A stretch of DNA of 64,000 bases. Source: Candidatus Woesearchaeota archaeon. GTDB taxonomy: Archaea; Nanobdellota; Nanobdellia; Pacearchaeales; GW2011-AR1. Of this stretch, positions 1 through 64,000 are shown piece after piece; the stretch's first letter is position 1, and each line of letters starts with the position of its first letter. Position numbers and translations under genes: made by a program. Location of the stretch: the NCBI GenBank assembly GCA_964572995.1, contig CAZNIA010000001.1:5611-69610 (forward strand), given 5' to 3'. Below the pieces are notes generated by a model, which saw only the letters and a list, made by a program, of their open reading frames with translations, searched no databases and was not told where the DNA came from.

Positions 1-260
1 TCTGCATTATCTGCCAACATTATTGTACCTGTAACATTACCAAAGTAACCTTGCCAGGATTGTGTTATAGAATAACCTGAAATTTCAAGTTCAGTTACAT
101 TTCCTGCAATTGCAGTAGTGTTTCCTGCAATATCTGGATTTGCTCTTGTAGAACTTAAATTCACTACATTTGCACCAAATGGTTCAACTGCTGAGACAAA
201 TGCAAATAAAAAGACACTTAAAACGGTTGTTAATAATAACAATCTATTAAGTTTATTCAT
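1..260 (-). CDS. secreted protein, N-terminal fragment (gene continues beyond window start); paralog of 15206..15916 and 16698..17486
   Basis: Reverse-complement from the ATG at 258-260 translates to MNKLNRLLLLTTVLSVFLFAFVSAVEPFGANVVNLSSTRANPDIAGNTTAIAGNVTELEISGYSITQSWQGYFGNVTG..., which aligns with the N-terminus of the 262-aa protein at 16698..17486 (signal peptide plus a TQSWQGYFGNVTG motif). Confidence 0.6.
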   Translation of the reverse strand, partial: MNKLNRLLLLTTVLSVFLFAFVSAVEPFGANVVNLSSTRANPDIAGNTTAIAGNVTELEISGYSITQSWQGYFGNVTGTIMLADNA

Positions 261-418
261 CTCTTTTTTTACCCTCCTTTCAATTTTATAAAACTTTTAA
301 AGTTTATATAAGCAAATATCGTTTTGAATTTATAAATGTTTCCAAATTAGTAACTATTATTAAATTTATATTAATTTAAGTCTAATCTTAATTTAAATTA
401 AATATAAAGAGGGAAAAA

Positions 419-3400
419 TTAAAATATTTCAACGTAAAACGCTGCAGTTTTTGTGTCTTCTGAGTTATATTCTCTTAATCTTGCTGGAACTCTCAGTTCA
501 TAATCATAAGTACCATAAGTACCTGTGCTCTGTTTATTTATTGGAGAAATAAAAACTAAATCTTCCTTGTCAGCTAAATCAAATTCTCCAGAACTTCCAT
601 TTGTATCATCTGAAAAATCCCAAAGTATTCCTGTTACAAAATTAGAATTATTTGTTGAATTTATTATTGGAACTTGTTGTAAAAGATGGTTAAATGAATA
701 AATATTCTGAACATATTTAGGAACTCCTGAGTTTGTATAAACAGAATAAACTGAATCTTCAAAAGAATTTGTATCTAATGCTAAATCTATTTCCAAGAAA
801 TCAGAATTGCTATCTAAATTTAATTTATTTTTTCCTATTGCTTGCAAACTTGTCCAAGAAACATAAGAATCATAATCAGCAACATAAATATTTCCTTGAT
901 TGAAATTCTGCGTGCTCCAATTAATCAATTTGGTTGAATTGCTGTTTGCTAAAACAAGATTACTTGAGGTTAAAACATCTCCATAAAAGAAATGCCATGA
1001 ACCTACACTAATCATTTTAGACGCTTTGTTGTTGGATTCATTTAATTCTATATGTGTTCCGTTTGTAGCCAAAGGAGGATCAACTAAAACAAAAATCTCT
1101 GAAGAGCCTATTTGAGAGAACCAAGTTTGAGTTAAGTTAACTTGTCCAAATTTAGAGATGTTTGTAAATATATCTGAGCCTATCTTATACCCTCCTGAAT
1201 CAGGATCTCCGTTATAAAAACTAACTGTTACATTGGTTATATCTGCTCCTGCAAGATTTCTTATTGTTGCTATTATCTCTATTGTTTGATTCTCTCTTGG
1301 AGAAGTTTCATTTAAAAATATTTCTGAACTGTTCACTGAAAAATCTGGATAAGTTAAATTAAATTTCCTTAGTTCGCTTGTGTTTGTATTTCCTAACTGA
1401 TCCCAACAAGTTAAATTCCAAGAGTGTTCTCCTTGTCCTAAGACTGAAGTTAAAACATATTCTCTCTTTGAAGTTGCATTTGTAACCCAAACATTTGGTC
1501 TTCTAACTATTCCATCTATTGTTAAATTACATTGAAGGGTGTTATCTAAAACATCTATTGCTGTCCAATTAAAATAAACTCTGTCAAGATTATAATCTAT
1601 CCCAGAATTATTTTCAGGAGAATTTAAAAAAATAGATGGAGGGGAAACATCTCTGTAGAATATTCTTTCTGTTGACCAATTCCAATTATCATCTGAATCA
1701 CTGCAGTTTACTGTCCAGTTATGCATACCTTCGGGAATTCCGGTTACACTGAAATTATTAAGAATATTTTCTGGTACAGAAGAGTTTGTTGAATTTAATA
1801 CCCCATCAATATATAAACTGCAACTTTTTATATCTATTAAATCGTAAGGGATATATGAAAAATTAATCCAAGAACTTGTTGTCCTGAAATTTTCTATTGG
1901 ATTGATTAACTCTATTTGGGGAGGAGCTTCAACTGTAAAATTAATGATCTCACTGTAATTTGAATTGGATGCGTTGTCTGAGCAGTCTATTTTCCAAAAA
2001 TGATTTCCATCACTTAATATGGAATATCTTAAGATATTTGAATTGTTCTGATAAACATGTGATGATTCTAATTCTCCATCTAATGTGAAATTACAAAGAA
2101 GATGTTCTGCGAGATTATCCCAAGATGAAAAATTAAAAGTGACATTGTTGGAAGTTATTACTTGTGATTCATAAGGAGAATTTAATCTGATATTAGGAGA
2201 TTGTAAATCAACATAAAATCTTCTTTCAGAATCTATCCCTGTTAAACCTGTAGGATCTGTTACATTTATATTCCAGAAATAAGAACCATCTGAAAATCCG
2301 TTAATTGAGAAAGTATTGTAAGCTTGATTTATTATTTGAGAAGAATTACTTCTATTGTATATTCCGTTTATATAAAGTGAGGCATTTACTATCCCTCCGT
2401 CATCTTCTGGAAGATAAGTTAATTCAAAAGAGCTTGTGTTAAACCAAGTATTGTTTTCAGGAGAAATCAATGTTACTTTGGGTATTGTATATCTTGTAAA
2501 ATTGAATGTTTGACTTGCATTTATATTTCCTGAACCATCCCAACAAGTTAAATTCCAAACATTATAACCGTCTGCTATCCCTGAAATTGTTCTACTTGTA
2601 ATTGAACCATTGTATACTGTAAAATTAATGTCTCTTACAGGAGAATTTACAGTTAGATTACAAGAAAGATTTGAATCAATATAATCTGTAACAGTGAAAT
2701 TAAATGTTATATTTGAAGCATAGATATCATCTCCTTTAGGATAAAGAATATTTATTTGAGGTGGAGTCCTATCTGCGTAGAATGTTCTTGTCTCAGACTG
2801 ATTGATTAAACCAATGTAATCTCCGCAACGTACATACCAAGTATAAATCCCCTCAGGATGATTATTAAGGTAAAAGTAATTTTGTTGATTGTTTAATATC
2901 GGAGTTGAATTGGATTGATTAAGAGCCCCATTTATATAAAGGCTACAAGAACTTAAATTAGTGTTATCTGAAGGAGTGTAAGTTAAAGAGATTAAAGAAG
3001 AATTAAATTTAGAGTTGTTTGGTGTGTTGAGAACTACCTGAGGATATTCTGTTATATTAACTGACCAAGTTGAACTAATATTTGAATGAAGAGCATCATC
3101 TATACAAGTAACATTCCAGAATTTAACTCCATCTGTGAGATTATAAATTAATCTTGAAGAAACTTCTCCGGAATTTGAACTAAATTCATCAACTATTAAT
3201 CCATTAATAGTTAAATTACAATTTAAAGAAGAATCAAAACTATCATTAACTGTGAAATTGAAATAAACATCTGAATTCAAAGAGGTTCCAGAATTTGAAG
3301 GAGCATGGAGAGTTATAGATGGTTTGTACAAATCCATACTGAAATTTCTAGGAGAAGGCTTATAAGGGCTTGAACTTAAATCAAAACACTCAACAGTCCA

Positions 3401-6400
3401 GTTGTAATATCCTTCTAAAAATCCTTCAACATCGAAAGCATTATTTTGATAATTCATTATTGGTGAAGAATTTGTTTGATTGAAAACATTATCTATGTAC
3501 AAACTACAATTCAATAATCCTGAATTATCTGTAACATTGTAGATAAAAGAAATTACCCCGTCATTATCCAAATAATTTGGAGATGGAGAAACCAAGGTGA
3601 TATTTGGAGGAGTGTCTGAAATATTGAAGCTAAATGTTGAACTTGTAAAGTTTCTGAAAGCATTATCAGTACATGTTGCATTCCAATAATGTATTCCTCC
3701 TGTTAAAATTCCTGAAGAAACATTTGTGATAGCGTGACTTGTTGCCCATACTGAAGAAGGTAAAAATTCTCCATCAAGCATAATCTGACAGCTTAAATTT
3801 GTATCCATATTATCTGTTGCATTGAAACTTAAATTTAATTCATTGACTTCAAAAGAATCTCCTTCTCCAGGATAAATCAATGAGACATTTGGATTAATTA
3901 AATCAATATAAAATCTTCTTTGAGCAGTAGTATTTCTGTATCCTGCCTTGTCTGTTACATTGACTGTCCAATTGTATTCTCCGCTTGTGAAATTTATTGT
4001 GAAATTGTTGTAAGCATTGTTTATTATAGGAGTGGAATTTGTAAGATTAATTGCTCCATTGATAATTAATTCTGAAAGAGTTATGCCATTATTTAAATCA
4101 GAAACATTGTATGTTAAATTTAATTCTCCTTGTGAAAACCATTGATTATCTGAAGGAGATATTAAAAAAACACTTGGAGGAATACCTGTTTGGACATAAA
4201 ATTGTGTTTGATTTTCAATTAGAATTGTTTTAATACTAGTATTAATTGTAATATTATAATTACCGAATTCTGAAGGAGGAGTGAAATTGTATTTATAATT
4301 TCCATTTGAATCTGTTGTAAGGGCAGTGTAATTAAAAGTTAAATCTTTTAATACAGGAGATAAAGAAGGGGTTGTTGAAGTTAGTTCGACTTTATACTGA
4401 AGATATCTGCTGTAAATATTTGAATCATTTATTAAACCTCCATTTGAAACTTCTTTCCAAGATGTCCAAATTAATTTATCATTGGATGTTCTTATGTAAA
4501 CTTTAGCATTAGTACATTCACTTGATTGATATGCTACAGTTAATAGAGGTCTCTCTGAAGTTGTTGAATATTCACTGCTTCTGATATTTATTCCATTGCT
4601 TGTAGGCATGTTGAATATCCATCCATAATTTTCAGTTCCAGAAGCCCAACTCTTTAAAGAATTAGTTACATTTATTGTATATCCTCCAATTGAAGAAGCT
4701 GTAAAAGAATCATCCGCAGTTGTAGAACGTGAAGGACTTCCCGCACACCCTGTAGAACTCCAAGAAGTTCCAGTTAACCTGTTGTTATATGTTACTTCAT
4801 TCTCTGTCCAATTTTCTAGAATCTGATATACACTTACTTGATCTCCTGTATCTGAAACATAAAAAGTCAAATTAGCATTGTTTATAGTAGAGTTTTCAGG
4901 TATTTGATTGAATCCTTTTCCAATAATATCTTTAAATAGAATTAATCCTCTATCTGATGTTGGAGAACCATCTATTATTATTGAAGAGCCTGAACCATAA
5001 TTAATATTTGGGAACCCGCTACTAATATAACTGTCTTCTCCTCCATAATATAAATTAGAATCTCCGTATTGATAAGAGGAAACTCCTGAACAAGAAGCAC
5101 CTTGAAAGCTCCAAGACAAATTATTCCAGTAAACCATTGCACCTGCATCTAAAATCTTTGTGAAATTACCGTATGTCTCTCCATCAGATAATGTAAGATT
5201 TTGATTGTTTTCTATTTCGATGTTGTAAAATGTTCCTTGGGAGAATTCACTATTAGAAGTTTCCAAGAACTCTTTATAAAAATCATAAGTTCCTTCAGGA
5301 GTTAAATTTTGTAAAAATAATAGTTTTCCATTTAACCATAAATTAATTGGATAATTTGAAAGATTAGTTGAATTAGATAAATTAATATGTCCGAAAACTG
5401 AGATATTTACGGGAGATTCTATATAAAATTGACTAAGATTAATTGATGCGTTTCCTCCTAAAACAGTGAAATTAGAAGAGTAATTTATCTGAGAGCCTAA
5501 TGTATCATTTGCATAAATTGTGTAATTATAAAAGCCCCCCCAAGTTTGATTTGTTGGGATATCTGCTTTCCATAAAAAATTACCCAGATTAGTAAAGAAC
5601 ACTTTTACTTTTTCAATTCCTCCTACAACTGATTGCCAAACAACAACCCAAACATAATTGGTATTTACATCAGAGACATTAACAAAGAGTGTTAAATCTT
5701 CTCCCCTATTCAACCAATTAGTATTATTGATTATTCTGTTGTCTTCTCCTGTTTGATTAATAAAAGTTATTTCTGGTGCAGATAAATCATAATAAAATAC
5801 TCTTGTTTCGCTCCATGAAGAATTTCCGATTAAATCTGTTGCACGAACTCTCCAGTAATAAGTTCCTTCTTGAGTGATTCCTGTTGGTAAAATCCAAGTT
5901 GGAGAAGAAGTTTCAGGGATACTATAATTTGCAAAGACTATTGAAGAAAAATCTGAAACATTACTTACTTGGATTATATAATAAATTGAATCTCCATTCT
6001 GATCTGTTGAATTTGTCCAATTTAATCTGGGTATTGTTGCATAAGCTGTTGAATTAAGTGGACGATAAAGCTGAGGTACAGAAGGAGGTACTTGACTAGC
6101 AATAGTTATGTTTATTGTTTGAGAATTTGAGCTTGTATTATAATATGTCTGATAATTTAGATTATTTGAAGTTACAAAAAACTCCCATACTGAATTTAAT
6201 TCTCCTGTTGCATTAACATTCCAATTTACATCACAGGAACCTCCTGAAGATTTCATGTTGCTTAAACAACTAAATGTGGAAGAATCAAGAGGATTAGGAG
6301 TAGTAGTATAAAATGGAGTTGCTCCTATGACTGTTGAAATAACTCCTTTTGTTTTTTCTTCTTTAATTCCAAATGAAACAAGATTATTTTGATTGTTTAC

Positions 6401-9400
6401 TATTTGATAGGACTGATTTATCCAAGCTGCACTCCTTGTAGTATTGGAAATACGAACTTCATCCATTGAACCATTGAAAAATCCTCCTGTGGCATCAACT
6501 ACTCCCTCTCCTATTTTAACTGAATAGGTGGAGGTTCCATAATTAGATGTACTTGAACCTCCTGAAACTGCTTGAACTCCGTCAAAGTAGAGTAAAAGAT
6601 TTGAACCTGTTCCAACTGCAGTGATGTGGTGCCAAGCATCTAAACTATAAGGATAAGCAACAGATGTACTTCCTCCTCCATCTGTCCAAATCATTACTGT
6701 ATTTGAACCGTCAAGAAAAAATTCAACTACATCATTCTGTCCTATTAAGCTAACTCTTGACCCCCAAACACGGGGTTTAATCCATCCTTCAATTGTAAAC
6801 GAGCCTAAGTTGCTCAAAAAATTTGCTGTTGAATTAAGCGCATCATTATTCCCATCTAATAAATCTGCTCCATCTATTTTACCTGAAGTTTTTTCATCAT
6901 TATCATATCCACTTGAGGTGAAGTTTCTTCTGTACTTGCTATCATATCTTGTTCCAGTTCCTGATTCCTCTAAATGCTGAACAGTTAAATAGTTGTTATC
7001 CCAGACGCTAATTGGATTTTGGCCTGAAGAAACATATGGATTATTATAATACATACAAATTTGATTTGTTCCTGGAACAAAAGAAGGAATATTTATCCAA
7101 ATATCTGCTTTAGAAGAAGTGTAATTTTCAACTTCATAACTTAAAGATAAATAAGTTCCTGTTGAACCACAAGAACCATTGATAAATCTTATATCATCGA
7201 AATCATTCTGCATTTCATATTCTTTTGATAAGTTAAGATAAATAGGAAAATTAGATAATAAAGTAGATCCGGAGTTGGTTATGTTTATTGTCTTTCTATA
7301 ATTCCAAGATTCGTTCCACCAATTAGGAGGATCTAAAGTAACATTAGCATTACCACATTCTCCATTTATGCAGTTTATCCTTGAGCTAAATGTGAAAAAA
7401 GAATTTTTCATTACACTTGTATCTGAATTTGGATTGAGTAGATCAATTGAAAATGAGCCCCAAGGAACTTCCCAAGTAGAGGAATTTGTTCTTGAAAGAG
7501 ACTCGCTATCATAACAGGTAGCCATTATCTGAAATTGACCAGAATCATTTACAATCAAGTCTGGATTATCTAATGTCCAATAACCATCTGAATCATCTTC
7601 AAAAGTAAAATTATTGAAGAAAGTATAAGAGTCTGGAATATTTGTTAAATTAATGGAAGCGTTGGTTACTCCTCCTTCGGGATCAGTACAAAGAACTCTA
7701 ACTCTTGTTATTGTATCTCCAAAAGCAATTGAACTGCAATTATACCAAATTCCATTCTTTTCACAATTTATTTGTCTTGGACTAGGTGGATTATTAGAAA
7801 CACTTACATTCAAAAATCTAGTCTCTGAATTTCCAGCTCTTCCTGCAGAATCAGTACAATTTACTTTCCAAGTATAAAATGAATTTGCCAGAACAAATGA
7901 AAAAGTTAAATTTACATTTTTATTTAAATTTGAAGCAGTATCTGCTATAGAGTTGTTGATTACAAGATTACAACTTTGTATTTCAGATAAGTCGGAAACA
8001 TTAAAAATAAAGTCAATTGTATTTGAATAAGTTATTGTAGTTGAATTTGAAGGAGAAATTAAACTAACTACAGGAGGAGAGGAGTCATAATAAAATACTC
8101 TTTCTTCACTCCAAGAAGAATTTGATTTTAAGTCTGTTGCTAAAACTCTCCAATAATATTTTCCTTCTTGAGTTATTCCTGTAGGAGTCACTCCTGTTAT
8201 TATTGATTGCTCGGGTATGCTGTAATTTGCAAAAACTATTGAAGAAAAATCAGAAGAATTACTTATTTGAATAGCATAATAAACTTTATCTCCTGTTGGA
8301 TCTTGAGAATTACTCCAATTAAATTCTCCTATTGAAGTTAATGCGCTGTTATTTGCAGGGAAGTTTAATTCTGGTATTTCTGGAGGAAGATTTCCAATTG
8401 TTATATTAATTGAAGAAGAAACATCACTTGAATTGAAATAATTCAAATAATTTGTATTGTTTGCATAAACAAAAAATTCCCAAACTGAACCGACTCTTCC
8501 TGTTGCATTTACTTGCCAAGTAATATTACAAGTTGTTCCTCCTTTCATATTTGCTAAGCAACTTGTACCCAAGTAATCCATAGGGTTTCTGGATATTGTA
8601 TAAAAAGGAGTATCTCCGATAATTGTTGAAATTAATCCTTTTGAAGGTTTTTCTGGGTCTCCTAAAGAATAAGTGGGCTCAACATCAATTAATTTTCTTA
8701 ACCATACATCATCGAATTCAGAAACATCCCAAGAGTGAAGAAGCATTCCTCCTGAAGAAGTTGCTGTGCTCGTTACATTAAATATTACTCCTCCATCTTT
8801 ATATGCAACTATTCTACTTCCAAAAGTATTTATTTCTAATTCATAAGGAACTCCGGCCATTGTTGAAATTGTAGTTGAACCAAGATTAGCAGTGTTGTGG
8901 TTTCCTGTTGTTAATTCCAATTGCCCATTTTGATAACCAAAAGTGTATCCTGATGTAGGGGAGAGAGCAGAACGTATTGAAACTTTTAAATCTGCATCAT
9001 CTACAACTTGATTTGCTAATACTCTTAAAGAATGATTATTTGTAGAAGTTGTTCTTGTTAAATCACTATCACCATTCATAGTATTTCTTACCCATCCATT
9101 AATTATTTCCCATGTACCTGTTGTTTCTGTCCAACCATTTCCTACTGTCCCGCTATTTGCTCTGTTGAAATTATCAAAAAAGTCAAATACTCTGCTTCCA
9201 TTATTTGGAGGGCTAGAAGCTTCAGAATTAGTGTAATACATATAATAATTATCATCATATCCTCCAGCAGGAATATTAGATTGTATTCTAAACCAGATAT
9301 TTGTTGAATCAATATTGAAAAATGTGTCGTTGAATCTGTCTAATTCTATGTTATGAGAACCGTTCCAATGCACGATTCTTAAATCATCTCCATCATCTTG

Positions 9401-12253
9401 AAAATCTGTTCCTGTTGTGTCTACGACTAAAAGCATACTGTAATTTTCAACAAGAGTTAAAGAACTTGGATTAGTTATATTTATTAATCTTCTATTTTCA
9501 TAATCTAAATCCCACCAAGAACCTGTTGGATCTAAAGTTGCATTTACATTACCGCATTCTCCATTTATACAAGACACGCTTGCTGTAAAGTTAAAGAATT
9601 CATCTGGGTTTACATTAGTATTTGAGTTTGGATTTACTAAATTAACATCTAAACTTCCCCACGGTACATTCCAGTTTACAAAACCAGATGTTTGAGAAGA
9701 AGCCCCATAACAAGTACCTGTTAAATTAAATTCTCCTGAATCATTTATAGTTAAGTCGGGATTATTGTAAATCCACCAACTTGTTTCATTTGAAGAGGCA
9801 TTTAAATTGAAAAAAGTGTAAGAATCTGGAATATTTGTTAAATTGAAGCTTGCATTAGATACAACTCCTGTGCAATTAATTCTAACTCTTGTTAATACAT
9901 CTGAAAATCCCAATTCATTGCAATCTTTCCAAGAACCCAACTCTTCACACTGGATTTGAGCTGCAGAAGGAGGGTAATCAGAAGTTGTTAAAACATAAAC
10001 TGGAGTTGAATTCCTGTTTCCTGAAGTGTCATTAAAAAACCATCTATATCCAATAGGTGTTTGAGCTGTTGAAGAGAGAGCTTTAGTCACATTTGCCCAA
10101 GAAGGAGTTGAAGAAAAAGAAACAAAAGAATCATTGACCCAACTTCCAGAATTGTTTGTTGAAAATATATATCCTCCATTTGGATTTAAAGCATAATTAT
10201 CTGAAACATTTATTGCAAATCTTGTAGGTTTATCTGGGATTGTATTGTTTACAGAAACTCTGTTGTAAATTGGAGGAATTGTTTCTGCAGTATACTGAAC
10301 TGTAATTCCTACATAATCGATATAAATATAATCAGTAGAAGGGGTTCGATCATACTTACTACCCTCAACAACCACAATTAATTGATCGTTACTATCTATA
10401 TAACTGCTAATATCACTTGTTATATTTCTTGTTACATCTCCATTAACTGCAGGAGTTGTGCCTATTGGCATCCAAGTTGAATTTGCAAATCTCCAGATGT
10501 ATACTGTTGCTGTTTCTGCAGCATTATCATAACCTGTAAACTGAATAAAAATAGAAGATATAAAAGATGGATCCTCATTTATTGTGAAATTAAATCTGTA
10601 AAAGGGATAATCATTTCCATTGCCTGATGTTGGTCCAACCCTTGCATAAACCCCGTTTTCTGTTGAAAGAGCACCGTATTGTGCTAAAGAAGAATTTGTA
10701 CCTGACTGCCATCTATTTGAAGAAGTAGGCACCCCATAAACAGAATGCATACTTGAATTTACAGTATAAACTGTTTGAGGATCAATTATATGATCAAACT
10801 GTAAACTTCCTCCAACAACCTTTAAGTCAAATGTATCCTGCTGGTATTGAAGATTTGTTAAGTATACTTTGTTGTATTCGTTTGAAGCGAGGGCATTAAA
10901 TTGTGTGATTAATTCGCTTTTATTGTTTTCATAAACTTCAACTATTGGATTTCCTGAAATAATTCTTGGGAAGAGAGTTATATCTCTTGTACTATCCAAT
11001 GGAATTTCAAATGTAACTCTTACATATTCATTGTCTGAGATTGTTTCAGACCAAATATCATCAAGTTCTTTGACATCCTGATAGATATTTGAAATAAAAT
11101 ATTTGTTTGAATCTAAGTGTTCTGCTTTTGTTATAAGGATTATCTCAAAAGTTTGAGTCGATAAATGAGGGGCTATCCATTCTACATAATCCAAAAATCC
11201 ATTTCCATCTGTATCAGCGGCATTGAAATCTAGATAAGTGTTGTTTTCTTTCCAGTAAATTTTAATTAACTCTTCTTGTCCTGATGCTAATTTTTCAGGG
11301 ATGTTGGTGTATGCTAAAACTTCTTTATAATGGACATCTTCTGGAGAAGATATAACAACTTCTTTTTTGTTTTCTGAGATAAACTTTTCATGCAAAATGG
11401 GGGATTCTGTTATATAATTCAAAGAAAGAGTCTCGGAAACATTACTATTAATTAAAACATACTCTTTTCCATCAACTTCCACAAAACTATAAGCTGTAAA
11501 AATCTCTCCTTTTTCATCTTTTAATTCTATACTTAAAAAAGAAGGAATTTCAAAGAAATTTCCTTCTTCCAATAAATTAATTTTTTTAATCCAACTTACA
11601 GGCTTTCCTATTTCCGCCTTCCCTTGAATTAATTTGGGTTCAATGTATTTAACTGAAAAGAAGATATATGAAGTTTTTCCATTACCTTTTATAAAATCAA
11701 CAGAATATTCTCCTTCTTCTAAAAGTTCAAATATGAATCTATCATTAGAGCCTAATCTTGATGTCCTTTTACCAGAGGGGCTAGTAATAATCAATTCATA
11801 ATTTCCAAGCCCATTAAAGTTAAACTCTAAATCTCTTCCTAAAAAATAAGTATTAGAATTCTGAAAATTAAATGAATAATTGGATATTAAAGATTCTTCT
11901 GAGATAATTTCCTCTGAATTTGTTTGCCCTAAATCTTCTTGTGTTCCATAAACTTGAAATTCTAATTTTTCAGAAGAATCAGTGTATTGTATGTCAAAGG
12001 TATATCTTCCTGGCTCTTTAAAAGTAAAAGAAAATTTATTTTCACAATCAACTTTTAAATCTTCTGAAGGTGTTTTTATTTTCATAAAACAAGAAGAAGA
12101 ATCTTGCAAGTTCAATTTTATTTCATCTCCAACAAAATAAGAATCTTCGTCAGATGCAGAACTAAAGAATAAAGAGAAAATTAAGATTAAGAGTAATAAA
12201 ATAGATAATATTCCTGTACCCAATTTTATAATTCCTTTTTTATCCATCTTCAT
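419..12253 (-). CDS. giant (3944 aa) N-glycosylated surface protein with N-terminal signal-anchor. It has a conserved head module, many ~90-100-aa beta-sandwich/FN3-like repeats, a LamG/concanavalin-like lectin domain, two DUF2341-like WxxRxxIxI(T/N)N modules, and a C-terminal CARDB domain plus conserved tail
   Basis: Single uninterrupted ORF. The N-terminal hydrophobic segment is ILSILLLLILIFSLFFSS. The protein is extremely rich in N-x-S/T sequons and N/S/T residues. The LamG-like block runs from GKIDGADLLDGNNDALNST to FNGSMDEVRISNT. An FN3-like terminal motif appears (YYWRVLATD..SNSSWSE). The CARDB-like block runs from NQTIEIIATIRNLAG to VSFYNGDP. Confidence 0.85.
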   Translation of the reverse strand: MKMDKKGIIKLGTGILSILLLLILIFSLFFSSASDEDSYFVGDEIKLNLQDSSSCFMKIKTPSEDLKVDCENKFSFTFKEPGRYTFDIQYTDSSEKLEFQVYGTQEDLGQTNSEEIISEESLISNYSFNFQNSNTYFLGRDLEFNFNGLGNYELIITSPSGKRTSRLGSNDRFIFELLEEGEYSVDFIKGNGKTSYIFFSVKYIEPKLIQGKAEIGKPVSWIKKINLLEEGNFFEIPSFLSIELKDEKGEIFTAYSFVEVDGKEYVLINSNVSETLSLNYITESPILHEKFISENKKEVVISSPEDVHYKEVLAYTNIPEKLASGQEELIKIYWKENNTYLDFNAADTDGNGFLDYVEWIAPHLSTQTFEIILITKAEHLDSNKYFISNIYQDVKELDDIWSETISDNEYVRVTFEIPLDSTRDITLFPRIISGNPIVEVYENNKSELITQFNALASNEYNKVYLTNLQYQQDTFDLKVVGGSLQFDHIIDPQTVYTVNSSMHSVYGVPTSSNRWQSGTNSSLAQYGALSTENGVYARVGPTSGNGNDYPFYRFNFTINEDPSFISSIFIQFTGYDNAAETATVYIWRFANSTWMPIGTTPAVNGDVTRNITSDISSYIDSNDQLIVVVEGSKYDRTPSTDYIYIDYVGITVQYTAETIPPIYNRVSVNNTIPDKPTRFAINVSDNYALNPNGGYIFSTNNSGSWVNDSFVSFSSTPSWANVTKALSSTAQTPIGYRWFFNDTSGNRNSTPVYVLTTSDYPPSAAQIQCEELGSWKDCNELGFSDVLTRVRINCTGVVSNASFNLTNIPDSYTFFNLNASSNETSWWIYNNPDLTINDSGEFNLTGTCYGASSQTSGFVNWNVPWGSLDVNLVNPNSNTNVNPDEFFNFTASVSCINGECGNVNATLDPTGSWWDLDYENRRLINITNPSSLTLVENYSMLLVVDTTGTDFQDDGDDLRIVHWNGSHNIELDRFNDTFFNIDSTNIWFRIQSNIPAGGYDDNYYMYYTNSEASSPPNNGSRVFDFFDNFNRANSGTVGNGWTETTGTWEIINGWVRNTMNGDSDLTRTTSTNNHSLRVLANQVVDDADLKVSIRSALSPTSGYTFGYQNGQLELTTGNHNTANLGSTTISTMAGVPYELEINTFGSRIVAYKDGGVIFNVTSTATSSGGMLLHSWDVSEFDDVWLRKLIDVEPTYSLGDPEKPSKGLISTIIGDTPFYTISRNPMDYLGTSCLANMKGGTTCNITWQVNATGRVGSVWEFFVYANNTNYLNYFNSSDVSSSINITIGNLPPEIPELNFPANNSALTSIGEFNWSNSQDPTGDKVYYAIQISNSSDFSSIVFANYSIPEQSIITGVTPTGITQEGKYYWRVLATDLKSNSSWSEERVFYYDSSPPVVSLISPSNSTTITYSNTIDFIFNVSDLSEIQSCNLVINNSIADTASNLNKNVNLTFSFVLANSFYTWKVNCTDSAGRAGNSETRFLNVSVSNNPPSPRQINCEKNGIWYNCSSIAFGDTITRVRVLCTDPEGGVTNASINLTNIPDSYTFFNNFTFEDDSDGYWTLDNPDLIVNDSGQFQIMATCYDSESLSRTNSSTWEVPWGSFSIDLLNPNSDTSVMKNSFFTFSSRINCINGECGNANVTLDPPNWWNESWNYRKTINITNSGSTLLSNFPIYLNLSKEYEMQNDFDDIRFINGSCGSTGTYLSLSYEVENYTSSKADIWINIPSFVPGTNQICMYYNNPYVSSGQNPISVWDNNYLTVQHLEESGTGTRYDSKYRRNFTSSGYDNDEKTSGKIDGADLLDGNNDALNSTANFLSNLGSFTIEGWIKPRVWGSRVSLIGQNDVVEFFLDGSNTVMIWTDGGGSTSVAYPYSLDAWHHITAVGTGSNLLLYFDGVQAVSGGSSTSNYGTSTYSVKIGEGVVDATGGFFNGSMDEVRISNTTRSAAWINQSYQIVNNQNNLVSFGIKEEKTKGVISTVIGATPFYTTTPNPLDSSTFSCLSNMKSSGGSCDVNWNVNATGELNSVWEFFVTSNNLNYQTYYNTSSNSQTINITIASQVPPSVPQLYRPLNSTAYATIPRLNWTNSTDQNGDSIYYIIQVSNVSDFSSIVFANYSIPETSSPTWILPTGITQEGTYYWRVRATDLIGNSSWSETRVFYYDLSAPEITFINQTGEDNRIINNTNWLNRGEDLTLFVNVSDVNTNYVWVVVWQSVVGGIEKVKVFFTNLGNFLWKADIPTNQTWGGFYNYTIYANDTLGSQINYSSNFTVLGGNASINLSQFYIESPVNISVFGHINLSNSTNLSNYPINLWLNGKLLFLQNLTPEGTYDFYKEFLETSNSEFSQGTFYNIEIENNQNLTLSDGETYGNFTKILDAGAMVYWNNLSWSFQGASCSGVSSYQYGDSNLYYGGEDSYISSGFPNINYGSGSSIIIDGSPTSDRGLILFKDIIGKGFNQIPENSTINNANLTFYVSDTGDQVSVYQILENWTENEVTYNNRLTGTSWSSTGCAGSPSRSTTADDSFTASSIGGYTINVTNSLKSWASGTENYGWIFNMPTSNGINIRSSEYSTTSERPLLTVAYQSSECTNAKVYIRTSNDKLIWTSWKEVSNGGLINDSNIYSRYLQYKVELTSTTPSLSPVLKDLTFNYTALTTDSNGNYKYNFTPPSEFGNYNITINTSIKTILIENQTQFYVQTGIPPSVFLISPSDNQWFSQGELNLTYNVSDLNNGITLSELIINGAINLTNSTPIINNAYNNFTINFTSGEYNWTVNVTDKAGYRNTTAQRRFYIDLINPNVSLIYPGEGDSFEVNELNLSFNATDNMDTNLSCQIMLDGEFLPSSVWATSHAITNVSSGILTGGIHYWNATCTDNAFRNFTSSTFSFNISDTPPNITLVSPSPNYLDNDGVISFIYNVTDNSGLLNCSLYIDNVFNQTNSSPIMNYQNNAFDVEGFLEGYYNWTVECFDLSSSPYKPSPRNFSMDLYKPSITLHAPSNSGTSLNSDVYFNFTVNDSFDSSLNCNLTINGLIVDEFSSNSGEVSSRLIYNLTDGVKFWNVTCIDDALHSNISSTWSVNITEYPQVVLNTPNNSKFNSSLISLTYTPSDNTNLSSCSLYINGALNQSNSTPILNNQQNYFYLNNHPEGIYTWYVRCGDYIGLINQSETRTFYADRTPPQINILYPKGDDIYASNITFNFTVTDYIDSNLSCNLTVNSPVRDINFTVYNGSITSRTISGIADGYNVWNLTCWDGSGNINASQTFNFTRYTIPKVTLISPENNTWFNTSSFELTYLPEDDGGIVNASLYINGIYNRSNSSQIINQAYNTFSINGFSDGSYFWNINVTDPTGLTGIDSERRFYVDLQSPNIRLNSPYESQVITSNNVTFNFSSWDNLAEHLLCNFTLDGELESSHVYQNNSNILRYSILSDGNHFWKIDCSDNASNSNYSEIINFTVEAPPQIELINPIENFRTTSSWINFSYIPYDLIDIKSCSLYIDGVLNSTNSSVPENILNNFSVTGIPEGMHNWTVNCSDSDDNWNWSTERIFYRDVSPPSIFLNSPENNSGIDYNLDRVYFNWTAIDVLDNTLQCNLTIDGIVRRPNVWVTNATSKREYVLTSVLGQGEHSWNLTCWDQLGNTNTSELRKFNLTYPDFSVNSSEIFLNETSPRENQTIEIIATIRNLAGADITNVTVSFYNGDPDSGGYKIGSDIFTNISKFGQVNLTQTWFSQIGSSEIFVLVDPPLATNGTHIELNESNNKASKMISVGSWHFFYGDVLTSSNLVLANSNSTKLINWSTQNFNQGNIYVADYDSYVSWTSLQAIGKNKLNLDSNSDFLEIDLALDTNSFEDSVYSVYTNSGVPKYVQNIYSFNHLLQQVPIINSTNNSNFVTGILWDFSDDTNGSSGEFDLADKEDLVFISPINKQSTGTYGTYDYELRVPARLREYNSEDTKTAAFYVEIF

Positions 12254-12483
12254 TTCTTAATTTGCCAAAGGTTTATTCTTCCAACACGAAATCCAATGAC
12301 CTTTTGATTTAATTGAAGTCTTAAGCAACGAGTTTGAATAGAATGCCAAGGCTTTTGTATTTCATCTGCAATTTCCTGGGTGGATTTAGGATTTATAGAA
12401 TTTAATAAAGACTTAACTATCTGTACTTCCAGCACATCCTCTTTTTTGCGATTAACCGTACGGTTAATCTTACTTTTAATCAT
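12250..12483 (-). CDS. small (77 aa) winged-helix DNA-binding protein; its stop codon overlaps the start of giant gene 1
   Basis: The segment STQEIADEIQKPWHSIQTRCLRLQLNQKVI has HTH-like character, and there is a 4-nt stop/start overlap at 12250-12253. Confidence 0.5.
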   Translation of the reverse strand: MIKSKINRTVNRKKEDVLEVQIVKSLLNSINPKSTQEIADEIQKPWHSIQTRCLRLQLNQKVIGFRVGRINLWQIKK

Positions 12484-12570
12484 ACTATATAACGCAGTAA
12501 TTTTTGATTTAAATACCTTTTGTATATTAATATATTATTATAATATAAATAAAGAGGGGGTATAAATTAA

Positions 12571-13944
12571 TTAGAAAATATTTACTTTAAATGGTCCTTT
12601 TTCATAGACATAAGCGGAATAATAAATGTGGTTGCTATCTTCATTATACAATTCTAAATACACCTTGTCCTTATTCCCAAAAACCTCTATTGATTTTCCT
12701 TTTTCAACCTTAAAAACCAAGAAGATTTTATCTATATCTCTTTCTGGGATTGTGGTCAGTATAGTGAAATAATCTCCTTTATTTTTTCCTGATTTTATTT
12801 TCTCGAATTCTAGATTAGAATAAGAGCTTAAAATTTGCTTGTTGGGAAATATTGCAGCTGTCTTAACGTATCTTTCTGCAGATTCCAATAATATTGGCTG
12901 TTTAGGGGAACATTTTTGGATAAATGGGCTGTTAAAATGAGAATTGATAAAGGGTCTTTTGTTATGAAATGGAATAAATATAAACTTAAAAACACGTGCT
13001 TTGCTGATTAATTCGTAATTTTCAAATTTTTGATAAAACACATACTCTTTTTTAATAAATGCTTTAGGACTTTGCAAAATATAATCGATTGTAAACTCTT
13101 TCTGATTATCTATATTCTCGCTCAAAATCTTGTGGGTTGTACTAAAATCTTCCAAACCAGAGGAATTAAAAAAAATCCAATCAGAAGGAAAATAAAATAA
13201 AAAATTTCCTGAGATATTATGTGATGATTCGAAATGTGATGAGAAGGTTATATTCTTCTGAGAAGGTACAAAAAAATAGTTTGGTTTTGATTTACATTTA
13301 TCACAAGAAAGGTTCAAACTAAAATTAAAATAATCTAAATTATATACTATTATTTTCTCAGAAATATTTCTGTCCCCATAAGAAGTTAGAATTATTTCAT
13401 TTCTTCCTTTAAAGAGATTTACTGGAAATTCTACTTTTGTACAATCTTTGCATACCTGATCCTCTAGAAATCCATAAGAGTGATTTAGAGTATAATTTAA
13501 ATTATTGTAATGCTCTTCCAGAGAAATATTCAAAATAATAAAAGATTTATTGACAAATATTCTCTCTTCTGGAGAATTTAATATAATTGCTTTTTGGATA
13601 TTCATCTGTGGAAATAAGTCATATCCTTCCCCTGTTAAATATAAACTTACTGGGCCTGCAACAAACCCTGCTTCTTTATCAAAAACTTCAGCAAAAATCT
13701 TTTTTCCTACAGAATAATTAAAAGATGGAATTTCATCAAGGTCGCAACAAAATTTATTTTCTGGGCTTACACTACAGTGGACTATTTTAGAAAAATTCTC
13801 CTCTGGATAGATTATTACATTTGCCCAAGAGGAGGAAAATTCTTGTGAATTATTAACAAAACCACATACAAAATTAGAGCTTACAAAAGAAAGGCTAAAA
13901 ATTAAAACAAAAAATGTTATTAGATAATATCTTATTTTTTCCAT
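12571..13944 (-). CDS. exported Cys-rich hypothetical protein (457 aa) with signal peptide
   Basis: N-terminus MEKIRYYLITFFVLIFSLSFVSSNFVCG. The protein has several Cys pairs and many N-x-S/T sequons. Confidence 0.55.
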   Translation of the reverse strand: MEKIRYYLITFFVLIFSLSFVSSNFVCGFVNNSQEFSSSWANVIIYPEENFSKIVHCSVSPENKFCCDLDEIPSFNYSVGKKIFAEVFDKEAGFVAGPVSLYLTGEGYDLFPQMNIQKAIILNSPEERIFVNKSFIILNISLEEHYNNLNYTLNHSYGFLEDQVCKDCTKVEFPVNLFKGRNEIILTSYGDRNISEKIIVYNLDYFNFSLNLSCDKCKSKPNYFFVPSQKNITFSSHFESSHNISGNFLFYFPSDWIFFNSSGLEDFSTTHKILSENIDNQKEFTIDYILQSPKAFIKKEYVFYQKFENYELISKARVFKFIFIPFHNKRPFINSHFNSPFIQKCSPKQPILLESAERYVKTAAIFPNKQILSSYSNLEFEKIKSGKNKGDYFTILTTIPERDIDKIFLVFKVEKGKSIEVFGNKDKVYLELYNEDSNHIYYSAYVYEKGPFKVNIF

Positions 13945-13978
13945 AAAGGATAAACATTAAATCAGTATAAAAGATTTT

Positions 13979-15079
13979 CTAAATTCCAGTTAGATGAATA
14001 AATTCTTCTTCTGTTGTTCTGGATTTTGCAAGTATTAATATTCCCAAAATTATTATTGCTCCCCCAAACATTGAAAAAAATGTGGATAGAGTTGATGAAA
14101 AAGATAAATCTATGAAATCTTGATAGGAGATAATTATATTAAATCCAAGAATTAACAAAGAAATCTCTTTCATAAAAGTTCCCCCCCCGAAGAAAAATAA
14201 AAAAGCTACAAGAACAGGAACAAGAATACCCCCCCAAATCACTGTATCTAAAGAATCTACTGATTCAGAACATAAAATTTCCGTATGCGGCAGATTTCCT
14301 TCATATACTATTCTTTCTAAATCACAGTCTGTAAAAATTTTTGAAACAAAAAAATGCCCGGATTCATGAATAGCAATAGTCCCTATAAAGACAAAATTGG
14401 TTAAAATAACTATAAAAATAAAATACCTAAAAAAATCAAATAAATAATAATTTTTTCTTAATCTTTTTGAATTTTCATCGGTATAAAAAGAAATATTCTT
14501 CACATCAATTACAAAAAATAATACGAATAAAAAGAAAAATAAGTTAGAAATCAAACTCATTAAGGGAGACTGTTGATTTTTAAAGAGTAATGTTACCTCA
14601 AATAAAAGAGAGATAGAACAGTAAAATATTGCTAATTTAGAGAATCTCGTGAAGTTAGGAATGGAAATTAACAAAATGAATAATATCATTATAAGCATCA
14701 AAGAAGAAATTAAGAGAAATACTGGAAAATTCCATCCAATTAATATAGAAAAAACAAATATTAAATAAATAAAAAGCAAATAAAATAATTTTTTATTTCT
14801 CCTTATATCATATACAATTAAAAGGAAAAGAATTGATTCTGCTGAAATGAGAATTGAATGAATAAATAAAAAGTCTGAAGAATTGTAAACCGTTGCATTA
14901 AATATCCACAAAAAGAAAACTATTGAGTAAAGTAAAAAGATAAAACCCATAAGGAAGAATAGAAAGAACACTCTTTCCAATGCAGGGTGTGTCTTTTTCT
15001 TTTTTATAAAACTATAAATTAAGAATATTGCAATTACCAGTGATACTAAAGCATTTAACAAAAATAACAAATTTATCAT
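13979..15079 (-). CDS. polytopic membrane protein (366 aa, roughly 8-10 TM segments) with an HExxH motif, a putative membrane metalloprotease
   Basis: Hydrophobic helices run throughout. The motif IAIHESGHFFVSKIF sits next to a hydrophobic segment. The family assignment is uncertain. Confidence 0.45.
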   Translation of the reverse strand: MINLLFLLNALVSLVIAIFLIYSFIKKKKTHPALERVFFLFFLMGFIFLLYSIVFFLWIFNATVYNSSDFLFIHSILISAESILFLLIVYDIRRNKKLFYLLFIYLIFVFSILIGWNFPVFLLISSLMLIMILFILLISIPNFTRFSKLAIFYCSISLLFEVTLLFKNQQSPLMSLISNLFFFLFVLFFVIDVKNISFYTDENSKRLRKNYYLFDFFRYFIFIVILTNFVFIGTIAIHESGHFFVSKIFTDCDLERIVYEGNLPHTEILCSESVDSLDTVIWGGILVPVLVAFLFFFGGGTFMKEISLLILGFNIIISYQDFIDLSFSSTLSTFFSMFGGAIIILGILILAKSRTTEEEFIHLTGI

Positions 15080-15205
15080 TTTTTAATAACCTTTCCCAGA
15101 TTTAAGAAAGGGAAATATCTTATACAAACACTGTTAAAGGTATATTTAAATGTTTTTTAAAAAAAAGAAGAAGGGTATAAAAAAATATAAAAATAAAAAA
15201 TACCC

Positions 15206-15916
15206 TTATTCTAATTCTACCCAGAAGAAATAAGTTGTGGGATTTGTATCTAATCCATGTCCGTCTTCTAATACCATCATTTCGAAATCATGGGGGATGT
15301 TGTCAAAACCATTAGCATCGTTCAATAAAAGTGATGCAAAAACCAAACTTGGGCCGTCAGTAAGCAAGACCTCATCAAAGGTACCTACTCCTACGCTATT
15401 ATAAAGTTTTGTACTGTTACATGATCCTGTAGCAAACTGTTTACTATTTGTAAAAAACTCTGGATGGTTATTCAAATTAAATGTCTCATTCAACCCATCA
15501 GCATCTGCAGTAGATATTCCAAACATACTTTCAAAAAAAGTCATATTATTCGGTTCATCATAGCACTGAATTCCAGCCCAAGACACAGAAGATGCGTTTG
15601 AAGCATAAATTTCACCCTCTGGAGAAGCTAAGGACCAATTATACATGACATTATCATCAGAATTTGCTAATTGTATTGCCCCTGAAACATTACCAAAATA
15701 ACCTTGCCAAGACTGGGTAACTGATATTCCTGAAATAGTCAACTCGGTGATATTTCCTGCGATTGCAGAATTGTTTCCTGCATCTGATGCACTAGCTCTT
15801 GTACTAGATAAATTTGTCACAGTTGCTCCATTAGGAGCAGCAATTACTAATGAAGACAAAACAAAGATTAGAGAAACTGCTAAAATAAAATTAATTACTT
15901 TCTTCATTTTTTTCAC
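15206..15916 (-). CDS. secreted protein (236 aa), member of a 3-copy paralog family
   Basis: Signal peptide MKKMKKVINFILAVSLIFVLSSLVIAA. The TQSWQGYFGNVSG motif and the C-terminal ...YFFWVELE tail are shared with 16698..17486. Confidence 0.65.
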   Translation of the reverse strand: MKKMKKVINFILAVSLIFVLSSLVIAAPNGATVTNLSSTRASASDAGNNSAIAGNITELTISGISVTQSWQGYFGNVSGAIQLANSDDNVMYNWSLASPEGEIYASNASSVSWAGIQCYDEPNNMTFFESMFGISTADADGLNETFNLNNHPEFFTNSKQFATGSCNSTKLYNSVGVGTFDEVLLTDGPSLVFASLLLNDANGFDNIPHDFEMMVLEDGHGLDTNPTTYFFWVELE

Positions 15917-16526
15917 CTCCTTTCAGCTCTATGCTTTTTTTTAAAAAAATAGGATTTTGATAAATTGGAAAAAGAGAAGAAAAAGAAATTTTGTTTATAT
16001 CACTTAAAGAATAAAATTCAAGATTAATTTTATTAACCTGCTTTTTAGAAATATTTTCTATTGTTTGTTGTATTTTTTTATCATCCAAAAATATAATTAA
16101 AAAAGGATTTGAGTTTTTTATATCCACAAAAACAGCATGCACATTTTTGAAGTTATCCTTAATCTTATAAATAAAATCCTCTAAAAAGTACTGTAAAGAT
16201 TTATTTTCCAAAAGCCAAATTTTAAAAATTGATTTTTGATAATCCTCTAAATCTAAATTTCTTTTTTCTCCAAAACCATTAGTAAGTAAAATTGAATAAA
16301 AAATATCTTTTGAGATTGAAAAAAGATTTCTTGGTTTTCCTTTTTCAAATGCGCCTGTTTTCTCTTTTGAAACTATCTGTGCTGCTTCAAGTAATTTTAA
16401 CTGCTGACTCACAAAAGAAACTGTTGTTTTTGTCTTTTCTGCAATCTCTATAGGGGAGGATGGCTTCTCCGAGATAATCTTGAGAATTTCCCATCTCGGA
16501 GACGCCAGAAAAGAATCAAGTTCCAT
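15891..16526 (-). CDS. ArsR/SmtB-type winged-helix transcriptional regulator (211 aa) with a C-terminal extension; overlaps the start of the downstream secreted paralog
   Basis: SPRWEILKIISEKPSSPIEIAEKTKTTVSFVSQQLKLLEAAQIVSKEKTG matches the ArsR HTH pattern. The gene overlaps 15206..15916 by 26 nt. Confidence 0.6.
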   Translation of the reverse strand: MELDSFLASPRWEILKIISEKPSSPIEIAEKTKTTVSFVSQQLKLLEAAQIVSKEKTGAFEKGKPRNLFSISKDIFYSILLTNGFGEKRNLDLEDYQKSIFKIWLLENKSLQYFLEDFIYKIKDNFKNVHAVFVDIKNSNPFLIIFLDDKKIQQTIENISKKQVNKINLEFYSLSDINKISFSSLFPIYQNPIFLKKSIELKGGEKNEESN

Positions 16527-16697
16527 TAACTTATAGATATCTCAAAAGCTATTTAAATGTTTTGTTTAATTAATTAACTTAAATCTTTTATTTATAATTA
16601 TAATCAATTATAAATGCTTATTAACTAAATAAAGTAAATAGTTAAGTAGTTTATAAAAAATAGAACAAATTTTATTTAAAATCTCAAAAAAAGGCAA

Positions 16698-17486
16698 TTA
16701 CTCTAATTCTATCCAAAAATAATAAGTAGTGGTGTCAACATCTGTTAGATGTCCATTTTCCAAGACAAGCATCTCAAAATCATGGGGATTATTATCAAAA
16801 CCAAAAACATTTTCATTTAGTAAAGAAGCAAAAACCACACTATAAGTTGTTGGCTCATATAAAAGAACTTCTTCAAATTTGTTGTCTTCTCCATATCCTG
16901 CATTGGTAAATACTTGGGTATTTCTACATTCTCCCTCTGTAAACTCCAGATTGTTTGTGTAAAAAGTATTGTGACCTGAACCCAACAAAGTAAATGTCTC
17001 ATTTACTCCATCCACATCATCCTCTGCTATCCCAAACATTGCTTCTAGAATAGTCAAATTGGTTCCATGTTGATTTGTAGCTCCAGGTGTTTCAGCACCT
17101 ATATAAGTCCCATCTGCATCAAAATTAAAACATTGAATATCTGCCCAAGAAATAGAATCATTTGTAGAAGAATAAATTTCACCTTCTGGGGAAGCTAAAG
17201 ACCAATTATACATCACATTGTCTGTATTATCTGCTAACATAATTGTACCAGTAACATTCCCAAAATAACCTTGCCAAGATTGAGTTATAGAATATCCAAA
17301 AATACTTAATTCAGTAACATTTCCTGCTAAAGCAGGAATACCTGTTGCATCGTCTGGATTTGCTCTGGTAGAAGTTAAATTTACTACATTTGCCCCAAAA
17401 GGTTCAACTGCTAAAACCCCATAAGTGCTAAATAAAAAAATTAAAACAGCAACGAGTAAACATATGAATTTCATCCTCTTTACCAT
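16698..17486 (-). CDS. secreted protein (262 aa), paralog family member
   Basis: Signal peptide, AVEPFGANVVNLTSTRANPDDATG...TQSWQGYFGNVTG, and a ...YYFWIELE C-terminus. Confidence 0.65.
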   Translation of the reverse strand: MVKRMKFICLLVAVLIFLFSTYGVLAVEPFGANVVNLTSTRANPDDATGIPALAGNVTELSIFGYSITQSWQGYFGNVTGTIMLADNTDNVMYNWSLASPEGEIYSSTNDSISWADIQCFNFDADGTYIGAETPGATNQHGTNLTILEAMFGIAEDDVDGVNETFTLLGSGHNTFYTNNLEFTEGECRNTQVFTNAGYGEDNKFEEVLLYEPTTYSVVFASLLNENVFGFDNNPHDFEMLVLENGHLTDVDTTTYYFWIELE

Positions 17487-17530
17487 CGATAAAATAAGTA
17501 AAAAAGGCTTTATAATTCTTTCTTTTTGAG

Positions 17531-18394
17531 TTAATTAATTTCTCCTAATAAAGTCTTAAGTCTTTCTATATCCCTTGACAAAGGGCTTTTTTTCTGAATT
17601 TCTTTTAAGGCTTCTGTATACTTCTGCACTTTATCAAGAAGCTTATCTAGCTCTTCTTTTTCTGCAAAATTAAGGGCTTTTGTTTTAAGGTAATCTATGT
17701 CTTTTGAATTTTGTTCTATGCTTGCTTTTGATTCTTGTAATTGAGAATTAAATGTATCTAAATCCTGTATTTTCTTTCTCATATCGCTGTAAATTGTTTG
17801 GACTTTATCTGTTTGAATGTTAATTGTTCCCTCTATCTTTTTTATTCCGATGAGCTCTTTTTTTATTTCTTCACTTAATTTAATTATTTCTTCTATTCCT
17901 CTAAAAAAGCTCATCTTACGACGCATATCTTTTAACTCTTCCATAACTTGATCTATTATTGCTTCATTACCTTCTAGATTTGCTTTCAAAGCTTCTATCT
18001 TAACGTTCTGTCTTTCTAAATCCATCATAAATTTATCTGGCTTTATTGATTCAACTAAATCTATTGCCTTTACAGCCTTTAGTTCCATTGTTTGAATTGT
18101 TCTATCTCTATCCAATATCATAGACCTCAATTCTCCTATTTGTTCGCTAATCCGAGTAAATCTTTCAGTAAAAGATTTTCTTACTTCTTGAAATGCTTCC
18201 TGCCCTGCTTTCAATCTATCAATTTCTGTAGATAATCTAAGAATATTCTGAGAATCAGAAGAATTTGAAGAAACTAATGGTTTTTCTTCTTGTGGGGGTT
18301 TTGTGACTTGTTCTTGACCTTCTTCTTTGGTTTCACCTTCTGAATCTGCCCCTTCTTCTCCTTCTTTTTTCTTGGATTTTAAAAAATCAAACAT
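17531..18394 (-). CDS. acidic coiled-coil protein (287 aa)
   Basis: Heptad-rich and E/K-rich with no TM segment. The 8-nt overlap with the upstream ORF suggests an operon. Confidence 0.5.
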   Translation of the reverse strand: MFDFLKSKKKEGEEGADSEGETKEEGQEQVTKPPQEEKPLVSSNSSDSQNILRLSTEIDRLKAGQEAFQEVRKSFTERFTRISEQIGELRSMILDRDRTIQTMELKAVKAIDLVESIKPDKFMMDLERQNVKIEALKANLEGNEAIIDQVMEELKDMRRKMSFFRGIEEIIKLSEEIKKELIGIKKIEGTINIQTDKVQTIYSDMRKKIQDLDTFNSQLQESKASIEQNSKDIDYLKTKALNFAEKEELDKLLDKVQKYTEALKEIQKKSPLSRDIERLKTLLGEIN

Positions 18395-18716
18395 TTAATA
18401 TCTCCTCTTCTAGTTTATTTAATAAAGAATTTATTTTTTTAAAATCTTTCTCATTAAAGTCTGTTCTTAATAAAAGTATCTTTGAATGGATTATATTTGA
18501 TTTTACTGTTAATAGATGCTTCATTTTTTTGTCTTTTAATTTTTTAAATTTTAAATCCAAATTAAGTTGTCTTAATTTTAATTCAGATATTAAAGTATTT
18601 TTTAAAATTTCCAATCTTTCTTTTTTATCTCTTATCCTGTTTATCTTCTTGTGTTTATCCTCATCAATAAAAGAAGAAGAAAACTTCTTCATCCTCTTTA
18701 ATTCTTTCATAAACAA
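18387..18716 (-). CDS. small K/E-rich coiled-coil protein (109 aa)
   Basis: ORF in operon context with low-complexity coiled-coil composition. Confidence 0.35.
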   Translation of the reverse strand: MFMKELKRMKKFSSSFIDEDKHKKINRIRDKKERLEILKNTLISELKLRQLNLDLKFKKLKDKKMKHLLTVKSNIIHSKILLLRTDFNEKDFKKINSLLNKLEEEILNV

Positions 18717-18773
18717 GATAGTCTAATTTAGTTTTTATCTCTTTTGTTTTTAAGATAAAAGTTTAAGTAGAAG

Positions 18774-21700
18774 TTATTCATTCTTTTGTTTCTTCTGTTC
18801 TTCTTTCTCATAAACTTCTCTTGCTTTCTTTGCTTCTTCAACTGATTTTTGTATTTCTGCTGTATCAAGCAATTTTTTCTCTACTTTCTTTGGCTTCTTT
18901 CCTATCTTTTCCCACTGCTTTTGTAATCTTGGCCCAAGGCCTTCAACATAAATATCTACGACAGAAAAATTACCTGTCATGAGCTTATCTTTAATTAATT
19001 TTAATTCCATCTTTAAATCAAAGATATCTACTTTTTCTTTTTCAAGTTGATTTATTTGGTTTTCAAAATCATCTATTATATCATTGTATTTATTGTATTT
19101 TTCTAGTTCCTCATCTGAAAGTCTTCTTGTGTTGTGAAGAATCGGTCTAAAGTTTACAAAGTAAGGTTTACCCTTGTTGTATTCTGCATTCTGGAACATT
19201 GCAACCCCGACTTCGGCTCTTACCAAAGATTTCAAAAATTCCTCCCCATATTTTGTTTTGATTCTCTCTAAATCAGATTCTTCTATTGTTCTTGTTTGAA
19301 TTTCTGTGTTTATATTTGCTTTAACTTCTCCGACAAAATCGCTTAATACCTGTGAAATTAAAACCACTCCCATACCCCACTTTCTGAATTCTCTACAAGC
19401 TCTTTCGATTTGCAAGAAACCTTCTCCACTTCCACCAAATTTTGAAAGCAATCTATGGACTTCGTCAAAAACAAGAAGAACTTTTAATTCCTGAGCTTCT
19501 TTTGGATCTGATTTGAATATTTGTCTTATTACACTTGCAATAAACATATCTATATCTTTTGGATCAAGTTTATTTAATGCAAATATTTGTATCTGTCCTG
19601 GATGAATATACTTCTCTATTTCTATTACTTCTCTTGCATGTGAAATTTGTCGTATGTTTCCGGGGAATGCTCTTGCATCAGTTGATTTTAACCCAAATTT
19701 AGGATAAAATGAAATCATTTTTTTATCTTCGCATTTTCTTAATAATCCAGACCACTGAGCGGTTGGATCAAATACAATTACAGCAACATTTTTTAAAAGA
19801 GCCTCTTCTACTAAAACCTGCGCAGAAATACTTTTACCCATACCTGTAGCTCCTGCAACAATCGCGTGAGTTTTCAATCTTTCTGGTTCTAAATATACTG
19901 GATGCTTAGATTCAGCAATCAAACCCAATTTAAAGAAACTTTTATCTGCTTTTGGCAATGTGGACAAGTCAAGAGAGATACCATATCTTTTTCTTTTTTC
20001 CTTGTATCTTTTATAAATAAATATATTTAGTAAAACAAAACTAATAAATGAAAGTATTGCAAAAAATACCCAAAGAGGTATTCCTAAAAAAGAATAAAGA
20101 TAAATCGGTCTACGTACTGAAAAAGGGGCCGTAACACTTGAAGAAAAACCAAGATATTTTGCATTAACTACAAACAAATAATCCCCTTCTGAAAAATTAG
20201 AAGGAATGTTTATATGGTCTACTATAGATAATGCCTTCCTTATTTCAACTTCTTGTATTTCTCTATGGTAAACTGTTGAATCTTCTTCTCCAATAATAAG
20301 TTTTTCTAGAACAACCTTGTATTCTTGATCTATTAAAAGATTTTGAAGATTAAGCTTGTAATTAAGATTCTCTCCTGGATTCACAATATTCTTAAACAAA
20401 TCTATAGATAATAAAAGGGTCTCTATTGGAAGTCTGTTCTCAATAATTTTTACTTTTACAGGTATTTCTTTTTCAACATCTCCGGATAACTTTAAAATAC
20501 CTTCATAAGTGCCGATTGGTTTTGTTCCATAAAAAGTTATTTTTATTTCTTCTCCTTTTCCTGGTTCAAGTATCAAAGCATCTCTATCTAACTTTACGAA
20601 ATCGCTTATATCTGAAGATAATGAAATAAGAAGATTCATATTTGTAGTTTTAAAATTATATATTCCGATAGTATCATCTACGAATGTATTCTGTCTTATT
20701 TCTTTGAAGATGTCTTTTGTACTTATCCAATAATCTTCCCCTGTTCTTTGTATTTCTTCTATAATCTTTTGTATCTCTTCTCCTGGCTCTTCTTCATATG
20801 GGCCTGTTGGATAAGGATTATTTGTTTGACCTAAATTAACTAAAGTCATAGTTATATTGTGATTGAAATTGGTTGTATTCTGATAGAAGAATAATATTGC
20901 ATAATAATTGTTAAAACCCAATGTTGTAGCAATTATTGGATAATTTTGTGGAATAATCTCCGGAGTAAGGGAATAATAACCATTCTCATCAGTAACTGTT
21001 GATTCTCCTGCAAGGTAAATATTTACTCCGTCCAATGGATTGCCTAATGTATCATTTACATATCCCCACACAAATGGGAAAATTACTTCTCCTGTGCTTG
21101 GAGTAGCCGAATGCATAGTTATATTTTTGTAAATCATATAATTTGAGAAGTTAACTGTGATATTTGAAAAATACTCGTCATACCCTTCTCCATATGCTAT
21201 TAAATTATGGCTTCCAGGCATTAAGTCTAAAGTAATATTGTATATCCCATTTGAATCAGTAGTATAATTTGATCCTGCAATTACAACAGTTATATTTTCT
21301 AATGGTACCCCGTTGGTATCCTTAACATAACCATGAACTGTTGTAGCAATAACTTCCCCCATTCCTCCTTCTGGACACTCATCGTAAGGATCTGTGAAAA
21401 AATAATATCTTTGTGTTGAAGAAGGCAACATAGGTAAAAGCATCTGAAAGTTAACTGTTGAATCTGGACTATACCCTTTTTGTAATTCTTCTATGTGTGT
21501 TACATAAACTAAATTTCCTTCTCCGTCTACCAAAATACCCAAATCAAAGACCCCATTTTCTCCATCCCATCTGTAAGTATGTGTTGAAGGAATGTTTGTT
21601 ATATTTGTAGGCCCCACCATAATCCACATAGTGTCCAAAAAAGTATTAGAAGCACAATCCACACCTGTGCTACACCCTGTCCAAGCATCTATTTGAGAAG

Positions 21701-22136
21701 TGTCCGCAGGGGTCAGAGATTCAAAATCTATTGTTGAAGATGTTGATGCATAAATTTCTCTTCCACCTACAGCATCCTGTTGCATGCAATCAAAAAATAG
21801 TCCTGCAGAAGTTATTTCTCCTGAAGTAATATCCTCAAATATTTGCTCTGTATATCCTGGAACTCTTAAAGCTAAACCATATAATCCATGCCAATAAAAA
21901 GTTTGAAATTTTAATGTTACATTTAATTCGGAAATATATCCTGCTTCTGAAGGGATATAGGTTAAAAATCCTGTAGAAAGTATATTGGTTATAAACATTA
22001 TACATATTATAAATGAGGAAAGCAAAGCAAAAGTCAATAATAAAAACTCCACTAAATCTTCTTTTCTTTTATTTTTTAATTCCTTATTTGCAATAACTAT
22101 TGTATTTTGAGAAGCTCTTTCCTCTTTTTTATTCAT
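18774..22136 (-). CDS. membrane-spanning FtsK/HerA-superfamily (VirB4/DUF87-like) P-loop ATPase (1120 aa). It has an N-terminal signal-anchor, a ~650-aa extracellular region with two carboxypeptidase-regulatory-like (transthyretin-fold) domains, a central TM helix and a C-terminal cytoplasmic ATPase
   Basis: Walker A is AIVAGATGMGKS and Walker B is VLLVFDEVHRLL; an R...SQ segment (RKWGMGVVLISQ) is also present. The TM helix is IPLWVFFAILSFISFVLLNIFIY. CarboxypepD_reg-like motifs are VHGYVKDTNGVPLENITVVIAGSNYTTDSNGIYNI and VWGYVNDTLGNPLDGVNIYLAGESTVTDENGYYSL. Confidence 0.8.
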   Translation of the reverse strand: MNKKEERASQNTIVIANKELKNKRKEDLVEFLLLTFALLSSFIICIMFITNILSTGFLTYIPSEAGYISELNVTLKFQTFYWHGLYGLALRVPGYTEQIFEDITSGEITSAGLFFDCMQQDAVGGREIYASTSSTIDFESLTPADTSQIDAWTGCSTGVDCASNTFLDTMWIMVGPTNITNIPSTHTYRWDGENGVFDLGILVDGEGNLVYVTHIEELQKGYSPDSTVNFQMLLPMLPSSTQRYYFFTDPYDECPEGGMGEVIATTVHGYVKDTNGVPLENITVVIAGSNYTTDSNGIYNITLDLMPGSHNLIAYGEGYDEYFSNITVNFSNYMIYKNITMHSATPSTGEVIFPFVWGYVNDTLGNPLDGVNIYLAGESTVTDENGYYSLTPEIIPQNYPIIATTLGFNNYYAILFFYQNTTNFNHNITMTLVNLGQTNNPYPTGPYEEEPGEEIQKIIEEIQRTGEDYWISTKDIFKEIRQNTFVDDTIGIYNFKTTNMNLLISLSSDISDFVKLDRDALILEPGKGEEIKITFYGTKPIGTYEGILKLSGDVEKEIPVKVKIIENRLPIETLLLSIDLFKNIVNPGENLNYKLNLQNLLIDQEYKVVLEKLIIGEEDSTVYHREIQEVEIRKALSIVDHINIPSNFSEGDYLFVVNAKYLGFSSSVTAPFSVRRPIYLYSFLGIPLWVFFAILSFISFVLLNIFIYKRYKEKRKRYGISLDLSTLPKADKSFFKLGLIAESKHPVYLEPERLKTHAIVAGATGMGKSISAQVLVEEALLKNVAVIVFDPTAQWSGLLRKCEDKKMISFYPKFGLKSTDARAFPGNIRQISHAREVIEIEKYIHPGQIQIFALNKLDPKDIDMFIASVIRQIFKSDPKEAQELKVLLVFDEVHRLLSKFGGSGEGFLQIERACREFRKWGMGVVLISQVLSDFVGEVKANINTEIQTRTIEESDLERIKTKYGEEFLKSLVRAEVGVAMFQNAEYNKGKPYFVNFRPILHNTRRLSDEELEKYNKYNDIIDDFENQINQLEKEKVDIFDLKMELKLIKDKLMTGNFSVVDIYVEGLGPRLQKQWEKIGKKPKKVEKKLLDTAEIQKSVEEAKKAREVYEKEEQKKQKNE

Positions 22137-22257
22137 CTAATAATTGTGTAAAGAAAATTAATAAAGTTTCCTATAAAAAAATTATATGATTAACAGAGGA
22201 ATTACCAAAAAGTATTTAAAGAATTTTCGGCTTTTCATCAAATAAAAGGGATGAAAT

Positions 22258-22968
22258 ATGGCTTTATCAAAAATGTTTAAAAAAAACAATGCTCCTGATG
22301 AATTACCTGATTTGGCAATAGATGAGTTAAAGAAAGATTTAAAGAAAGATTATTCTGAAAAAGAAGAGCCAAAAGAGACTCTCCCTGAATTAAAAAAAGA
22401 AATCCCTTCTACTCCAGAGATAGTTGAAGAAAAGCCTGAAGAAGAAAATACTGGTGAAGAAGAGAAAGAAGCTACTGAAGATCCAGAAGAGAGCGTTGAA
22501 GAAAACGAAGAAGGAGATTCTGAAGAAAAGCCTGAAGAAGAAAATACTGGTGAAGAAGAGAAAGAGATAAAACCTTCCGAAGAAGAAAAAATTAATTTAG
22601 AAAAAAGTTTCTTTAACCCGCTTATAAATGAATTGAAAAAAGAAAATTTTGATCCTGCAAAAATAAACGCCTGGTATCAAAAAAGATTTTCTGATAAGAG
22701 TGCTATTGAAGAAATGAAAGAATATTGGGAGAAGCAAAAAAATGAATTTATAACAGAGACAGTTGAAAAAGAGTTTAAAGCAAGAATAAATGAAAGGATG
22801 CATCATCTACAAAAATTAGAATTAGAATGGCAAGAGATATATGTAAAACTAGTTGAAAAGGAAGAAGAAATGAAAAAAGAAGAAAAAAGTATAAAAAAAA
22901 TAATAAAAGATTTTTCAGAAGTAGTTAAAAGAAAAGGAAATCTTAAAAAAGCGCATAAGTCTAGATAA
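22258..22968 (+). CDS. highly acidic E/K-rich protein (236 aa) with an internal tandem repeat
   Basis: The 45-bp segment gaagaaaagcctgaagaagaaaatactggtgaagaagagaaagaa occurs twice with a 93-bp period (22425 and 22518), giving the EEKPEEENTGEEEKE repeat. Confidence 0.5.
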   Translation: MALSKMFKKNNAPDELPDLAIDELKKDLKKDYSEKEEPKETLPELKKEIPSTPEIVEEKPEEENTGEEEKEATEDPEESVEENEEGDSEEKPEEENTGEEEKEIKPSEEEKINLEKSFFNPLINELKKENFDPAKINAWYQKRFSDKSAIEEMKEYWEKQKNEFITETVEKEFKARINERMHHLQKLELEWQEIYVKLVEKEEEMKKEEKSIKKIIKDFSEVVKRKGNLKKAHKSR

Positions 22969-22971
22969 TTA

Positions 22972-23277
22972 ATGAAAAAAAAGAAATCTCACAAAACAGC
23001 AATTATTGTCTTTTGGGCGCTGGTTATATTACTTATTATATTAACTTTAATTAATTTAAAATTTTGGAAATATTTAGAAAAAAAAGAAATAGTTTTTGTT
23101 CCTCTTCAGGATAGGTGTTCAATAATGTTTGATAATCTTCTACATACGATTAAAGATGAATCTGGATGTGAAAATTACTGTAGAGCAGAATGTATTACTA
23201 GAGGTATTGAATTTTATAAAACAGAATTTTATTTAAAAGAAGATTCTTGCAATATCTGTAACTGTTATTGTAAATAA
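22972..23277 (+). CDS. small membrane-anchored Cys-rich protein (101 aa)
   Basis: N-terminal TM IVFWALVILLIILTLINL and C-terminal CENYCRAECITRG...CNICNCYCK with 8 Cys. It starts 4 nt after the upstream stop. Confidence 0.45.
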   Translation: MKKKKSHKTAIIVFWALVILLIILTLINLKFWKYLEKKEIVFVPLQDRCSIMFDNLLHTIKDESGCENYCRAECITRGIEFYKTEFYLKEDSCNICNCYCK

Positions 23278-23279
23278 AA

Positions 23280-23891
23280 ATGGGAGATATAGAAGAAGAA
23301 TATTTAGAGGGTATTGAAAAAGAGGAAGAGTTGTTTCTAGAGGGACTTAAAAATAATAAAAACCTTGCTGAACTTGAAGAAAAGTATTCCAAAAAAGTAA
23401 AAGAGATAAGAAGAATCTATGAAAAATCATTGAAAAAAGATCTTTATAGTAAAGATGAGATAAAAAACTTGAAAAAAAAGGAGAATAACGTTAAAGAAGT
23501 CGATGAATTTAAGGCAAAGGGTTTTGAACTTGAAAAAAATAAGATTGAAAAAACAAAAATAAAGTTGGAATCTGCAAATTACAAGATTTCAAGAAAAATA
23601 AAAAATTTCTTTTATAAATTTATCCCAAACAAAAGTATATATTTTGTACATAAGTTAAAGATATCTTTAAGGGCAATTCATAAAACATTTAAAATAAGAT
23701 TAAAAAGAGTTATTACAAAAATACTCAATAATTTAAACACAGTGTGGGTGTATATTAAAGAGGGATTTATGAAGGTAGTATCTGAAATTAAAAGAGCATC
23801 TTTATATTTCAAAAAAAACAAGAAAGACAATAAAAAAGAGGATAACATTCAAAAAGAGGAAAAGAAAGATGAAGATGGAAATAAAGAATAA
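23280..23891 (+). CDS. K/E-rich coiled-coil hypothetical protein (203 aa)
   Basis: ORF in a tight + strand cluster; low complexity. Confidence 0.4.
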   Translation: MGDIEEEYLEGIEKEEELFLEGLKNNKNLAELEEKYSKKVKEIRRIYEKSLKKDLYSKDEIKNLKKKENNVKEVDEFKAKGFELEKNKIEKTKIKLESANYKISRKIKNFFYKFIPNKSIYFVHKLKISLRAIHKTFKIRLKRVITKILNNLNTVWVYIKEGFMKVVSEIKRASLYFKKNKKDNKKEDNIQKEEKKDEDGNKE

Positions 23892-24264
23892 TCCAAAGAT
23901 GAATATAAAAAGAGAAAAAATTGAGGATATCTTAAAAGATATCTCAAAAAATGTAAGGGAAATATTCTTGTTGTTTATTTCTGAGAATCTTATTGATCTT
24001 AAGAAAATAGAATTTAAGGGAGATTTAGAAAGCAATATAAAACAAAAAATAGAAGACGCTATTAAAGACAGATACCAAAATATGAATGAAACCTTCTCTG
24101 AATTAAGAAAATCTGGAGTGGATTTAGGAGTATTAAATTTTAAGCTAGTGATGATCCCCTTAAAAATAAAGGTATTTCTTGCAACTTATGAAAAAAAAGA
24201 TGCAGAAAATGTAATTAATCGTATTAAAGATATAGAAAACGAGATAAATAAAATAAAAAACTAG
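23869..24264 (+). CDS. hypothetical K/E-rich protein (131 aa)
   Basis: ORF overlapping the upstream gene by 23 nt. Confidence 0.35.
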   Translation: MKMEIKNNPKMNIKREKIEDILKDISKNVREIFLLFISENLIDLKKIEFKGDLESNIKQKIEDAIKDRYQNMNETFSELRKSGVDLGVLNFKLVMIPLKIKVFLATYEKKDAENVINRIKDIENEINKIKN

Positions 24265-25931
24265 TCATCATCTTTATCTCTTCTTCTAGCAATTATGAAG
24301 AATATTATAAATATCAAAATTATAAATATCAATCCAAATATAACATAGGTTAATGGATTAAATCTTTGATAATTCAACTCCATCCTTACTTCTTTTGTAT
24401 TTACTAATGAATCTCTTCTTTCCCCATAGTAAGAAACAACTTTAATGAAATTGTTTTTAGTTAAATCCGATTCAGTTAAAATTTCATACATGTATATTCT
24501 TTTTGATCTCTTTGGAAGTAATTTTTCTGATTCCTCTGTCCCAATTGTTTGAGTAATTCTATTTATAACAATATCCTTTAATTCAACGCTTGCCCAACAT
24601 TCTACAGACACTTTATTTTTTAATTTCACAACAAAAGAGTTTTCCTGTTTGTTGTATTTTAACCATTTTATATCTAATTCGCATCTGTCTATAATATTAA
24701 CCATCTCAATTTCGTATGTTCCTTGTAATACTCTATCCAGAGAAGCAGGTGATTCCCCATACAAAACATAAACTTCTGCAGATGCTTCTTCTCCAGAAAT
24801 AACCACTCCTTCATAAACAACTGTTTTAAAATCTCCTGGAGCAATAAATACTTCTTCTAAATCTCCTACTCTAATTGGGCCTGAAGGAGTAATAATTGTT
24901 ATTGTTCCCCTAAGATATGCTGGCATATTTGAATCACTTTTGTAAGTTATTTCCAATCTTGAACTTGCTTTATTGTATTTTATTGAATAAACTGAAATAT
25001 TTAAATTTGGAACAGGAATATAAAATAAATCCAAACCCTCAACAGGAGAAACTCCTGATGTCCTCTCTCTTGCACTTCTAGCAAACTTAACCATTACATT
25101 TATTCCCGTAGATTGTCGTATGTTTGTTGCTGCTCCAATAAGTTCATTTCCAATTAAAACTCCGATCTCTATTTCAGAAGATTTTATGTATTCTGCTATT
25201 TTTGGTGGAACGTTTTCTCTTCCTGTAAACAACATTGTGTTTTTACCTTGCATAATTTCTTTTTCTATAAATTCTCCGTTGCTTAAAATAATCTGATTTA
25301 TAGAGCCAACTGTAGAATATTTTTTTACTATCTCTATATTATCTTGAAATCTATCTCCTGTATTTATTATTTCTGGATTATACTTAGACAATGTCTCTGT
25401 TACTTCTGAATCAACATAACCATATAAAATTATTTTATCTGCTCTTCCTTGTAGAATTGAATCTATCTCGTCTATATTTCCTCTATTTGCTAAAAAAACC
25501 CAAGAATCTGTAGCTAATGAATATGCAACTACTGCCATAGAATTATATCCATAAGCATCTCCTACAACTATGAAGTTTCTTATATTTGGGAGTTCTCTGA
25601 TAAGTTCAAGATTAGCAGAAGAAACTTCTATTTCTTCTACAGAATTAAATCCTTTTGACCTGGCTAATGAGGGGTAATTGAAAACAAGGGGATTGTCTTT
25701 TGAAGAGATTATAATTAAATCATTATTTTTATTTATTCCGTCAAGCAAAGTCGGCCCATGTGATGTACTTACAAGAAAATCGGAATTTAATCCCCTTAAA
25801 TTAGCATACAAAACTGCTGAATAAACATCCTGCCAATCTGCAGAATTAGAAACAACATAATCTTCTGCATAAACTAAAGATAATGTAAAAACCAAACATA
25901 AAGCAAAAACAAATACAAATCTCTTTTTCAT
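24261..25931 (-). CDS. exported protein (556 aa) with signal peptide and C-terminal TM anchor
   Basis: N-terminus MKKRFVFVFALCLVFTLSLVYA and C-terminal LTYVIFGLIFIILIFIIFFIIARRRDKDDD. It lies directly downstream of giant gene 2. Confidence 0.6.
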   Translation of the reverse strand: MKKRFVFVFALCLVFTLSLVYAEDYVVSNSADWQDVYSAVLYANLRGLNSDFLVSTSHGPTLLDGINKNNDLIIISSKDNPLVFNYPSLARSKGFNSVEEIEVSSANLELIRELPNIRNFIVVGDAYGYNSMAVVAYSLATDSWVFLANRGNIDEIDSILQGRADKIILYGYVDSEVTETLSKYNPEIINTGDRFQDNIEIVKKYSTVGSINQIILSNGEFIEKEIMQGKNTMLFTGRENVPPKIAEYIKSSEIEIGVLIGNELIGAATNIRQSTGINVMVKFARSARERTSGVSPVEGLDLFYIPVPNLNISVYSIKYNKASSRLEITYKSDSNMPAYLRGTITIITPSGPIRVGDLEEVFIAPGDFKTVVYEGVVISGEEASAEVYVLYGESPASLDRVLQGTYEIEMVNIIDRCELDIKWLKYNKQENSFVVKLKNKVSVECWASVELKDIVINRITQTIGTEESEKLLPKRSKRIYMYEILTESDLTKNNFIKVVSYYGERRDSLVNTKEVRMELNYQRFNPLTYVIFGLIFIILIFIIFFIIARRRDKDDD

Positions 25932-25965
25932 ATTAGTAACCTTGAATGTAAATATTTAAAACTTT

Positions 25966-28900
25966 CTAGGCTTGAGTATATAATGAATTTTGTGTAACTG
26001 AAACTTCGTAGCCTTTTTCTGGTTCAATTATAAAATTGGTTCCTATATAAGGAGGTATCCAAGGGACAGGCGAACCTGTTGAAATGTATCCCTGGGATGT
26101 TTGGTTAAATGAATTCCAATTAGTTACAGCATCTGAGTAAGAAACAGAAGAAATTAAGTTATATGCATTTGTTTTAGAAGAGTTATAATATAAAGAAACC
26201 CAGTTTTTTCCAAAAGAAGTTGAATTCTTTATTAAATCCACCTCTACTGGAGATTTTACTGCTCCTACAAGGCTCCAATTTGTAAAGATTGGAGAAGTTA
26301 AGTTGAGATTCATCTCATAACCTCTGCCGTCCTCTAGGTTGAAATTGCAGTTATTGAGGGTACATCCCGGATAATCTGGACAAGAGAAATTATTACATGT
26401 AACTCTTTTTTGTATTGTGCTATTCCACATTGTAAAGGAAGTTATATTGTTTATCTCGCCAAGAGCTTCTTTTGAATCTGTAATATTTGTTTCAATGTAT
26501 AAACCCATCCAGTTTCTGGTATTTATTGAGGGCTTGCTTTGTATATAATACACTGTTTTTCCAAAAGTAGAATTAGTAAAATTTTCTGCTATAGGGTTCC
26601 AAGAAGAAATTCTATAAAACCTTCTTCTACTCTGATTAGCATTTGAGTCAGTATAATTTAAGTTAAATGTCTCATTCAGCAATGCAAATGCAATTGAAGC
26701 ATTCTCTGTGTAATATATTCTATATTTATATGCATGAGCAGATGTGTTCCAGGATAAAAAAATATCTCCTGTCCCGTCATTCTTTGTTTGAGAAATATCT
26801 GTTAAAGGGGAATCAGGAGGTAAGAAAGCTGCAAAAGTGAAATTAGTTGAATTAAATGCAAAATTTCCTGAATTATCAAAACATAAGATGTTCCATAGAT
26901 AATATCCGTCTGTTACAACATTCTTATTTGAAAAATTAAGAGAAGCCCCTTTTTCAGGATAACTTGTTGTTTCATTTGCGTGCCATATACCATCCCAGGT
27001 TCCGTAAAGAGTACAATTTACCACATCATTAGAATCATTCACAGAATAATTTAAAAATGGAATTAAATAACCTGTAAAGTTTGAATTATTTTCTGTAAGT
27101 AAATTTACATTTGGAGGGATTGTATCCAATGTTATCTTTCTTGTTTCTGTGGTGTTTGAATAATTTACAACATCAAAAATAGTTACATTATAATAATAAG
27201 AACCCTCTGGAAGATTTGTCCAATTTATTATTCTTCTTGAATCTGTATAGGTTGAAGAATTGTAAACTGTATAATTAGAATAATATAAATTAAATGTGAT
27301 ATTTACCTCATTCTCTTCTATAACAGACGTATTTACATATACCCAAGTTTGGGATTTGTTTGAAGTATCATTTTCTGTCGATCCTGAATAACTTATCAGA
27401 GGGTAAGTGCTATCAAAAGTGAAAGTAAAATTATTGAGTGCCCAACCATCATATCCCAAAGAGTCATTACATTTAATATTCCATAAATAAACTCCATCTT
27501 CATACAAAGCAAGTGAAAAGTTTATTGCATAGTATAGTTCTTCATCGCCTTCATTATAACTGGGTTCAGGATAAATTAATTTTCTTATCCAGACATCATC
27601 AAATTGTTCTGTAGCCCATGCATGAAGCCCTGATGTCCCTGAAGCATAAGTTGAATCTGTTAAATTAAATATTAAATTTCCATCTTCATAAGCAACAATT
27701 CTATTTCCAAATGTATTTAATTCTAATTCATAATCTGTTCCAACAGAAGGGGAAAATCCATAACTTCCTAAATTAGAAAGTGTGTGTCCGGTTGAAGATA
27801 ATTGTAAATAGTTATTTTGATAACCATAAACATATCCATTTCCACTAGCAGAAGGCATTCTTGCCATTAATTTCCAATCTGAATCACTTGTCTCATGATT
27901 TACAATTGCTCTTATAGAATGATTTCCTGTAACTGTTGTTCTTGTTAAATCACTATCCCCATCTAGAGTATTTCTTACTCTGTTATTTAATATTGCCCAA
28001 GTTCCCCTTGTCTCTGTCCAGCCATTCCCAACTGTATCACTATTTGGTCTGTTAAAATCCTCAAAAAATTCAAAAACATTACTTCCATTATTTTTAGGAT
28101 TTGAAGCGTCTGAATTAGAATGATAAATATAATAATTATCGTCAAATTTTCCAGCAGAAATAGGGGCTTGAATTCTAAACCAAATTTCTGTACTGGGGTC
28201 ATCAAATGCTGTTGAATTATATCTATCTAATTCAATATTTTGAGAGCCGTTCCAATAAACAATTCTTAAATCATCTCCATTATCTAAGAAATCAGAACCC
28301 GTTGTATCCAAAGTTAATAACATTGAATAATTCTGCTCAAGGGTATACAAACTTGGATTGGTAATATTTATAAGTTTTCTCTTGCTCCAGCCTGAACTAT
28401 ACCAATTTATTTCTTTTGTCTGATTATTGTGCCATCCTCCATTCCAGGTTCCATATAGTGAACAATAACTTATTCCGTCTGCATCTGAGAAATTAAAATG
28501 AAATTCCTCATCATCAAAACTTGTAAAGTAAGAATTATCTTCCGGAGAGAATAAACTTACAGCAGGACCATAGATTGAAATTGAAAAAGTTCTCTTTGCT
28601 AGAGCAATATTTCCAAAAGTATCATTAGAATAAAAGTAAAGTGTATGAGTTGCTTCTGTTGTGTCAAAGGTAGTATTTGTTCCGCAGGATATTGATTGGT
28701 TTGCTTGATTATCCAAATTCCACCAACACATACTTAAACCCACAACATTATCATAAATTGTATAATTAAGGGGCAGACTTGTATTATATGCATAAACTTT
28801 TGGTTCTGGAGAGATTATAATAACAGTGGGTCCTGTATTATCTAATCCAATTTTTCTTGTGGATGTAAAATTAATATTATAAGCGAGGTCAAGAATAGTC

Positions 28901-31900
28901 ACATTGTAATAATAAATTCCGTCTGGAAGAGAAGTGAAATTGATAAACCTTCTTGAATCATTGTATGAGCTTGAATTTACTAAAATATTCTCTGAATTAT
29001 AAAGATTAAAAGTGATATTGGCAAAATTGCTTTCTACTATTGAGGTGTTTATATAAATCCAGGTTCTTGAAAAGTTTGTATTATCGTTTTCAGTAGGGAA
29101 AGTGTAGGAAATTTGAGGGGTTGTTCCATCATAATAAAAACTATTATTTGATGAACCAAAAGTGTTTCCTGCAATATCAGAAACTTTGTAATTCCAGCTG
29201 AAAAAACCTTCAGAAGGGAGATTATAAATAATTCCTTTCAATAAATTTGTTCCTGAAATATTTTGAATAGTTTGATTAATTAAATGGGTTTGATTATACA
29301 CAGAAAGAGTTAAATTAGATAATTTAAGATTGTCTGTTAAGTTTACTGTAAGATTTTGTGAAGATGAATTTACATAAGAGTTGTTTAGAGGGGAGATTAG
29401 GGTTGCATTTGGAGGAGTTGTATCTAACCCTATTTGTCTTGTTGAAGTTGAATTTACATTATAAGCTAAATCTACAAGAATTACATTATAATAATAAATT
29501 GCGTCTGGGAGATTTGTCCAGTTAATTTCTCTTCTTGAATCTGTATAAACTGTAGAGTTTACAAGAGTTCCATTTAAATAATTAAGTCTGAATGTTATGT
29601 TTGCTTCATTTAATTCTATAACTGAAACGTTAACATAAATCCAGTTTCTTGAAAAGTTTGAATAATCATTCTCTGTAAGAAGAGAATATACTATTTGAGG
29701 GTAAGTGGTGTCTATTGTAATTGTATTATTTTGTGTTTGAAAGCTATTTCCTGCCAAATCAAATATCTTATAAAACCATTTAAAAATTCCATCATATAAA
29801 AAGTTGTAAACTATTCCTGTAATTATATCTGTTCCTGAGATATCTTGAGTTGTTTCGTTTATTAAATTGGTTTCATTGTATAAAAATAAAGTCATATTTG
29901 ATAATCCTAGATTATCATTTGCATTAACTGTTAAATTCTGTAAAGTGGAATTTGCATAAGTTTCATTCTCTGGAGAAACTAAGGTTGCATTAGGGTTATT
30001 TGTATCCAGAGTAATTGCTCTAGTTAATGTTAAAAATTCCCCATCAAGATCATCAAAAAGAGTTACATTATAATAATATAGTCCTTGCTGAAGATTTGTC
30101 CAGTTGATTTCTCTTCTTGAATCTGTATAAATAGATTCATTTACTAAACCGGAAAGATTATACAATCCAAATGTGACATTTATCTCTTCATTTACATTTG
30201 ATGTGGAAGTGTTTACATAAACCCAATCTCTTGAAAGACTTGCAAGATTCTCTTCTGTTGGAAAAATAAAGTTTATACTTGGAAGAGTTAAATTCAAATT
30301 TATTTTTCTTGTAGAAGTTGAATTGGAAAGATTAACAAAATCAAAAACAGTGATATTATAATAATAAAATCCTTCTTCTAAATTTGTCCAGTTAATTGTT
30401 CTTCTTTTATCTAAATAAGTTGAAGAATTAATCAAATTATGAGCTGAGTTGTATAAATTAAAGGTGATATTTGCTTCATGCTCTTCTATAACTGAAGTAT
30501 TTACATAAATCCATAATCTTGCAAATTTAGTATTGTTATTTGCAGTCCCTATTCCAAAATCCACAAATGGAGGCAAAGTATCCAGTGTTATTTTTCTTGT
30601 TGAAGTAGTATTTGAAAGGTTTACCATATCAAAAACTGTTACATTGTATAAATAAGAATTGTCTAATAAAGAAGTAAAATTAATTGAGGTTCTTGTTGTG
30701 TCTGTGTAAGTAGTAGAGTTTACAAGAGTGTAATTAGAAAAATATAAGTTAAATGTTATATTTTTGGGGTTTAATTCTGTAATTGAAGTATTAATGTAAA
30801 TCCAGTTTCTTGAAAAATTTGCATAATTATTTTCTGTTGGAGAAGAATAATCAATTAAAGGTTTGGTTGTATCCAGTGTTATCTTTCTTGTTGAAGTAGT
30901 ATTTGAAAGATTTACCATATCAAAAACTGTTACATCGTATAAATAAGAATTGTCTAATAAAGAAGTAAAATTAATTGAAGTTCTTGTTGTATCTGTGTAA
31001 GTAGTAGAGTTTACAAGAGTGTAATTAGAAAAATATAAGTTAAAGGTTATATTTTTGGGGTTTAATTCTGTAATTGAAGTATTAATGTAAATCCAATTTT
31101 GGCTTTTATTTGAACCATTTATATCTGTGGGATAAACAAAATCTATTTGAGGGAATGTATTATCTAAAACGAATGTGTTATTTATAAATGCAAATGCTGA
31201 GCTTCCTAAAGTGTCATTACATCTAACGTTCCAAAGATAGTTTCCATCTACTGAAAGATTAACTAAGAAGGATAAAGAAGGGGATGTCGTCTCTCCTCCT
31301 AAGGTATAAAAAGAAGAAGGATTATTTTGATTTTGGAAAGAAGCATTAATCCAAACAGGGCTTCTTGAGGTATTTGAAACACGAATTTCATCAAAAGTAC
31401 CATTAAAATATCCTCCGCTTGCATCAACAACTCCTTCTCCAATCTTCACAAAATAAGCTGAAGATCCATAACTAGCGGTACTACTGCCTCCACTTGATGC
31501 TGGAGAACCATCAAAATATAAAGTCAAATTTGTTCCTGTACCTACTGCTACAACATGATGCCAACTATTTACTCCATATGTATAAGAAGTAGAAGTGCTT
31601 CCTCCTCCGCTTGTCCAAATCATTACTGTGTTTGTTCCATCTATAAAAAATTCCGTAACATCATTTTGCCCATACAAACTTACTCTTGAGCCCCAAGCCC
31701 TAGGATAAATCCATCCTTCCAATGTAAAAGAACCTAAATTACTCATAAAATTACTTGTGGAATTAAGCATATCGTTGCTTCCGTCCAAATTATCTGCTCC
31801 ATCTACCTTTCCTGTTATTGCTTCGTCTCCTTCATATCCTGCTGAAGTCATATTTCTACCATTAGAAGTGCTATCAACCCTGCTTCCTGTTCCTGTCTCT

Positions 31901-34900
31901 TCTAAATGCTGAACCATCATATAATTAGAATCCCAAACTTTCGATGGGTTTTGCTGATTTGCTGAATTTGAATTATTATAATACATATAAAAAACATTAT
32001 TTGAAACAGAAGAAAGATTAACTTTAATCCAAGCAATAAGATGGGCATGAGTTGAATTGTAATTTTTATCAAATAATTCTATTTCGTGATTCAATTTATT
32101 CTTTCCATCTAAAGAAGTAAATAATATATCATAACCATCTGTTCTTGAATAATCGTGCAATGCCGCATCATAAATATCAATTAACATTGGGAAATTAGTA
32201 AGATTTGCTGTTATCTTTGATGAAGATACATTAATCTGCCTTCTTTTATTCCATTCTGAGTGATACCAACTTGACCAGGATAGAGTCTGATTATTATGCC
32301 ATCCTCCATTCCAGGTTCCATATAGTGAACAGAAACCCAATCCATCTGAATCCATTGCTGTAAAGTTAAAAAAGTTATTTTGAAGGGAATTAAAATAAGT
32401 TTTATTAGTTGGAGTAACAAGAGTTATTGCTGGCCCAGTGGTTGATACTGAAAAGCTAACTTCCACTATAGATAAATGATTGAGAGTGTCATTAGAATAA
32501 AAATTAAGACTATGAGTTCCTTCACTTGTATCAAAAGTGGTATTTGTTCCACAGGCGATTGTTTGATTTACCTGATTGTCTATATTCCACCAACACATGC
32601 TTACGCCTGCAACATTATCTCTTATAGTATAAGTTAAAGGAAGGCTGGAATTATAACTATAAGCCTTGAGTTCTGGTTCAAGAATATCTACTGTGGGTCC
32701 AACTGTATCTAACCCTATTTTTCTTGTTAAAGTTGAATTTATATTGTATGCTAAATCGATTACAGTAACATTATAATAATAAACTCCATCATTTAAATCT
32801 GTCCAGTTAATCTCTCTTCTTGAATCATTATAAGTTGAAGAATTGAAAAGATTGTATCCTGAATCATAAAGATTAAATGTAACATTTGCTTCATTCAATT
32901 CTGTAACAGAAAGATTTACATAAATCCAGGTTCTTGAAAAGTTTGCATTGTTCTCTTCTGTACTAGAACTAAAAGAAATTAAAGAATAAGTAGTATCAAT
33001 AATTATTGTATTATTTTGTGTTTGGAAATTATTTCCTGATAAATCAAAGATATTATAAAACCATTTGAAAATTCCATCATATAAAAAGTTGTAAACTATT
33101 CCTGTAATTATATCTGTTCCTGAGATATCTTGAGTAGTCTCATTTATTAAATTAGTTTCATTGTATACAAATAAAGTCATATTTGATAGGCCATAATTGT
33201 CAGATGCATTTAATGTAAAATTCTGCAAAGAGGAATTTAAATAAGTATTATTCTCAGGAGAGACCAAGGTTGCATTTGGATTTTCTAAATCTATAATCGC
33301 AAATTGGGTTTCATTATAATAAATAGAATAATTAAAAAAATCATCTCTCATCATTGAAAAATTGTAAATGCCTACTGCCAATTCCTGTTCTGAGTTATTT
33401 GATATGAATGTTCCGTTTCTATATAATGTGAAAGGAGTTGTACAATTTGCCCAGACTAAAAAAACATCTGAATAATTTAAGGGACTAGTTGCATTGAATA
33501 AAACCTGACAATTTTCTGGATTTTTATTTAATGTAAAAAAACTTGTGTTATAAATAAAAGAATAATTTGAAGTGTCTGTTCTTTGAGCTGTAAAATTGAA
33601 ATATCCTGCCCCATTTATTTGTTCTGAATTATTTAATATTATTGTCCCATCTCTATATAACGTAAATGTGGAAGTGGCATTTGCCCAGACTAAAAAAGTG
33701 TCAGGATAAGTTAATGGACTGGTTGAATTGAATAAAACTTGAAAGTTTTCTGGGTTTTTATTAACAGTAAAGAATTGTGTATTTATTATGTTTGTATAAT
33801 TTGCAGTGTCTGTTCTTTGTACTGTTAAATTATAATATCCTGCCCCTGAATTAATCAATGAATTGTTTGAAGTTATTGTTCCGTTTAAATAAAAGGTGTA
33901 ACCTGATGAACAATTTGTATATGCAATAAATGTTTCAGGATAAGTTATTGGAGAAGTTGCATTGAAATAAACTCCACAATCATAATAGCTTGATTTATTT
34001 ATCTGAACTGTATATCTTGTCCAATTGATATTATTAGCTGTATCATTAATTGTAACATTAATTTCATAGTTACCTACTGCCAAAGAGGTTGCATTACTTA
34101 AAAATCCTGATTGATTTATTGAAAACCTTGTATCATTAACAGAATAATATCCAAATTCAATGTCGTCTGTTGCATCGAAGTCTACACCCAGAGATTCATT
34201 TCCATAAAAGAGTGATTCATTATCTGGAATCTTTGTAAAATATGGAGGAATAGTATCAACAATTCTAAATTGCGTCTGATTAAATAGCATAGAATAGTTT
34301 TGAGTGTCTGTCCTAAACATTGAAAAATTATATGCACTAACAGACAATACCTGTTCCGAATTATTTGAGATTAATGTTCCGTTTCTATATAATGTAAAAG
34401 GGGTTGTGCAATTTGCCCAGACTAAAAAGGTGTCAGGATAAGTTAATGGACTAGTTGCATTGAATAAAACCTGACAATTTTCGGGGTTTTTATTAACAGT
34501 AAAGAATTGTGTATCAATTATTTTTGAATAATTCTGTGTGTCTGTTCTTTGTACTGTTAAATTATAATATCCTGCCCCTGAATTAATCAATGAATTGTTT
34601 GAAGTTATTGTTCCGTTTAAATAAAAGGTGTAACCTGATGAACAATTTGTATATGCAATAAATGTTTCAGGATAAGTTATTGGAGAAGTTGCATTGAAAT
34701 AAACTCCACAATCATAATAGCTTGATTTATTTATCTGAACTGTATATCTTGTCCAATTGATATTATTAGCTGTATCATTAATTGTAACATTAATTTCATA
34801 GTTACCTACTGCCAAAGAGGTTGCATTACTTAAAAATCCTGATTGATTTATTGAAAACCTTGTATCATTAACAGAATAATATCCAAATTCAATGTCGTCT

Positions 34901-37008
34901 GTTGCATCGAAGTCTACACCCAGAGATTCATTTCTGTAGAATATAGAAGAGTTTTGGGGGATTTTAATAAAAGTTGGAGAAGTCAAATCAAGAAAAAACT
35001 CCCCTGTTGAAATAGCTATCCAACTAAATTCTCTTCCATTGCAATTATTTCTGGTATCATCATCTTCTGCTGTTACGCTGAAAGAAGTTGTTGTTTTCCC
35101 AGACACTTCTATTTCACAAGTATCTGCTGTACCTGTTCTTGATGCTGTTGTTAAAACAACGTAATTGGTGTTTGGAAATGAACTTCCTAATGAAATTGAT
35201 TTTGAAGTTGCCCCAGAAGCAGTGTCATTTCCCGATTTAATGATTATTCCTCCGACTGTTTCTGTACCATAAGAAACAGCACACCAATCAATACTGCTAA
35301 CAGCTTCTGCTGCTCCTCCATCATCTAAAATTACTGAATTCCAACTTCCTGCTGATTTTGAAGAATAACTAACTCTTGGAGAATCAGCATCCCAAGGAGT
35401 ATAAGCAACAACTGCATAGTTTGTATCTGGGAAACTGGATTCAAAATTTATTGTGGATGTGCTTGAACCTGAACCTGAATTACATTTAACAGAAATGTTC
35501 TGGAAATCAAATTCTCCAAAAGAAAGAGCAGCCCATTCAACCCCTGCTGATTCGTTTGCACCTCCATCATCATTAATCCTATTTATTCTGAATCCTGTTG
35601 CTGCCTTTCTATCATATTGTATTGAGAAAATTGCATCGGTATCTTGTTGGCCTGAAAATAAAATAGAATAATCTGCATCAGGCATAGCAGTTGAAAAAGA
35701 AATTGAAGTTGGGGTATTTGCAGTATACGAACTTACTCCTGTACGAGCATAAAAATTAGGATCAATAATGTGATCAAACTCAACATTTCCCCCAACAATT
35801 CTTAAATCAAATGTGTCTTGAATTTCTTGTAAATTTGTCAAATAGACCTTATTATAATTATTATTAGTTAAAGGATTAAATTCTGCAATTTTCTCTGTTG
35901 AATCCTTTTCATAAACTTCAATAACAGGGTTTCCACTTATTATTCTCGGATACAAGGTTATATCTCTGGTATTATCTAAAGGTATTTCAAATGTAATCCT
36001 TACATAATCCCCCTCTGAGATTTTCTCACTCCAAATATCATCTAATTCTTTAACTTCATTGTAAATATCTGAAATAAACTCTCTAGATGGAGAAAGGTGC
36101 TCTGCATTTGTTATAATTATTATTTCAAATGTTTGATTAGATAAATGAGGAACAATCCATTCAATATAATCCAATAATCCATTTTCATTTGTATCAGAAG
36201 CATTAAAATCAATGTATGTGTTATTTTCTTTCCAATAAATCTGGATTGACTTCTTATTTTGCGTCTCTTTAGGAAGATTTGTATAAGAAAGTACATCTTG
36301 ATAACTAATTTCTTCAGGAGAATAAATAACAACTTCTTTTTTGTTTTCAGAAACACTTATTTCCTCTATTTTTGGGGGCCCAGTAGAATATTCTAATGTG
36401 AGTTGCTCTAATGTGTATTCATTAATCTGGACGTATCTCTTTTCATTAGATTCTATTACCTCATAATTGGAAAAAACCTCTCCATTATTTTTTTTAATTG
36501 TTAAATTTGTTATTTCTGGAATTTCAACAAGAGTTTCATTCACTGTTTTTTTCCAACGCACATTTTTATTTATTTCTGCTTTCTCCTGAATTAATTCTCC
36601 TTTAGTAGGGGTGTTTAGGGGAGACTCAGGAATAAGAGGAATATTTGAAGATGAAGAAACTACAGCAAAGGAATAAGATTTTTTTTCGTTTCCTCTTTTA
36701 AAATAAATAGAATAATTTCCTTCTTCAAGAAGATCAATAGAAAATCTGTCATTTGAACCAATCCTAAAATTTCTTTCTCCAGAAGGATTCATAATTATAA
36801 TTTCATAGTTGCCCATTTTGGATAAATCAAATTTTAGAACTGTTCCAAGAACATATGTACTGTCTTGTTTAAAATCAAAAAAAATAGAATCTTTGGAAGT
36901 ATCTACTTCTCCAGAGGTTGTTGAAGAAAAAATTATAAAAAAGATTATTCCAAAAATAAATAAGATAAAAAATCCAAAAACCCCTGCTTTAATCAACCCT
37001 TTTTTCAT
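25966..37008 (-). CDS. giant (3680 aa) N-glycosylated surface protein. It shares the head module with giant 1 and carries LamG/concanavalin-like and two DUF2341-like modules, >10 copies of a ~97-aa repeat, two 246-aa near-identical repeats, and a C-terminal FN3-like region
   Basis: The N-terminal anchor is LIKAGVFGFFILFIFGIIFFIIFS. The head segment ...IQIYWKENNTYIDFNASDTNENGLLDYIEWIVPHLSNQTFEIIIITNAEHL... is about 70% identical to giant 1. The LamG block from GKVDGADNLDGSNDMLNSTSNF to FNGTFDEIRVSNTSRS is also about 70% identical to giant 1. TWNGGWHNNQT occurs twice. Confidence 0.85.
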   Translation of the reverse strand: MKKGLIKAGVFGFFILFIFGIIFFIIFSSTTSGEVDTSKDSIFFDFKQDSTYVLGTVLKFDLSKMGNYEIIIMNPSGERNFRIGSNDRFSIDLLEEGNYSIYFKRGNEKKSYSFAVVSSSSNIPLIPESPLNTPTKGELIQEKAEINKNVRWKKTVNETLVEIPEITNLTIKKNNGEVFSNYEVIESNEKRYVQINEYTLEQLTLEYSTGPPKIEEISVSENKKEVVIYSPEEISYQDVLSYTNLPKETQNKKSIQIYWKENNTYIDFNASDTNENGLLDYIEWIVPHLSNQTFEIIIITNAEHLSPSREFISDIYNEVKELDDIWSEKISEGDYVRITFEIPLDNTRDITLYPRIISGNPVIEVYEKDSTEKIAEFNPLTNNNYNKVYLTNLQEIQDTFDLRIVGGNVEFDHIIDPNFYARTGVSSYTANTPTSISFSTAMPDADYSILFSGQQDTDAIFSIQYDRKAATGFRINRINDDGGANESAGVEWAALSFGEFDFQNISVKCNSGSGSSTSTINFESSFPDTNYAVVAYTPWDADSPRVSYSSKSAGSWNSVILDDGGAAEAVSSIDWCAVSYGTETVGGIIIKSGNDTASGATSKSISLGSSFPNTNYVVLTTASRTGTADTCEIEVSGKTTTSFSVTAEDDDTRNNCNGREFSWIAISTGEFFLDLTSPTFIKIPQNSSIFYRNESLGVDFDATDDIEFGYYSVNDTRFSINQSGFLSNATSLAVGNYEINVTINDTANNINWTRYTVQINKSSYYDCGVYFNATSPITYPETFIAYTNCSSGYTFYLNGTITSNNSLINSGAGYYNLTVQRTDTQNYSKIIDTQFFTVNKNPENCQVLFNATSPLTYPDTFLVWANCTTPFTLYRNGTLISNNSEQVLSVSAYNFSMFRTDTQNYSMLFNQTQFRIVDTIPPYFTKIPDNESLFYGNESLGVDFDATDDIEFGYYSVNDTRFSINQSGFLSNATSLAVGNYEINVTINDTANNINWTRYTVQINKSSYYDCGVYFNATSPITYPETFIAYTNCSSGYTFYLNGTITSNNSLINSGAGYYNLTVQRTDTANYTNIINTQFFTVNKNPENFQVLFNSTSPLTYPDTFLVWANATSTFTLYRDGTIILNNSEQINGAGYFNFTAQRTDTSNYSFIYNTSFFTLNKNPENCQVLFNATSPLNYSDVFLVWANCTTPFTLYRNGTFISNNSEQELAVGIYNFSMMRDDFFNYSIYYNETQFAIIDLENPNATLVSPENNTYLNSSLQNFTLNASDNYGLSNMTLFVYNETNLINETTQDISGTDIITGIVYNFLYDGIFKWFYNIFDLSGNNFQTQNNTIIIDTTYSLISFSSSTEENNANFSRTWIYVNLSVTELNEANVTFNLYDSGYNLFNSSTYNDSRREINWTDLNDGVYYYNVTVIDLAYNINSTLTRKIGLDTVGPTVDILEPELKAYSYNSSLPLTYTIRDNVAGVSMCWWNIDNQVNQTIACGTNTTFDTSEGTHSLNFYSNDTLNHLSIVEVSFSVSTTGPAITLVTPTNKTYFNSLQNNFFNFTAMDSDGLGFCSLYGTWNGGWHNNQTLSWSSWYHSEWNKRRQINVSSSKITANLTNFPMLIDIYDAALHDYSRTDGYDILFTSLDGKNKLNHEIELFDKNYNSTHAHLIAWIKVNLSSVSNNVFYMYYNNSNSANQQNPSKVWDSNYMMVQHLEETGTGSRVDSTSNGRNMTSAGYEGDEAITGKVDGADNLDGSNDMLNSTSNFMSNLGSFTLEGWIYPRAWGSRVSLYGQNDVTEFFIDGTNTVMIWTSGGGSTSTSYTYGVNSWHHVVAVGTGTNLTLYFDGSPASSGGSSTASYGSSAYFVKIGEGVVDASGGYFNGTFDEIRVSNTSRSPVWINASFQNQNNPSSFYTLGGETTSPSLSFLVNLSVDGNYLWNVRCNDTLGSSAFAFINNTFVLDNTFPQIDFVYPTDINGSNKSQNWIYINTSITELNPKNITFNLYFSNYTLVNSTTYTDTTRTSINFTSLLDNSYLYDVTVFDMVNLSNTTSTRKITLDTTKPLIDYSSPTENNYANFSRNWIYINTSITELNPKNITFNLYFSNYTLVNSTTYTDTTRTSINFTSLLDNSYLYNVTVFDMVNLSNTTSTRKITLDTLPPFVDFGIGTANNNTKFARLWIYVNTSVIEEHEANITFNLYNSAHNLINSSTYLDKRRTINWTNLEEGFYYYNITVFDFVNLSNSTSTRKINLNLTLPSINFIFPTEENLASLSRDWVYVNTSTSNVNEEINVTFGLYNLSGLVNESIYTDSRREINWTNLQQGLYYYNVTLFDDLDGEFLTLTRAITLDTNNPNATLVSPENETYANSTLQNLTVNANDNLGLSNMTLFLYNETNLINETTQDISGTDIITGIVYNFLYDGIFKWFYKIFDLAGNSFQTQNNTITIDTTYPQIVYSLLTENDYSNFSRNWIYVNVSVIELNEANITFRLNYLNGTLVNSTVYTDSRREINWTNLPDAIYYYNVILVDLAYNVNSTSTRQIGLDTTPPNATLISPLNNSYVNSSSQNLTVNLTDNLKLSNLTLSVYNQTHLINQTIQNISGTNLLKGIIYNLPSEGFFSWNYKVSDIAGNTFGSSNNSFYYDGTTPQISYTFPTENDNTNFSRTWIYINTSIVESNFANITFNLYNSENILVNSSSYNDSRRFINFTSLPDGIYYYNVTILDLAYNINFTSTRKIGLDNTGPTVIIISPEPKVYAYNTSLPLNYTIYDNVVGLSMCWWNLDNQANQSISCGTNTTFDTTEATHTLYFYSNDTFGNIALAKRTFSISIYGPAVSLFSPEDNSYFTSFDDEEFHFNFSDADGISYCSLYGTWNGGWHNNQTKEINWYSSGWSKRKLINITNPSLYTLEQNYSMLLTLDTTGSDFLDNGDDLRIVYWNGSQNIELDRYNSTAFDDPSTEIWFRIQAPISAGKFDDNYYIYHSNSDASNPKNNGSNVFEFFEDFNRPNSDTVGNGWTETRGTWAILNNRVRNTLDGDSDLTRTTVTGNHSIRAIVNHETSDSDWKLMARMPSASGNGYVYGYQNNYLQLSSTGHTLSNLGSYGFSPSVGTDYELELNTFGNRIVAYEDGNLIFNLTDSTYASGTSGLHAWATEQFDDVWIRKLIYPEPSYNEGDEELYYAINFSLALYEDGVYLWNIKCNDSLGYDGWALNNFTFTFDSTYPLISYSGSTENDTSNKSQTWVYVNTSVIEENEVNITFNLYYSNYTVYNSSTYTDSRRIINWTNLPEGSYYYNVTIFDVVNYSNTTETRKITLDTIPPNVNLLTENNSNFTGYLIPFLNYSVNDSNDVVNCTLYGTWDGIWHANETTSYPEKGASLNFSNKNVVTDGYYLWNILCFDNSGNFAFNSTNFTFAAFLPPDSPLTDISQTKNDGTGDIFLSWNTSAHAYKYRIYYTENASIAFALLNETFNLNYTDSNANQSRRRFYRISSWNPIAENFTNSTFGKTVYYIQSKPSINTRNWMGLYIETNITDSKEALGEINNITSFTMWNSTIQKRVTCNNFSCPDYPGCTLNNCNFNLEDGRGYEMNLNLTSPIFTNWSLVGAVKSPVEVDLIKNSTSFGKNWVSLYYNSSKTNAYNLISSVSYSDAVTNWNSFNQTSQGYISTGSPVPWIPPYIGTNFIIEPEKGYEVSVTQNSLYTQA
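30581..31165. repeat. near-identical 291-bp (97-aa) tandem repeat units inside giant gene 2
   Basis: The stretch tccagtgtta(t/c)ttttcttgttgaagtagtatttgaaag(g/a)tttaccatatcaaaaactgttacat... at 30581 recurs at 30872 with only a few mismatches. More diverged copies follow upstream. Confidence 0.8.
33808..34941. repeat. 738-bp tandem duplication with a ~395-bp perfectly identical core inside giant gene 2
   Basis: 33808-34203 and 34546-34941 are identical by eye. This gives the protein two copies of IP(Q/D)N.S.FY.NESLGVDFDATDDIEFGYYSVNDTRFSINQSGFLSNATSLAVGNYEINVTINDTANNINWTRYTVQINKSSYYDCGVYFNATSPITYPETFIAYTNCSSGYTFYLNGT. Confidence 0.85.
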
Positions 37009-37092
37009 TTTATTAGTTAATATTCCCCTTTTTTATATATTATTGTAATGCAATTACTTCGGAGATTATTCTAAATATAATAAGGTTTAAAT

Positions 37093-37161
37093 ACTTTTAA
37101 AAGTACTTACTTAGTATAAAAAGAGGGCAAGTATATACTTTATATACCCTTTTAAAAGTAC
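37093..37161. promoter_or_regulatory. divergent promoter region with two copies of the palindrome-containing 13-mer CTTTTAAAAGTAC (37093-37105 region and 37149-37161) and TATA-like boxes
   Basis: ACTTTTAAAAGT at 37093-37104 is a perfect 12-bp palindrome. The second copy, cCTTTTAAAAGTAC, abuts the AbrB-like ATG. The region lies between divergent giant gene 2 and the AbrB-headed operon. Confidence 0.4.
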
Positions 37162-37320
37162 ATGGTTGAAATAACATTCAAAGACAATAAAATCCAAAAA
37201 GGGCATAGGATAAAAATCCCCAAGGCAATTGTAGATACCTTAAATCTTAAAGAAGGTGCAAAAATAATTTTGAAATTTGATCCAATAAATAAAAAAATAA
37301 CTGTGGAGGAAGAAAAATGA
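37162..37320 (+). CDS. AbrB/SpoVT-family (swapped-hairpin) small DNA-binding protein, 52 aa, missing from the ORF track
   Basis: The sequence MVEITFKDNKIQKGHRIKIPKAIVDTLNLKEGAKIILKFDPINKKITVEEEK matches the AbrB/MazE G.R..IPK.I...L.L..GD pattern. The TGA stop overlaps the ATG of 37317..37631 (ATGA). Confidence 0.6.
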   Translation: MVEITFKDNKIQKGHRIKIPKAIVDTLNLKEGAKIILKFDPINKKITVEEEK

Positions 37321-37631
37321 AAAAATACCTTCTTCCTTTAATTCTTGCAATTTTTTGTATTGGTGGGGTAATCATTGCAGATAATTTTGGGGGAGGAATA
37401 AAATTAGAAGAAGGAAAAAATATAATTGATATTGAGATTGGATTCAATCCAATCTATGTAACAGATTTAATTAAGCTTTATCCTGAAATTAATACAATAA
37501 CTTACAATGAAAGCGGGGAGGAGATAGGATATGTAAATGCATTTGGGGGAATTGGAGAAAATTTTATAATTTATGCTAATAAAACTTACGAAATCACAAC
37601 TAAACAGGAGGTTATTTTAAATTTAGGATGA
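37317..37631 (+). CDS. small secreted protein (104 aa)
   Basis: Signal peptide MKKYLLPLILAIFCIGGVIIA. It is the first structural gene of a tightly overlapping + strand operon. Confidence 0.55.
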   Translation: MKKYLLPLILAIFCIGGVIIADNFGGGIKLEEGKNIIDIEIGFNPIYVTDLIKLYPEINTITYNESGEEIGYVNAFGGIGENFIIYANKTYEITTKQEVILNLG

Positions 37632-38827
37632 AAAAAATATTAATTTTAAATATGGTCGTAATATTTCTTATTATACCTCTTTATTCTGCAGCACATTACA
37701 TAGTGGGTATTGTTGAAGATGCAAAAGATGGAACCAGTTCTAATGATCATACAGTTTTATTATGGAATCCTTCTGTTGGAATATTTGAAAATCTCACAGA
37801 TATAATTGGACCAAATGGGAACTCTCATGTGAACAATATTTATATGATTGATTGTGAACTTCTTCCAAGCGGATGCAATATAGGAGAGGATCTAACTTTA
37901 AAGGTAATAAATAATGGAGATAATTATATATCTGAAGAAAAAAATGTTACTGTGAATGGATTCGGATATGATATTGTAGGAAACATAACTTTAAACTCTC
38001 CGCCAAATATAACAAATATAAATGTTGAAGATGATTTAATCTTCCCGGAAAATGAAATTGATTTAATACCTGCAGAAACAAAAGAAGTCCAATGTGTATC
38101 GATTATAACTGAATATGATGGAGAAGATTCGTTAAATAATGCAAGCGCAGTATTTTTTGATAATGTCTATTCACATTTTAATGATTTGGATGATAATAAT
38201 CATCATTATACTAACAATAGTTGTGATATCGATTATTCTTATGGAAATCAATATGAAGCAGAAATAACCTGCTTATTTAATGTGTGGTATTATTCGAACT
38301 CTGAAGATTGGAATTGTACAATTGCGATACAGGATAATCTATCCATAATTTCTAAAGCTGGAGACATAACCTTCATCAATCCTCTTCTTGCATTGGGCGT
38401 GGATTCTGTAATAAACTTTGATCTATTTGGAGGAGAAGAGGTTACAAGAGAAAATGAAGTCAATGTAACGAATTATGGAAATGTTAAAATAAATTTGTCT
38501 TTAAGCGGATATGCTTTTGAGGAAAATGATGGATATGCTATGAATTGTACATTTGAAGGTGAAACAAGTAATATTTCTATAGAATATGAAAAATTCAATC
38601 TTACTCAATCTAGTCAGGGGGCTCTTAGTTTAAGTGAATTTGAAAGTAGATATGTTAACTTAACTTCTTCTCCCCAGGTAAAGAAATTTGACCTGGATTA
38701 TAGAAAACAAGACTCTCAAAATGAAGCAATAAATTCTACTTATTGGAGAATATATGTTCCTTCACAAGTATCTGGAGAATGCCAAGGAAATATAATTTTT
38801 GGTGCAGTGACTGCACCAGGAGATTAA
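37628..38827 (+). CDS. secreted protein (399 aa); its N-terminal ~110-aa domain is duplicated in 42048..43931
   Basis: Signal peptide. AAHYIVGIVEDAKDGTSSNDHTVLLWNPSVGIFENLTDIIGPNGNSHVNNIYMIDCELLPSGCNIGEDLTLKVINNGDNYISEEKNVTV is nearly identical to the N-terminus of the 627-aa protein. Confidence 0.65.
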   Translation: MKKILILNMVVIFLIIPLYSAAHYIVGIVEDAKDGTSSNDHTVLLWNPSVGIFENLTDIIGPNGNSHVNNIYMIDCELLPSGCNIGEDLTLKVINNGDNYISEEKNVTVNGFGYDIVGNITLNSPPNITNINVEDDLIFPENEIDLIPAETKEVQCVSIITEYDGEDSLNNASAVFFDNVYSHFNDLDDNNHHYTNNSCDIDYSYGNQYEAEITCLFNVWYYSNSEDWNCTIAIQDNLSIISKAGDITFINPLLALGVDSVINFDLFGGEEVTRENEVNVTNYGNVKINLSLSGYAFEENDGYAMNCTFEGETSNISIEYEKFNLTQSSQGALSLSEFESRYVNLTSSPQVKKFDLDYRKQDSQNEAINSTYWRIYVPSQVSGECQGNIIFGAVTAPGD

Positions 38828-38828
38828 A

Positions 38829-40034
38829 ATGTATAAAAATATAAACTTAATGAAGATGGGAATGATTTTCTTAATAGTTATTGTATTAGTTTCTTTTATT
38901 TCTGCTGCAAACATTGGAATAAGTCCAGCAAATGTTTATTTCAAAGATGTTTTAAGAGGAGGTTATGCTGAAAGAACAGTAATAATTACAATAGATTCTG
39001 AAGAACCCACACAAGTAAGTTTAACTCCAAGAGGAGAGATAGCAGAATGGATTTCCTTTGATGAAAAGGAGTTTGAAGTTTCAAAAGAAAATCCATATTA
39101 TCTCAAGATAATCATACAACCTCCTGTAGATATGCCAAATGGAAATTACTCTGGATTCTTGAGAGTTGCAACTTCCAGCGATTCTAAAGGAGCAGAAGGA
39201 CAAGCAACTGGAATAATAAATGCTGCACTTGATTTATACTCAGAAGTTGAAATAACTGACGTAGAATATTCTTTATGTAGAGCATGGAACTTTAATGTAG
39301 AATCAGCTGAAAAAGGAGATGATATCTTATTTAAGCTGAATATTTATAATCAAGGTAATATACGATTATATCCAACAATTAAAATTGATATTTGGGATAG
39401 AGATAGAATAAGCATAATAAAACAAGTGGAATTTTCCAATGATATGGTGATTCCAACTACTGAAAAAGAGATAATAATCCCGGTTAGTTCCTCTGATCTT
39501 GAAATTGGGCAATATTGGGCAGAAGTGACTTCTGTGGAATGTTATGCCTCTCAAACACTAACCTTTGATGTTCTTGAAGAAGGAGCCTTAAAGGCTCAAG
39601 GAACTCTTTTAAGTGTAATTTCTCCTCCTTGGATAAAGATAGGAGATACAACATTAATTGAAGCTGTATTCGAGAACACTGGTGAAAAAACTGTAAACGC
39701 GCGTTTCAAAGGGGAAATTACTCTTGGGAGTAAGATAGTTCAAATTTTAGAAAGTGAAATAAGTTCTGTTGAAATTGGAGAGAGAGAAACATTCAAATTC
39801 TATTTTACTCCAAAAGAAGAAGGAAGATACATTGTAAATGGGGTGGTTTTTTATGATGGAAAAAGAACTTTTGAAAAAAGCACTGTGATAAATGTTGAAA
39901 AAAGCGGCATTGACTGGAGTAAATTAAAGATTTATTTGATATATTTAATTTTAATTGTAGCAATAGCTTACTTAGCTTATAAGATAAAAAAAGAAAAATC
40001 TATTGAAATAAAAAAATGGAGGAGATTAAAATGA
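38829..40034 (+). CDS. exported protein (401 aa) with signal peptide and C-terminal TM anchor
   Basis: N-terminal MGMIFLIVIVLVSFISAA and C-terminal IYLIYLILIVAIAYLAYKIKK. Confidence 0.6.
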   Translation: MYKNINLMKMGMIFLIVIVLVSFISAANIGISPANVYFKDVLRGGYAERTVIITIDSEEPTQVSLTPRGEIAEWISFDEKEFEVSKENPYYLKIIIQPPVDMPNGNYSGFLRVATSSDSKGAEGQATGIINAALDLYSEVEITDVEYSLCRAWNFNVESAEKGDDILFKLNIYNQGNIRLYPTIKIDIWDRDRISIIKQVEFSNDMVIPTTEKEIIIPVSSSDLEIGQYWAEVTSVECYASQTLTFDVLEEGALKAQGTLLSVISPPWIKIGDTTLIEAVFENTGEKTVNARFKGEITLGSKIVQILESEISSVEIGERETFKFYFTPKEEGRYIVNGVVFYDGKRTFEKSTVINVEKSGIDWSKLKIYLIYLILIVAIAYLAYKIKKEKSIEIKKWRRLK

Positions 40035-42046
40035 ATAAAAGTATTAATGTTTTAATCTTGTTTGTAGTCCTATCGCTCTTAACTAGCTCTTTTGTTTCTT
40101 CTGCTTCTGCATTTGTTATAACAGCAAATTATGATTTTACAAACTCTTCATTTATAGATGGTAAAGTTTACAAAACAGATTCTGTTGTTCTTAGAATTAA
40201 AACAAATTCAGAGACAGAATGTGTTTATGGAAACTCTTACTCTCTTTCAAATAATTTTGATGGAGAATATGGTTTAACTCATGAGGCATACATCGAAAAT
40301 CTAGAAGAAGGATTCCATGAGTATTATATAAGGTGCGGGGAGATATATAATCCAATAATGAGAATAGGGTTTGCTACAAGCATTCCTATTTATGCTACAA
40401 TACAAATATCTGAAGAACCTCCTCTTAAAGAAGGCAAATATAAAATTAATTTAATTACATCTAAAACTAGTTTAGAGGCTCCAACACTTGAATATAGCTT
40501 TGATGAACTCGTATATAAGCCTATTTCTTTGAAAGGAGAAGGAGAAAACTGGGAAGGTAATTTAATTATCCCTGCATCTGTTGGAGAAAGTGTTTGTTCT
40601 TTCAGATTTAAGGCAAAAGATTTGGCTGGAGAAGAAGGAACAAAAATTGTTGGAGACACTTCATTTATCGTAGATAGTTTAAAACCTTCAACAATAAGCA
40701 TACTAAATGCAATAGGGTATCAAGGACAAATAAAATTAAACTGGTTTTCTGATGAAAAAGTTAAAGAATTTAATATATACAAGTCTGAAAATCCTCAATT
40801 AGATTATACTAACTTTTATGAAACGTCTTCAAAAGATTATTTTTATGATACTAATGTAGAAAAGGGCAAAACTTATTATTATAGAGTTGCAGGAATAGAC
40901 GAGGCTGGAAACGTCGGAGATTTGTCAATAGAAGTATACGCCACCGCATTATTAACAAATTCCTCTGGAACTTCTGGACTCAATCCAAGTTTAATAGGAA
41001 AAGTAGATAATTTCATATCTGAAATAAATTCAGTTATAAATAATATTGAAAACATAAACAACCTTCTTGAATTAAAAGAAGAGAAAGAAAAGGAATTATT
41101 TAAAGAAATTAAATTAGATAAAGAAATAGAATCATCATTATCTGAATTAAACTCTTTAAAAAGAGATGTAGGTATTTATAAGTTACAAGACTTGAGTTTA
41201 GAAGAATTAAATAAAAAATTAGATTCTTCTAATCTTAGATTGAGTATAATTAAAAAGAAAATACCTGAAGATATTATTATTAAAGAAGAAAAAGAAATAT
41301 CTAGACAATTAGATGAGGGGAACCTACAAAAAGTCTTTTTAGAATATTCTCAAAATTTGGAATCAGATTACAAAAAGGATATAAGCGAAACATTGAAGAT
41401 TATTAAAGAAAATGAAATTAAGATAACGGGGAGAATATATTCTTTAGAGATATTGTACTTAGATGGGACAAAAAAACAAATAACATTATTTAAAGAAGAA
41501 ATTGAAAGTGATTTAGAAGAAACAGAAAATTTGAAATTCATTTTGGTTGTTCCTAAAGAGGTTGCAGAAAAATCTTCTGAGATGAAGATATTAAATTTAG
41601 AATATGAAATAATCAAAGATGACCCTGTTCTATCTTTTAATTCGGATATAAAAAGCATAAGTTATTATTTAAGTAAAGAGGTGGCTACAAATTCTTTAGA
41701 AGATATTTTAATCTCTCCTGTGAAAATAAATGTTGAAGAATCTTCTAAGATAACAGGGAATTCTATATTTAATGGAGAATCCAAGAATCCATTTGGAATA
41801 ATTGTCTTGGCATTATTTGCTACAATATTGGCAGTATATCTTTTAAAGATAAAAAAAGAGCCAAAATTAAAACCCCTTCTGACAATAATTGAGGATATAA
41901 AGAAGTCTAAAGAGCTTTTAAAAGAGGGAAAGGAAAAAGAGGCTTTAAATTTGTATAATAATGCAAAAGAGAGATACAAAGACCTTAATGAAAAAGAAAA
42001 AAGAATGGTAATGAAAAGTATGAATAATATCGAGAGAGGAGGATAA
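40016..42046 (+). CDS. exported FN3-like-domain protein (676 aa) with coiled-coil region, C-terminal TM anchor and conserved cytoplasmic tail motif
   Basis: Signal peptide. FN3-like LNWFSDEKVKEFNIYKSEN...GKTYYYRVAGIDEAGNVGDLS. TM helix IIVLALFATILAVYLL followed by ...EKEALNLYNNAKERYKDLNEKEKR. Confidence 0.6.
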   Translation: MEEIKMNKSINVLILFVVLSLLTSSFVSSASAFVITANYDFTNSSFIDGKVYKTDSVVLRIKTNSETECVYGNSYSLSNNFDGEYGLTHEAYIENLEEGFHEYYIRCGEIYNPIMRIGFATSIPIYATIQISEEPPLKEGKYKINLITSKTSLEAPTLEYSFDELVYKPISLKGEGENWEGNLIIPASVGESVCSFRFKAKDLAGEEGTKIVGDTSFIVDSLKPSTISILNAIGYQGQIKLNWFSDEKVKEFNIYKSENPQLDYTNFYETSSKDYFYDTNVEKGKTYYYRVAGIDEAGNVGDLSIEVYATALLTNSSGTSGLNPSLIGKVDNFISEINSVINNIENINNLLELKEEKEKELFKEIKLDKEIESSLSELNSLKRDVGIYKLQDLSLEELNKKLDSSNLRLSIIKKKIPEDIIIKEEKEISRQLDEGNLQKVFLEYSQNLESDYKKDISETLKIIKENEIKITGRIYSLEILYLDGTKKQITLFKEEIESDLEETENLKFILVVPKEVAEKSSEMKILNLEYEIIKDDPVLSFNSDIKSISYYLSKEVATNSLEDILISPVKINVEESSKITGNSIFNGESKNPFGIIVLALFATILAVYLLKIKKEPKLKPLLTIIEDIKKSKELLKEGKEKEALNLYNNAKERYKDLNEKEKRMVMKSMNNIERGG

Positions 42047-42047
42047 A

Positions 42048-43931
42048 ATGAATAGAAAAAATATTTTAATTGTAACTTTATTTCTTTCTTTAGTTATACT
42101 TCTAATGAATATTATTTCTGCAGCACATTACATAGTGGGTATTGTGGAAGATGCAAAAGATGGAACCAGTTCTAATGATCATACAATTTTATTATGGAAT
42201 CCTTCTGTTGGAATATTTGAAAATCTCACAGACCTAATTGGACCAAATGGAAACTCTCATGTGAACAATATTTATATGATTGATTGTGAACTTCTTCCAA
42301 GTGGATGCAATATAGGAGAGAATCTAACTTTAAAGGTAATAAATAATGGGGAGAATTATATATCTGAAGAAAAAAATGTGACTGTGACTGGTGCCGGATA
42401 TGACCTTGTTAGCAATATAACATTAAACTCCCCTCCTGATGTAGGCCTAATTTTCCCTTACTCTTTTGCGAATATCTCTAGTTCAGAAATTAATTTTAAC
42501 TGTTCTATCTTTGACTTTGATTTAAACTTAAAGGAAGCGAGTTTATATGGAACTTGGGATGGAGGATGGAATTTAAATGAAACTAAGGGTATTATCTCAG
42601 AAGGAGGATTTATTACATTTAATAAAAATCTTTTGGAAGGCTTGTATGAATACAATTGTATGGCAACGGACAACCTTTTAACTTCATCCTTTGCAACAGA
42701 AAATATTACTTTCACTATTGATTTAACAAAACCGAATATTGAATCTATCTTTGTAAATTCAACTTATTCATGCGGCCAATCAAATTTTGTCAGAGTAAAT
42801 TGTACAACTTATGATACTTTACTTAATGTAGATAAGGTTATTATTCAAACTATTTCTCCTTCTGAAACAAAAAATTATACTGCCTCTCTTCTTACAAGTA
42901 ATACTTATTATTCAGATATTTTGTTGGATGAGGTTGGAGGCTGGACATTTAATTGTATTTCAAATGATACTGCTGGAAACGTAAACAATTTAACTTCTCA
43001 AATAGTGAATGTCTTCTCTAATTCTCCTGAATTATATATCAATTTTACAACTATTAGGTTAAGTGAAGAAAAACCTATAGAAAACCAAGAAATAAAAATT
43101 AATGCAGTTATTGAAAATTTTGGTTGTTCAATTGCTGAAAACGTATTGGTTAGTTTTTTTGAAGGCGACCCTTCTGAATCTGGAGATAATATTTATAACT
43201 ATACTTTAAACATAAGTTCTCTTTCAGCTTTTCCTGCAAATATTTCATGGATTGCTAAAATAGGTCCAAACAATATATTTGTTATTGCGGATTATGATAA
43301 TAAAATAAATGAAGAAAACGAGACTAATAATAAAGCAAATAACACCTTTTCTATAAATGCCTGGCAAGATATTTATGGAAATATTAGCTTAGATAAAATA
43401 ATTGGGGGGGATAATATTAGCATAAAGAAATGGTTCAATGAGAGTCAGCTTGAAGGCCATGTTTTCATAACAGATTCTGAATGCGAAGTGGATTGGCTTT
43501 CCTTGCAAGCCCTGGGGAAGTCTAAATCTGGTGAAGATAGTTCTAATGATTTTTTAGAAATTGATGAAGTATTAAATATGATTAATTTTGAAGATTCAAT
43601 ATCTAATGTCTTTTCAGATAATCAAAATCCTAAGAACACAAAAAATATGTTAATTTATCAAAAAGAGATAGAAAATGTTCCAGTCATAAAATCGACTAAT
43701 AATTCTAATTTCATAACAGGGCTCCTATGGGATTTTTCTGATGATAGAGAAGGAGAAAATGGAGAATTTGATACAATAGATAAAGAAGATATAGTTTTTG
43801 TTGCAGAAGTCAATAAAAGTTCTGAAGGAAATTATGGACTTTACGATTATGAGATAAAAATACCTTCAAGATTAAGAGAGTATAATAATTTAGATAATGA
43901 AGAGGTGTATCTTTATTACAATTTAAATTAA
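42048..43931 (+). CDS. secreted protein (627 aa). Its N-terminal domain is paralogous to 37628..38827, and its C-terminal CARDB-like module plus conserved tail is shared with giant protein 1
   Basis: The C-terminal ~250 aa (from ...EIKINAVIENFG to SFFEGDPSESGD, and STNNSNFITGLLWDFSDD...YGLYDYEIKIPSRLREYN) aligns with the giant 1 C-terminus (...STNNSNFVTGILWDFSDD...YGTYDYELRVPARLREYN). Confidence 0.7.
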   Translation: MNRKNILIVTLFLSLVILLMNIISAAHYIVGIVEDAKDGTSSNDHTILLWNPSVGIFENLTDLIGPNGNSHVNNIYMIDCELLPSGCNIGENLTLKVINNGENYISEEKNVTVTGAGYDLVSNITLNSPPDVGLIFPYSFANISSSEINFNCSIFDFDLNLKEASLYGTWDGGWNLNETKGIISEGGFITFNKNLLEGLYEYNCMATDNLLTSSFATENITFTIDLTKPNIESIFVNSTYSCGQSNFVRVNCTTYDTLLNVDKVIIQTISPSETKNYTASLLTSNTYYSDILLDEVGGWTFNCISNDTAGNVNNLTSQIVNVFSNSPELYINFTTIRLSEEKPIENQEIKINAVIENFGCSIAENVLVSFFEGDPSESGDNIYNYTLNISSLSAFPANISWIAKIGPNNIFVIADYDNKINEENETNNKANNTFSINAWQDIYGNISLDKIIGGDNISIKKWFNESQLEGHVFITDSECEVDWLSLQALGKSKSGEDSSNDFLEIDEVLNMINFEDSISNVFSDNQNPKNTKNMLIYQKEIENVPVIKSTNNSNFITGLLWDFSDDREGENGEFDTIDKEDIVFVAEVNKSSEGNYGLYDYEIKIPSRLREYNNLDNEEVYLYYNLN

Positions 43932-46288
43932 TCTTTCTTAACGGGCATTGTACTTTTAATAAACTGATCTATTATAATAGCAATCTTGGACTTATCCTTT
44001 TCTGCTGCTATTTTTTTAGATAAATCTTGTGATACCTGTTCAGCCCATTTTGCAATATCATTTTTATTTGAATTTACATGTAGAAGAAATATTTCCTGAT
44101 CTAATCCAGGCAGAGTTTCTTTTAATTCTTTAAGTGTAGATATCATTATTCCATTATCAAATGTAAGAGGTTTAAGTATTTTGGTTCCAATATTTTCTAC
44201 TTCTGCTTTTTTCTCTTCTTTTTTTTGTTTTTTCTGCTCTTCTTTTTCATAAACAGCCCTTGCTTTCTTTGCTTCTTCTACTGATTTCTCTATTTCTGAT
44301 ACATCTAATAACTTCTTCTCTACTTTCTTTGGTTTCTTTCCTATTTTCTCCCATTGTTTTTGTAATCTTGGACCTAGTCCTTCTACATAAATATCAACAA
44401 CAGAGAAATTTCCCGTCATCAATTTATCTTTAATAAGCTTTAATTCCATCTTGAAATCAAAGATGTCTATTTTTTCTTTATCTAACTGTTCAACTTGGTT
44501 TTCAAAATCATCAATTAAATCATTATACTTATTGTATTTCTCTAATTCTTCATCTGAAAGCCTTCTTGTATTATGAAGAATTGGCCTAAAATTAATAAAA
44601 TATGGTTTACCCCTATTGTAAGAAGTATTCACAAACATTCCTACCCCTACTGAAGCTTTAACTAGTGATTGTAAAAATTCTTCTCCATATTTTACTTTTA
44701 TTCTTCCTAAATCGCCTTCATCTCTTGTCCTCATTTGAATCTCTGTGTTTATATTTGCTTTTATTTCTCCTACAAAATCACTTAATACCTGAGAGACCAA
44801 CATTACTCCTATTCCCCACTTTCTAAATTCTCTACAAGCCCTTTCAATTTGCAAAAAACCTTCTCCATTTCCACCAAATTTTGAAAGCAACCTATGGACT
44901 TCATCAAAAACAAGAAGAACTTTCAAATCCGGTGTTTCTTTTGGATCTGACTTAAATATTTGTCTTATTACGCTTGCAACAAAAATATCCATATCGTTTG
45001 GATCTAATTTGTTTAATGCAAAAATCTGTATTTGTCCTGGATGAATGAATTTTTCTATTTCAATTATCTCTCTTGCATGAGATATCTGACGTATATTCCC
45101 AAAAAATGCTCTTGCATCTGTTTGCTTCAATCCAAAATTAGGATAATAAGAAAGCATTTTTTTGTCTTCACATTTTCTAAGCATACCTGACCATTGGGCT
45201 GTGGGATCAAAAACAATCACTGCTACATTTTTCAGAAGAGCTTCTTCGATTATTACTTGCGCTGCAATACTTTTGCCTCCACCTGTTGCTCCTGCAACAA
45301 TTGTATGTGTCTTAAGTTTATCTGGTTCTAAACAAGCCTTGAGCTTAGTCTCTGCAATTTTTCCCAAGATTAAAACTTCTTTGCTTGGTAAAGGTAATTT
45401 TTTTGTGTCCAACTCCATCCTATATTTTTTTGAAAGCTTAATGTGTCTTCTTATCAACAGATAAACAATTAAAAAAAGCAAGATAAACCCCAATCCGGAA
45501 AACAAAGCCCAAAGAGGAAGAAATCCAAAAATAACTCTGCTAAAAAATGGCTTTTTAATTATAAATTGGCTTAATGAAAAAATTGTTTCTCCAGAATAAG
45601 TTGCAAAAGTTTGTAATAAATATTCTCCTTTATCTGCCTGTTCTGGTATCTCGAATTTTCTAACAAGATAAAATGAACTTGTAAAATTAAATGATTCTTC
45701 TCCTAAGAAAAAGGATTCATTTTTTGAATTATTCAAATAATATCTAAGGGTTAAATTTTCTATTGGTCCTGATTTTATCCTATTTAAATAAATTTTAAAT
45801 CTCAATCCTTCATTTAATTTAAATGATTTTTTAAATGGTTCAGAATCTACAAAAAAAAGAGGGCTCAAATCAGAATCAACGATTCTTAATGTTATAGGAA
45901 GTTTATCTGTGATCCCTCCTGAAAGAGATAATTCTCCTGTATAATTTCCTATCTCTCCCCCTTTTATATAAAAATAGAAAGAAGTACTATTTTTTGGCGA
46001 TACCTCTATCCCAGAATAATCAAATTCTATGAAATCTGCTGCTGGCCCAGATACAGAAAAACCTACAGAAATTGATTGTGAATTTAAATTTTCTATTGTA
46101 ACAAAATCCTGGAACAACGTCCCTAATGCAACAGTTCTATCTATTTTACTTCTAGAAATAGAATAATGTTCTTTCTTTATTTCTTCTCCAAATGCAGAAT
46201 CTTCTGCAGATAAAAGAACTAAACTTAAATAAAATAAAATAACAAAAACGATACAGAATAGAGAGATATTTCTTTTAATTGAATTCAT
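43928..46288 (-). CDS. second membrane-spanning FtsK/HerA-superfamily (VirB4/DUF87-like) ATPase (786 aa). It has an ~245-aa extracellular N-terminal region, one TM helix and a cytoplasmic ATPase with a C-terminal extension
   Basis: Walker A is TIVAGATGGGKS and Walker B is VLLVFDEVHRLL. TM helix VIFGFLPLWALFSGLGFILLFLIVYLLI. The ATPase core is about 85-90% identical at the amino-acid level to 18774..22136. One ~85-aa stretch, ELEKYNKYND..PRLQKQWEKIGKKPKKVEKKLLD, is identical but for two conservative substitutions (I/L, V/I). Confidence 0.8.
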   Translation of the reverse strand: MNSIKRNISLFCIVFVILFYLSLVLLSAEDSAFGEEIKKEHYSISRSKIDRTVALGTLFQDFVTIENLNSQSISVGFSVSGPAADFIEFDYSGIEVSPKNSTSFYFYIKGGEIGNYTGELSLSGGITDKLPITLRIVDSDLSPLFFVDSEPFKKSFKLNEGLRFKIYLNRIKSGPIENLTLRYYLNNSKNESFFLGEESFNFTSSFYLVRKFEIPEQADKGEYLLQTFATYSGETIFSLSQFIIKKPFFSRVIFGFLPLWALFSGLGFILLFLIVYLLIRRHIKLSKKYRMELDTKKLPLPSKEVLILGKIAETKLKACLEPDKLKTHTIVAGATGGGKSIAAQVIIEEALLKNVAVIVFDPTAQWSGMLRKCEDKKMLSYYPNFGLKQTDARAFFGNIRQISHAREIIEIEKFIHPGQIQIFALNKLDPNDMDIFVASVIRQIFKSDPKETPDLKVLLVFDEVHRLLSKFGGNGEGFLQIERACREFRKWGIGVMLVSQVLSDFVGEIKANINTEIQMRTRDEGDLGRIKVKYGEEFLQSLVKASVGVGMFVNTSYNRGKPYFINFRPILHNTRRLSDEELEKYNKYNDLIDDFENQVEQLDKEKIDIFDFKMELKLIKDKLMTGNFSVVDIYVEGLGPRLQKQWEKIGKKPKKVEKKLLDVSEIEKSVEEAKKARAVYEKEEQKKQKKEEKKAEVENIGTKILKPLTFDNGIMISTLKELKETLPGLDQEIFLLHVNSNKNDIAKWAEQVSQDLSKKIAAEKDKSKIAIIIDQFIKSTMPVKKD

Positions 46289-48324
46289 TTTTTTGGTTTA
46301 TTTTTTTCCTCTTTCTTTTCTGAAACTTGTTTTTTAGTTTGTTTTTTGCTTTCTAATAAATTAAAGGCATTATTTATTTCTTCTCCCGGCCATCCTTTAT
46401 CCAAAAGAGACTTTTTTATATAATCATCTGCGATTCCTTTTTTTCTGCATTCGTTGATATAATTTATGTATTTCTCTGGTGGCAATTTAACCCCACTTTT
46501 TGAAGTGTTTGGGGAATCAGGAGAAACAATCTTTTTATCCTCTGTTTTATCTTCTAATTCTTTTTTGTCTTTTGAAAAAGAAGTATATAGTTCTGCAATC
46601 TCTTTCTTAAGTCTTTCTTTATCGTTAAACACCTCTTTTGGTATTGGCTCCCGATACATCTCCTTTATCTTCATGAATAATTCAAGAGCCTCTTCTTCTT
46701 TATTTTGCTTTATTAATTCTTTTAGTTTATTCAATAAGATATATAATTCCAATAATCTTTCTTTTTTCTTATCTCTTTTATATTTTGCCATGAAAACAGC
46801 CAAAAGTATTGCAAAAATTAGTATTAAAAGTATTATTGAACCAATTTTTACAAAAGAAGAAAAATTAAATCTTGTACCTACTTCAAAATCCACTGAATCT
46901 ATTGCAATATTTTTATTGTCTGAAGCTCTTACGTAAAATAAATAAGGCCCTTCTGGAGCTATTTCTGGAACCTGCAAACTTCTTTCTAAGAATAATGAAG
47001 AAAAGAAACTTACTTCTTCTTCAGAAAAGTTGTAAACCTTTCCTGTATAATCTTTTATTGCATAATACAGAGAAGCGTCTACATTCTTTAAATCTTTTAA
47101 ATTAATTAAAGTAATGTTCACTTTCACTTCTTTGCCTGGTTTAACCAATTTATATTCTTCAGAAATATTTAATACAATATCAAATTCAAGATCAATTCCT
47201 TGTATATCTAAAACCGTTGGAATGGATTTATTTATTTTAGGAGATTGAACATTTATATAACCGAAATACTGCCCGGGAATTGTTCTTTCTGGTGCATAAA
47301 AATCAAGAGTTATTTCTTTGGACTTTCCAGGAAGAATTGAAAAGTTTGTTGAACTAAAAACAGCAAAATCCTTTAACTTAGGGGAAGAAAGATTAATTAA
47401 AATCTCTTCTAACCCAATATTGGTTATTTTTAATACTCTTGTTTTAGATGTTCCTTGTTTAAGAGAAACCTTCAATTCATAAAAACTTAGCTGAAAATCT
47501 TCAACTTTTCTTACTTGCAAAACATCTATTTTTCCAAAAAGATCTGATAATCCTCCAGAATCCCCGCTATCTCCTCCACCCCCTCCTCCGCCCCCTCCTT
47601 CAGGAGGGAGTTCTTGAGCAGCAACTGTAAAATTTTGTATGTCTGTAACATTCATGTTTCCTGAACTATCAAATGCATAATATCTCCAATAAACTATATT
47701 GAATGCTGGAGCTCTTATTTGAACTTTTGAAGAAGAGATATTTTCTGTTCCTGAAAAACCAACTGCAGAATAATTATCCCATCCTGCCCCTTGATTTATT
47801 GAAAATATATATTCTTGTAAATTTCTGTCATCTGTCCAATTGGTATAAAAAGTTACAATATCATTTTGATAAACAATTGTCTTGTCTATATTTGGAAAAT
47901 ACCATTTTGGGGGCTCTGTGTCTAAGCCCACGGACAATGTAACTATATTGCTTAGAGTATCATACTGGGTGTCTGAAGCATAAAACGTGATGTTTTTTTG
48001 CCCTGAATATCCTGGTCTTGGAAAAAAAGAAACCATATTTGTTACGGGGTCTATAGATACATAAATATCATTTATTGAGGAGTTATAATAAATTAAAGGC
48101 ATTCCTTCTGGATCTTCAAAATATTCGTCTAAATCGAACGCATCAATTAGACTTTCATTTTCTGGCCAACTTTGGCTTGGTATTTCTTTTATTAGATAGG
48201 GGGGAGCATTGGGAACATTTAAACTAGTTTCGGTTTCAGCCAAAATAAAAGATACAAAAGACAGAATTACAAATAAGAACAATAAAAAAAAAGTTCTCTC
48301 TTTTAATAAACACCTCTGTTTCAC
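46285..48324 (-). CDS. exported protein (679 aa) with Gly-rich linker, TM anchor and cytoplasmic coiled-coil tail bearing the conserved tail motif. It sits in an operon with ATPase 2 (4-nt overlap)
   Basis: Signal/anchor FFLLFLFVILSFVSFILA. The linker is PPEGGGGGGGGGDSGDSGG. TM helix IGSIILLILIFAILLAVFMAKY, then ...NKEEEALELFMKIKEMYREPIPKEV. Confidence 0.65.
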   Translation of the reverse strand: MKQRCLLKERTFFLLFLFVILSFVSFILAETETSLNVPNAPPYLIKEIPSQSWPENESLIDAFDLDEYFEDPEGMPLIYYNSSINDIYVSIDPVTNMVSFFPRPGYSGQKNITFYASDTQYDTLSNIVTLSVGLDTEPPKWYFPNIDKTIVYQNDIVTFYTNWTDDRNLQEYIFSINQGAGWDNYSAVGFSGTENISSSKVQIRAPAFNIVYWRYYAFDSSGNMNVTDIQNFTVAAQELPPEGGGGGGGGGDSGDSGGLSDLFGKIDVLQVRKVEDFQLSFYELKVSLKQGTSKTRVLKITNIGLEEILINLSSPKLKDFAVFSSTNFSILPGKSKEITLDFYAPERTIPGQYFGYINVQSPKINKSIPTVLDIQGIDLEFDIVLNISEEYKLVKPGKEVKVNITLINLKDLKNVDASLYYAIKDYTGKVYNFSEEEVSFFSSLFLERSLQVPEIAPEGPYLFYVRASDNKNIAIDSVDFEVGTRFNFSSFVKIGSIILLILIFAILLAVFMAKYKRDKKKERLLELYILLNKLKELIKQNKEEEALELFMKIKEMYREPIPKEVFNDKERLKKEIAELYTSFSKDKKELEDKTEDKKIVSPDSPNTSKSGVKLPPEKYINYINECRKKGIADDYIKKSLLDKGWPGEEINNAFNLLESKKQTKKQVSEKKEEKNKPKK

Positions 48325-48451
48325 TTTTTATTACCAAGGATATATTGGAGTGCTATCCTTATATGAATATTGCCATCTATTTATTTAAATCTTCTTAAAA
48401 AAACATCAATAAAATGAAAAACTTTATAAAGTACATTTTGATTATTCTATA

Positions 48452-48658
48452 ATGCCTAAAAAGGACTTAAATGAGACTAAATCTAAAAGCGCTACAGTTA
48501 AGGGGACTATACCTTTAAATCAAAAAGAAGCGATTAGGAAATTAATAGGAGTTATTGGAAGCAATGAACAAGATGTTGTTGGGAAAATTATAACATTGTG
48601 GCTATATAATGAAGGATATCTTGTTAGTAAAATAAAGAGAGGTAAACAAGATGAATAA
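48452..48658 (+). CDS. small (68 aa) hypothetical protein; its stop overlaps the start of the 1106-aa surface gene
   Basis: ORF with an 8-nt overlap onto 48651. It is a possible small regulator, with no clear motif. Confidence 0.35.
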   Translation: MPKKDLNETKSKSATVKGTIPLNQKEAIRKLIGVIGSNEQDVVGKIITLWLYNEGYLVSKIKRGKQDE

Positions 48659-51600
48659 AAAATTTCTGAATATGGTTTGGGTAATCTCATTATCGGTGCT
48701 GCTAATCTTTTTTATAACTGCAGAGGAAAATCCAGCTAATCTTTCCAAAGAAAATTCTTCTTCTACAACTCTTGTTTTAGATGGAATAGAATCTTTAAGT
48801 AATTTAGAAGATATTACTGAAAATAATTTTTCATTTAATTTAAATTCTTCTGAAATTAATGAAGAAGAAACTCCTGAAATTTACACAAATTACAATTTAA
48901 ATCAAACAAATATAACGGGGGATTTGTCTAAAGAAAATTCTAAAGATACAATAAAAAACAATATTAGTAACGGGAGTAGTAGTACTTTGGATAATAATCA
49001 AGTTAATTCAACATTTCATTCTACAATATTATCTAAAGAGGGAGGCTCTTCTGGATCTAATTATATTGGTTTAGAAGAGTTAAATGAGTTAGATGAAAAT
49101 ATTTCTGAAGGGGCCCAAGTAGATTATTATGATGCCTTGCCCACAGATGCAAATTATACTTCTTTGCAAATCCGGGGTAAAAAGGAGATAGATATCGGAG
49201 GGTATGGAGAAATAAAAATAACCAAAGAAGAATTTGAAAAGAGTGAGTTTGAAAAAGAGGTGATTATTTCTAGCGAAGAGCATTATGAAGGGTATCTAAG
49301 AGTTTATGCTTCTCCAACACAAGAATCTAAGGAAGACTACATAAAAATATACTGGAAGAATCAAGAAGATTTAGAAATTACAAATATGGATGAATTTTCT
49401 GTAGAATATTATGATGAAAATGAAAACGGATTGATTGATAGAATCTCTTGGATTGTTCCGCATTTAAGTGAACAAAGATTTGATATTGTTATAAAAACAA
49501 ATTTTAGTGATAATGATAATCTAATTATTTTAGACGTTGAAGCTCCTTCAAGCTTAGCAATAAATCCTATAGAATTTAGGGTAAATGTAAGTTATGATTT
49601 TCCAGAAAAAATAAATTGCTCTTTAGAATTGAAAAAAGATGCTACAAGAATGTTTTTTGAATATTTTGAGGTCACAAATGGAACAATTGGAACTCCTAAT
49701 TTGCAGAATGGAAATTATACATGGGAGATAATTTGTTTTGATGTAGATAATTCAAACGCTTCGGCTAAAATTGGGGCTTTTGAAATTTCAGAAGACTTTT
49801 CTTCTTCGTTAGTAGAAGGAAAATTATATTTCTTAAATTTGGTTGAAAATAAAATAAAGAATCCTGAAACGATTATAATAAATTCCAGCACACCCTCCAA
49901 CTTTTCTGTAGATATAATTAAAAATGGAGGAGCAATTGTATTTAATAAATATTATTTGAACTCTGCTTCTCTTTTAATGAATGAAACAATCCTAAATAGT
50001 TATGGAAATTACGCATTAAGAGTATCTTTCAACGAGCCCTCTCCAGAATACGTAATATTAACTAACTTTTCTGTAACAAGTGCAAATATCAACATCAATA
50101 CTACAAATATAGAAGAAGGGGAATCTGTGAAAATTACCGCAAATGTTAATTCTCCAACCAAAATGATTTCCACAATAATCTTGGATTATGGGGATGGAAC
50201 AAATGATTATCGTGCTTCAAATTCAAATTCTTTCTCTGGAGAATTTACCAAAAAGTACAATCAGAAAGGCACTTATTCTCCTAAATTAATTATAACTATT
50301 CTTGGAGGAGATACATTTAATATTACTAAAAATGGTATAACTGTAACAGAAGCTGAAGACCCAGAAGACAAAGACCCTCCTTCTATAACCTTGTATGACC
50401 CTGCACACAAAGAGGTTCTTGATGAGGAAATAATAAATTTCTCATATAAAGCAAGCGATAATATTAAAATACAAAATTGTACATTTAAATTATATAATAA
50501 TTGTGCTTCTCTGAATTCTTGTTCAACAGGAGATTCTAACCTTATTTTTCCTCTAAATTCTCAACAAAGGGCAATTGCAAACAACTATTCTATGCAAAAC
50601 AATAAAGAGACTGTAATAAAATTACAAGATTTTGAAGATGGAATCTATTTATGGGAGGTGGAATGCTATGATAACTCTTCAAATTCTGATTTTGAGTGGA
50701 ATATTTTTCAAATAGCAAAGGATAATACCACTATTGTTTCGTCTGATTATGAACAAAAGGAAGAAATAGGGGCATTAAAGGAGCAAGCAGATAATTTCCT
50801 TAACTATGGTTTTGATCTTGAAGAGAAAGAGGTTTTAGACGGTTTAAACATAATAAATGAAACTAAATATTATAAAAAAAGACTTTTAGACATTCAAGAT
50901 TTCTTTGAAGAAAATTACAAATATGTTTCCACAGAAGAATTAAGGGAGAGAAAGACTGAAGAATATATCCAAGAACTAGAAAAAATAAAGAATAGTATAC
51001 CTGTAGACATCAGTGTAGAAGAAGATTATGAATATATCAAAAACAGTATGGATAAAGAATTCAAGGAAATTATAGAAGAATACTTTTCTTCTACAAATAC
51101 TCAGCTAAGTAAAGCTTCTTTAAGAAAATTAGAAGAGATAAATAAAGAAATACAAAATGAGATTTCTGTTTCCACAAATATTAAAAGAGTTAGCATAAAA
51201 TATGAAAACGGAACTCAAGAAATGGTTTTTATAAAAAAGAAAGTGGCCCTTAATGATGGTTCTTATAGTAGTCTTTTAGAGATAATTCCTGAAGAAATTG
51301 TTGAAGATCCTGCAGACATAGTCTTTATTACAGAAAAAAGAAGAGTTGGAGAAGGAAACATGTTTGAAATAGATTATGATGATTTAATTAATGGTGAAAT
51401 AATTTATTATATAACAAAACCAATAAAATTAAAAGATATTGAAAATACAGAAACTGTCTTATTTGAAGAATACTTAACAAACGTTGAAACAAGAGTCACG
51501 GGTTTCTTTGTTTTTAGTGGCGTTTCTGAAGATTTAACTATTTACATTGTAATTGCTTTTATTCTGTTAATTGTGTTGTTGGTTATCATTCCAATTGTGA

Positions 51601-51971
51601 TTAAAAAATTCAAGATGATTAGCTGGAAAAAGGAACCAAATGTGGTTAAGGTCATACATTTAATTGAAGAAATAAACCGGTTGTTGAAAGAAAGAGAAAT
51701 TGAGAAAGCGAGAGAGAATTATTATAAAATAAAAGAAATATATCCTGTTTTGCCTTATAAAACAAGGCCGTACTTTTACAAGAAGATAAGTGAAATGCTG
51801 GTTAAAATAGACAAAAAAGACATTTTTGGGTTAGTTAAAGAATATCAGGAAGCTAAAAAAAGATGGGACAAAGAGAACCTTATGAGATTATATGAAGACA
51901 TAAAAAAGATATACAAAAGGCTTCCAGAAAAAGACAGAAAAAAAGTATATGATATAATTAATGGGTACTAA
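48651..51971 (+). CDS. large surface protein (1106 aa). It shares the conserved head module with the two giant proteins, and has a C-terminal TM anchor plus two copies of the cytoplasmic tail motif
   Basis: Signal peptide. EVIISSEEHYEGYLRVYASPTQESKEDYIKIYWKNQEDLEI...ENGLIDRISWIVPHLSEQRFDIVIKTN is homologous to the giant head module. TM helix IYIVIAFILLIVLLVIIPIVI, then EKARENYYKIKEIYPVLPYKTR and MRLYEDIKKIYKRLPEKDRKK. Confidence 0.75.
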   Translation: MNKKFLNMVWVISLSVLLIFFITAEENPANLSKENSSSTTLVLDGIESLSNLEDITENNFSFNLNSSEINEEETPEIYTNYNLNQTNITGDLSKENSKDTIKNNISNGSSSTLDNNQVNSTFHSTILSKEGGSSGSNYIGLEELNELDENISEGAQVDYYDALPTDANYTSLQIRGKKEIDIGGYGEIKITKEEFEKSEFEKEVIISSEEHYEGYLRVYASPTQESKEDYIKIYWKNQEDLEITNMDEFSVEYYDENENGLIDRISWIVPHLSEQRFDIVIKTNFSDNDNLIILDVEAPSSLAINPIEFRVNVSYDFPEKINCSLELKKDATRMFFEYFEVTNGTIGTPNLQNGNYTWEIICFDVDNSNASAKIGAFEISEDFSSSLVEGKLYFLNLVENKIKNPETIIINSSTPSNFSVDIIKNGGAIVFNKYYLNSASLLMNETILNSYGNYALRVSFNEPSPEYVILTNFSVTSANININTTNIEEGESVKITANVNSPTKMISTIILDYGDGTNDYRASNSNSFSGEFTKKYNQKGTYSPKLIITILGGDTFNITKNGITVTEAEDPEDKDPPSITLYDPAHKEVLDEEIINFSYKASDNIKIQNCTFKLYNNCASLNSCSTGDSNLIFPLNSQQRAIANNYSMQNNKETVIKLQDFEDGIYLWEVECYDNSSNSDFEWNIFQIAKDNTTIVSSDYEQKEEIGALKEQADNFLNYGFDLEEKEVLDGLNIINETKYYKKRLLDIQDFFEENYKYVSTEELRERKTEEYIQELEKIKNSIPVDISVEEDYEYIKNSMDKEFKEIIEEYFSSTNTQLSKASLRKLEEINKEIQNEISVSTNIKRVSIKYENGTQEMVFIKKKVALNDGSYSSLLEIIPEEIVEDPADIVFITEKRRVGEGNMFEIDYDDLINGEIIYYITKPIKLKDIENTETVLFEEYLTNVETRVTGFFVFSGVSEDLTIYIVIAFILLIVLLVIIPIVIKKFKMISWKKEPNVVKVIHLIEEINRLLKEREIEKARENYYKIKEIYPVLPYKTRPYFYKKISEMLVKIDKKDIFGLVKEYQEAKKRWDKENLMRLYEDIKKIYKRLPEKDRKKVYDIINGY

Positions 51972-52004
51972 AACACAATAATTCTTAAAAAAGAGGAAAC
52001 TTAT

Positions 52005-52529
52005 TTGAGAGGCATGAGCAAAGACAAAAAAAGATATATCCTGCTTTTTGTAATTTTAATTTTAGTTGTTAGCTTGGTGCCTTCTGTTTTAGCAATTTCT
52101 AATTATGATCAAGCAGTTTACAAGATTGATTATAACTACAAAGAAGATTGTTGTTGCCAAAAAGATTATCCTCATAATACTCCCCAGCATTATTCTGATT
52201 ATCACGCAAATTACCCCCTACATGAAAAACGTAGTTATCAAAGTGAAAACTTTGAAAATAGGTACAGTTCAAAAAGCTACTTGAAAAATAAAAAAGGATT
52301 TTTGGGAACTGCTGTTAAAGAATACACTGTTGAAATAAAAAATCTCGGAGAGACAGGAAAATATTTTATAGTTACATTCAATCTTAAAGATAAGTATGGT
52401 TTTGAAAAAGTTGAGTCTGTAACCAAATATATTAAAACCAAAGAAACAAGAAAGTTTGTGTATAGGGATGTGCAATTTGAGAAAAACGAAATTTTAAGAT
52501 GGAGATATACAATAGATCAGACTTATTGA
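52005..52529 (+). CDS. small exported hypothetical protein (174 aa)
   Basis: Signal/anchor YILLFVILILVVSLVPSVLA. Confidence 0.5.
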   Translation: MRGMSKDKKRYILLFVILILVVSLVPSVLAISNYDQAVYKIDYNYKEDCCCQKDYPHNTPQHYSDYHANYPLHEKRSYQSENFENRYSSKSYLKNKKGFLGTAVKEYTVEIKNLGETGKYFIVTFNLKDKYGFEKVESVTKYIKTKETRKFVYRDVQFEKNEILRWRYTIDQTY

Positions 52530-52572
52530 AAAAACGCTTCTAAATGCCTTAAAATAGGGTATTTTTTGGGTT

Positions 52573-52592
52573 CGTACAAGATATATTGTACG
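52573..52592. terminator. hairpin (7-bp stem CGTACAA/TTGTACG, 6-nt loop) flanked by T-runs in a convergent intergenic region
   Basis: cgtacaagatatattgtacg is preceded by tatttttt and followed by tttta. It lies between the ends of the 52005..52529 (+) and 52629..52949 (-) genes. Confidence 0.35.
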
Positions 52593-52628
52593 TAGTTTTA
52601 AGGGTGTTTTAGAGATTTTTGAGAATTT

Positions 52629-52949
52629 TCAGTGATTTTTGTTTATTTTAGCTGTTTCGTTGATTTCTCTTGCTAATTTTGCAAGACCTTCAATACTATA
52701 ATAATTACCTTGTCCGATACAATCTTCAAAAGTTAATTGTTCACTTAGGTTAGCTTTGTTATCTGTTATAAATTTCTTGTAATATTGTAATAAATTAATT
52801 AAGTGAGGGATACTCTCTTCTTCTAGACGAATATACATCGCAGAATCAAACGCTTCTAAAGAAGAATCTGTGATTGAATAATTGTTTATTTTATCTGAAT
52901 AATGAATAAAATGATGGATGCATCCAAGGCAAGTTATTTGTTTTTTCAT
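52629..52949 (-). CDS. hypothetical protein (106 aa), member of a small locally duplicated family
   Basis: It contains the family repeat coding for ...KANLSEQ... (nucleotides cacttaggttagctttgtt at ~52745). Confidence 0.4.
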   Translation of the reverse strand: MKKQITCLGCIHHFIHYSDKINNYSITDSSLEAFDSAMYIRLEEESIPHLINLLQYYKKFITDNKANLSEQLTFEDCIGQGNYYSIEGLAKLAREINETAKINKNH

Positions 52950-52950
52950 T

Positions 52951-53457
52951 TTAATGATTTAGTCTTGAGTTTTTTGTGAAATCTGTTTCTCTTATAGGAT
53001 ATCTTTTATGCGCTTTTGATTTATCTACAATTATCTGTTCTGGACCTTTTGCACTTAGGTTAGCTTTGTGATATGTACTATCTTGAAGGTTTGCGATTCT
53101 GATTTCATTTTCTGAATTTTCTGAAAGCTTGAGAATTAGTTCTAAATGATTCAATTCTTCTTTTAATCTTTCTATCCTTGATTTAGCATAGGGAATTATA
53201 TTCTTTTTAATCTCTTTTTCTGATGAAATTTCTTTGTCCCAGCCATATTTTTTACAAGCAGGACATTCTATAACCGTATGTGGATCTCCATCATACGAGA
53301 TAATATATGCTCCATCAAGAGGACATCTGTGATTTGTTAATCGATCTCCAAAATCTAAACAAACAAAATCTTCTTTTCCATCTAATCCAATAAAGAAATA
53401 TTCTCTTTTTTCTCCAGGTTTTCCAATCTCAAAAAGGGAAGAAGGTAATCCAACCAT
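52951..53457 (-). CDS. hypothetical Cys-containing (possible zinc-ribbon) protein (168 aa)
   Basis: CLDFGDRLTNHRCPLDG...CPACKKYGW, and it contains the ...HKANLSAKGPEQ repeat motif. Confidence 0.4.
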   Translation of the reverse strand: MVGLPSSLFEIGKPGEKREYFFIGLDGKEDFVCLDFGDRLTNHRCPLDGAYIISYDGDPHTVIECPACKKYGWDKEISSEKEIKKNIIPYAKSRIERLKEELNHLELILKLSENSENEIRIANLQDSTYHKANLSAKGPEQIIVDKSKAHKRYPIRETDFTKNSRLNH

Positions 53458-53469
53458 TAAATATAGAAA

Positions 53470-53990
53470 AGCTAATCTTTTTTAAGATTTTGTATTGTTC
53501 AATGAGAAATTTTCTGAAATTTTCAATGCAATATCTTAAGTGTTTGCTCGCTTTTTGCACTTAGGTTAGCTTTGTTATCTTTAGTTAAGTTTTCTAATTT
53601 AGATGCTATAAACTTCTTTGTTAATTCTAAATCCTTCAAATATTCTTTTGAGTTAATTTGGTAAAAAGCACTCATTTCGATTTCTGCGATGGGTTGTAAG
53701 ATTTTTAAATTTTCTAAATCAAGATAAGAAATATTATCTGGATTTGCTATGCTTCTATAAAACCCTATTTAATTGGGGAGCCAGAGTAATCTACAATTTC
53801 AACTATTTTAATTCAAAGAATTCTATTTTTTTAATAATTTGGGTAATTAAATAGATGTAATTTAATGTATTTTTTAAAAAAAATTAAGTTGATTTTTGTT
53901 GTAAATTTTTTAAATTTTTATTTTGCTTCCTTCCTTTTTGCACTTAGGTTAAGTAAGTTATCTTTAGTTTTTTTAAACATCTCTATGAAA
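53470..53990 (-). pseudogene. decayed fragments of the KANLSAK-motif gene family
   Basis: There is no ORF >=60 aa. The 22-mer ttttgcacttaggttagctttgt (reverse complement encodes KANLSAK) recurs at ~53557 and in degenerate form at ~53938. A minus-strand fragment reads ...KFIASKLENLTKDNKANLSAKSEQ. Confidence 0.35.
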
Positions 53991-54388
53991 ATTTGTTGGA
54001 TAAATAATGCAAAAAAAAAAGAAAATGTGTTGTAAAGGGCAAAAATGTGTTGGAATATGTGTCTAGTTTATATAAAATGTGCTGGAATGAACGTTGAAGG
54101 GGTGTTCAAACAGCTGTTTAAATGTTTTTATCGACGGATAAACAAACAATCATGAAAAATAAAAAACAGGCGTTTTTGATGCTTAAACGGCTGTTTGTTG
54201 CTGTTTAGGGCTGTTTAAACAGGCTGTTTTTGATTAATTTTTTCAACAAACACCTTTTATTTTTTGTATAAAAATGTGCTGGAATTGTGCTGGAAAGATG
54301 CTCTTAAAAAAATATTTAGAAAAGATAAAATTGATTTTTATATCGATAAAAGCAAAACATTTTTAAAGTACGTTTTTTACTATATATT

Positions 54389-55024
54389 ATGTTTGGATGG
54401 TTTTCTTGGAAAAAAGAGAGTAACAAGATAAGAGAGGATACAAAAGTTGGATTTGACTTTGTAAAAAAAGATATTGCTTCCTTAACAGGATGGATTAAAC
54501 ACCTTGATTCTGAAAGAAATCTGCAAAAAAGAGATATAGATCAAATAAAAGATGATTTGTCATCGATAAAAAATGAAATAGAAGCTATGAAAAATGTTCT
54601 TTCTATAATGAACGAATTAAAACCCAAACAGGTGTTTAAAACAAACAGGGCGCTGTTGGACAAACAAACACCTGTTTATGCTGTTCAAACAGGTGTTCAA
54701 ACAGGTGTTCAAACACCAAATTTAGACCAATTTTCAGTTACAGAAAGGGCAATACTTTGGATCTTATTAAATGCAGATATGAAGCTAGGATATGATGACT
54801 TATCAACAATATTAGGAAAGGAAAAAAGCACAATAAGGGGACAGATAAATGCAATAAAATCAAAAAGTGAGGGGTTAATAGAAGAGAGTATTGAAAGAAA
54901 TGGGAAGAAAAGGGTGTTTATACCTGAAGAAATAAAGGAAAAAATGCTAAAAAAACCAAAAGTGAGAGTTGGAGAATCTAAAAATAACAAGAAATATGAG
55001 AAAAATGAGGAAAAAACCACATGA
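54389..55024 (+). CDS. coiled-coil plus C-terminal winged-helix DNA-binding protein (211 aa) with a (VQTG)3 peptide repeat
   Basis: The N-terminal half is heptad-rich. The repeat VQTGVQTGVQT is encoded by gttcaaacaggt x3. The HTH-like segment is ERAILWILLNADMKLGYDDLSTILGKEKSTIRGQINAIK. Confidence 0.5.
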   Translation: MFGWFSWKKESNKIREDTKVGFDFVKKDIASLTGWIKHLDSERNLQKRDIDQIKDDLSSIKNEIEAMKNVLSIMNELKPKQVFKTNRALLDKQTPVYAVQTGVQTGVQTPNLDQFSVTERAILWILLNADMKLGYDDLSTILGKEKSTIRGQINAIKSKSEGLIEESIERNGKKRVFIPEEIKEKMLKKPKVRVGESKNNKKYEKNEEKTT

Positions 55025-55271
55025 AAAAGACAAAAGTGAGAGTTAATAAAATAAAAAATCAAATAAAAAGGTATAAGAAACAGCTAAAGTGAGAGAAATT
55101 TTCAGTAAAAAACAAAAACTAGAAAAAGGGAGGAAAAATAAAAAGTAGAAGATAAAATAAATCTAAAAAAAGAAGGCGGAAAGGCTGAAAATGAGGCTTA
55201 AATTTAAGTGAATTAGAGTGTGAGAAGAGATAATTAAAGTTATTCTCTTTAACGAATAATTATAAATTGTA

Positions 55272-56207
55272 TTAAAGTGCTCTTAATTGCAGAATTGTTG
55301 GAAGAGAGGCTATTTTTTTTAGGTTAGAAGAGACTGAAAGATGAATCGTTTTATTGTTTATTTTTGTTTTCTCGACGGGAATTCCTTTTTTTATTAATCT
55401 TCCTATATAATCTCTAATTGAACTTTCTGTTAAACCTAATTTAATTGAAAGGTTCTTATAATCTGTATATCCCTCTTCTTCTGAAAGCTGATAAATTACA
55501 GAAAAAACTGAGAATTCTTGATCTGTTAATCTTTTAAATTTTAATCTAACTTCTTTTTTTATGCTATCCAGAGAATCTAATATTTTTGCAGCGTCGTTTA
55601 TATAATCTGAAGAAGAATCTTCTTCTGATTTAATTCCTATATTATACGAACCTTTATCTGTCTGTTGGTTTGTCTGCTGGTTTGTCTGTCTGTCTGTTGG
55701 AACCCCTTCATTTCCTGTGGAAACTACCTTATTTTCGTCTTTTAAGGCGCTATAAGGTAAATTATGTGCTGGATTTGTCTTAATTTTCTCTTTTTCTGTT
55801 GGATTTTTTGAGACTTGTGTTGGAATAAAATCGTTTTGAGGATAAGGAAGAGAGTGGAGAGGAACATTTTGTGTTGAAAGGGGATTTAAGATAGGGGTTA
55901 AGCATATTGGAAATCCTTTTTGAAAAGGACAATTATATATTGGATGAATTAAAGAATTATCCTCAGAAGGAATATTCTCTTTTTGAAATTTTTCTTTTAA
56001 TATGGGAAGCTCATCTTTCTCTTCTTTCTCTTCTTTTCCTGTTCTTTCCGCCTTTTCATTCTTTCTAGCAATTATTTGAAGAACATCACATATTTCAATT
56101 AATCTTTGTCTTGTATCTTTTAATCCTTCACTTAATGAAGCTACTTCTCCTTTCAAAGATTCTATATCTTGTTTAACTTTAGAAAAAGCCTCTTTTACCT
56201 GTTCCAT
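55272..56207 (-). CDS. coiled-coil plus C-terminal winged-helix DNA-binding protein (311 aa) with a QTNQQTNQQT repeat. Its architecture parallels 54389..55024
   Basis: N-terminal coiled coil MEQVKEAFSKVKQDIESLKGEVASLSEGLKDTRQRL. The HTH-like segment is EFSVFSVIYQLSEEEGYTDYKNLSIKLGLTESSIRDYIGRLIKKGI. Confidence 0.5.
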   Translation of the reverse strand: MEQVKEAFSKVKQDIESLKGEVASLSEGLKDTRQRLIEICDVLQIIARKNEKAERTGKEEKEEKDELPILKEKFQKENIPSEDNSLIHPIYNCPFQKGFPICLTPILNPLSTQNVPLHSLPYPQNDFIPTQVSKNPTEKEKIKTNPAHNLPYSALKDENKVVSTGNEGVPTDRQTNQQTNQQTDKGSYNIGIKSEEDSSSDYINDAAKILDSLDSIKKEVRLKFKRLTDQEFSVFSVIYQLSEEEGYTDYKNLSIKLGLTESSIRDYIGRLIKKGIPVEKTKINNKTIHLSVSSNLKKIASLPTILQLRAL

Positions 56208-56293
56208 TTCGATGAGAATAGCTTCAACTATAAAAAGATTAAGATTGCTAAAAATATATTTAATTTAATTTATATTAAATTATTCTTCTAAAA

Positions 56294-56560
56294 TTATTGT
56301 TTTTGTTTATATATTAAATAAGCTTTTTCACTTAATTTCCATCTGCTTCTCTTAAGATAATCTTTACCTTGAGGATTTTTTGTTATTTCTGTTACAAACT
56401 CTTTTTTCTTTAACTCTTTCAACAATCTTTTTACAAATTCTTCATCTCTTGCTATTTCTTTAGCTATGTGAAATGTAAAAAGAGGTTTTGGATTTGTTAT
56501 GTAAAGATAAGCTAATATCTGCTCTGAAATCTTTTCTTTTTTTTCCTTTGAAATATACAT
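56294..56560 (-). CDS. small winged-helix DNA-binding protein (88 aa)
   Basis: ISEQILAYLYITNPKPLFTFHIAKEIARDEEFVKRLLKELKKKEFV shows HTH-wing character. Confidence 0.45.
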   Translation of the reverse strand: MYISKEKKEKISEQILAYLYITNPKPLFTFHIAKEIARDEEFVKRLLKELKKKEFVTEITKNPQGKDYLKRSRWKLSEKAYLIYKQKQ

Positions 56561-56628
56561 TTAAGAATAAAGGGTAAATATCTTTTAAAGTTAACTTAAT
56601 TCAAAAAGAATATCTTTTAAAATTAGAA

Positions 56629-56943
56629 TCACATTAAATCTTCTTCAGAAACAATCATAAAATCACCTATAGCTATTATTGAACTATAAGGAATTAAAAA
56701 CTCTCCAGAAGAGGTTTTTTCAAGATTTAAATTTCTTGTATAAGGTGTTGAATCTCTTATTACAATTCCTATTAATTCACCAGATCTTGTTTCAAATGTT
56801 ATATCTTTAACAAAACCTAATCTTTTTCCCTCTTTTGTAACAATCATCTTTCCTAATAAAGCATTAAAAGGATTTTTTTCGCTTTGCATAAGGAAAATAA
56901 AAGAAAACAATTTATAAACTTTTCTGTGAATAAATATACTCAT
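56629..56943 (-). CDS. PRC-barrel domain protein. The true start is probably the internal Met at 56889 (86 aa), since the first 18 codons extend into the oriC AT-tract
   Basis: GKMIVTKEGKRLGFVKDITFETRSGELIGIVIRD...FLIPYSSIIAIGDFMIVSEEDL follows the archaeal PRC-barrel pattern. Confidence 0.55.
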   Translation of the reverse strand: MSIFIHRKVYKLFSFIFLMQSEKNPFNALLGKMIVTKEGKRLGFVKDITFETRSGELIGIVIRDSTPYTRNLNLEKTSSGEFLIPYSSIIAIGDFMIVSEEDLM

Positions 56944-57070
56944 TAAATCTTAAATTAACCCTCCCTCCCCTTGATTTCTTATGGAAATATTTATAAAGAA
57001 TTTTTTTATTTTTTTATTTTTTTATTTATTTTATAAAAATATATATAATATAATATATATATAATATAAT

Positions 57071-57105
57071 TAATAATTAATAATTAATAATTAATAATTA
57101 ATAAT
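57071..57105. repeat. (TAATAAT)5 perfect tandem repeat inside the origin AT-rich region (candidate duplex-unwinding element)
   Basis: taataattaataattaataattaataattaataat is read directly. Confidence 0.85.
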
Positions 57106-57213
57106 TTAAATTAATAATTTTTATAATAATTTATAATTTAAAAAAATTAATTTTAAAATTTTTCATTTAAGTGGATAATTTAATTGAAGTTAATTAATTT
57201 CATTGTTTAATTC

Positions 57214-57242
57214 AATTTTCCACAGGAAATAGAGGTGTCTCT
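57214..57242 (+). promoter_or_regulatory. origin recognition box (ORB/mini-ORB) 1
   Basis: AATTTTCCACAGGAAATAGAGGTGTCTC contains the dyad TTCCACAGGAAA, which matches the archaeal mini-ORB core (TTCCA..GGAAA), followed by a G-rich element. Confidence 0.75.
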
Positions 57243-57310
57243 CTTAATTAGTGGTTATAATCTTTTATATAATCTTTAATTTTTTTTCATCGATATTTCA
57301 AAGGAAAATT

Positions 57311-57340
57311 AATTTTCCACAGGAAATATACGTGTGAGGC
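57311..57340 (+). promoter_or_regulatory. origin recognition box (ORB/mini-ORB) 2, 97 bp downstream of ORB1 and 35 bp upstream of the orc1 ATG
   Basis: AATTTTCCACAGGAAATATACGTGTGAGGC has a 17-mer identical to ORB1. Confidence 0.75.
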
Positions 57341-57361
57341 ACAAGGGAAATTTGAATTAAA

Positions 57362-58576
57362 ATGAAGTTAGATATAGATAAAATATTTGATAATTTTGAT
57401 AAAAATAGTGTATTTAAAAATAAAGCTATTTTACAATCTAATTATGCACCTAGCGAAATTCCACATAGAGAAGAGCAGATAAGGCAAATAGCTTCAATTT
57501 TAGCTCCTGTTTTAAGAGGAGAGAAAACAAGTAATTTATTTTTATATGGAAAAACAGGTACTGGAAAGACTCTTGCAATGAAATTTGTTCAAGAAGAATT
57601 ATATAAACGAGTTAAGAAGGACGCAGATTTTAAACTTAAAATAGAATATTTAAATTGTAAGATGAAGAAAGTATCTGATACTGAATATAGAATTCTTGCT
57701 GAATTAATTAAAAAAATGGGAGGAGAAGTTCCATTAACAGGTTTGCCTACCCAAGCTATTTATAATAAATTTATTGAAACAATTGATTCCGAAAAAAACT
57801 TAATTGTGCTTATTTTAGATGAAATAGATCAAACTGTTAAGAAGATTTCAAATGATTTTTTGTATAGTCTTGTTCGATTAAATTCTGAATTATCCAAATC
57901 TCAAATATGTCTTGTGGGAATAAGCAATGATTTGAGGTTTTTAGAAGAATTAGACCCCCGAGTTAGAAGCTCTTTATCGGAAGAGGAAATACTCTTTCAT
58001 CCTTATAATGCTCTTCAAATACAAGATATTCTTAATCAAAGGGCAGAATTAGCCTTTAAAGAAGAAGTTTTACAAGAAGGAGTTATAAATAAATGCGCTG
58101 CTCTTGCAGCAAAAGAACATGGTGATGCTAGAAGAGCTTTAGATTTGTTGAGAGTTGCAGGAGAATTAGCTGAAAGAGATAATTCCAGGAAAATTTTGTT
58201 GAAATATATTGATTATGCTAATGAAAAGATAGAAAAAGATAAAATTTTAGAAACAATTTCTTCTGAACCCAAGCAATTTCAATTAGTTTTAAGATCAATT
58301 ATTTATCTTTTAGAGCATCAAAAAAATGATTTACCTGTTTTTACTGGAGAAGTATATGATTTTTATCAACAACTTTGTCTTAAAAATAGATTGGAAGTTT
58401 TAACTCAAAGGAGAGTGGGAGAAATTATTCAAGAATTAGATATGTTAGGAATAATTAATGTAAGAGTAATTTCTAAGGGAAGGGGAGGTAGAATGAGAGA
58501 AATAAAAATGGCAATCTCCAAAGAAATTACAAATAAAGCCAAAGAAATAATTGAAAACTCTCTTAATTATGTTTAA
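57362..58576 (+). CDS. cdc6: Orc1/Cdc6 origin recognition/replication initiator protein (AAA+ plus C-terminal winged helix)
   Basis: Walker A is LFLYGKTGTGKT and Walker B is LILDEIDQ. Sensor and winged-helix regions are present, and the size (404 aa) and position next to the ORBs fit. Confidence 0.95.
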   Translation: MKLDIDKIFDNFDKNSVFKNKAILQSNYAPSEIPHREEQIRQIASILAPVLRGEKTSNLFLYGKTGTGKTLAMKFVQEELYKRVKKDADFKLKIEYLNCKMKKVSDTEYRILAELIKKMGGEVPLTGLPTQAIYNKFIETIDSEKNLIVLILDEIDQTVKKISNDFLYSLVRLNSELSKSQICLVGISNDLRFLEELDPRVRSSLSEEEILFHPYNALQIQDILNQRAELAFKEEVLQEGVINKCAALAAKEHGDARRALDLLRVAGELAERDNSRKILLKYIDYANEKIEKDKILETISSEPKQFQLVLRSIIYLLEHQKNDLPVFTGEVYDFYQQLCLKNRLEVLTQRRVGEIIQELDMLGIINVRVISKGRGGRMREIKMAISKEITNKAKEIIENSLNYV

Positions 58577-58590
58577 ATTTATATTTAAAA

Positions 58591-60243
58591 ATGGATCCAA
58601 AGCAACTTTTGAAGTTTTGTTTAGAGAATGGTTTATTAGTGGATAAGGATGTTTTGAATCTTTTTGATAATACAAATGATTTTGATTCTGTTAAACTTAT
58701 TATAAGCAAAATAAAAAATTATGCTCATCAGAATATTATAACCAAAAATATCTTTTATGAACATAAAGATAAAGTAAATGAATTTTTTTATGAATTGCCT
58801 CAAAAGACTCAGCAAGAACTTGAAAGTCTTAAAATTAAATTGGGTTTAAGTATAGAAATTTCAAGAGAAAAAAAATTGGGAGTAGAAGAAAATGGTCTTT
58901 CTTTTATAAATAAGCAAAATCATTCATCAATTGTTTCTTCTAATCTTCCAGGAGAAGTTTTGATTTTATCTTCTTTTCCTGTTGTAAATAAAAAATTAGA
59001 AGTTCAGGATTTTGTTAATTATTTTAGGAGTCGCTTTATTGAAATGAGAGGTATTTTGCAATCTAGACCTGAATTAAATAATCCTATTTCTATAAGTAAA
59101 ATATTTGGGAATAAGCAAAAAATTTCAATTATTGGAATAGTTTCAAGCAAATCATTCACGAAAAATAGAAATATTATCTTTGAGGTAGAAGATATAACAG
59201 GAAGAATTAAAATAATTATCAACAAAGATAAAAAAGAATTATATGAAAAGGCAGAGAATGTTGCATTGGATTCTGTTGTTGGATTTAAAGGTTCGGGTAA
59301 TGAAGAAAGATTTTTTGCAGAAGATATAATCTATCCTGATTCTGCTCTTCCAGAGAGAAAATTTTCTTTAACTGATGAATATGCTGCATTTATTGGTGAT
59401 TTACATTTTGGAAGTAAGAGGTTTATGAAAAGTAATTTTCTTAAATTTATTGAATATTTGAATGGAAATCTAGAAGAAGATAAAGAAGCAAGAAAAATAA
59501 AGTATCTTTTTTTGGTTGGAGATATTGTAACTGGTATTGGAAATTATCCTAATCAAGAGAAGGATTTGGAAATTTCGGATTTAGAAGAACAATTTTTTGG
59601 ATTAGCAGAACTTTTAAGTAAGATAAGAAAAGATATCAAAATAATCATTTCCCCTGGAAATCACGATGGAGTGAGATTAATGGAACCTCAACCGTTTTTA
59701 GATCAAAAATATTCCTGGCCATTATATGAAATGGAAAATGTATTTATTACTTCAAATCCTTGTTATGTTAATATTGGAAAAAGAGAAAATTTTTCTGGAT
59801 TTACTGTTTTAACTTATCATGGATTTTCTTATCCTTATTATGCAAACAATATTCCTTCACTTATTCAAAAGAAGGCTATGAATTGTCCAGAAGAAATAAT
59901 GAAATATTTACTTAAAAATAGACATCTTGCTCCAACCCATGCTTCAACACAATATTTTCCTCTTGAAAAAGATGGGCTTTTAATAAGAGAAATACCAGAT
60001 ATCTTTGTATCTGCTCATACTCATAAGTGTGGAGTAACTTATTATAATAATATTTTAATTGTTTCTATTTCTTGCTGGGAAGAAATGACTCCTTATCAAG
60101 AAAAATTCGGAAATATTCCAGATCATTGTAAGGTTCCTATATTTAATCTTAAAACAAGAAAAGTTAAGATTTTGGATTTTGAAGAAAAAGAGAATGAAAA
60201 ATTAAATCTCTCTTTAGAAGTGGAAGGTAATAAATCAATTTAA
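58591..60243 (+). CDS. polB: DNA polymerase II (PolD) small subunit DP1 (calcineurin-like phosphoesterase 3'-5' exonuclease)
   Basis: Phosphoesterase motifs FIGDLHFGS, LVGDIVTG, GNHDG and SAHTHK. There is an OB-fold region, and the size (550 aa) fits. The gene lies directly upstream of the DP2 gene. Confidence 0.92.
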   Translation: MDPKQLLKFCLENGLLVDKDVLNLFDNTNDFDSVKLIISKIKNYAHQNIITKNIFYEHKDKVNEFFYELPQKTQQELESLKIKLGLSIEISREKKLGVEENGLSFINKQNHSSIVSSNLPGEVLILSSFPVVNKKLEVQDFVNYFRSRFIEMRGILQSRPELNNPISISKIFGNKQKISIIGIVSSKSFTKNRNIIFEVEDITGRIKIIINKDKKELYEKAENVALDSVVGFKGSGNEERFFAEDIIYPDSALPERKFSLTDEYAAFIGDLHFGSKRFMKSNFLKFIEYLNGNLEEDKEARKIKYLFLVGDIVTGIGNYPNQEKDLEISDLEEQFFGLAELLSKIRKDIKIIISPGNHDGVRLMEPQPFLDQKYSWPLYEMENVFITSNPCYVNIGKRENFSGFTVLTYHGFSYPYYANNIPSLIQKKAMNCPEEIMKYLLKNRHLAPTHASTQYFPLEKDGLLIREIPDIFVSAHTHKCGVTYYNNILIVSISCWEEMTPYQEKFGNIPDHCKVPIFNLKTRKVKILDFEEKENEKLNLSLEVEGNKSI

Positions 60244-60292
60244 ATTTTATAAAAAATGGAGAATTAAGAAAAAAGGACTATTTTAAACTAAA

Positions 60293-63200
60293 ATGAACAC
60301 AAAGGCATATTTTGAGAATTTAAAGAAAGATGTTGATGAAGTTTATTCTGTTGCTAGCTTGGCCCGCTCTAAGGGATATGATCCTGTTCATGAAGTTGAA
60401 ATCCCTCTTGCAATGAGTATGGCAGAAAAAGTGGTTGGGCTGATATCTACAATTTATCCTCAAATGAAGGGAGCTGGAATTGCAGAAAGGATTTTAGATT
60501 TAGAAAAAGAATATGGTAAATTGGATTCAACTATCCTGTTTAAAATTGCAGAAGAAGTAGCAAAGCAAAAATTCTGTAAATTTGAAAATTTATTGCAATC
60601 TATTGATGCTGGAATAAGGATTGCTTTTGCTTATACCACCTTAGGAGTTGTTTCTAGTCCAATAGAAGGTTTTACAGGAATAAAAACAAGAAAAACCAAA
60701 GATGGAAAAGATTATCTTGAAGCAAGTTTCTCTGGACCTATTAGAAGCGCAGGGACTACTGCAAGCTGTGTTATTTTAATTGTGATAGATTATTTAAGAG
60801 AAATTTTTGGTTTTGCAAAATATGATCCTACTCCAGATGAAATAAAAAGAGTTTATGCAGAATTAGAACATTTTCATGATAGAGTGAGTAATTTGCAGTA
60901 TATGCCTACAGAACAGGAAGCACTTTTTTTAGCAGCAAATCTTCCGATACAAGTTGCAGGAGATGCTTCAGAAACAATTGAAGTTCCAAATTATAAAAAC
61001 TTGGAAAGAGTGGACACAAATTATCTTAGAAGTGGTTTTTGTCTTATTATTGGAGAAGGATTAGCGCAAAAAGCAGCAAAAGGATTTAGATTACTTAATA
61101 GAGCAAAGAAAAACGGAATACAATCGACGGGTTTTGATTTTTTAGAAGAGTATATTAAAATACATGAAAAGAGGGACAAAGGAAAAGCAGATGATTCTCC
61201 CACATATATAAAAGATTTAGTTGCAGGAAGACCTATTTTTGGACATCCCTCTAAATCAGGGGGTTTTAGATTTAGATATGGAAGGGGAAGGGTTTCGGGT
61301 TTTAGTGCAACTTCTTTACATCCTGCAACTATGGCTGTAACAGATGATTTTATTGCAATAGGGACTCAACTTAAAATAGAAAAACCAACAAAAGGGTGTG
61401 CTGTTACTGTTTGTGATAGTGTAGAAGGACCCATTGTAAGATTATTTAATGGGAGTGTAAAAAAATTATCTTCTATGGAAGAAGCAAAGGCTTCTTATTC
61501 AGATATAGATGAAGTTATTTATCTTGGAGATATTCTTTTTCCTTTTAGTGATTTGGCAAATAGAAATGCTAATCTTATTAAACCGGGATATGTAGAAGAG
61601 TGGTGGCATTTAGAATTGCTTGAAAAAGACAATTTATTGAAGGAAATTAATCCCTTTACTATCTCTTTGGATAACGCAATAGAATTGAGTGAAAAATATT
61701 CTTTGCCTCTTCACCCAAAATATATTTTTTATTGGACTCAAATTTCTAGAGAAAATTTATTTGATTTATTTTCTTGGTTAGAAAATGCAAGAATAGAAAA
61801 GAAAATAATTTTGCCTTACAACAAATCTGAAAGAGAAAAATTTTCTTTGGGAAAAAGAACCTTGGAACTTTTAGGTGTTGAACATCAGGTTACAATAGAA
61901 AATGTTGTTTTAACAGAAGAAATAAGTAGGGCTCTTTTATTGAATTTAGGTCTTGATTTAATTGATTTGCAAGATAAAGAATCGAATTTTAAGAAAATTT
62001 TTGATTTTTATAATTCTAATCCGGATAAATCGGTTTTAGAAATTGTCAATTCTTTTTCTAAATTTATTATTAAAGACAAAGCCGGAGAATTTATTGGTGC
62101 ACGTATGGGTAGGCCAGAAAAAGCTAAATTAAGAAAACTTATTGGAAGTCCAAATGTTCTATTTCCTGTAGGCAAAGAAGGAGGAAGATTAAGAAGTTTA
62201 CAAGCTGCATGTAAAGAAGGAAAAGTTTGGGGAAGCTTTCCTTTATATTATTGCGAATCCTGTAAAAAGGAAACGATTTACCCTATTTGCGAAGAATGTA
62301 ATTTAAGCACAAAGTCTATGTATTATTTTATTGAAACAAAAGAGAAACTTTTCAATAAATCAAATGAAAATTCTTCTAAAGAAGGTATACGCTATTATAA
62401 TCGATCCGTTGATATTAATCACTATTATGATCATGCATTAAAGAGATTGGGGCTTTCAAAAGAAGAAGCACCTCTTTTGATTAAAGGAGTAAGAGGAACT
62501 TCGTCTGCAAATCATGCTATAGAAGATCTTTCAAAAGGTATCTTAAGGGCAAAGTATGACCTGCAGGTGAATAAAGACGGAACCATACGTTTTGATGCAA
62601 CAGAATTACCTTTGCTTTATTTTAAACCAAAAGAAGTTTATGTAAGTGTTGAAAAACTTAAGGAAATAGGATATGATCAAGATATATATGGAAAAGAATT
62701 GGAAAATGAAGATCAAATTTTGGAATTAATGCCTCATGATGTTTTATTGCCTAGTTCATTTGAGTCTCTTGATGAAAGAGCAGATGATGTATTTTTCAAA
62801 GTTTGCAATTTCGTAGATGAAGAATTAGAAAAAGTTTATGGGTTAAAAAAAATATATAATATTCAGAAAAAAGAAGATTTGATTGGTAAATTGGGTGTTT
62901 GTATGGCTCCCCATAATTGTGCAGGAGTTATTTGTAGGTTCGTGGGTTTTTCTAATACTCAAGGTTTATTTGCTAGCCCATATATGCATGCAGCCGTAAG
63001 GAGAGATTGTGACGGAGATGAAGCAGCAATTATGCTTTTAGGTGATGTTTTACTTAATTTTTCAAGAGAATTCTTACCTAGTCATAGGGGAGGTACGCAA
63101 GATGCTCCCTTAGTTTTAAATGCAAAAATTGATGCAGGGGAAGTTGATGACCAAATTTTGGATTTTGAATTTTTAAGAAATTATCCTCTGGAATTATATA

Positions 63201-63757
63201 GAACGGCTGAAAGAGGAGTGCATTCTTCTGAGGTTAAAATAAATACTGTAAGAGAAATTTTGAAAAGAGGAGAGAACCCATTTATTGGAGCAGGATTTAC
63301 TCACGATACAAATAATTTCAATGAAGGCGTTTTATGCTCTTCATATAAACGTTTGTTAACAATGAAAGATAAAGTAAATCATCAAATGAATTTAGTTGAA
63401 AAATTAAGATCTGTAGATACAGCAGATACAGCAAGGCTAATTATTGACAGACATTTTATACGAGATATGAGGGGTAACCTTAGAAAGTTTTCTATGCAAG
63501 AATTTAGATGTGTTGGTTGTAATGAAATTATAAGGAGAGTTCCACTTAATGGAGTTTGTCCACTTTGTAAAGGGAAACTTATTTTTACTATTCATGAAGG
63601 GGGGATAAAAAAATACTTGGATCCTGCGTTGGATTTAGCTAAAAAATACAATCTTTCCAGATACATGCAACAAAATTTGGAATTAGTTAAGAGATATGTT
63701 GAAAGTATTTTTGGGAGAGAATTAGAAAAGCAAGAGAACATAAGTAAATGGTTTTAA
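60293..63757 (+). CDS. polC: DNA polymerase II (PolD) large catalytic subunit DP2, no intein
   Basis: GRPIFGHPSKSGGFRFRYGRGR, ARMGRPEKA, the zinc-finger CESCKKETIYPICEECN and catalytic NCAGV...DCDGDEAA, and the C-terminal zinc-finger CVGCNE...CPLCKG. The length is 1154 aa. Confidence 0.95.
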   Translation: MNTKAYFENLKKDVDEVYSVASLARSKGYDPVHEVEIPLAMSMAEKVVGLISTIYPQMKGAGIAERILDLEKEYGKLDSTILFKIAEEVAKQKFCKFENLLQSIDAGIRIAFAYTTLGVVSSPIEGFTGIKTRKTKDGKDYLEASFSGPIRSAGTTASCVILIVIDYLREIFGFAKYDPTPDEIKRVYAELEHFHDRVSNLQYMPTEQEALFLAANLPIQVAGDASETIEVPNYKNLERVDTNYLRSGFCLIIGEGLAQKAAKGFRLLNRAKKNGIQSTGFDFLEEYIKIHEKRDKGKADDSPTYIKDLVAGRPIFGHPSKSGGFRFRYGRGRVSGFSATSLHPATMAVTDDFIAIGTQLKIEKPTKGCAVTVCDSVEGPIVRLFNGSVKKLSSMEEAKASYSDIDEVIYLGDILFPFSDLANRNANLIKPGYVEEWWHLELLEKDNLLKEINPFTISLDNAIELSEKYSLPLHPKYIFYWTQISRENLFDLFSWLENARIEKKIILPYNKSEREKFSLGKRTLELLGVEHQVTIENVVLTEEISRALLLNLGLDLIDLQDKESNFKKIFDFYNSNPDKSVLEIVNSFSKFIIKDKAGEFIGARMGRPEKAKLRKLIGSPNVLFPVGKEGGRLRSLQAACKEGKVWGSFPLYYCESCKKETIYPICEECNLSTKSMYYFIETKEKLFNKSNENSSKEGIRYYNRSVDINHYYDHALKRLGLSKEEAPLLIKGVRGTSSANHAIEDLSKGILRAKYDLQVNKDGTIRFDATELPLLYFKPKEVYVSVEKLKEIGYDQDIYGKELENEDQILELMPHDVLLPSSFESLDERADDVFFKVCNFVDEELEKVYGLKKIYNIQKKEDLIGKLGVCMAPHNCAGVICRFVGFSNTQGLFASPYMHAAVRRDCDGDEAAIMLLGDVLLNFSREFLPSHRGGTQDAPLVLNAKIDAGEVDDQILDFEFLRNYPLELYRTAERGVHSSEVKINTVREILKRGENPFIGAGFTHDTNNFNEGVLCSSYKRLLTMKDKVNHQMNLVEKLRSVDTADTARLIIDRHFIRDMRGNLRKFSMQEFRCVGCNEIIRRVPLNGVCPLCKGKLIFTIHEGGIKKYLDPALDLAKKYNLSRYMQQNLELVKRYVESIFGRELEKQENISKWF

Positions 63758-63764
63758 TTTTATT

Positions 63765-64000
63765 TTAAAATAAATATAATAATATTGTTGGGATAAGTAA
63801 ACAACCCATCATTTGAGTTTTTTTTATATTAAGTTGAATACAATATAATCCAACTGCTGTAGAAACAACAAAAACAAGAAACCCTAAAATTCCTGAAATT
63901 AATAATATTAAAACAGCAAGAAAAATTATTACTCCTTTAGAAAGTTTGTTGTAATTTATTTTTTGAATATATTTAAGAAAGATTATAGAAAGCTTTTTTA
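63765..64000 (-). CDS. C-terminal part of a membrane protein that continues beyond the window end
   Basis: The minus-strand frame reads ...GVIIFLAVLILLISGILGFLVFVVSTAVGLYCIQLNIKKTQMMGCLLIPTILLYLF*, which includes a TM helix. The frame is open to position 64000. Confidence 0.3.
   Translation of the reverse strand, partial: KKLSIIFLKYIQKINYNKLSKGVIIFLAVLILLISGILGFLVFVVSTAVGLYCIQLNIKKTQMMGCLLIPTILLYLF

Follow-up and report, generated by a model that had tools for sequence, protein, structure and literature searches.

A TPR-like helical unit in the cytoplasmic tails of anchored DPANN surface proteins and its gene linkage to membrane ATPases

Introduction

TPR and PPR motifs (Pfam clan CL0020) are helix A-turn-helix B hairpins, and the role expected of TPRs is protein-protein interaction. 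MIT domains, such as those of Vps4/CdvC and calpain-7, are small three-helix TPR-like modules through which proteins dock to a hexameric ATPase system associated with the membrane. Short helical regions at the C terminus are a common means by which motors of the FtsK/HerA superfamily recognize substrates or adaptors; the T7SS motor EccC/EssC recognizes C-terminal signals of helical-hairpin substrates. The WXG100-like substrates of T7SS are small, soluble, secreted helical hairpins whose turn contains WXG and whose C terminus bears a YxxxD/E signal. Signals of the PGF-CTERM or LPXTG type consist of a short motif before the C-terminal TM helix, with only a short basic tail after it. Aspects of the architecture of EssC are described in PMC4925161. 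Cytoplasmic accessory proteins of alpha-helical or coiled-coil structure, e.g., arCOG07564, arCOG05610, and arCOG07479, have been reported from the type IV pilus loci of archaea (Makarova, Koonin & Albers 2016, PMC4858521).

We analyzed a window of 64,000 nucleotides from a Candidatus Woesearchaeota archaeon (GCA_964572995.1 CAZNIA010000001.1:5611-69610), in which three exported proteins had been predicted to share a motif behind their C-terminal TM anchor. In tiny DPANN archaea, surface proteins carry a genuine helical domain of 55 residues on their cytoplasmic side, and this "tail motif" forms its core. The domain of ~55 aa is new in that it carried no earlier annotation, and no match to it was found in Pfam, NCBIfam, or PDB.

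Results

The three ORFs and the quoted tail peptides were present as predicted and encode type I surface proteins, here called P1, P2, and P3 (Table 1). In a hydropathy scan, each protein showed a Sec-like hydrophobic segment at its N terminus and a single TM helix toward its C terminus. Outside the membrane, P1 has an ectodomain with a coiled coil, P2 an Ig/Fn3-like ectodomain, and P3 PKD-like and other modules. One homologous unit of ~55 aa occurs in four copies in the tails: once in P1, once in P2, and twice in P3. The two P3 units run up to the C terminus; the P2 unit has ~95 residues behind it, made up of a disordered region rich in K/E/P and a small C-terminal domain that is lineage specific. 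The sequence directly past the TM helix is KIKKEPKLKP in P1 (KKEP at aa 613) and a conserved W-K-K-E-P-N-V in P3. The 15 residues past each TM carry a net charge of +4, and N-glycosylation sequons number 30 in the ectodomain of P3 versus 0 in its tail and 15 versus 1 in P2; the charge and the sequon counts both fit the cytoplasmic tail that had been predicted. In each case the unit starts 5 to 26 aa from the TM helix, which puts it right at the inner membrane face. The tails have a strongly basic composition, with 26 to 29% K+R versus 16 to 20% D+E.

Table 1. Positions in the window of the tail units, their carrier proteins, and related genes
Feature	Position	Strand	Evidence or detail
P1, 676-aa type I surface protein	40016..42046	+	ORF and translation
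P1 TM anchor, aa 592-610	41789..41845	+	hydropathy scan
P1 tail unit, aa 623-673, TIIEDIKKSKELLKEGKEKEALNLYNNAKERYKDLNEKEKRMVMKSMNNIE	41882..42034	+	39.2 bits, E 2e-11 (280-instance unit HMM)
P2, 679-aa type I surface protein	46285..48324	-	ORF, TM, domain searches
P2 TM anchor, aa 494-512	46789..46845	-	hydropathy
P2 tail unit, aa 525-583, LELYILLNKLKELIKQNKEEEALELFMKIKEMYREPIPKEVFNDKERLKKEIAELYTSF	46576..46752	-	45.7 bits, E 2e-13
P3, 1106-aa type I surface protein	48651..51971	+	ORF, TM, domain searches
P3 TM anchor, aa 966-984	51546..51602	+	hydropathy
P3 tail unit 1, aa 998-1054	51642..51812	+	59.6 bits, E 1e-17
P3 tail unit 2, aa 1055-1104	51813..51962	+	59.6 bits, E 1e-17
Membrane-anchored HerA/FtsK-superfamily ATPase, 786 aa	43928..46288	-	Pfam DUF87, HerA_C
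Paralogous membrane-anchored HerA-like ATPase, 1120 aa, CarboxypepD_reg ectodomain	18774..22136	-	
Anchored protein without the unit	38829-40034		tail 15 aa
Anchored protein without the unit	24261-25931		tail 8 aa

Helices A and B of the unit, joined by a turn, form a TPR-like hairpin, which a third helix caps. The motif noticed originally corresponds to helix B with its "LP" turn (Y-x-x-L-P), the ~25 residues upstream of it are helix A, and the third helix lies beyond the LP turn; the turn of the hairpin itself reads G/N/R-K. The AF2 model of the P3 tail (pLDDT 94.4, pTM 0.84) places helices of unit 1 at residues 996-1013 and 1017-1033, followed by a long helix (1036-1071) that runs on into unit 2 and rigidly joins the two, and further helices of unit 2 at 1074-1088 and 1093-1104. 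In the P2 model (aa 513-589, pLDDT 82.9), the helices span residues 514-539, 543-556, and 563-588. Residues A, Y, Y, and P were near-invariant in 43 P3 tails, as were A and Y in P2 tails, and unit 2 is the most conserved segment of P3 (mean pairwise identity, 0.44).

Homology among the four copies was established with leave-one-out HMMs, in which each copy scored 18.2 to 25.1 bits against a model of the remaining copies, compared with 9.0 to 13.0 bits for the best of 1,000 composition-matched shuffles (P1, 25.1 bits versus 9.0 or less). Beyond the four copies themselves, the best score that any sequence in a six-frame translation of the whole window reached with the four-copy model was 10 bits, and other K/E-rich coiled coils of the window, including the P1 ectodomain coil and the ATPase C termini, stayed below 3 bits. 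An exhaustive scan of 1.84 billion proteins returned 202 hits at an E value of ≤1e-3, nearly all of them with one of three fixed architectures; among the best 150 of these, 86 were TM anchored with the same TM-to-unit gap of 5 to 26 aa, 21 were fragments, and at least 19 were soluble wHTH-plus-units proteins. The weakest matches of the scan were KLC-type TPR proteins. When a unit HMM of 280 instances was run against all ORFs of 39 related loci, matches were limited to orthologues of P1 (8), P2 (33, one unit each), and P3 (31 with two units and 1 with one), and orthologues with only 28 to 35% overall identity still carried the unit. Clustering at 50% identity gave at least 48 clusters of full-length P3 proteins, all with the same architecture. 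The earlier view of the tail as a conserved and specific element was supported. The earlier description of the carriers as several proteins of the locus holds for these three, but the other C-terminally anchored proteins of the window lack the unit and end in short basic tails instead.

Comparison with known families pointed to a TPR-like unit. Its profile aligns to helix B of the consensus (designed) PPR/TPR, GKAGRLEEALELFEEMKE, and the units follow the hairpin consensus pattern, sharing the helix B signature of A20, an aromatic residue (F/Y) at 24, an aliphatic one (A/I) at 27, and P32-35, which reads "eeA..lY..IK..Y..LP." Foldseek found local matches to TPR hairpins at 1.1 to 1.5 Å across 29 to 34 residues and no significant global fold match to the tail models (best E values, 0.2 and 2.1). 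The three tails of the window had no match to Pfam TPR/PPR models even at an E value of ≤10, short of the gathering threshold; paralogous units reach or approach the Pfam TPR thresholds, as in P0146 (50.2 bits on TPR_2; cutoff, 27). TPRs repeat every 34 aa, but the unit described here comprises three helices, with periods of ~57 aa in P3 and ~74 aa in soluble proteins, and it stands in one or two copies directly past a TM helix. A classical TPR array of at least three 34-aa motifs forming a superhelix was therefore rejected, as each tail holds one or two three-helix units. MIT structures were among the weak fold matches (Sulfolobus solfataricus Vps4 MIT, 2v6y; VPS4B MIT, 4u7y; calpain-7 tandem MIT, 8uc6), and the unit resembles them as a small three-helix TPR-like module. 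However, MIT domains are found in the ATPase itself or in soluble proteins and do not follow a TM anchor. Assignment to the MIT family was rejected (Foldseek TM scores of 0.30 to 0.50, E values of 2.6 to 6.2, no Pfam MIT match), and the locus contains no ESCRT-III genes.

The ATPase encoded next to P2 starts with a signal/TM segment and an ectodomain of ~230 aa; beyond a TM helix (aa 261-279) lie a P-loop ATPase in the cytoplasm, a helical C-region that is conserved, and a C terminus that varies. It belongs to the HerA/FtsK superfamily (PF01935, 43.1 bits with a cutoff of 23.2; PF05872, 27.9 bits with a cutoff of 22) and matched HerA chains in PDB at E values of 3.5e-7 to 3e-4. As a TM-anchored member it resembles the ATPases of T7SS (EssC/EccC), T4SS coupling proteins, and the Ced DNA-import ATPase, but the carriers of the tails here are permanently anchored type I proteins and not secreted substrates. 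Its NCBIfam matches to CedD, HerA, TraC, and TraD were weak, and scores far below the cutoffs (CedD, 40.6 versus 600 bits; TraC, 25.6 versus 567; TraD, 22.1 versus 366) led us to reject its identification as a Ced or T4SS DNA-translocation ATPase.

The stop codon of P2 overlaps the start codon of the ATPase gene as ATGA, and the triad, in which P2 and the ATPase gene are read in one direction and P3 in the other, was kept in 33 to 35 of 39 related DPANN loci (Woesearchaeota/Pacearchaeota). This adjacency persisted down to 28 to 35% P3 identity, and the P2 orthologues, found in 34 loci, had the ATPase as a neighbor every time. The suspicion that membrane ATPases of the locus are partners of the tails thereby gains comparative backing. 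The description of the locus as an island does not stand: the GC content of the window is uniform at ~0.30 and the triad adjoins cdc6/oriC in distant genomes too, and the locus is therefore core chromosome.

Further backing for a membrane-associated ATPase came from a soluble protein with 5 to 7 copies of the unit at a period of ~74 aa. In all five contexts found, where these proteins were 25 to 45% identical to the query, P0070, the gene lay directly upstream of and on the same strand as a T2SSE gene and two T2SSF genes, as the first gene of a type IV-pilus-like operon for a T2SSE ATPase and two platform proteins. By description, it resembles the accessory class of PMC4858521, being cytoplasmic, all-helical, and encoded with a PilB/ArlI-like ATPase and PilC/ArlJ-like platform proteins; that paper, however, mentions neither a TM-anchored version nor a link to a HerA-like ATPase. 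Soluble paralogues of other lineages (e.g., P0105) are much less lysine-rich and keep the motif.

Discussion

From this gene context, with its synteny and translational coupling, we judge it somewhat better than an even chance that membrane ATPase machines use the tail unit as an adaptor or scaffold module between proteins. The unit belongs to a type of helical module that commonly binds other proteins, which would suit the docking role proposed in the original prediction. Surface proteins with a single TM pass would be kept by the unit in a complex located at the cytoplasmic portion of a hexameric, membrane-associated ATPase or around it, through direct unit-ATPase contact, unit-unit stacking, or both, and the unit would couple cytoplasmic events to the large glycosylated ectodomains outside. 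P2 and P3 are conserved partners of the membrane-anchored HerA/FtsK-type ATPase in Woesearchaeota and Pacearchaeota.

Several observations were counted against the adaptor reading. The tails are far less conserved than the cytoplasmic part of the ATPase (mean pairwise identity, 0.40 to 0.43 versus 0.74 to 0.78), and no unit-ATPase fusion occurred among the best 150 of the 202 database matches. The unit is absent from the ATPase itself (hhalign probability, 0.1%), no unit-bearing gene adjoins the second ATPase paralogue, and the basic composition of the tails would also suit lipid or nucleic-acid binding.

A possible but rather doubtful alternative is that the tails only oligomerize with each other, the units of P1, P2, and P3 stacking so as to cluster the surface proteins into a hetero-oligomer or lattice, with the ATPase a functional neighbor and not a direct ligand. 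The rigid joining of the two P3 units in the AF2 model and the arrays of 5 to 7 units in the soluble paralogues agree with this, as does the much faster evolution of the tails relative to the ATPase, which is expected if tails co-evolve with each other. However, tail-tail contact does not account for the linkage of unit-bearing genes to ATPase genes, seen in two independent neighborhoods. It is improbable that the unit is a basic binding domain whose K/R-rich helices hold anionic lipid head groups, thereby stabilizing the anchor, or DNA or RNA handled by a HerA/FtsK-type motor. Although the excess of K+R, the closeness of the unit to the bilayer, and the DNA translocases among the weak best-named matches of the ATPase (CedD, HerA, TraC/TraD) point that way, conservation falls on the core residues typical of TPRs (A, Y, I/L, P) and not on a basic patch, and the motif persists in the far less lysine-rich soluble paralogues.

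A targeting or sorting signal, the other role proposed originally, is unlikely, and we give very little credence to the specific version in which the FtsK/HerA-like ATPase recognizes the C-terminal helical element and then exports or inserts the protein. The superfamily of the ATPase, the conserved synteny, and the helical hairpin at the extreme C terminus of P1 and P3 would suit such a signal. However, a Sec-type signal is already present at the N terminus of all three proteins, their stop-transfer TM anchor leaves the unit in the cytoplasm, and the unit is predicted to be a stably folded domain of 55 to 120 aa (pLDDT, 94 and 83), which in P2 does not end the protein. It is missing from other proteins of the locus that are anchored or secreted, and a soluble cytoplasmic protein has 5 to 7 copies. 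A PGF-CTERM/archaeosortase or LPXTG/sortase signal was ruled out by the length, predicted fold, and position past the TM helix of the element, and a T7SS-type export signal by the size of the carriers (676 to 1106 aa), their Sec signals and TM anchors, and the lack of a conserved WXG in the turn. Finally, chance resemblance arising from the K/E-rich coiled-coil composition of tails in a genome of ~30% GC, which the original prediction had named as the finding that would undo it, is highly improbable, being refuted by the shuffles, the window scan, the database scan with its fixed architectures, and the retention of the unit by divergent orthologues in the 39-locus search.

More tentatively, the unit may be the signature adaptor of DPANN-specific trans-envelope machines, with the conserved, origin-proximal triad coupling cytoplasmic ATP hydrolysis to a large glycosylated surface structure and the pilus-type ATPase reusing the adaptor through the soluble 5- to 7-unit scaffold. 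If so, the triad would be a HerA/FtsK-like motor with two type I surface proteins plugged in by their TPR-like tails, possibly serving host attachment or the exchange of DNA or macromolecules with a host, and the soluble scaffold might offer perhaps one unit per pilus-type ATPase subunit. P1 homologues were restricted to a subclade, occurring in only 8 of the 39 loci, yet have the same tail, which suggests that the unit is a portable module.

The shared tail is a folded helical domain

The three surface proteins P1, P2 and P3 each start with a hydrophobic, Sec-like segment and are anchored by one C-terminal transmembrane (TM) helix, and all three open reading frames and their tail peptides were present as originally predicted. 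The tails are most probably cytoplasmic, because the 15 residues after each TM helix carry a net charge of +4 and N-glycosylation sequons are frequent in the ectodomains of P2 and P3 (15 and 30, respectively) but scarce in the two tails (1 and 0). When the four copies of the tail sequence (one in P1, one in P2 and two in P3) were aligned, the similarity spanned about 55 residues rather than 20, and we refer to this segment as the unit. It comprises a first helix, a G/N/R-K turn, helix B ('eeAl.lY..IK..Y..LP') and a third helix. The motif of the original prediction was real and corresponds to helix B, but its extent had been drawn too short, and the "~25 basic or helical residues" placed in front of it are the unit's first helix. 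In a leave-one-out comparison, each copy scored 18.2 to 25.1 bits against a model of the other copies, versus 9.0 to 13.0 bits for the best of 1000 same-residue shuffles. The six-frame translation of the window gave no further match above 10 bits, other K/E-rich coiled coils in the window scored below 3 bits, and the other two C-terminally anchored proteins had tails that were short and basic only. P2 carries an additional 42-aa C-terminal domain (KYINYINECRKKGIADDYIKKSLLDKGWPGEEINNAFNLLES) after a disordered K/E/P-rich linker; this domain was found only in the closest P2 orthologues (loci L001, L002, L004, and L033) and had no family match except weak ones to DUF494 and PaaX_C.

Positions of features in the window
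Feature	Position (nt)	Strand	Residues
P1	40016-42046	+	TM helix, aa 592-610
P2	46285-48324	-	TM helix, aa 494-512
P3	48651-51971	+	TM helix, aa 966-984
Additional C-terminal domain of P2	46348-46473	-	aa 618-659
Adjacent HerA-like ATPase	43928-46288	-	
Helical region past ATPase core	44324-44563	-	aa 576-655
ATGA overlap, P2 stop/ATPase start	46285-46288	-	
Second HerA-like ATPase	18774-22136	-	1120 aa
Other C-terminally anchored proteins	38829-40034; 24261-25931		
Divergent pair, first gene	54389-55024		
Divergent pair, second gene	55272-56207		
Probable replication origin	56944-57361		
Direct repeats, 30 nt	57209-57238; 57306-57335		
orc1/cdc6	57362-58576		
DNA polymerase D, both subunits	58591-63757		
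Giant surface protein	25966-37008		3680 aa
Exact 124-aa duplication	33805-34176; 34537-34908		aa 701 and aa 945
Shared ectodomain module, P3	49437-49469		aa 263-273
Shared ectodomain module, giant surface protein	36139-36171		aa 280-290
Second giant protein	419-12253		3944 aa

The 55-aa consensus of the unit (VKEIFELIKEAKEALKEGKLEEAKELYEKIKEIYKRLPEKEKKKLYKKIKKLYEEID) is easily searched, and no family model of Pfam, NCBIfam, PHROGs or PADLOC covered it when tails and whole proteins were queried. Profile searches of PDB sequences matched consensus-designed PPR/TPR proteins exactly over 'GKAGRLEEALELFEEMKE', which is the turn plus helix B of the TPR/PPR motif; beyond these designs, the A1 and A3 profiles returned insignificant matches only. 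The (near-)invariant positions in 43 P3 tails and 23 to 33 P2 tails (A, Y, Y, P, and aliphatic core residues) are those of the TPR helix-B signature, and units of soluble paralogues scored at or near the Pfam TPR thresholds. AlphaFold2 modeled the P3 tail as five helices (pLDDT 94.4, pTM 0.84), with the third helix of unit 1 continuous with the first helix of unit 2, and the single P2 unit as three helices (pLDDT 82.9), the first continuing from the TM helix. Foldseek found no significant global match in the PDB (best E values, 0.2 and 2.1), matched TPR hairpins locally at 1.1 to 1.5 Å, and placed MIT and TPR domains at TM scores of 0.3 to 0.5. On these grounds we regard the unit as a TPR-like hairpin with a capping helix. 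It is a distinct and unannotated variant of the helical-repeat theme and could form a new family in Pfam or arCOG.

Spread and architectures of unit-bearing proteins

A word-indexed search retrieved close orthologues only. We then scanned 1.84 billion representative proteins exhaustively with HMMER, using a profile built from the tails only, and obtained 202 matching proteins at E ≤ 1e-3. Three architectures recurred among the best 150 of these matches. P3-like proteins (850 to 1200 aa; 68 TM-anchored entries) have a signal, a C-terminal TM helix and two units reaching the C terminus; P2-like proteins (610 to 750 aa; 18 entries) have a single unit after the TM helix; and soluble proteins (250 to 900 aa, no TM helix) combine an N-terminal winged-helix-like domain ('AAKKLGV...IE.WA.FLEE.G...IKY.FTTPY') with several units of the consensus 'A..lY..ik..Y..LP.GF..kk.el...i..lY'. 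In the anchored forms among the same 150 matches, the unit begins 5 to 26 aa past the TM helix (median, 15), and the few leftover matches were ordinary KLC-type TPR proteins. Since the best 150 matches resolve in this way, the motif scan that had been set beforehand as a check did not bring out generic K/E coiled coils of unrelated cytoplasmic proteins, and that reading is ruled out by the shuffles, by the low-scoring coils of the window and by the recurrent architectures among the 202 matches. Several tail orthologues in the databases are short "proteins" that start just past the TM helix or end in frameshifted sequence, including P0004 and P0006 from one 38.7-kb ENA contig, which points to broken gene calls or misassembly of those public contigs, not to free-standing tail genes.

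Gene neighborhoods of the unit

When one genome of each GTDB species was scanned with the P3 family, 39 loci were recovered, all from DPANN archaea. The order seen in the window, with the HerA-like ATPase and P2 genes divergent from P3, was found in 33 to 35 of them and was kept even where P3 identity was only 28 to 35%. P2 and the ATPase are probably co-translated, as indicated by the 4-nt ATGA in which the stop codon of P2 overlaps the start codon of the ATPase gene, in the window and in many other loci (L001, L004, L016, L018, L019, L023, L025, L031, and L034). An HMM of 280 instances of the unit, run on all open reading frames of at least 60 aa in the 39 loci, matched only orthologues of P2 (33, with one unit), P3 (31 with two units and 1 with one unit) and P1 (8). 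Because P1 was confined to the closest relatives and L025, the unit tail has apparently been acquired by one more ectodomain protein in a single subclade.

The adjacent ATPase exceeded the Pfam thresholds for DUF87 and HerA_C and matched HerA chains in the PDB at an E value of 3.5e-7; it is a distant member of the HerA/FtsK superfamily. Its best NCBIfam similarities, to the DNA translocases CedD, TraC, and TraD, were weak and far under the family cut-offs, and public records name it only "DUF87 domain-containing" or "ATP-binding protein." The helical region past its core ('...DFKMELKLIKDKLMTGNFSVVDIYVEGLGPRLQKQWEKIGKKPKK') is as well conserved as the catalytic core (mean pairwise identity, 0.74 versus 0.78) and is a candidate docking surface; a cryptic unit in this conserved C-terminal region was ruled out (hhalign probability, 0.1%). 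The second TM-anchored HerA-like ATPase of the window, a paralogue with CarboxypepD_reg domains in its ectodomain and a closely similar cytoplasmic domain, represents a separate widespread family (1120 to 1270 aa) and has no adjoining unit-bearing gene.

The soluble multi-unit proteins likewise come from Woesearchaeota. Five members, 25 to 45% identical to the query protein P0070, were examined for gene context, and in all five the gene lay directly upstream, on the same strand, of genes for a T2SSE (PilB/ArlI-type) ATPase and two T2SSF (PilC/ArlJ-type) platform proteins. These proteins have 5 to 7 units, repeated about every 74 aa. In loci L040 to L046 the gene order [wHTH + 5-7 TPR-like units]-[T2SSE ATPase]-[T2SSF]-[T2SSF] is a conserved operon of DPANN archaea, often downstream of the genes for GyrB and ribosomal protein S3Ae; one member was mislabeled by JGI as "flagellar motor component MotA." Cytoplasmic alpha-helical and coiled-coil accessory proteins are listed for archaeal type IV pilus loci (Makarova et al., PMC4858521).

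Possible role of the unit

Genes for unit-bearing proteins occur in two independent neighborhoods, and in each they are linked to a gene for a membrane-associated hexameric P-loop ATPase, a TM-anchored HerA/FtsK-type enzyme in one and a secretion ATPase of the pilus type in the other. The unit, a folded TPR-like module lying on the inner face of the membrane, would most economically act as a protein-protein adaptor or scaffold, assembling single-pass surface proteins on or close to the ATPase, or with one another by unit-unit stacking, or both. The ATPases had been suspected as the partner of the tails, and a simple model in which the tails dock on the ATPase would fit the shared neighborhood. 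However, mean pairwise identity is 0.40 to 0.43 in the tails versus 0.74 to 0.78 in the ATPase cytoplasmic region, unit-ATPase (Rosetta-stone) fusions were absent from the best 150 of the 202 matches, and the ATPase itself lacks the unit, all of which counts against such a model. The sorting signal also proposed for these exported proteins is unlikely, because the carriers already have Sec-type signals, the unit is a stable domain remaining on the cytoplasmic side, it is missing from other exported proteins encoded in the locus, and many copies occur in a soluble cytoplasmic protein.

The archaeal groups Woesearchaeota and Pacearchaeota are abundant, have not been cultured and depend on hosts, and nearly all of their cell-surface and host-interaction machinery is annotated as "hypothetical protein." In two conserved surface proteins, which accompany a membrane HerA-like ATPase beside the probable replication origin, the unit marks the cytoplasmic end, and it also marks the soluble scaffold of a type-IV-pilus-like operon. 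Its distribution offers a testable wiring diagram of DPANN envelope machines, with proteins expected to copurify and truncations expected to break complexes, and these machines may mediate contact between DPANN archaea and their hosts. We found no account of the domain, the ATPase-P2-P3 triad or the soluble scaffold in the searchable literature, and the domain is new as a variant of TPR-like helical modules, themselves known. PMC5898192 predicts a secretion system for archaea that is MoxR-based and distinct from the one described here.

Chromosomal setting of the locus

The region around P1, P2, and P3 is densely packed with genes for secreted or membrane-anchored proteins and contains both membrane-anchored HerA-like ATPases; relatives of the window genes are found in metagenome-assembled genomes of Woesearchaeota, Pacearchaeota, and Nanoarchaeia (DPANN). 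The locus had been called an island, but it is core chromosome, because the whole of it adjoins cdc6 and the PolD genes in several distant genomes. This conserved synteny, together with a GC content of ~30% throughout the 64 kb, rules out a genomic island or provirus, and a PHROG search gave P-loop matches of a generic kind only.

Immediately upstream of orc1/cdc6 and the PolD genes is an AT-rich intergenic gap, the probable replication origin, with two direct repeats containing TTTTCCACAGGAAATA; the 56- to 58-kb bin holding it has a GC content of 0.24. The divergent gene pair between P3 and this gap encodes coiled-coil proteins that end in an HTH-like domain (HTH_36 at 23.3 bits in the second product, below the Pfam cut-off of 25), and both genes are kept beside cdc6 in 9 to 10 related loci. 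Two giant proteins are also encoded in the window. The 3680-aa giant surface protein contains an exact duplication and many more near-identical, sequon-rich repeats, and it has a conserved ectodomain module in common with P3 ('NGLIDRISWIVPHLSEQ'/'NGLLDYIEWIVPHLSNQ'); the pattern [DE][RK][IV]SWxVPHL also retrieved the giant-protein loci L036 to L039 from the genome collection.

Follow-up and report, generated by a model that had tools for sequence, protein, structure and literature searches.

The region at 55.7-57.4 kb of the window, that is, of the whole 64-kb stretch of DNA analysed here, is most likely a chromosomal replication origin of the oriC1 type, belonging to a DPANN archaeon of the Woesearchaeota/Pacearchaeota group. 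From its sequence elements, it is very probably an ordinary archaeal origin located beside the initiator gene, but one endowed with four initiator-binding boxes, one of them inside a neighbouring coding sequence. The original prediction had placed upstream of cdc6-DP1-DP2 an Orc1/Cdc6-type origin containing ORBs and an A+T-rich unwinding element, and all sequence-level and comparative tests agree with it. By its architecture the locus joins the known Orc1/ORB origin class, its unusual part being the intragenic module.

The intergenic region (56944-57361) is bounded by the start codon of a minus-strand PRC-barrel gene, which ends at 56943, and by the cdc6 ATG at 57362. As proposed before, the linkage oriC-cdc6-polD small-polD large is that of Pyrococcus, the three downstream ORFs being identified by Pfam as Orc1/Cdc6, PolD DP1 and PolD DP2. 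The sequences, orientations and conservation of the elements described below were observed directly. The genes and intergenic features are as follows:

56294-56560, minus strand: putative wHTH protein of 88 aa (orf88), with weak TrmB/Csa3-HTH matches
56629-56943, minus strand: PRC-barrel protein of 104 aa (Pfam PRC 1.3e-9)
56959-56987, minus strand: ORB-L, an inverted ORB with G-string, minus-strand sequence TTTCCATAAGAAAT-CAA-GGGGAGGGAGGG; PWM 22.1 bits
56990-56997, minus strand: TATA-like box TTTATAAA, abutting the ORB-L dyad; column consensus TTTAaAAA
56988-57216: duplex unwinding element (DUE), 229 bp, 95.6% A+T, between ORB-L and ORB-R1
57066-57106: period-7 microsatellite, a perfect run that contains (TAATAAT)5
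57217-57239, plus strand: ORB-R1, dyad TTCCACAGGAAA at 57218-57229, tail AGAGGTGT; PWM 35.0 bits
57264-57272, plus strand: putative cdc6 TATA box TTTATATAA, between R1 and R2
57314-57336, plus strand: ORB-R2, dyad at 57315-57326, tail ATACGTGTG; PWM 33.1 bits
57362-58576, plus strand: orc1/cdc6, Orc1-1 type (Pfam Cdc6_lid 8.8e-26, Cdc6_C 7.5e-25)
58591-60243, plus strand: PolD small subunit DP1 (Pfam)
60293-63757, plus strand: PolD large subunit DP2 (Pfam DP2 domains 1e-72 to 1e-108)

The Orc1/Cdc6 product matches S. solfataricus Orc1-1 (2QBY_A) over its full length (1.8e-108), the second-best structural homologue being A. pernix ORC1 (2V1U), likewise full-length (3.9e-90); the winged-helix segment TQRRV...GR.G..RE is aligned. 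ORC1/Cdc6 has been reported within the single-copy core of the phylum. The flanking genes are transcribed away from the origin, with PRC-barrel, orf88 and the wHTH gene on one side and cdc6-DP1-DP2 on the other, and their order is conserved.

In order to examine the locus comparatively, we used 80 related DPANN loci from different species, with Cdc6 proteins 72-98% identical. DP1 is kept in 80/80 of these loci and DP2 in 71/80, while the minus-strand 88-aa and PRC-barrel genes are kept in 54 and 57 loci, respectively. The R-type and D-type sites, but not the ORB-L sites, served to build a 23-nt PWM; the R and D scores are therefore partly circular, and PWM construction has no bearing on ORB-L, the G-string, the ACAG tract or the spacing. 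Only four matches of at least 22 bits (22-38 bits) are found in the 64-kb window, all within 1.6 kb, and shuffled windows yield 0-1 matches at 12 bits or more. The four sites fit the archaeal ORB consensus, given in Ori-Finder 2 as 'TCCA-GAAAC' plus the G-string 'GGGGT': their dyads follow TCCA..GAAA(C), and the optional G-string is represented by GGGG(T) in ORB-D and ORB-L, with GTGT in its place in R1 and R2. The order D(-), L(-), DUE, R1(+), R2(+), cdc6 is found in nearly all of the 80 loci, and all four ORBs are present in almost every related locus long enough to include them, with about 10 PWM matches outside the four positions in 595 kb of related loci. A search of 2.9 million viral contigs with the ORB pattern gave three single matches without related genes, which by a rough estimate is about chance level.

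Regarding the proximal boxes, the 17-mer AATTTTCCACAGGAAAT is indeed present twice on the plus strand, at 57214-57230 and 57311-57327, 97 bp apart from start to start, and the repeat extends to 30 nt with 87% identity. Allowing up to 3 mismatches, it has 6 matches against 1.36 expected, a number reached in 0/100 shuffles. Its core had been taken for the archaeal mini-ORB dyad, and it conforms to the pan-archaeal ORB core, being the same 12-nt dyad as in ORB-D. The G/T-rich tails described earlier, AGAGGTGTCT and ATACGTGTGAGG, are present as well, and their A-n-GTGT core is kept in 53-60 of 60 proximal sites of related loci. ORB-R1 points with its dyad toward the DUE and with its tail toward cdc6; in 73 related loci a plus-strand counterpart precedes R2 by 96-100 bp, with the consensus TTTCCAtaGGAAAta.AGGTGT. 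ORB-R2 begins 48 bp ahead of the cdc6 ATG, probably within the cdc6 5' UTR, and is conserved in related loci together with its tail A-c-GTGTG. The R1-R2 spacing amounts to 96-100 bp in 74/74 cases, while the length of the DUE ranges from 79 to 668 bp. An alignment of 74 sequences of the R1-R2 interval reveals columns at least 80% conserved at TTTATATAA and, downstream of it, at TTTTTtTCGTTGA (~57281-57293). On this pattern, the cdc6 promoter probably has its TATA box at TTTATATAA, and cdc6 transcription probably starts at TTTTTtTCGTTGA.

The original prediction also held that there were only two ORBs, direct rather than inverted, and that both lay between the DUE and cdc6. The PWM scan and the 80-locus comparison overturn these points, since four ORBs were found, ORB-L lies on the far side of the DUE and ORB-D a further 1.26 kb to the left. 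ORB-L carries a canonical G-string and is inverted relative to R1, so that the DUE has an inverted flanking pair, ORB-L (-) and ORB-R1 (+), around 229 bp, which is the classical layout. The dyad of ORB-L, which is degenerate (TTCCATAAGAAA), faces the DUE, and its G-string faces away. Fifty-three related loci have such a minus-strand match between -240 and -850, in the same inverted layout and with the consensus TTTCcAta.GAAAt.AaGGGGtgaG. The adjacent TTTATAAA is a probable promoter element of the leftward PRC-barrel gene, which would place ORB-L between the TATA box and the start site.

The DUE itself consists of a left part of about 75 bp that is conserved in sequence (T-tracts, TATAAAAAT and ATATA-rich stretches) and a hypervariable right part. 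In related loci the gap between ORB-L and ORB-R1 spans 79-668 bp, with a median A+T content of 89% in 54 cases, against 69% for whole loci. The (TAATAAT)5 repeat, regarded initially, together with long A/T runs, as an obvious unwinding element, is perfect at 57071-57105 and lies in a 96% A+T tract; TRF gives a period of 7 in 10.9 copies (57066-57138). The repeat as such is not conserved across species: elsewhere this zone is occupied by (AAT)n, by (TAG)n or by different repeats again. Compared across these sequences, (TAATAAT)5 is one lineage-specific state of a hypervariable microsatellite. Additionally, 23 of the 80 related contigs stop within 700 bp upstream of cdc6, as a low-complexity A+T tract would lead one to expect.

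Skew and gene orientation contribute little. There is no GC-skew sign switch at 57 kb, and the cumulative G-C minimum falls at 22 kb in the 64-kb window, whose right arm comprises only 6.6 kb. GC skew in this window of ~30% G+C tracks the coding strand and is dominated by two giant genes, and at four-fold degenerate sites, with genes separated by strand and side, plus-strand skew is positive to the left as well as to the right. The proposal that genes to the left lie mostly on the minus strand is only roughly true, as left ORFs amount to 40.5 kb minus versus 13.1 kb plus (18 versus 12 ORFs) and the two giant genes make up most of the minus-strand total; the gene-orientation argument for an origin is thus weak.

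A third exact copy of TTCCACAGGAAA, absent from the original prediction, is found on the minus strand at 55711-55722, within a gene separated from ORB-L by the two small conserved genes for the 88-aa wHTH and the 104-aa PRC-barrel proteins. The features of this module are:

55272-56207, minus strand: ORB-D host gene, 311 aa, coiled-coil/winged-helix protein, with synteny conserved in 49 loci
55657-55726, minus strand: ORB-D composite element, with the dyad at 55711-55722, GGGG at 55703-55706, TTCCA and then an (ACAG)n tract
55701-55723, minus strand: ORB-D, inside the coding sequence; PWM 38.3 bits, the best in the window
starting at 55701, minus strand: fourth copy of the 9-mer T[TC]C[GA]ACA[CG]A, directly after the ORB-D G-string
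55795-55878, minus strand: three upstream copies of the same 9-mer, with 5' ends at 55878, 55824 and 55803

ORB-D has the same polarity as ORB-L and is present in 48 related loci, 1.26-2.6 kb to the left of ORB-L. Rfam and tRNA scans of the 64-kb window gave no matches, and ORB-D is therefore not a known RNA gene.

The composite element encodes VSTGNEGVPTDRQTNQQTNQQT, and constraint on it at the DNA level is directly observed. Third codon positions are invariant over ~55 nt in related loci and 95-100% of species retain single codons, including the rare TCC, GGG, GAC and CAG, while conserved residues elsewhere in the host gene vary synonymously among 2-6 codons. The freezing of single, often rare codons in ORB-D, the (ACAG)n tract and the 9-mers, as opposed to their variation elsewhere, points to selection on the DNA itself. 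Among related loci, (ACAG)3 or longer is confined to the ORB-D module, and the 9-mer has 150 matches within -125 to +50 nt of ORB-D (48 loci) versus 60 in the remaining 1.19 Mb; it encodes Thr by ACA in 121/121 cases and Pro/Ser by CCA or the rare TCG in 105/121. Residue-changing substitutions in ORB-D fall exactly at ORB-degenerate positions, namely the dyad centre and the 3-nt spacer.

With respect to the host protein, its AF2 model has a long helix at the N terminus and a MarR/ArsR-like winged helix at the C terminus, with a disordered linker (aa 57-198) in between; ORB-D and the repeats are encoded within this linker part. Foldseek matches include the winged-helix domains of MarR, HlyU and CodY. 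Sequence searches of Pfam, NCBIfam and PDB returned sub-threshold HTH matches only, among them a weak Pfam match to HTH_36. The protein has 2459 homologues and, among the matches listed, those with a source name are DPANN hypotheticals. We considered an identity as Cdt1/WhiP or another replication factor and discarded it, no link having been found and the Foldseek result being a generic MarR/ArsR-like winged helix.

We see an even chance that the full-consensus ORB, the (ACAG)n tract and the TYCRACASA array form a DNA-selected origin module in linker-coding sequence, in which the peptide STGNxGVPTDRQT would be largely a by-product, the rare codons would be frozen and Pro/Ser swaps would proceed via paired transitions that keep the Y-C-R pattern. 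Such a module would act from 1.3-2.6 kb away, through Orc1-mediated looping, as an Orc1 reservoir or by means of a second repeat-binding factor. It is rather unlikely, although worth weighing, that it is instead a binding array of another origin-proximal factor, or an RNA-level signal in the host mRNA, and no Orc1 site. In this regard, the (ACAG)n tract and the 9-mers are absent at the other three ORBs and reach well beyond the 23-bp ORB, two more HTH-like genes lie adjacent, and the host protein, predicted to be a DNA-binding winged-helix protein, would itself be the candidate factor, acting at a centromere-like or autoregulatory site by analogy with parS. The parS site of Bacillus subtilis sits inside the spo0J coding sequence, and the likeness, an analogy only, is that of an origin-proximal protein-binding DNA site within the gene of a DNA-binding protein; the domain of life, the proteins and the motif are all different, and binding by the host protein is here only hypothetical. 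What favours an Orc1 site is that the 23-nt core, including the spacer and the GGGGT string, is the window's best ORB-PWM match and is oriented as ORB-L, that the residue changes are restricted to the positions at which ORBs are degenerate, and that an intragenic, Cdc6-bound ORB cluster is documented next to the origin in Pyrococcus dp1.

For the locus as a whole, a purely regulatory role is improbable, in which the boxes would be Orc1 operators governing only the divergent promoters, with autoregulation of cdc6 and control of the PRC/wHTH operon, and replication would start elsewhere. The bracketing of a conserved TATA box by R1 and R2 at fixed spacing and the contact of ORB-L with a TATA-like box would suit such a role, as would a locus that lacks a skew switch in the 64-kb window, and a non-initiator Orc1 paralogue is reported to act as a transcription regulator in Sulfolobales (PMC9738581). 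However, a promoter operator does not need a conserved element of 79-668 bp and ~89% A+T enclosed by inverted ORBs, the protein is an Orc1-1-type initiator that is single-copy in the phylum, and known origins combine regulation with origin function, so that the two roles are not exclusive. Even less probable is a merely coincidental resemblance to ORBs, with some other transcription factor binding the proximal boxes; there are several small winged-helix genes in the vicinity and the tails of R1 and R2 read GTGT instead of a GGGG string, but R1 and R2 have exactly the 12-nt dyad of ORB-D, which follows the pan-archaeal core, the true G-string sites (L and D) have the same dyad, and a position beside orc1 and a DUE is the canonical one. 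As for repeats arisen by chance in A+T-rich intergenic DNA, a window of ~30% G+C commonly has short A/T-rich repeats and the region holds many low-complexity inverted repeats; the exact 17-mer pair nevertheless exceeds shuffle expectation and its position, orientation and 96-100-bp spacing are kept in 73 other species, which refutes this reading and leaves it a negligible probability.

The reading of the locus as an origin allows us to propose a model, in which the binding of Orc1, the loading of MCM, the control of the promoters and any part played by ORB-D are inferred. The Orc1/Cdc6 encoded by the neighbouring gene would bind ORB-L and ORB-R1 as polar monomers, with the dyads facing the 229-bp, 96% A+T element, and ATP-bound Orc1 would then bring MCM to the DNA between them, as shown for ORB2/ORB3 of Sulfolobus. 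ORB-R1 and ORB-R2, fixed 97-98 bp apart, would bracket the cdc6 core promoter, and ORB-L would separate the TATA box of the leftward operon from its start site; with ORBs so positioned at both promoters, occupancy of the origin would also repress both divergent promoters (autoregulation). ORB-D may serve as an auxiliary Orc1 site that forms a loop, a reservoir or a roadblock.

Sulfolobus/Saccharolobus oriC1, whose Orc1-1 is the closest solved homologue, shares with the present locus polar ORBs ending in the G-string GGGGT, an inverted pair around an A+T-rich DUE beside orc1 and a total of more than two ORBs; in Sulfolobus, both inverted ORBs flanking the A+T-rich element are each required in vivo. 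Unlike that origin, the one described here has four ORBs, of which the two on the cdc6 side carry GTGT tails at a fixed 97-98-bp spacing around a TATA box and the fourth lies 1.26-2.6 kb off inside a coding sequence, and its DUE has a conserved left part of its own. With Pyrococcus and the Thermococcales it shares the gene order oriC-cdc6-dp1-dp2 and a second, intragenic ORB cluster near the origin, and the core TTCCAnnGGAAATGAA of ORB-D is identical in the Cdc6-bound P. furiosus ORB1 (published oligonucleotide read as reverse complement); in Pyrococcus the G-string is 6 nt further from the dyad than here. The Pyrococcus cluster, which is Cdc6-bound in vivo, is in dp1, whereas the present one is in a winged-helix gene on the opposite side of the origin and consists of one full ORB, the (ACAG)n tract and the 9-mer repeats. 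A Thermococcales-like cluster was not found in dp1 here, where only a 12.4-bit dyad occurs (59648-59670); this dyad is not conserved, and the dp1 region has a PWM match of at least 14 bits in only 3/80 related loci. The likeness to Aeropyrum pernix oriC1 rests on protein homology. In the A. pernix oriC1 and Methanothermobacter origins, a single Orc1/Cdc6 recognises repeated ORB or mini-ORB units; compared to the mini-ORB origins of Methanothermobacter, this locus is devoid of a long array of 13-bp mini-ORBs and has four distinct, individually conserved ORB subtypes.

In the literature searched, no ORB-level origin has been described for DPANN archaea of the Woesearchaeota/Pacearchaeota type, and its complete genomes have simply been given ORC1 as their starting point in this phylum. 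Our findings provide a testable origin map, made up of four boxes, a DUE, two putative promoters and a PWM, that holds across ~80 species, and the A+T tract explains the frequent assembly breaks just upstream of cdc6. The ORB-D module represents a clean natural case of overlapping protein and DNA codes, which finders of the Ori-Finder 2 type would miss because they are intergenic-only by design. Considered alongside the cluster in dp1 of Thermococcales, it points to distal Orc1 sites within genes as a component that may recur in archaeal origins and be under-appreciated.

The 418-bp gap at 56944-57361 separates a minus-strand PRC-barrel gene (56629-56943) from an ATG at 57362, and the three ORFs running rightward from there encode Orc1/Cdc6, PolD DP1 and PolD DP2, the linkage named in the original prediction of an oriC. 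The 17-mer AATTTTCCACAGGAAAT, described as occurring twice, 97 bp apart, is found as exact copies at 57214-57230 and 57311-57327, with no others; when 3 mismatches are allowed, the window holds 6 matches versus 1.36 expected, a number reached in none of 100 shuffles, and the repeat can be extended to 30 nt at 87% identity. The perfect (TAATAAT)5 repeat lies at 57071-57105, within a perfect period-7 run (57066-57106). Taken together, the exact 17-mer pair, the period-7 run and the Orc1/Cdc6-DP1-DP2 ORFs therefore confirm the basic observation.

The source organism is a DPANN archaeon. Close homologues of its Cdc6 number in the thousands, in metagenome-assembled genomes labelled Woesearchaeota, Pacearchaeota, Nanoarchaeota or Nanobdellota, and the G+C content of the window is ~30%. 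Two giant minus-strand ORFs (419-12253 and 25966-37008; 3944 and 3680 aa) encode surface proteins of a typical DPANN kind, with domains of the Laminin_G_3, bacterial Ig-like and DUF2341 families, and in a further minus-strand ORF of 1120 aa (18774-22136) a HerA-type ATPase domain (DUF87/HerA_C) is joined to CarboxypepD_reg-like domains. Regarding the initiator, Cdc6 can be aligned from end to end with S. solfataricus Orc1-1 (2QBY_A, 1.8e-108) and with A. pernix ORC1 (2V1U, 3.9e-90), the two archaeal initiators whose structures on ORB (origin recognition box) DNA have been solved, and the winged-helix segment TQRRV...GR.G..RE falls inside both alignments. In addition, ORC1/Cdc6 is a single-copy core gene according to a 2026 preprint on complete Nanobdellota genomes.

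A third copy of the exact 12-mer TTCCACAGGAAA is present on the minus strand at 55711-55722. In 80 related loci from different species, whose Cdc6 is 72-98% identical, the motif TTCCAnnGGAAA clusters in two regions upstream of the cdc6 ATG: one, on the + strand, covers the nearest 200 bp (60 matches), and the other, predominantly minus-strand, lies at a distance of 1.6-2.4 kb. From the sites of these two clusters, with sites of the ORB-L class left out, a 23-nt weight matrix was made, which finds only four strong matches in the 64-kb window, all within 1.6 kb:

Origin recognition boxes in the window, with their scores against the weight matrix
55701-55723, minus strand, distal box ORB-D, 38.3 bits
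56965-56987, minus strand, left box ORB-L, 22.1 bits
57217-57239, plus strand, first right box ORB-R1, 35.0 bits
57314-57336, plus strand, second right box ORB-R2, 33.1 bits

Shuffled windows give 0-1 matches even at 12 bits, and only ~10 matches lie outside the four ORB positions in 595 kb of related loci. Read along the minus strand, ORB-L consists of a dyad (TTTCCATAAGAAAT), a 3-nt spacer (CAA) and a true G-string (GGGGAGGGAGGG); its equivalent, a minus-strand matrix match at the same position, is present in 53 related loci, with the consensus TTTCcAta.GAAAt.AaGGGGtgaG. The order D(-), L(-), A+T tract, R1(+), R2(+), cdc6 is kept in nearly every locus that reaches far enough. Where only two ORBs had been predicted, direct and on one side, there are thus four, with ORB-L and ORB-R1 as an inverted pair on opposite sides of the A+T tract. 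The G/T-rich tails reported after the two right boxes are real and conserved as A-n-GTGT (53-60 of 60 proximal sites), but the canonical G-strings belong to ORB-L and ORB-D instead. Two related loci, L026 (-1865, + strand) and L061 (-2442, + strand), carry an extra strong ORB of 28.9 and 22.3 bits, respectively, which lies inverted at 59 bp from ORB-D in the same gene.

The inverted ORB-L and ORB-R1 flank 229 bp at 95.6% A+T, the duplex unwinding element (DUE, 56988-57216); as read from the coordinates, each box turns its dyad towards the DUE and has its tail on the outer side. This arrangement resembles that of Sulfolobus oriC1, where one Orc1-1 monomer binds each ORB with a defined polarity and where the inverted ORB2 and ORB3 flank an A+T-rich DUE, are each required in vivo and direct MCM to the DNA between them. 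Across species, the gap between ORB-L and ORB-R1 ranges from 79 to 668 bp, with a median A+T of 89% versus 69% for the loci overall. The left ~75 bp of the DUE are conserved in sequence (T-tracts, then TTATAAAAATTTATATTATATAGTATATA) and could contain a specific element comparable to ucm of Sulfolobus. The right part, which in the window contains (TTAATAA)~6, is a hypervariable microsatellite. Since this part holds different repeats elsewhere, the heptamer repeat is not a conserved feature; other loci show long (AAT)n (e.g., L022, L047 and L062), long (TAG)n (L038) or (TAATAA)n (L075). In 23 of the 80 loci, the contig ends at most 700 bp upstream of cdc6, in or beside the DUE, and related MAGs seem to be broken systematically at the origin, which fits a low-complexity, variable A+T tract breaking short-read assemblies.

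ORB-R1 and ORB-R2 are 96-100 bp apart in 74 of 74 cases, and the interval contains a conserved TTTATATAA (57264-57272) followed, ~20 bp on, by a conserved TTTTTtTCGTTGA. The two boxes would bracket the cdc6 core promoter, with ORB-R2 in the 5' UTR, and ORB-L presumably has a TATA-like box (56990-56997) on one side and the start of the leftward PRC-barrel gene on the other. Given these putative promoter assignments, occupancy of the boxes by Orc1 would also control both divergent promoters, those of cdc6 and of the PRC-barrel gene.

ORB-D lies within a 311-aa minus-strand ORF (55272-56207), conserved and syntenic in relatives, where it encodes VSTGNEGVPTDRQT. In the AF2 model of the host protein, a long helix at the N terminus precedes a disordered region (aa 57-198, pLDDT below 50), in which the ORB-D peptide falls, and the C-terminal part is a MarR/ArsR-like winged helix. 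In 47 sequences, ~55 nt around ORB-D are nearly invariant, including third codon positions: the codons TCC, GGA, GGG, GTT, ACA, GAC, AGA and CAG are each kept in 43-47 of 47, rare ones among them (in this genome, TCC makes up 6.5% of Ser codons, GGG 14% of Gly codons, GAC 16% of Asp codons and CAG 26% of Gln codons). Conserved residues elsewhere in the gene provide an internal control: in the folded N- and C-terminal domains they are encoded by 2-6 synonymous codons (top codon 0.3-0.9), against one codon, shared by 95-100% of species, for the conserved residues of aa 163-182. Amino-acid changes in ORB-D are found at the dyad centre (T/I/S/N/K) and spacer (E/Q/G/R/K/D), the positions at which ORBs are degenerate. 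This pattern of codon use argues that ORB-D is under selection at the DNA level.

After the G-string of ORB-D come TTCCA and then an (ACAG)n tract (55657-55701, minus strand), translated as TDRQ repeats, which in the loci occurs only at ORB-D or, in 4 of them, ~130 nt upstream in the host gene. Upstream of ORB-D, the 9-mer T[TC]C[GA]ACA[CG]A is present in 2-4 copies (window 55795-55878, minus strand), with 150 matches within -125 to +50 nt of ORB-D (48 loci) versus 60 in the remaining 1.19 Mb. In the [PS]T[HDQN] tripeptides that these 9-mers encode, Thr is ACA in 121 of 121, and in 105 of 121 the Pro/Ser codon is either CCA or TCG, the latter being rare at 1.8% of Ser codons. Such a bias points to DNA-level constraint on the 9-mer array and the (ACAG)n tract as well. 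The host gene is flanked by genes for two small putative HTH proteins, one of 211 aa (54389-55024, plus strand; coiled coil and HTH, weak Sta1/Lrs14-like matches) and one of 88 aa (56294-56560, minus strand; weak TrmB/Csa3-HTH matches). Because both are syntenic across the clade, the origin seems to be surrounded by uncharacterised putative DNA-binding proteins.

The common ORB core is given in the Ori-Finder 2 paper as 'TCCA-GAAAC', ending in a 'G-string (GGGGT)' in Sulfolobaceae and Methanomicrobia. ORB-D (TTCCACAGGAAATGAAGGGGTT) shares the same 16 nt, except for the dyad centre, with the reverse complement of the Cdc6-bound P. furiosus ORB1 oligonucleotide (TTCCAGTGGAAATGAAACTCTGGGGGG), although its G-string comes sooner. 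Moreover, an intragenic box beside the origin has a precedent in the ORB cluster of Pyrococcus dp1, an in vivo target of Cdc6 that is conserved among the Thermococcales. In the present clade, the matrix scan of the window and the 80 loci found no conserved ORB in dp1; a weak palindromic ORB-like dyad at 59648-59670 (TTTCCCCTGGAAA, 12.4 bits) recalls the Pyrococcus cluster and is not conserved in relatives. A single perfect full ORB (dyad plus AGGGGT) occurs in each of three IMG/VR viral contigs (L081, L082 and L083), none of which has a homologue of any window protein; by a rough estimate, three matches are about the number expected by chance in a collection of that size.

In regard to strand composition, GC skew follows the coding strand, and the cumulative minimum of the 64-kb window lies at 22 kb; the curve at 57 kb shows no more than a small local dip. 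The strong C-over-G third-position bias of the two giant genes dominates this skew. At four-fold degenerate sites, the plus strand is rich in G to the left and to the right of the locus alike, a comparison dominated by the giant genes and in which the right arm consists of three genes only.

In the searchable literature we found no ORB-level description of an origin for these DPANN lineages. Our findings indicate that the oriC of this archaeon very probably lies in this region and belongs to the known class of Orc1/ORB origins. Its design is a classical inverted ORB pair around a DUE, complemented by a distal box and by a second right box that helps to bracket the putative cdc6 promoter. More unusual is the intragenic ORB-D module, in which codons are frozen and repeats accompany the box; we see about even chances that it serves as a functional, Orc1-bound auxiliary origin element.
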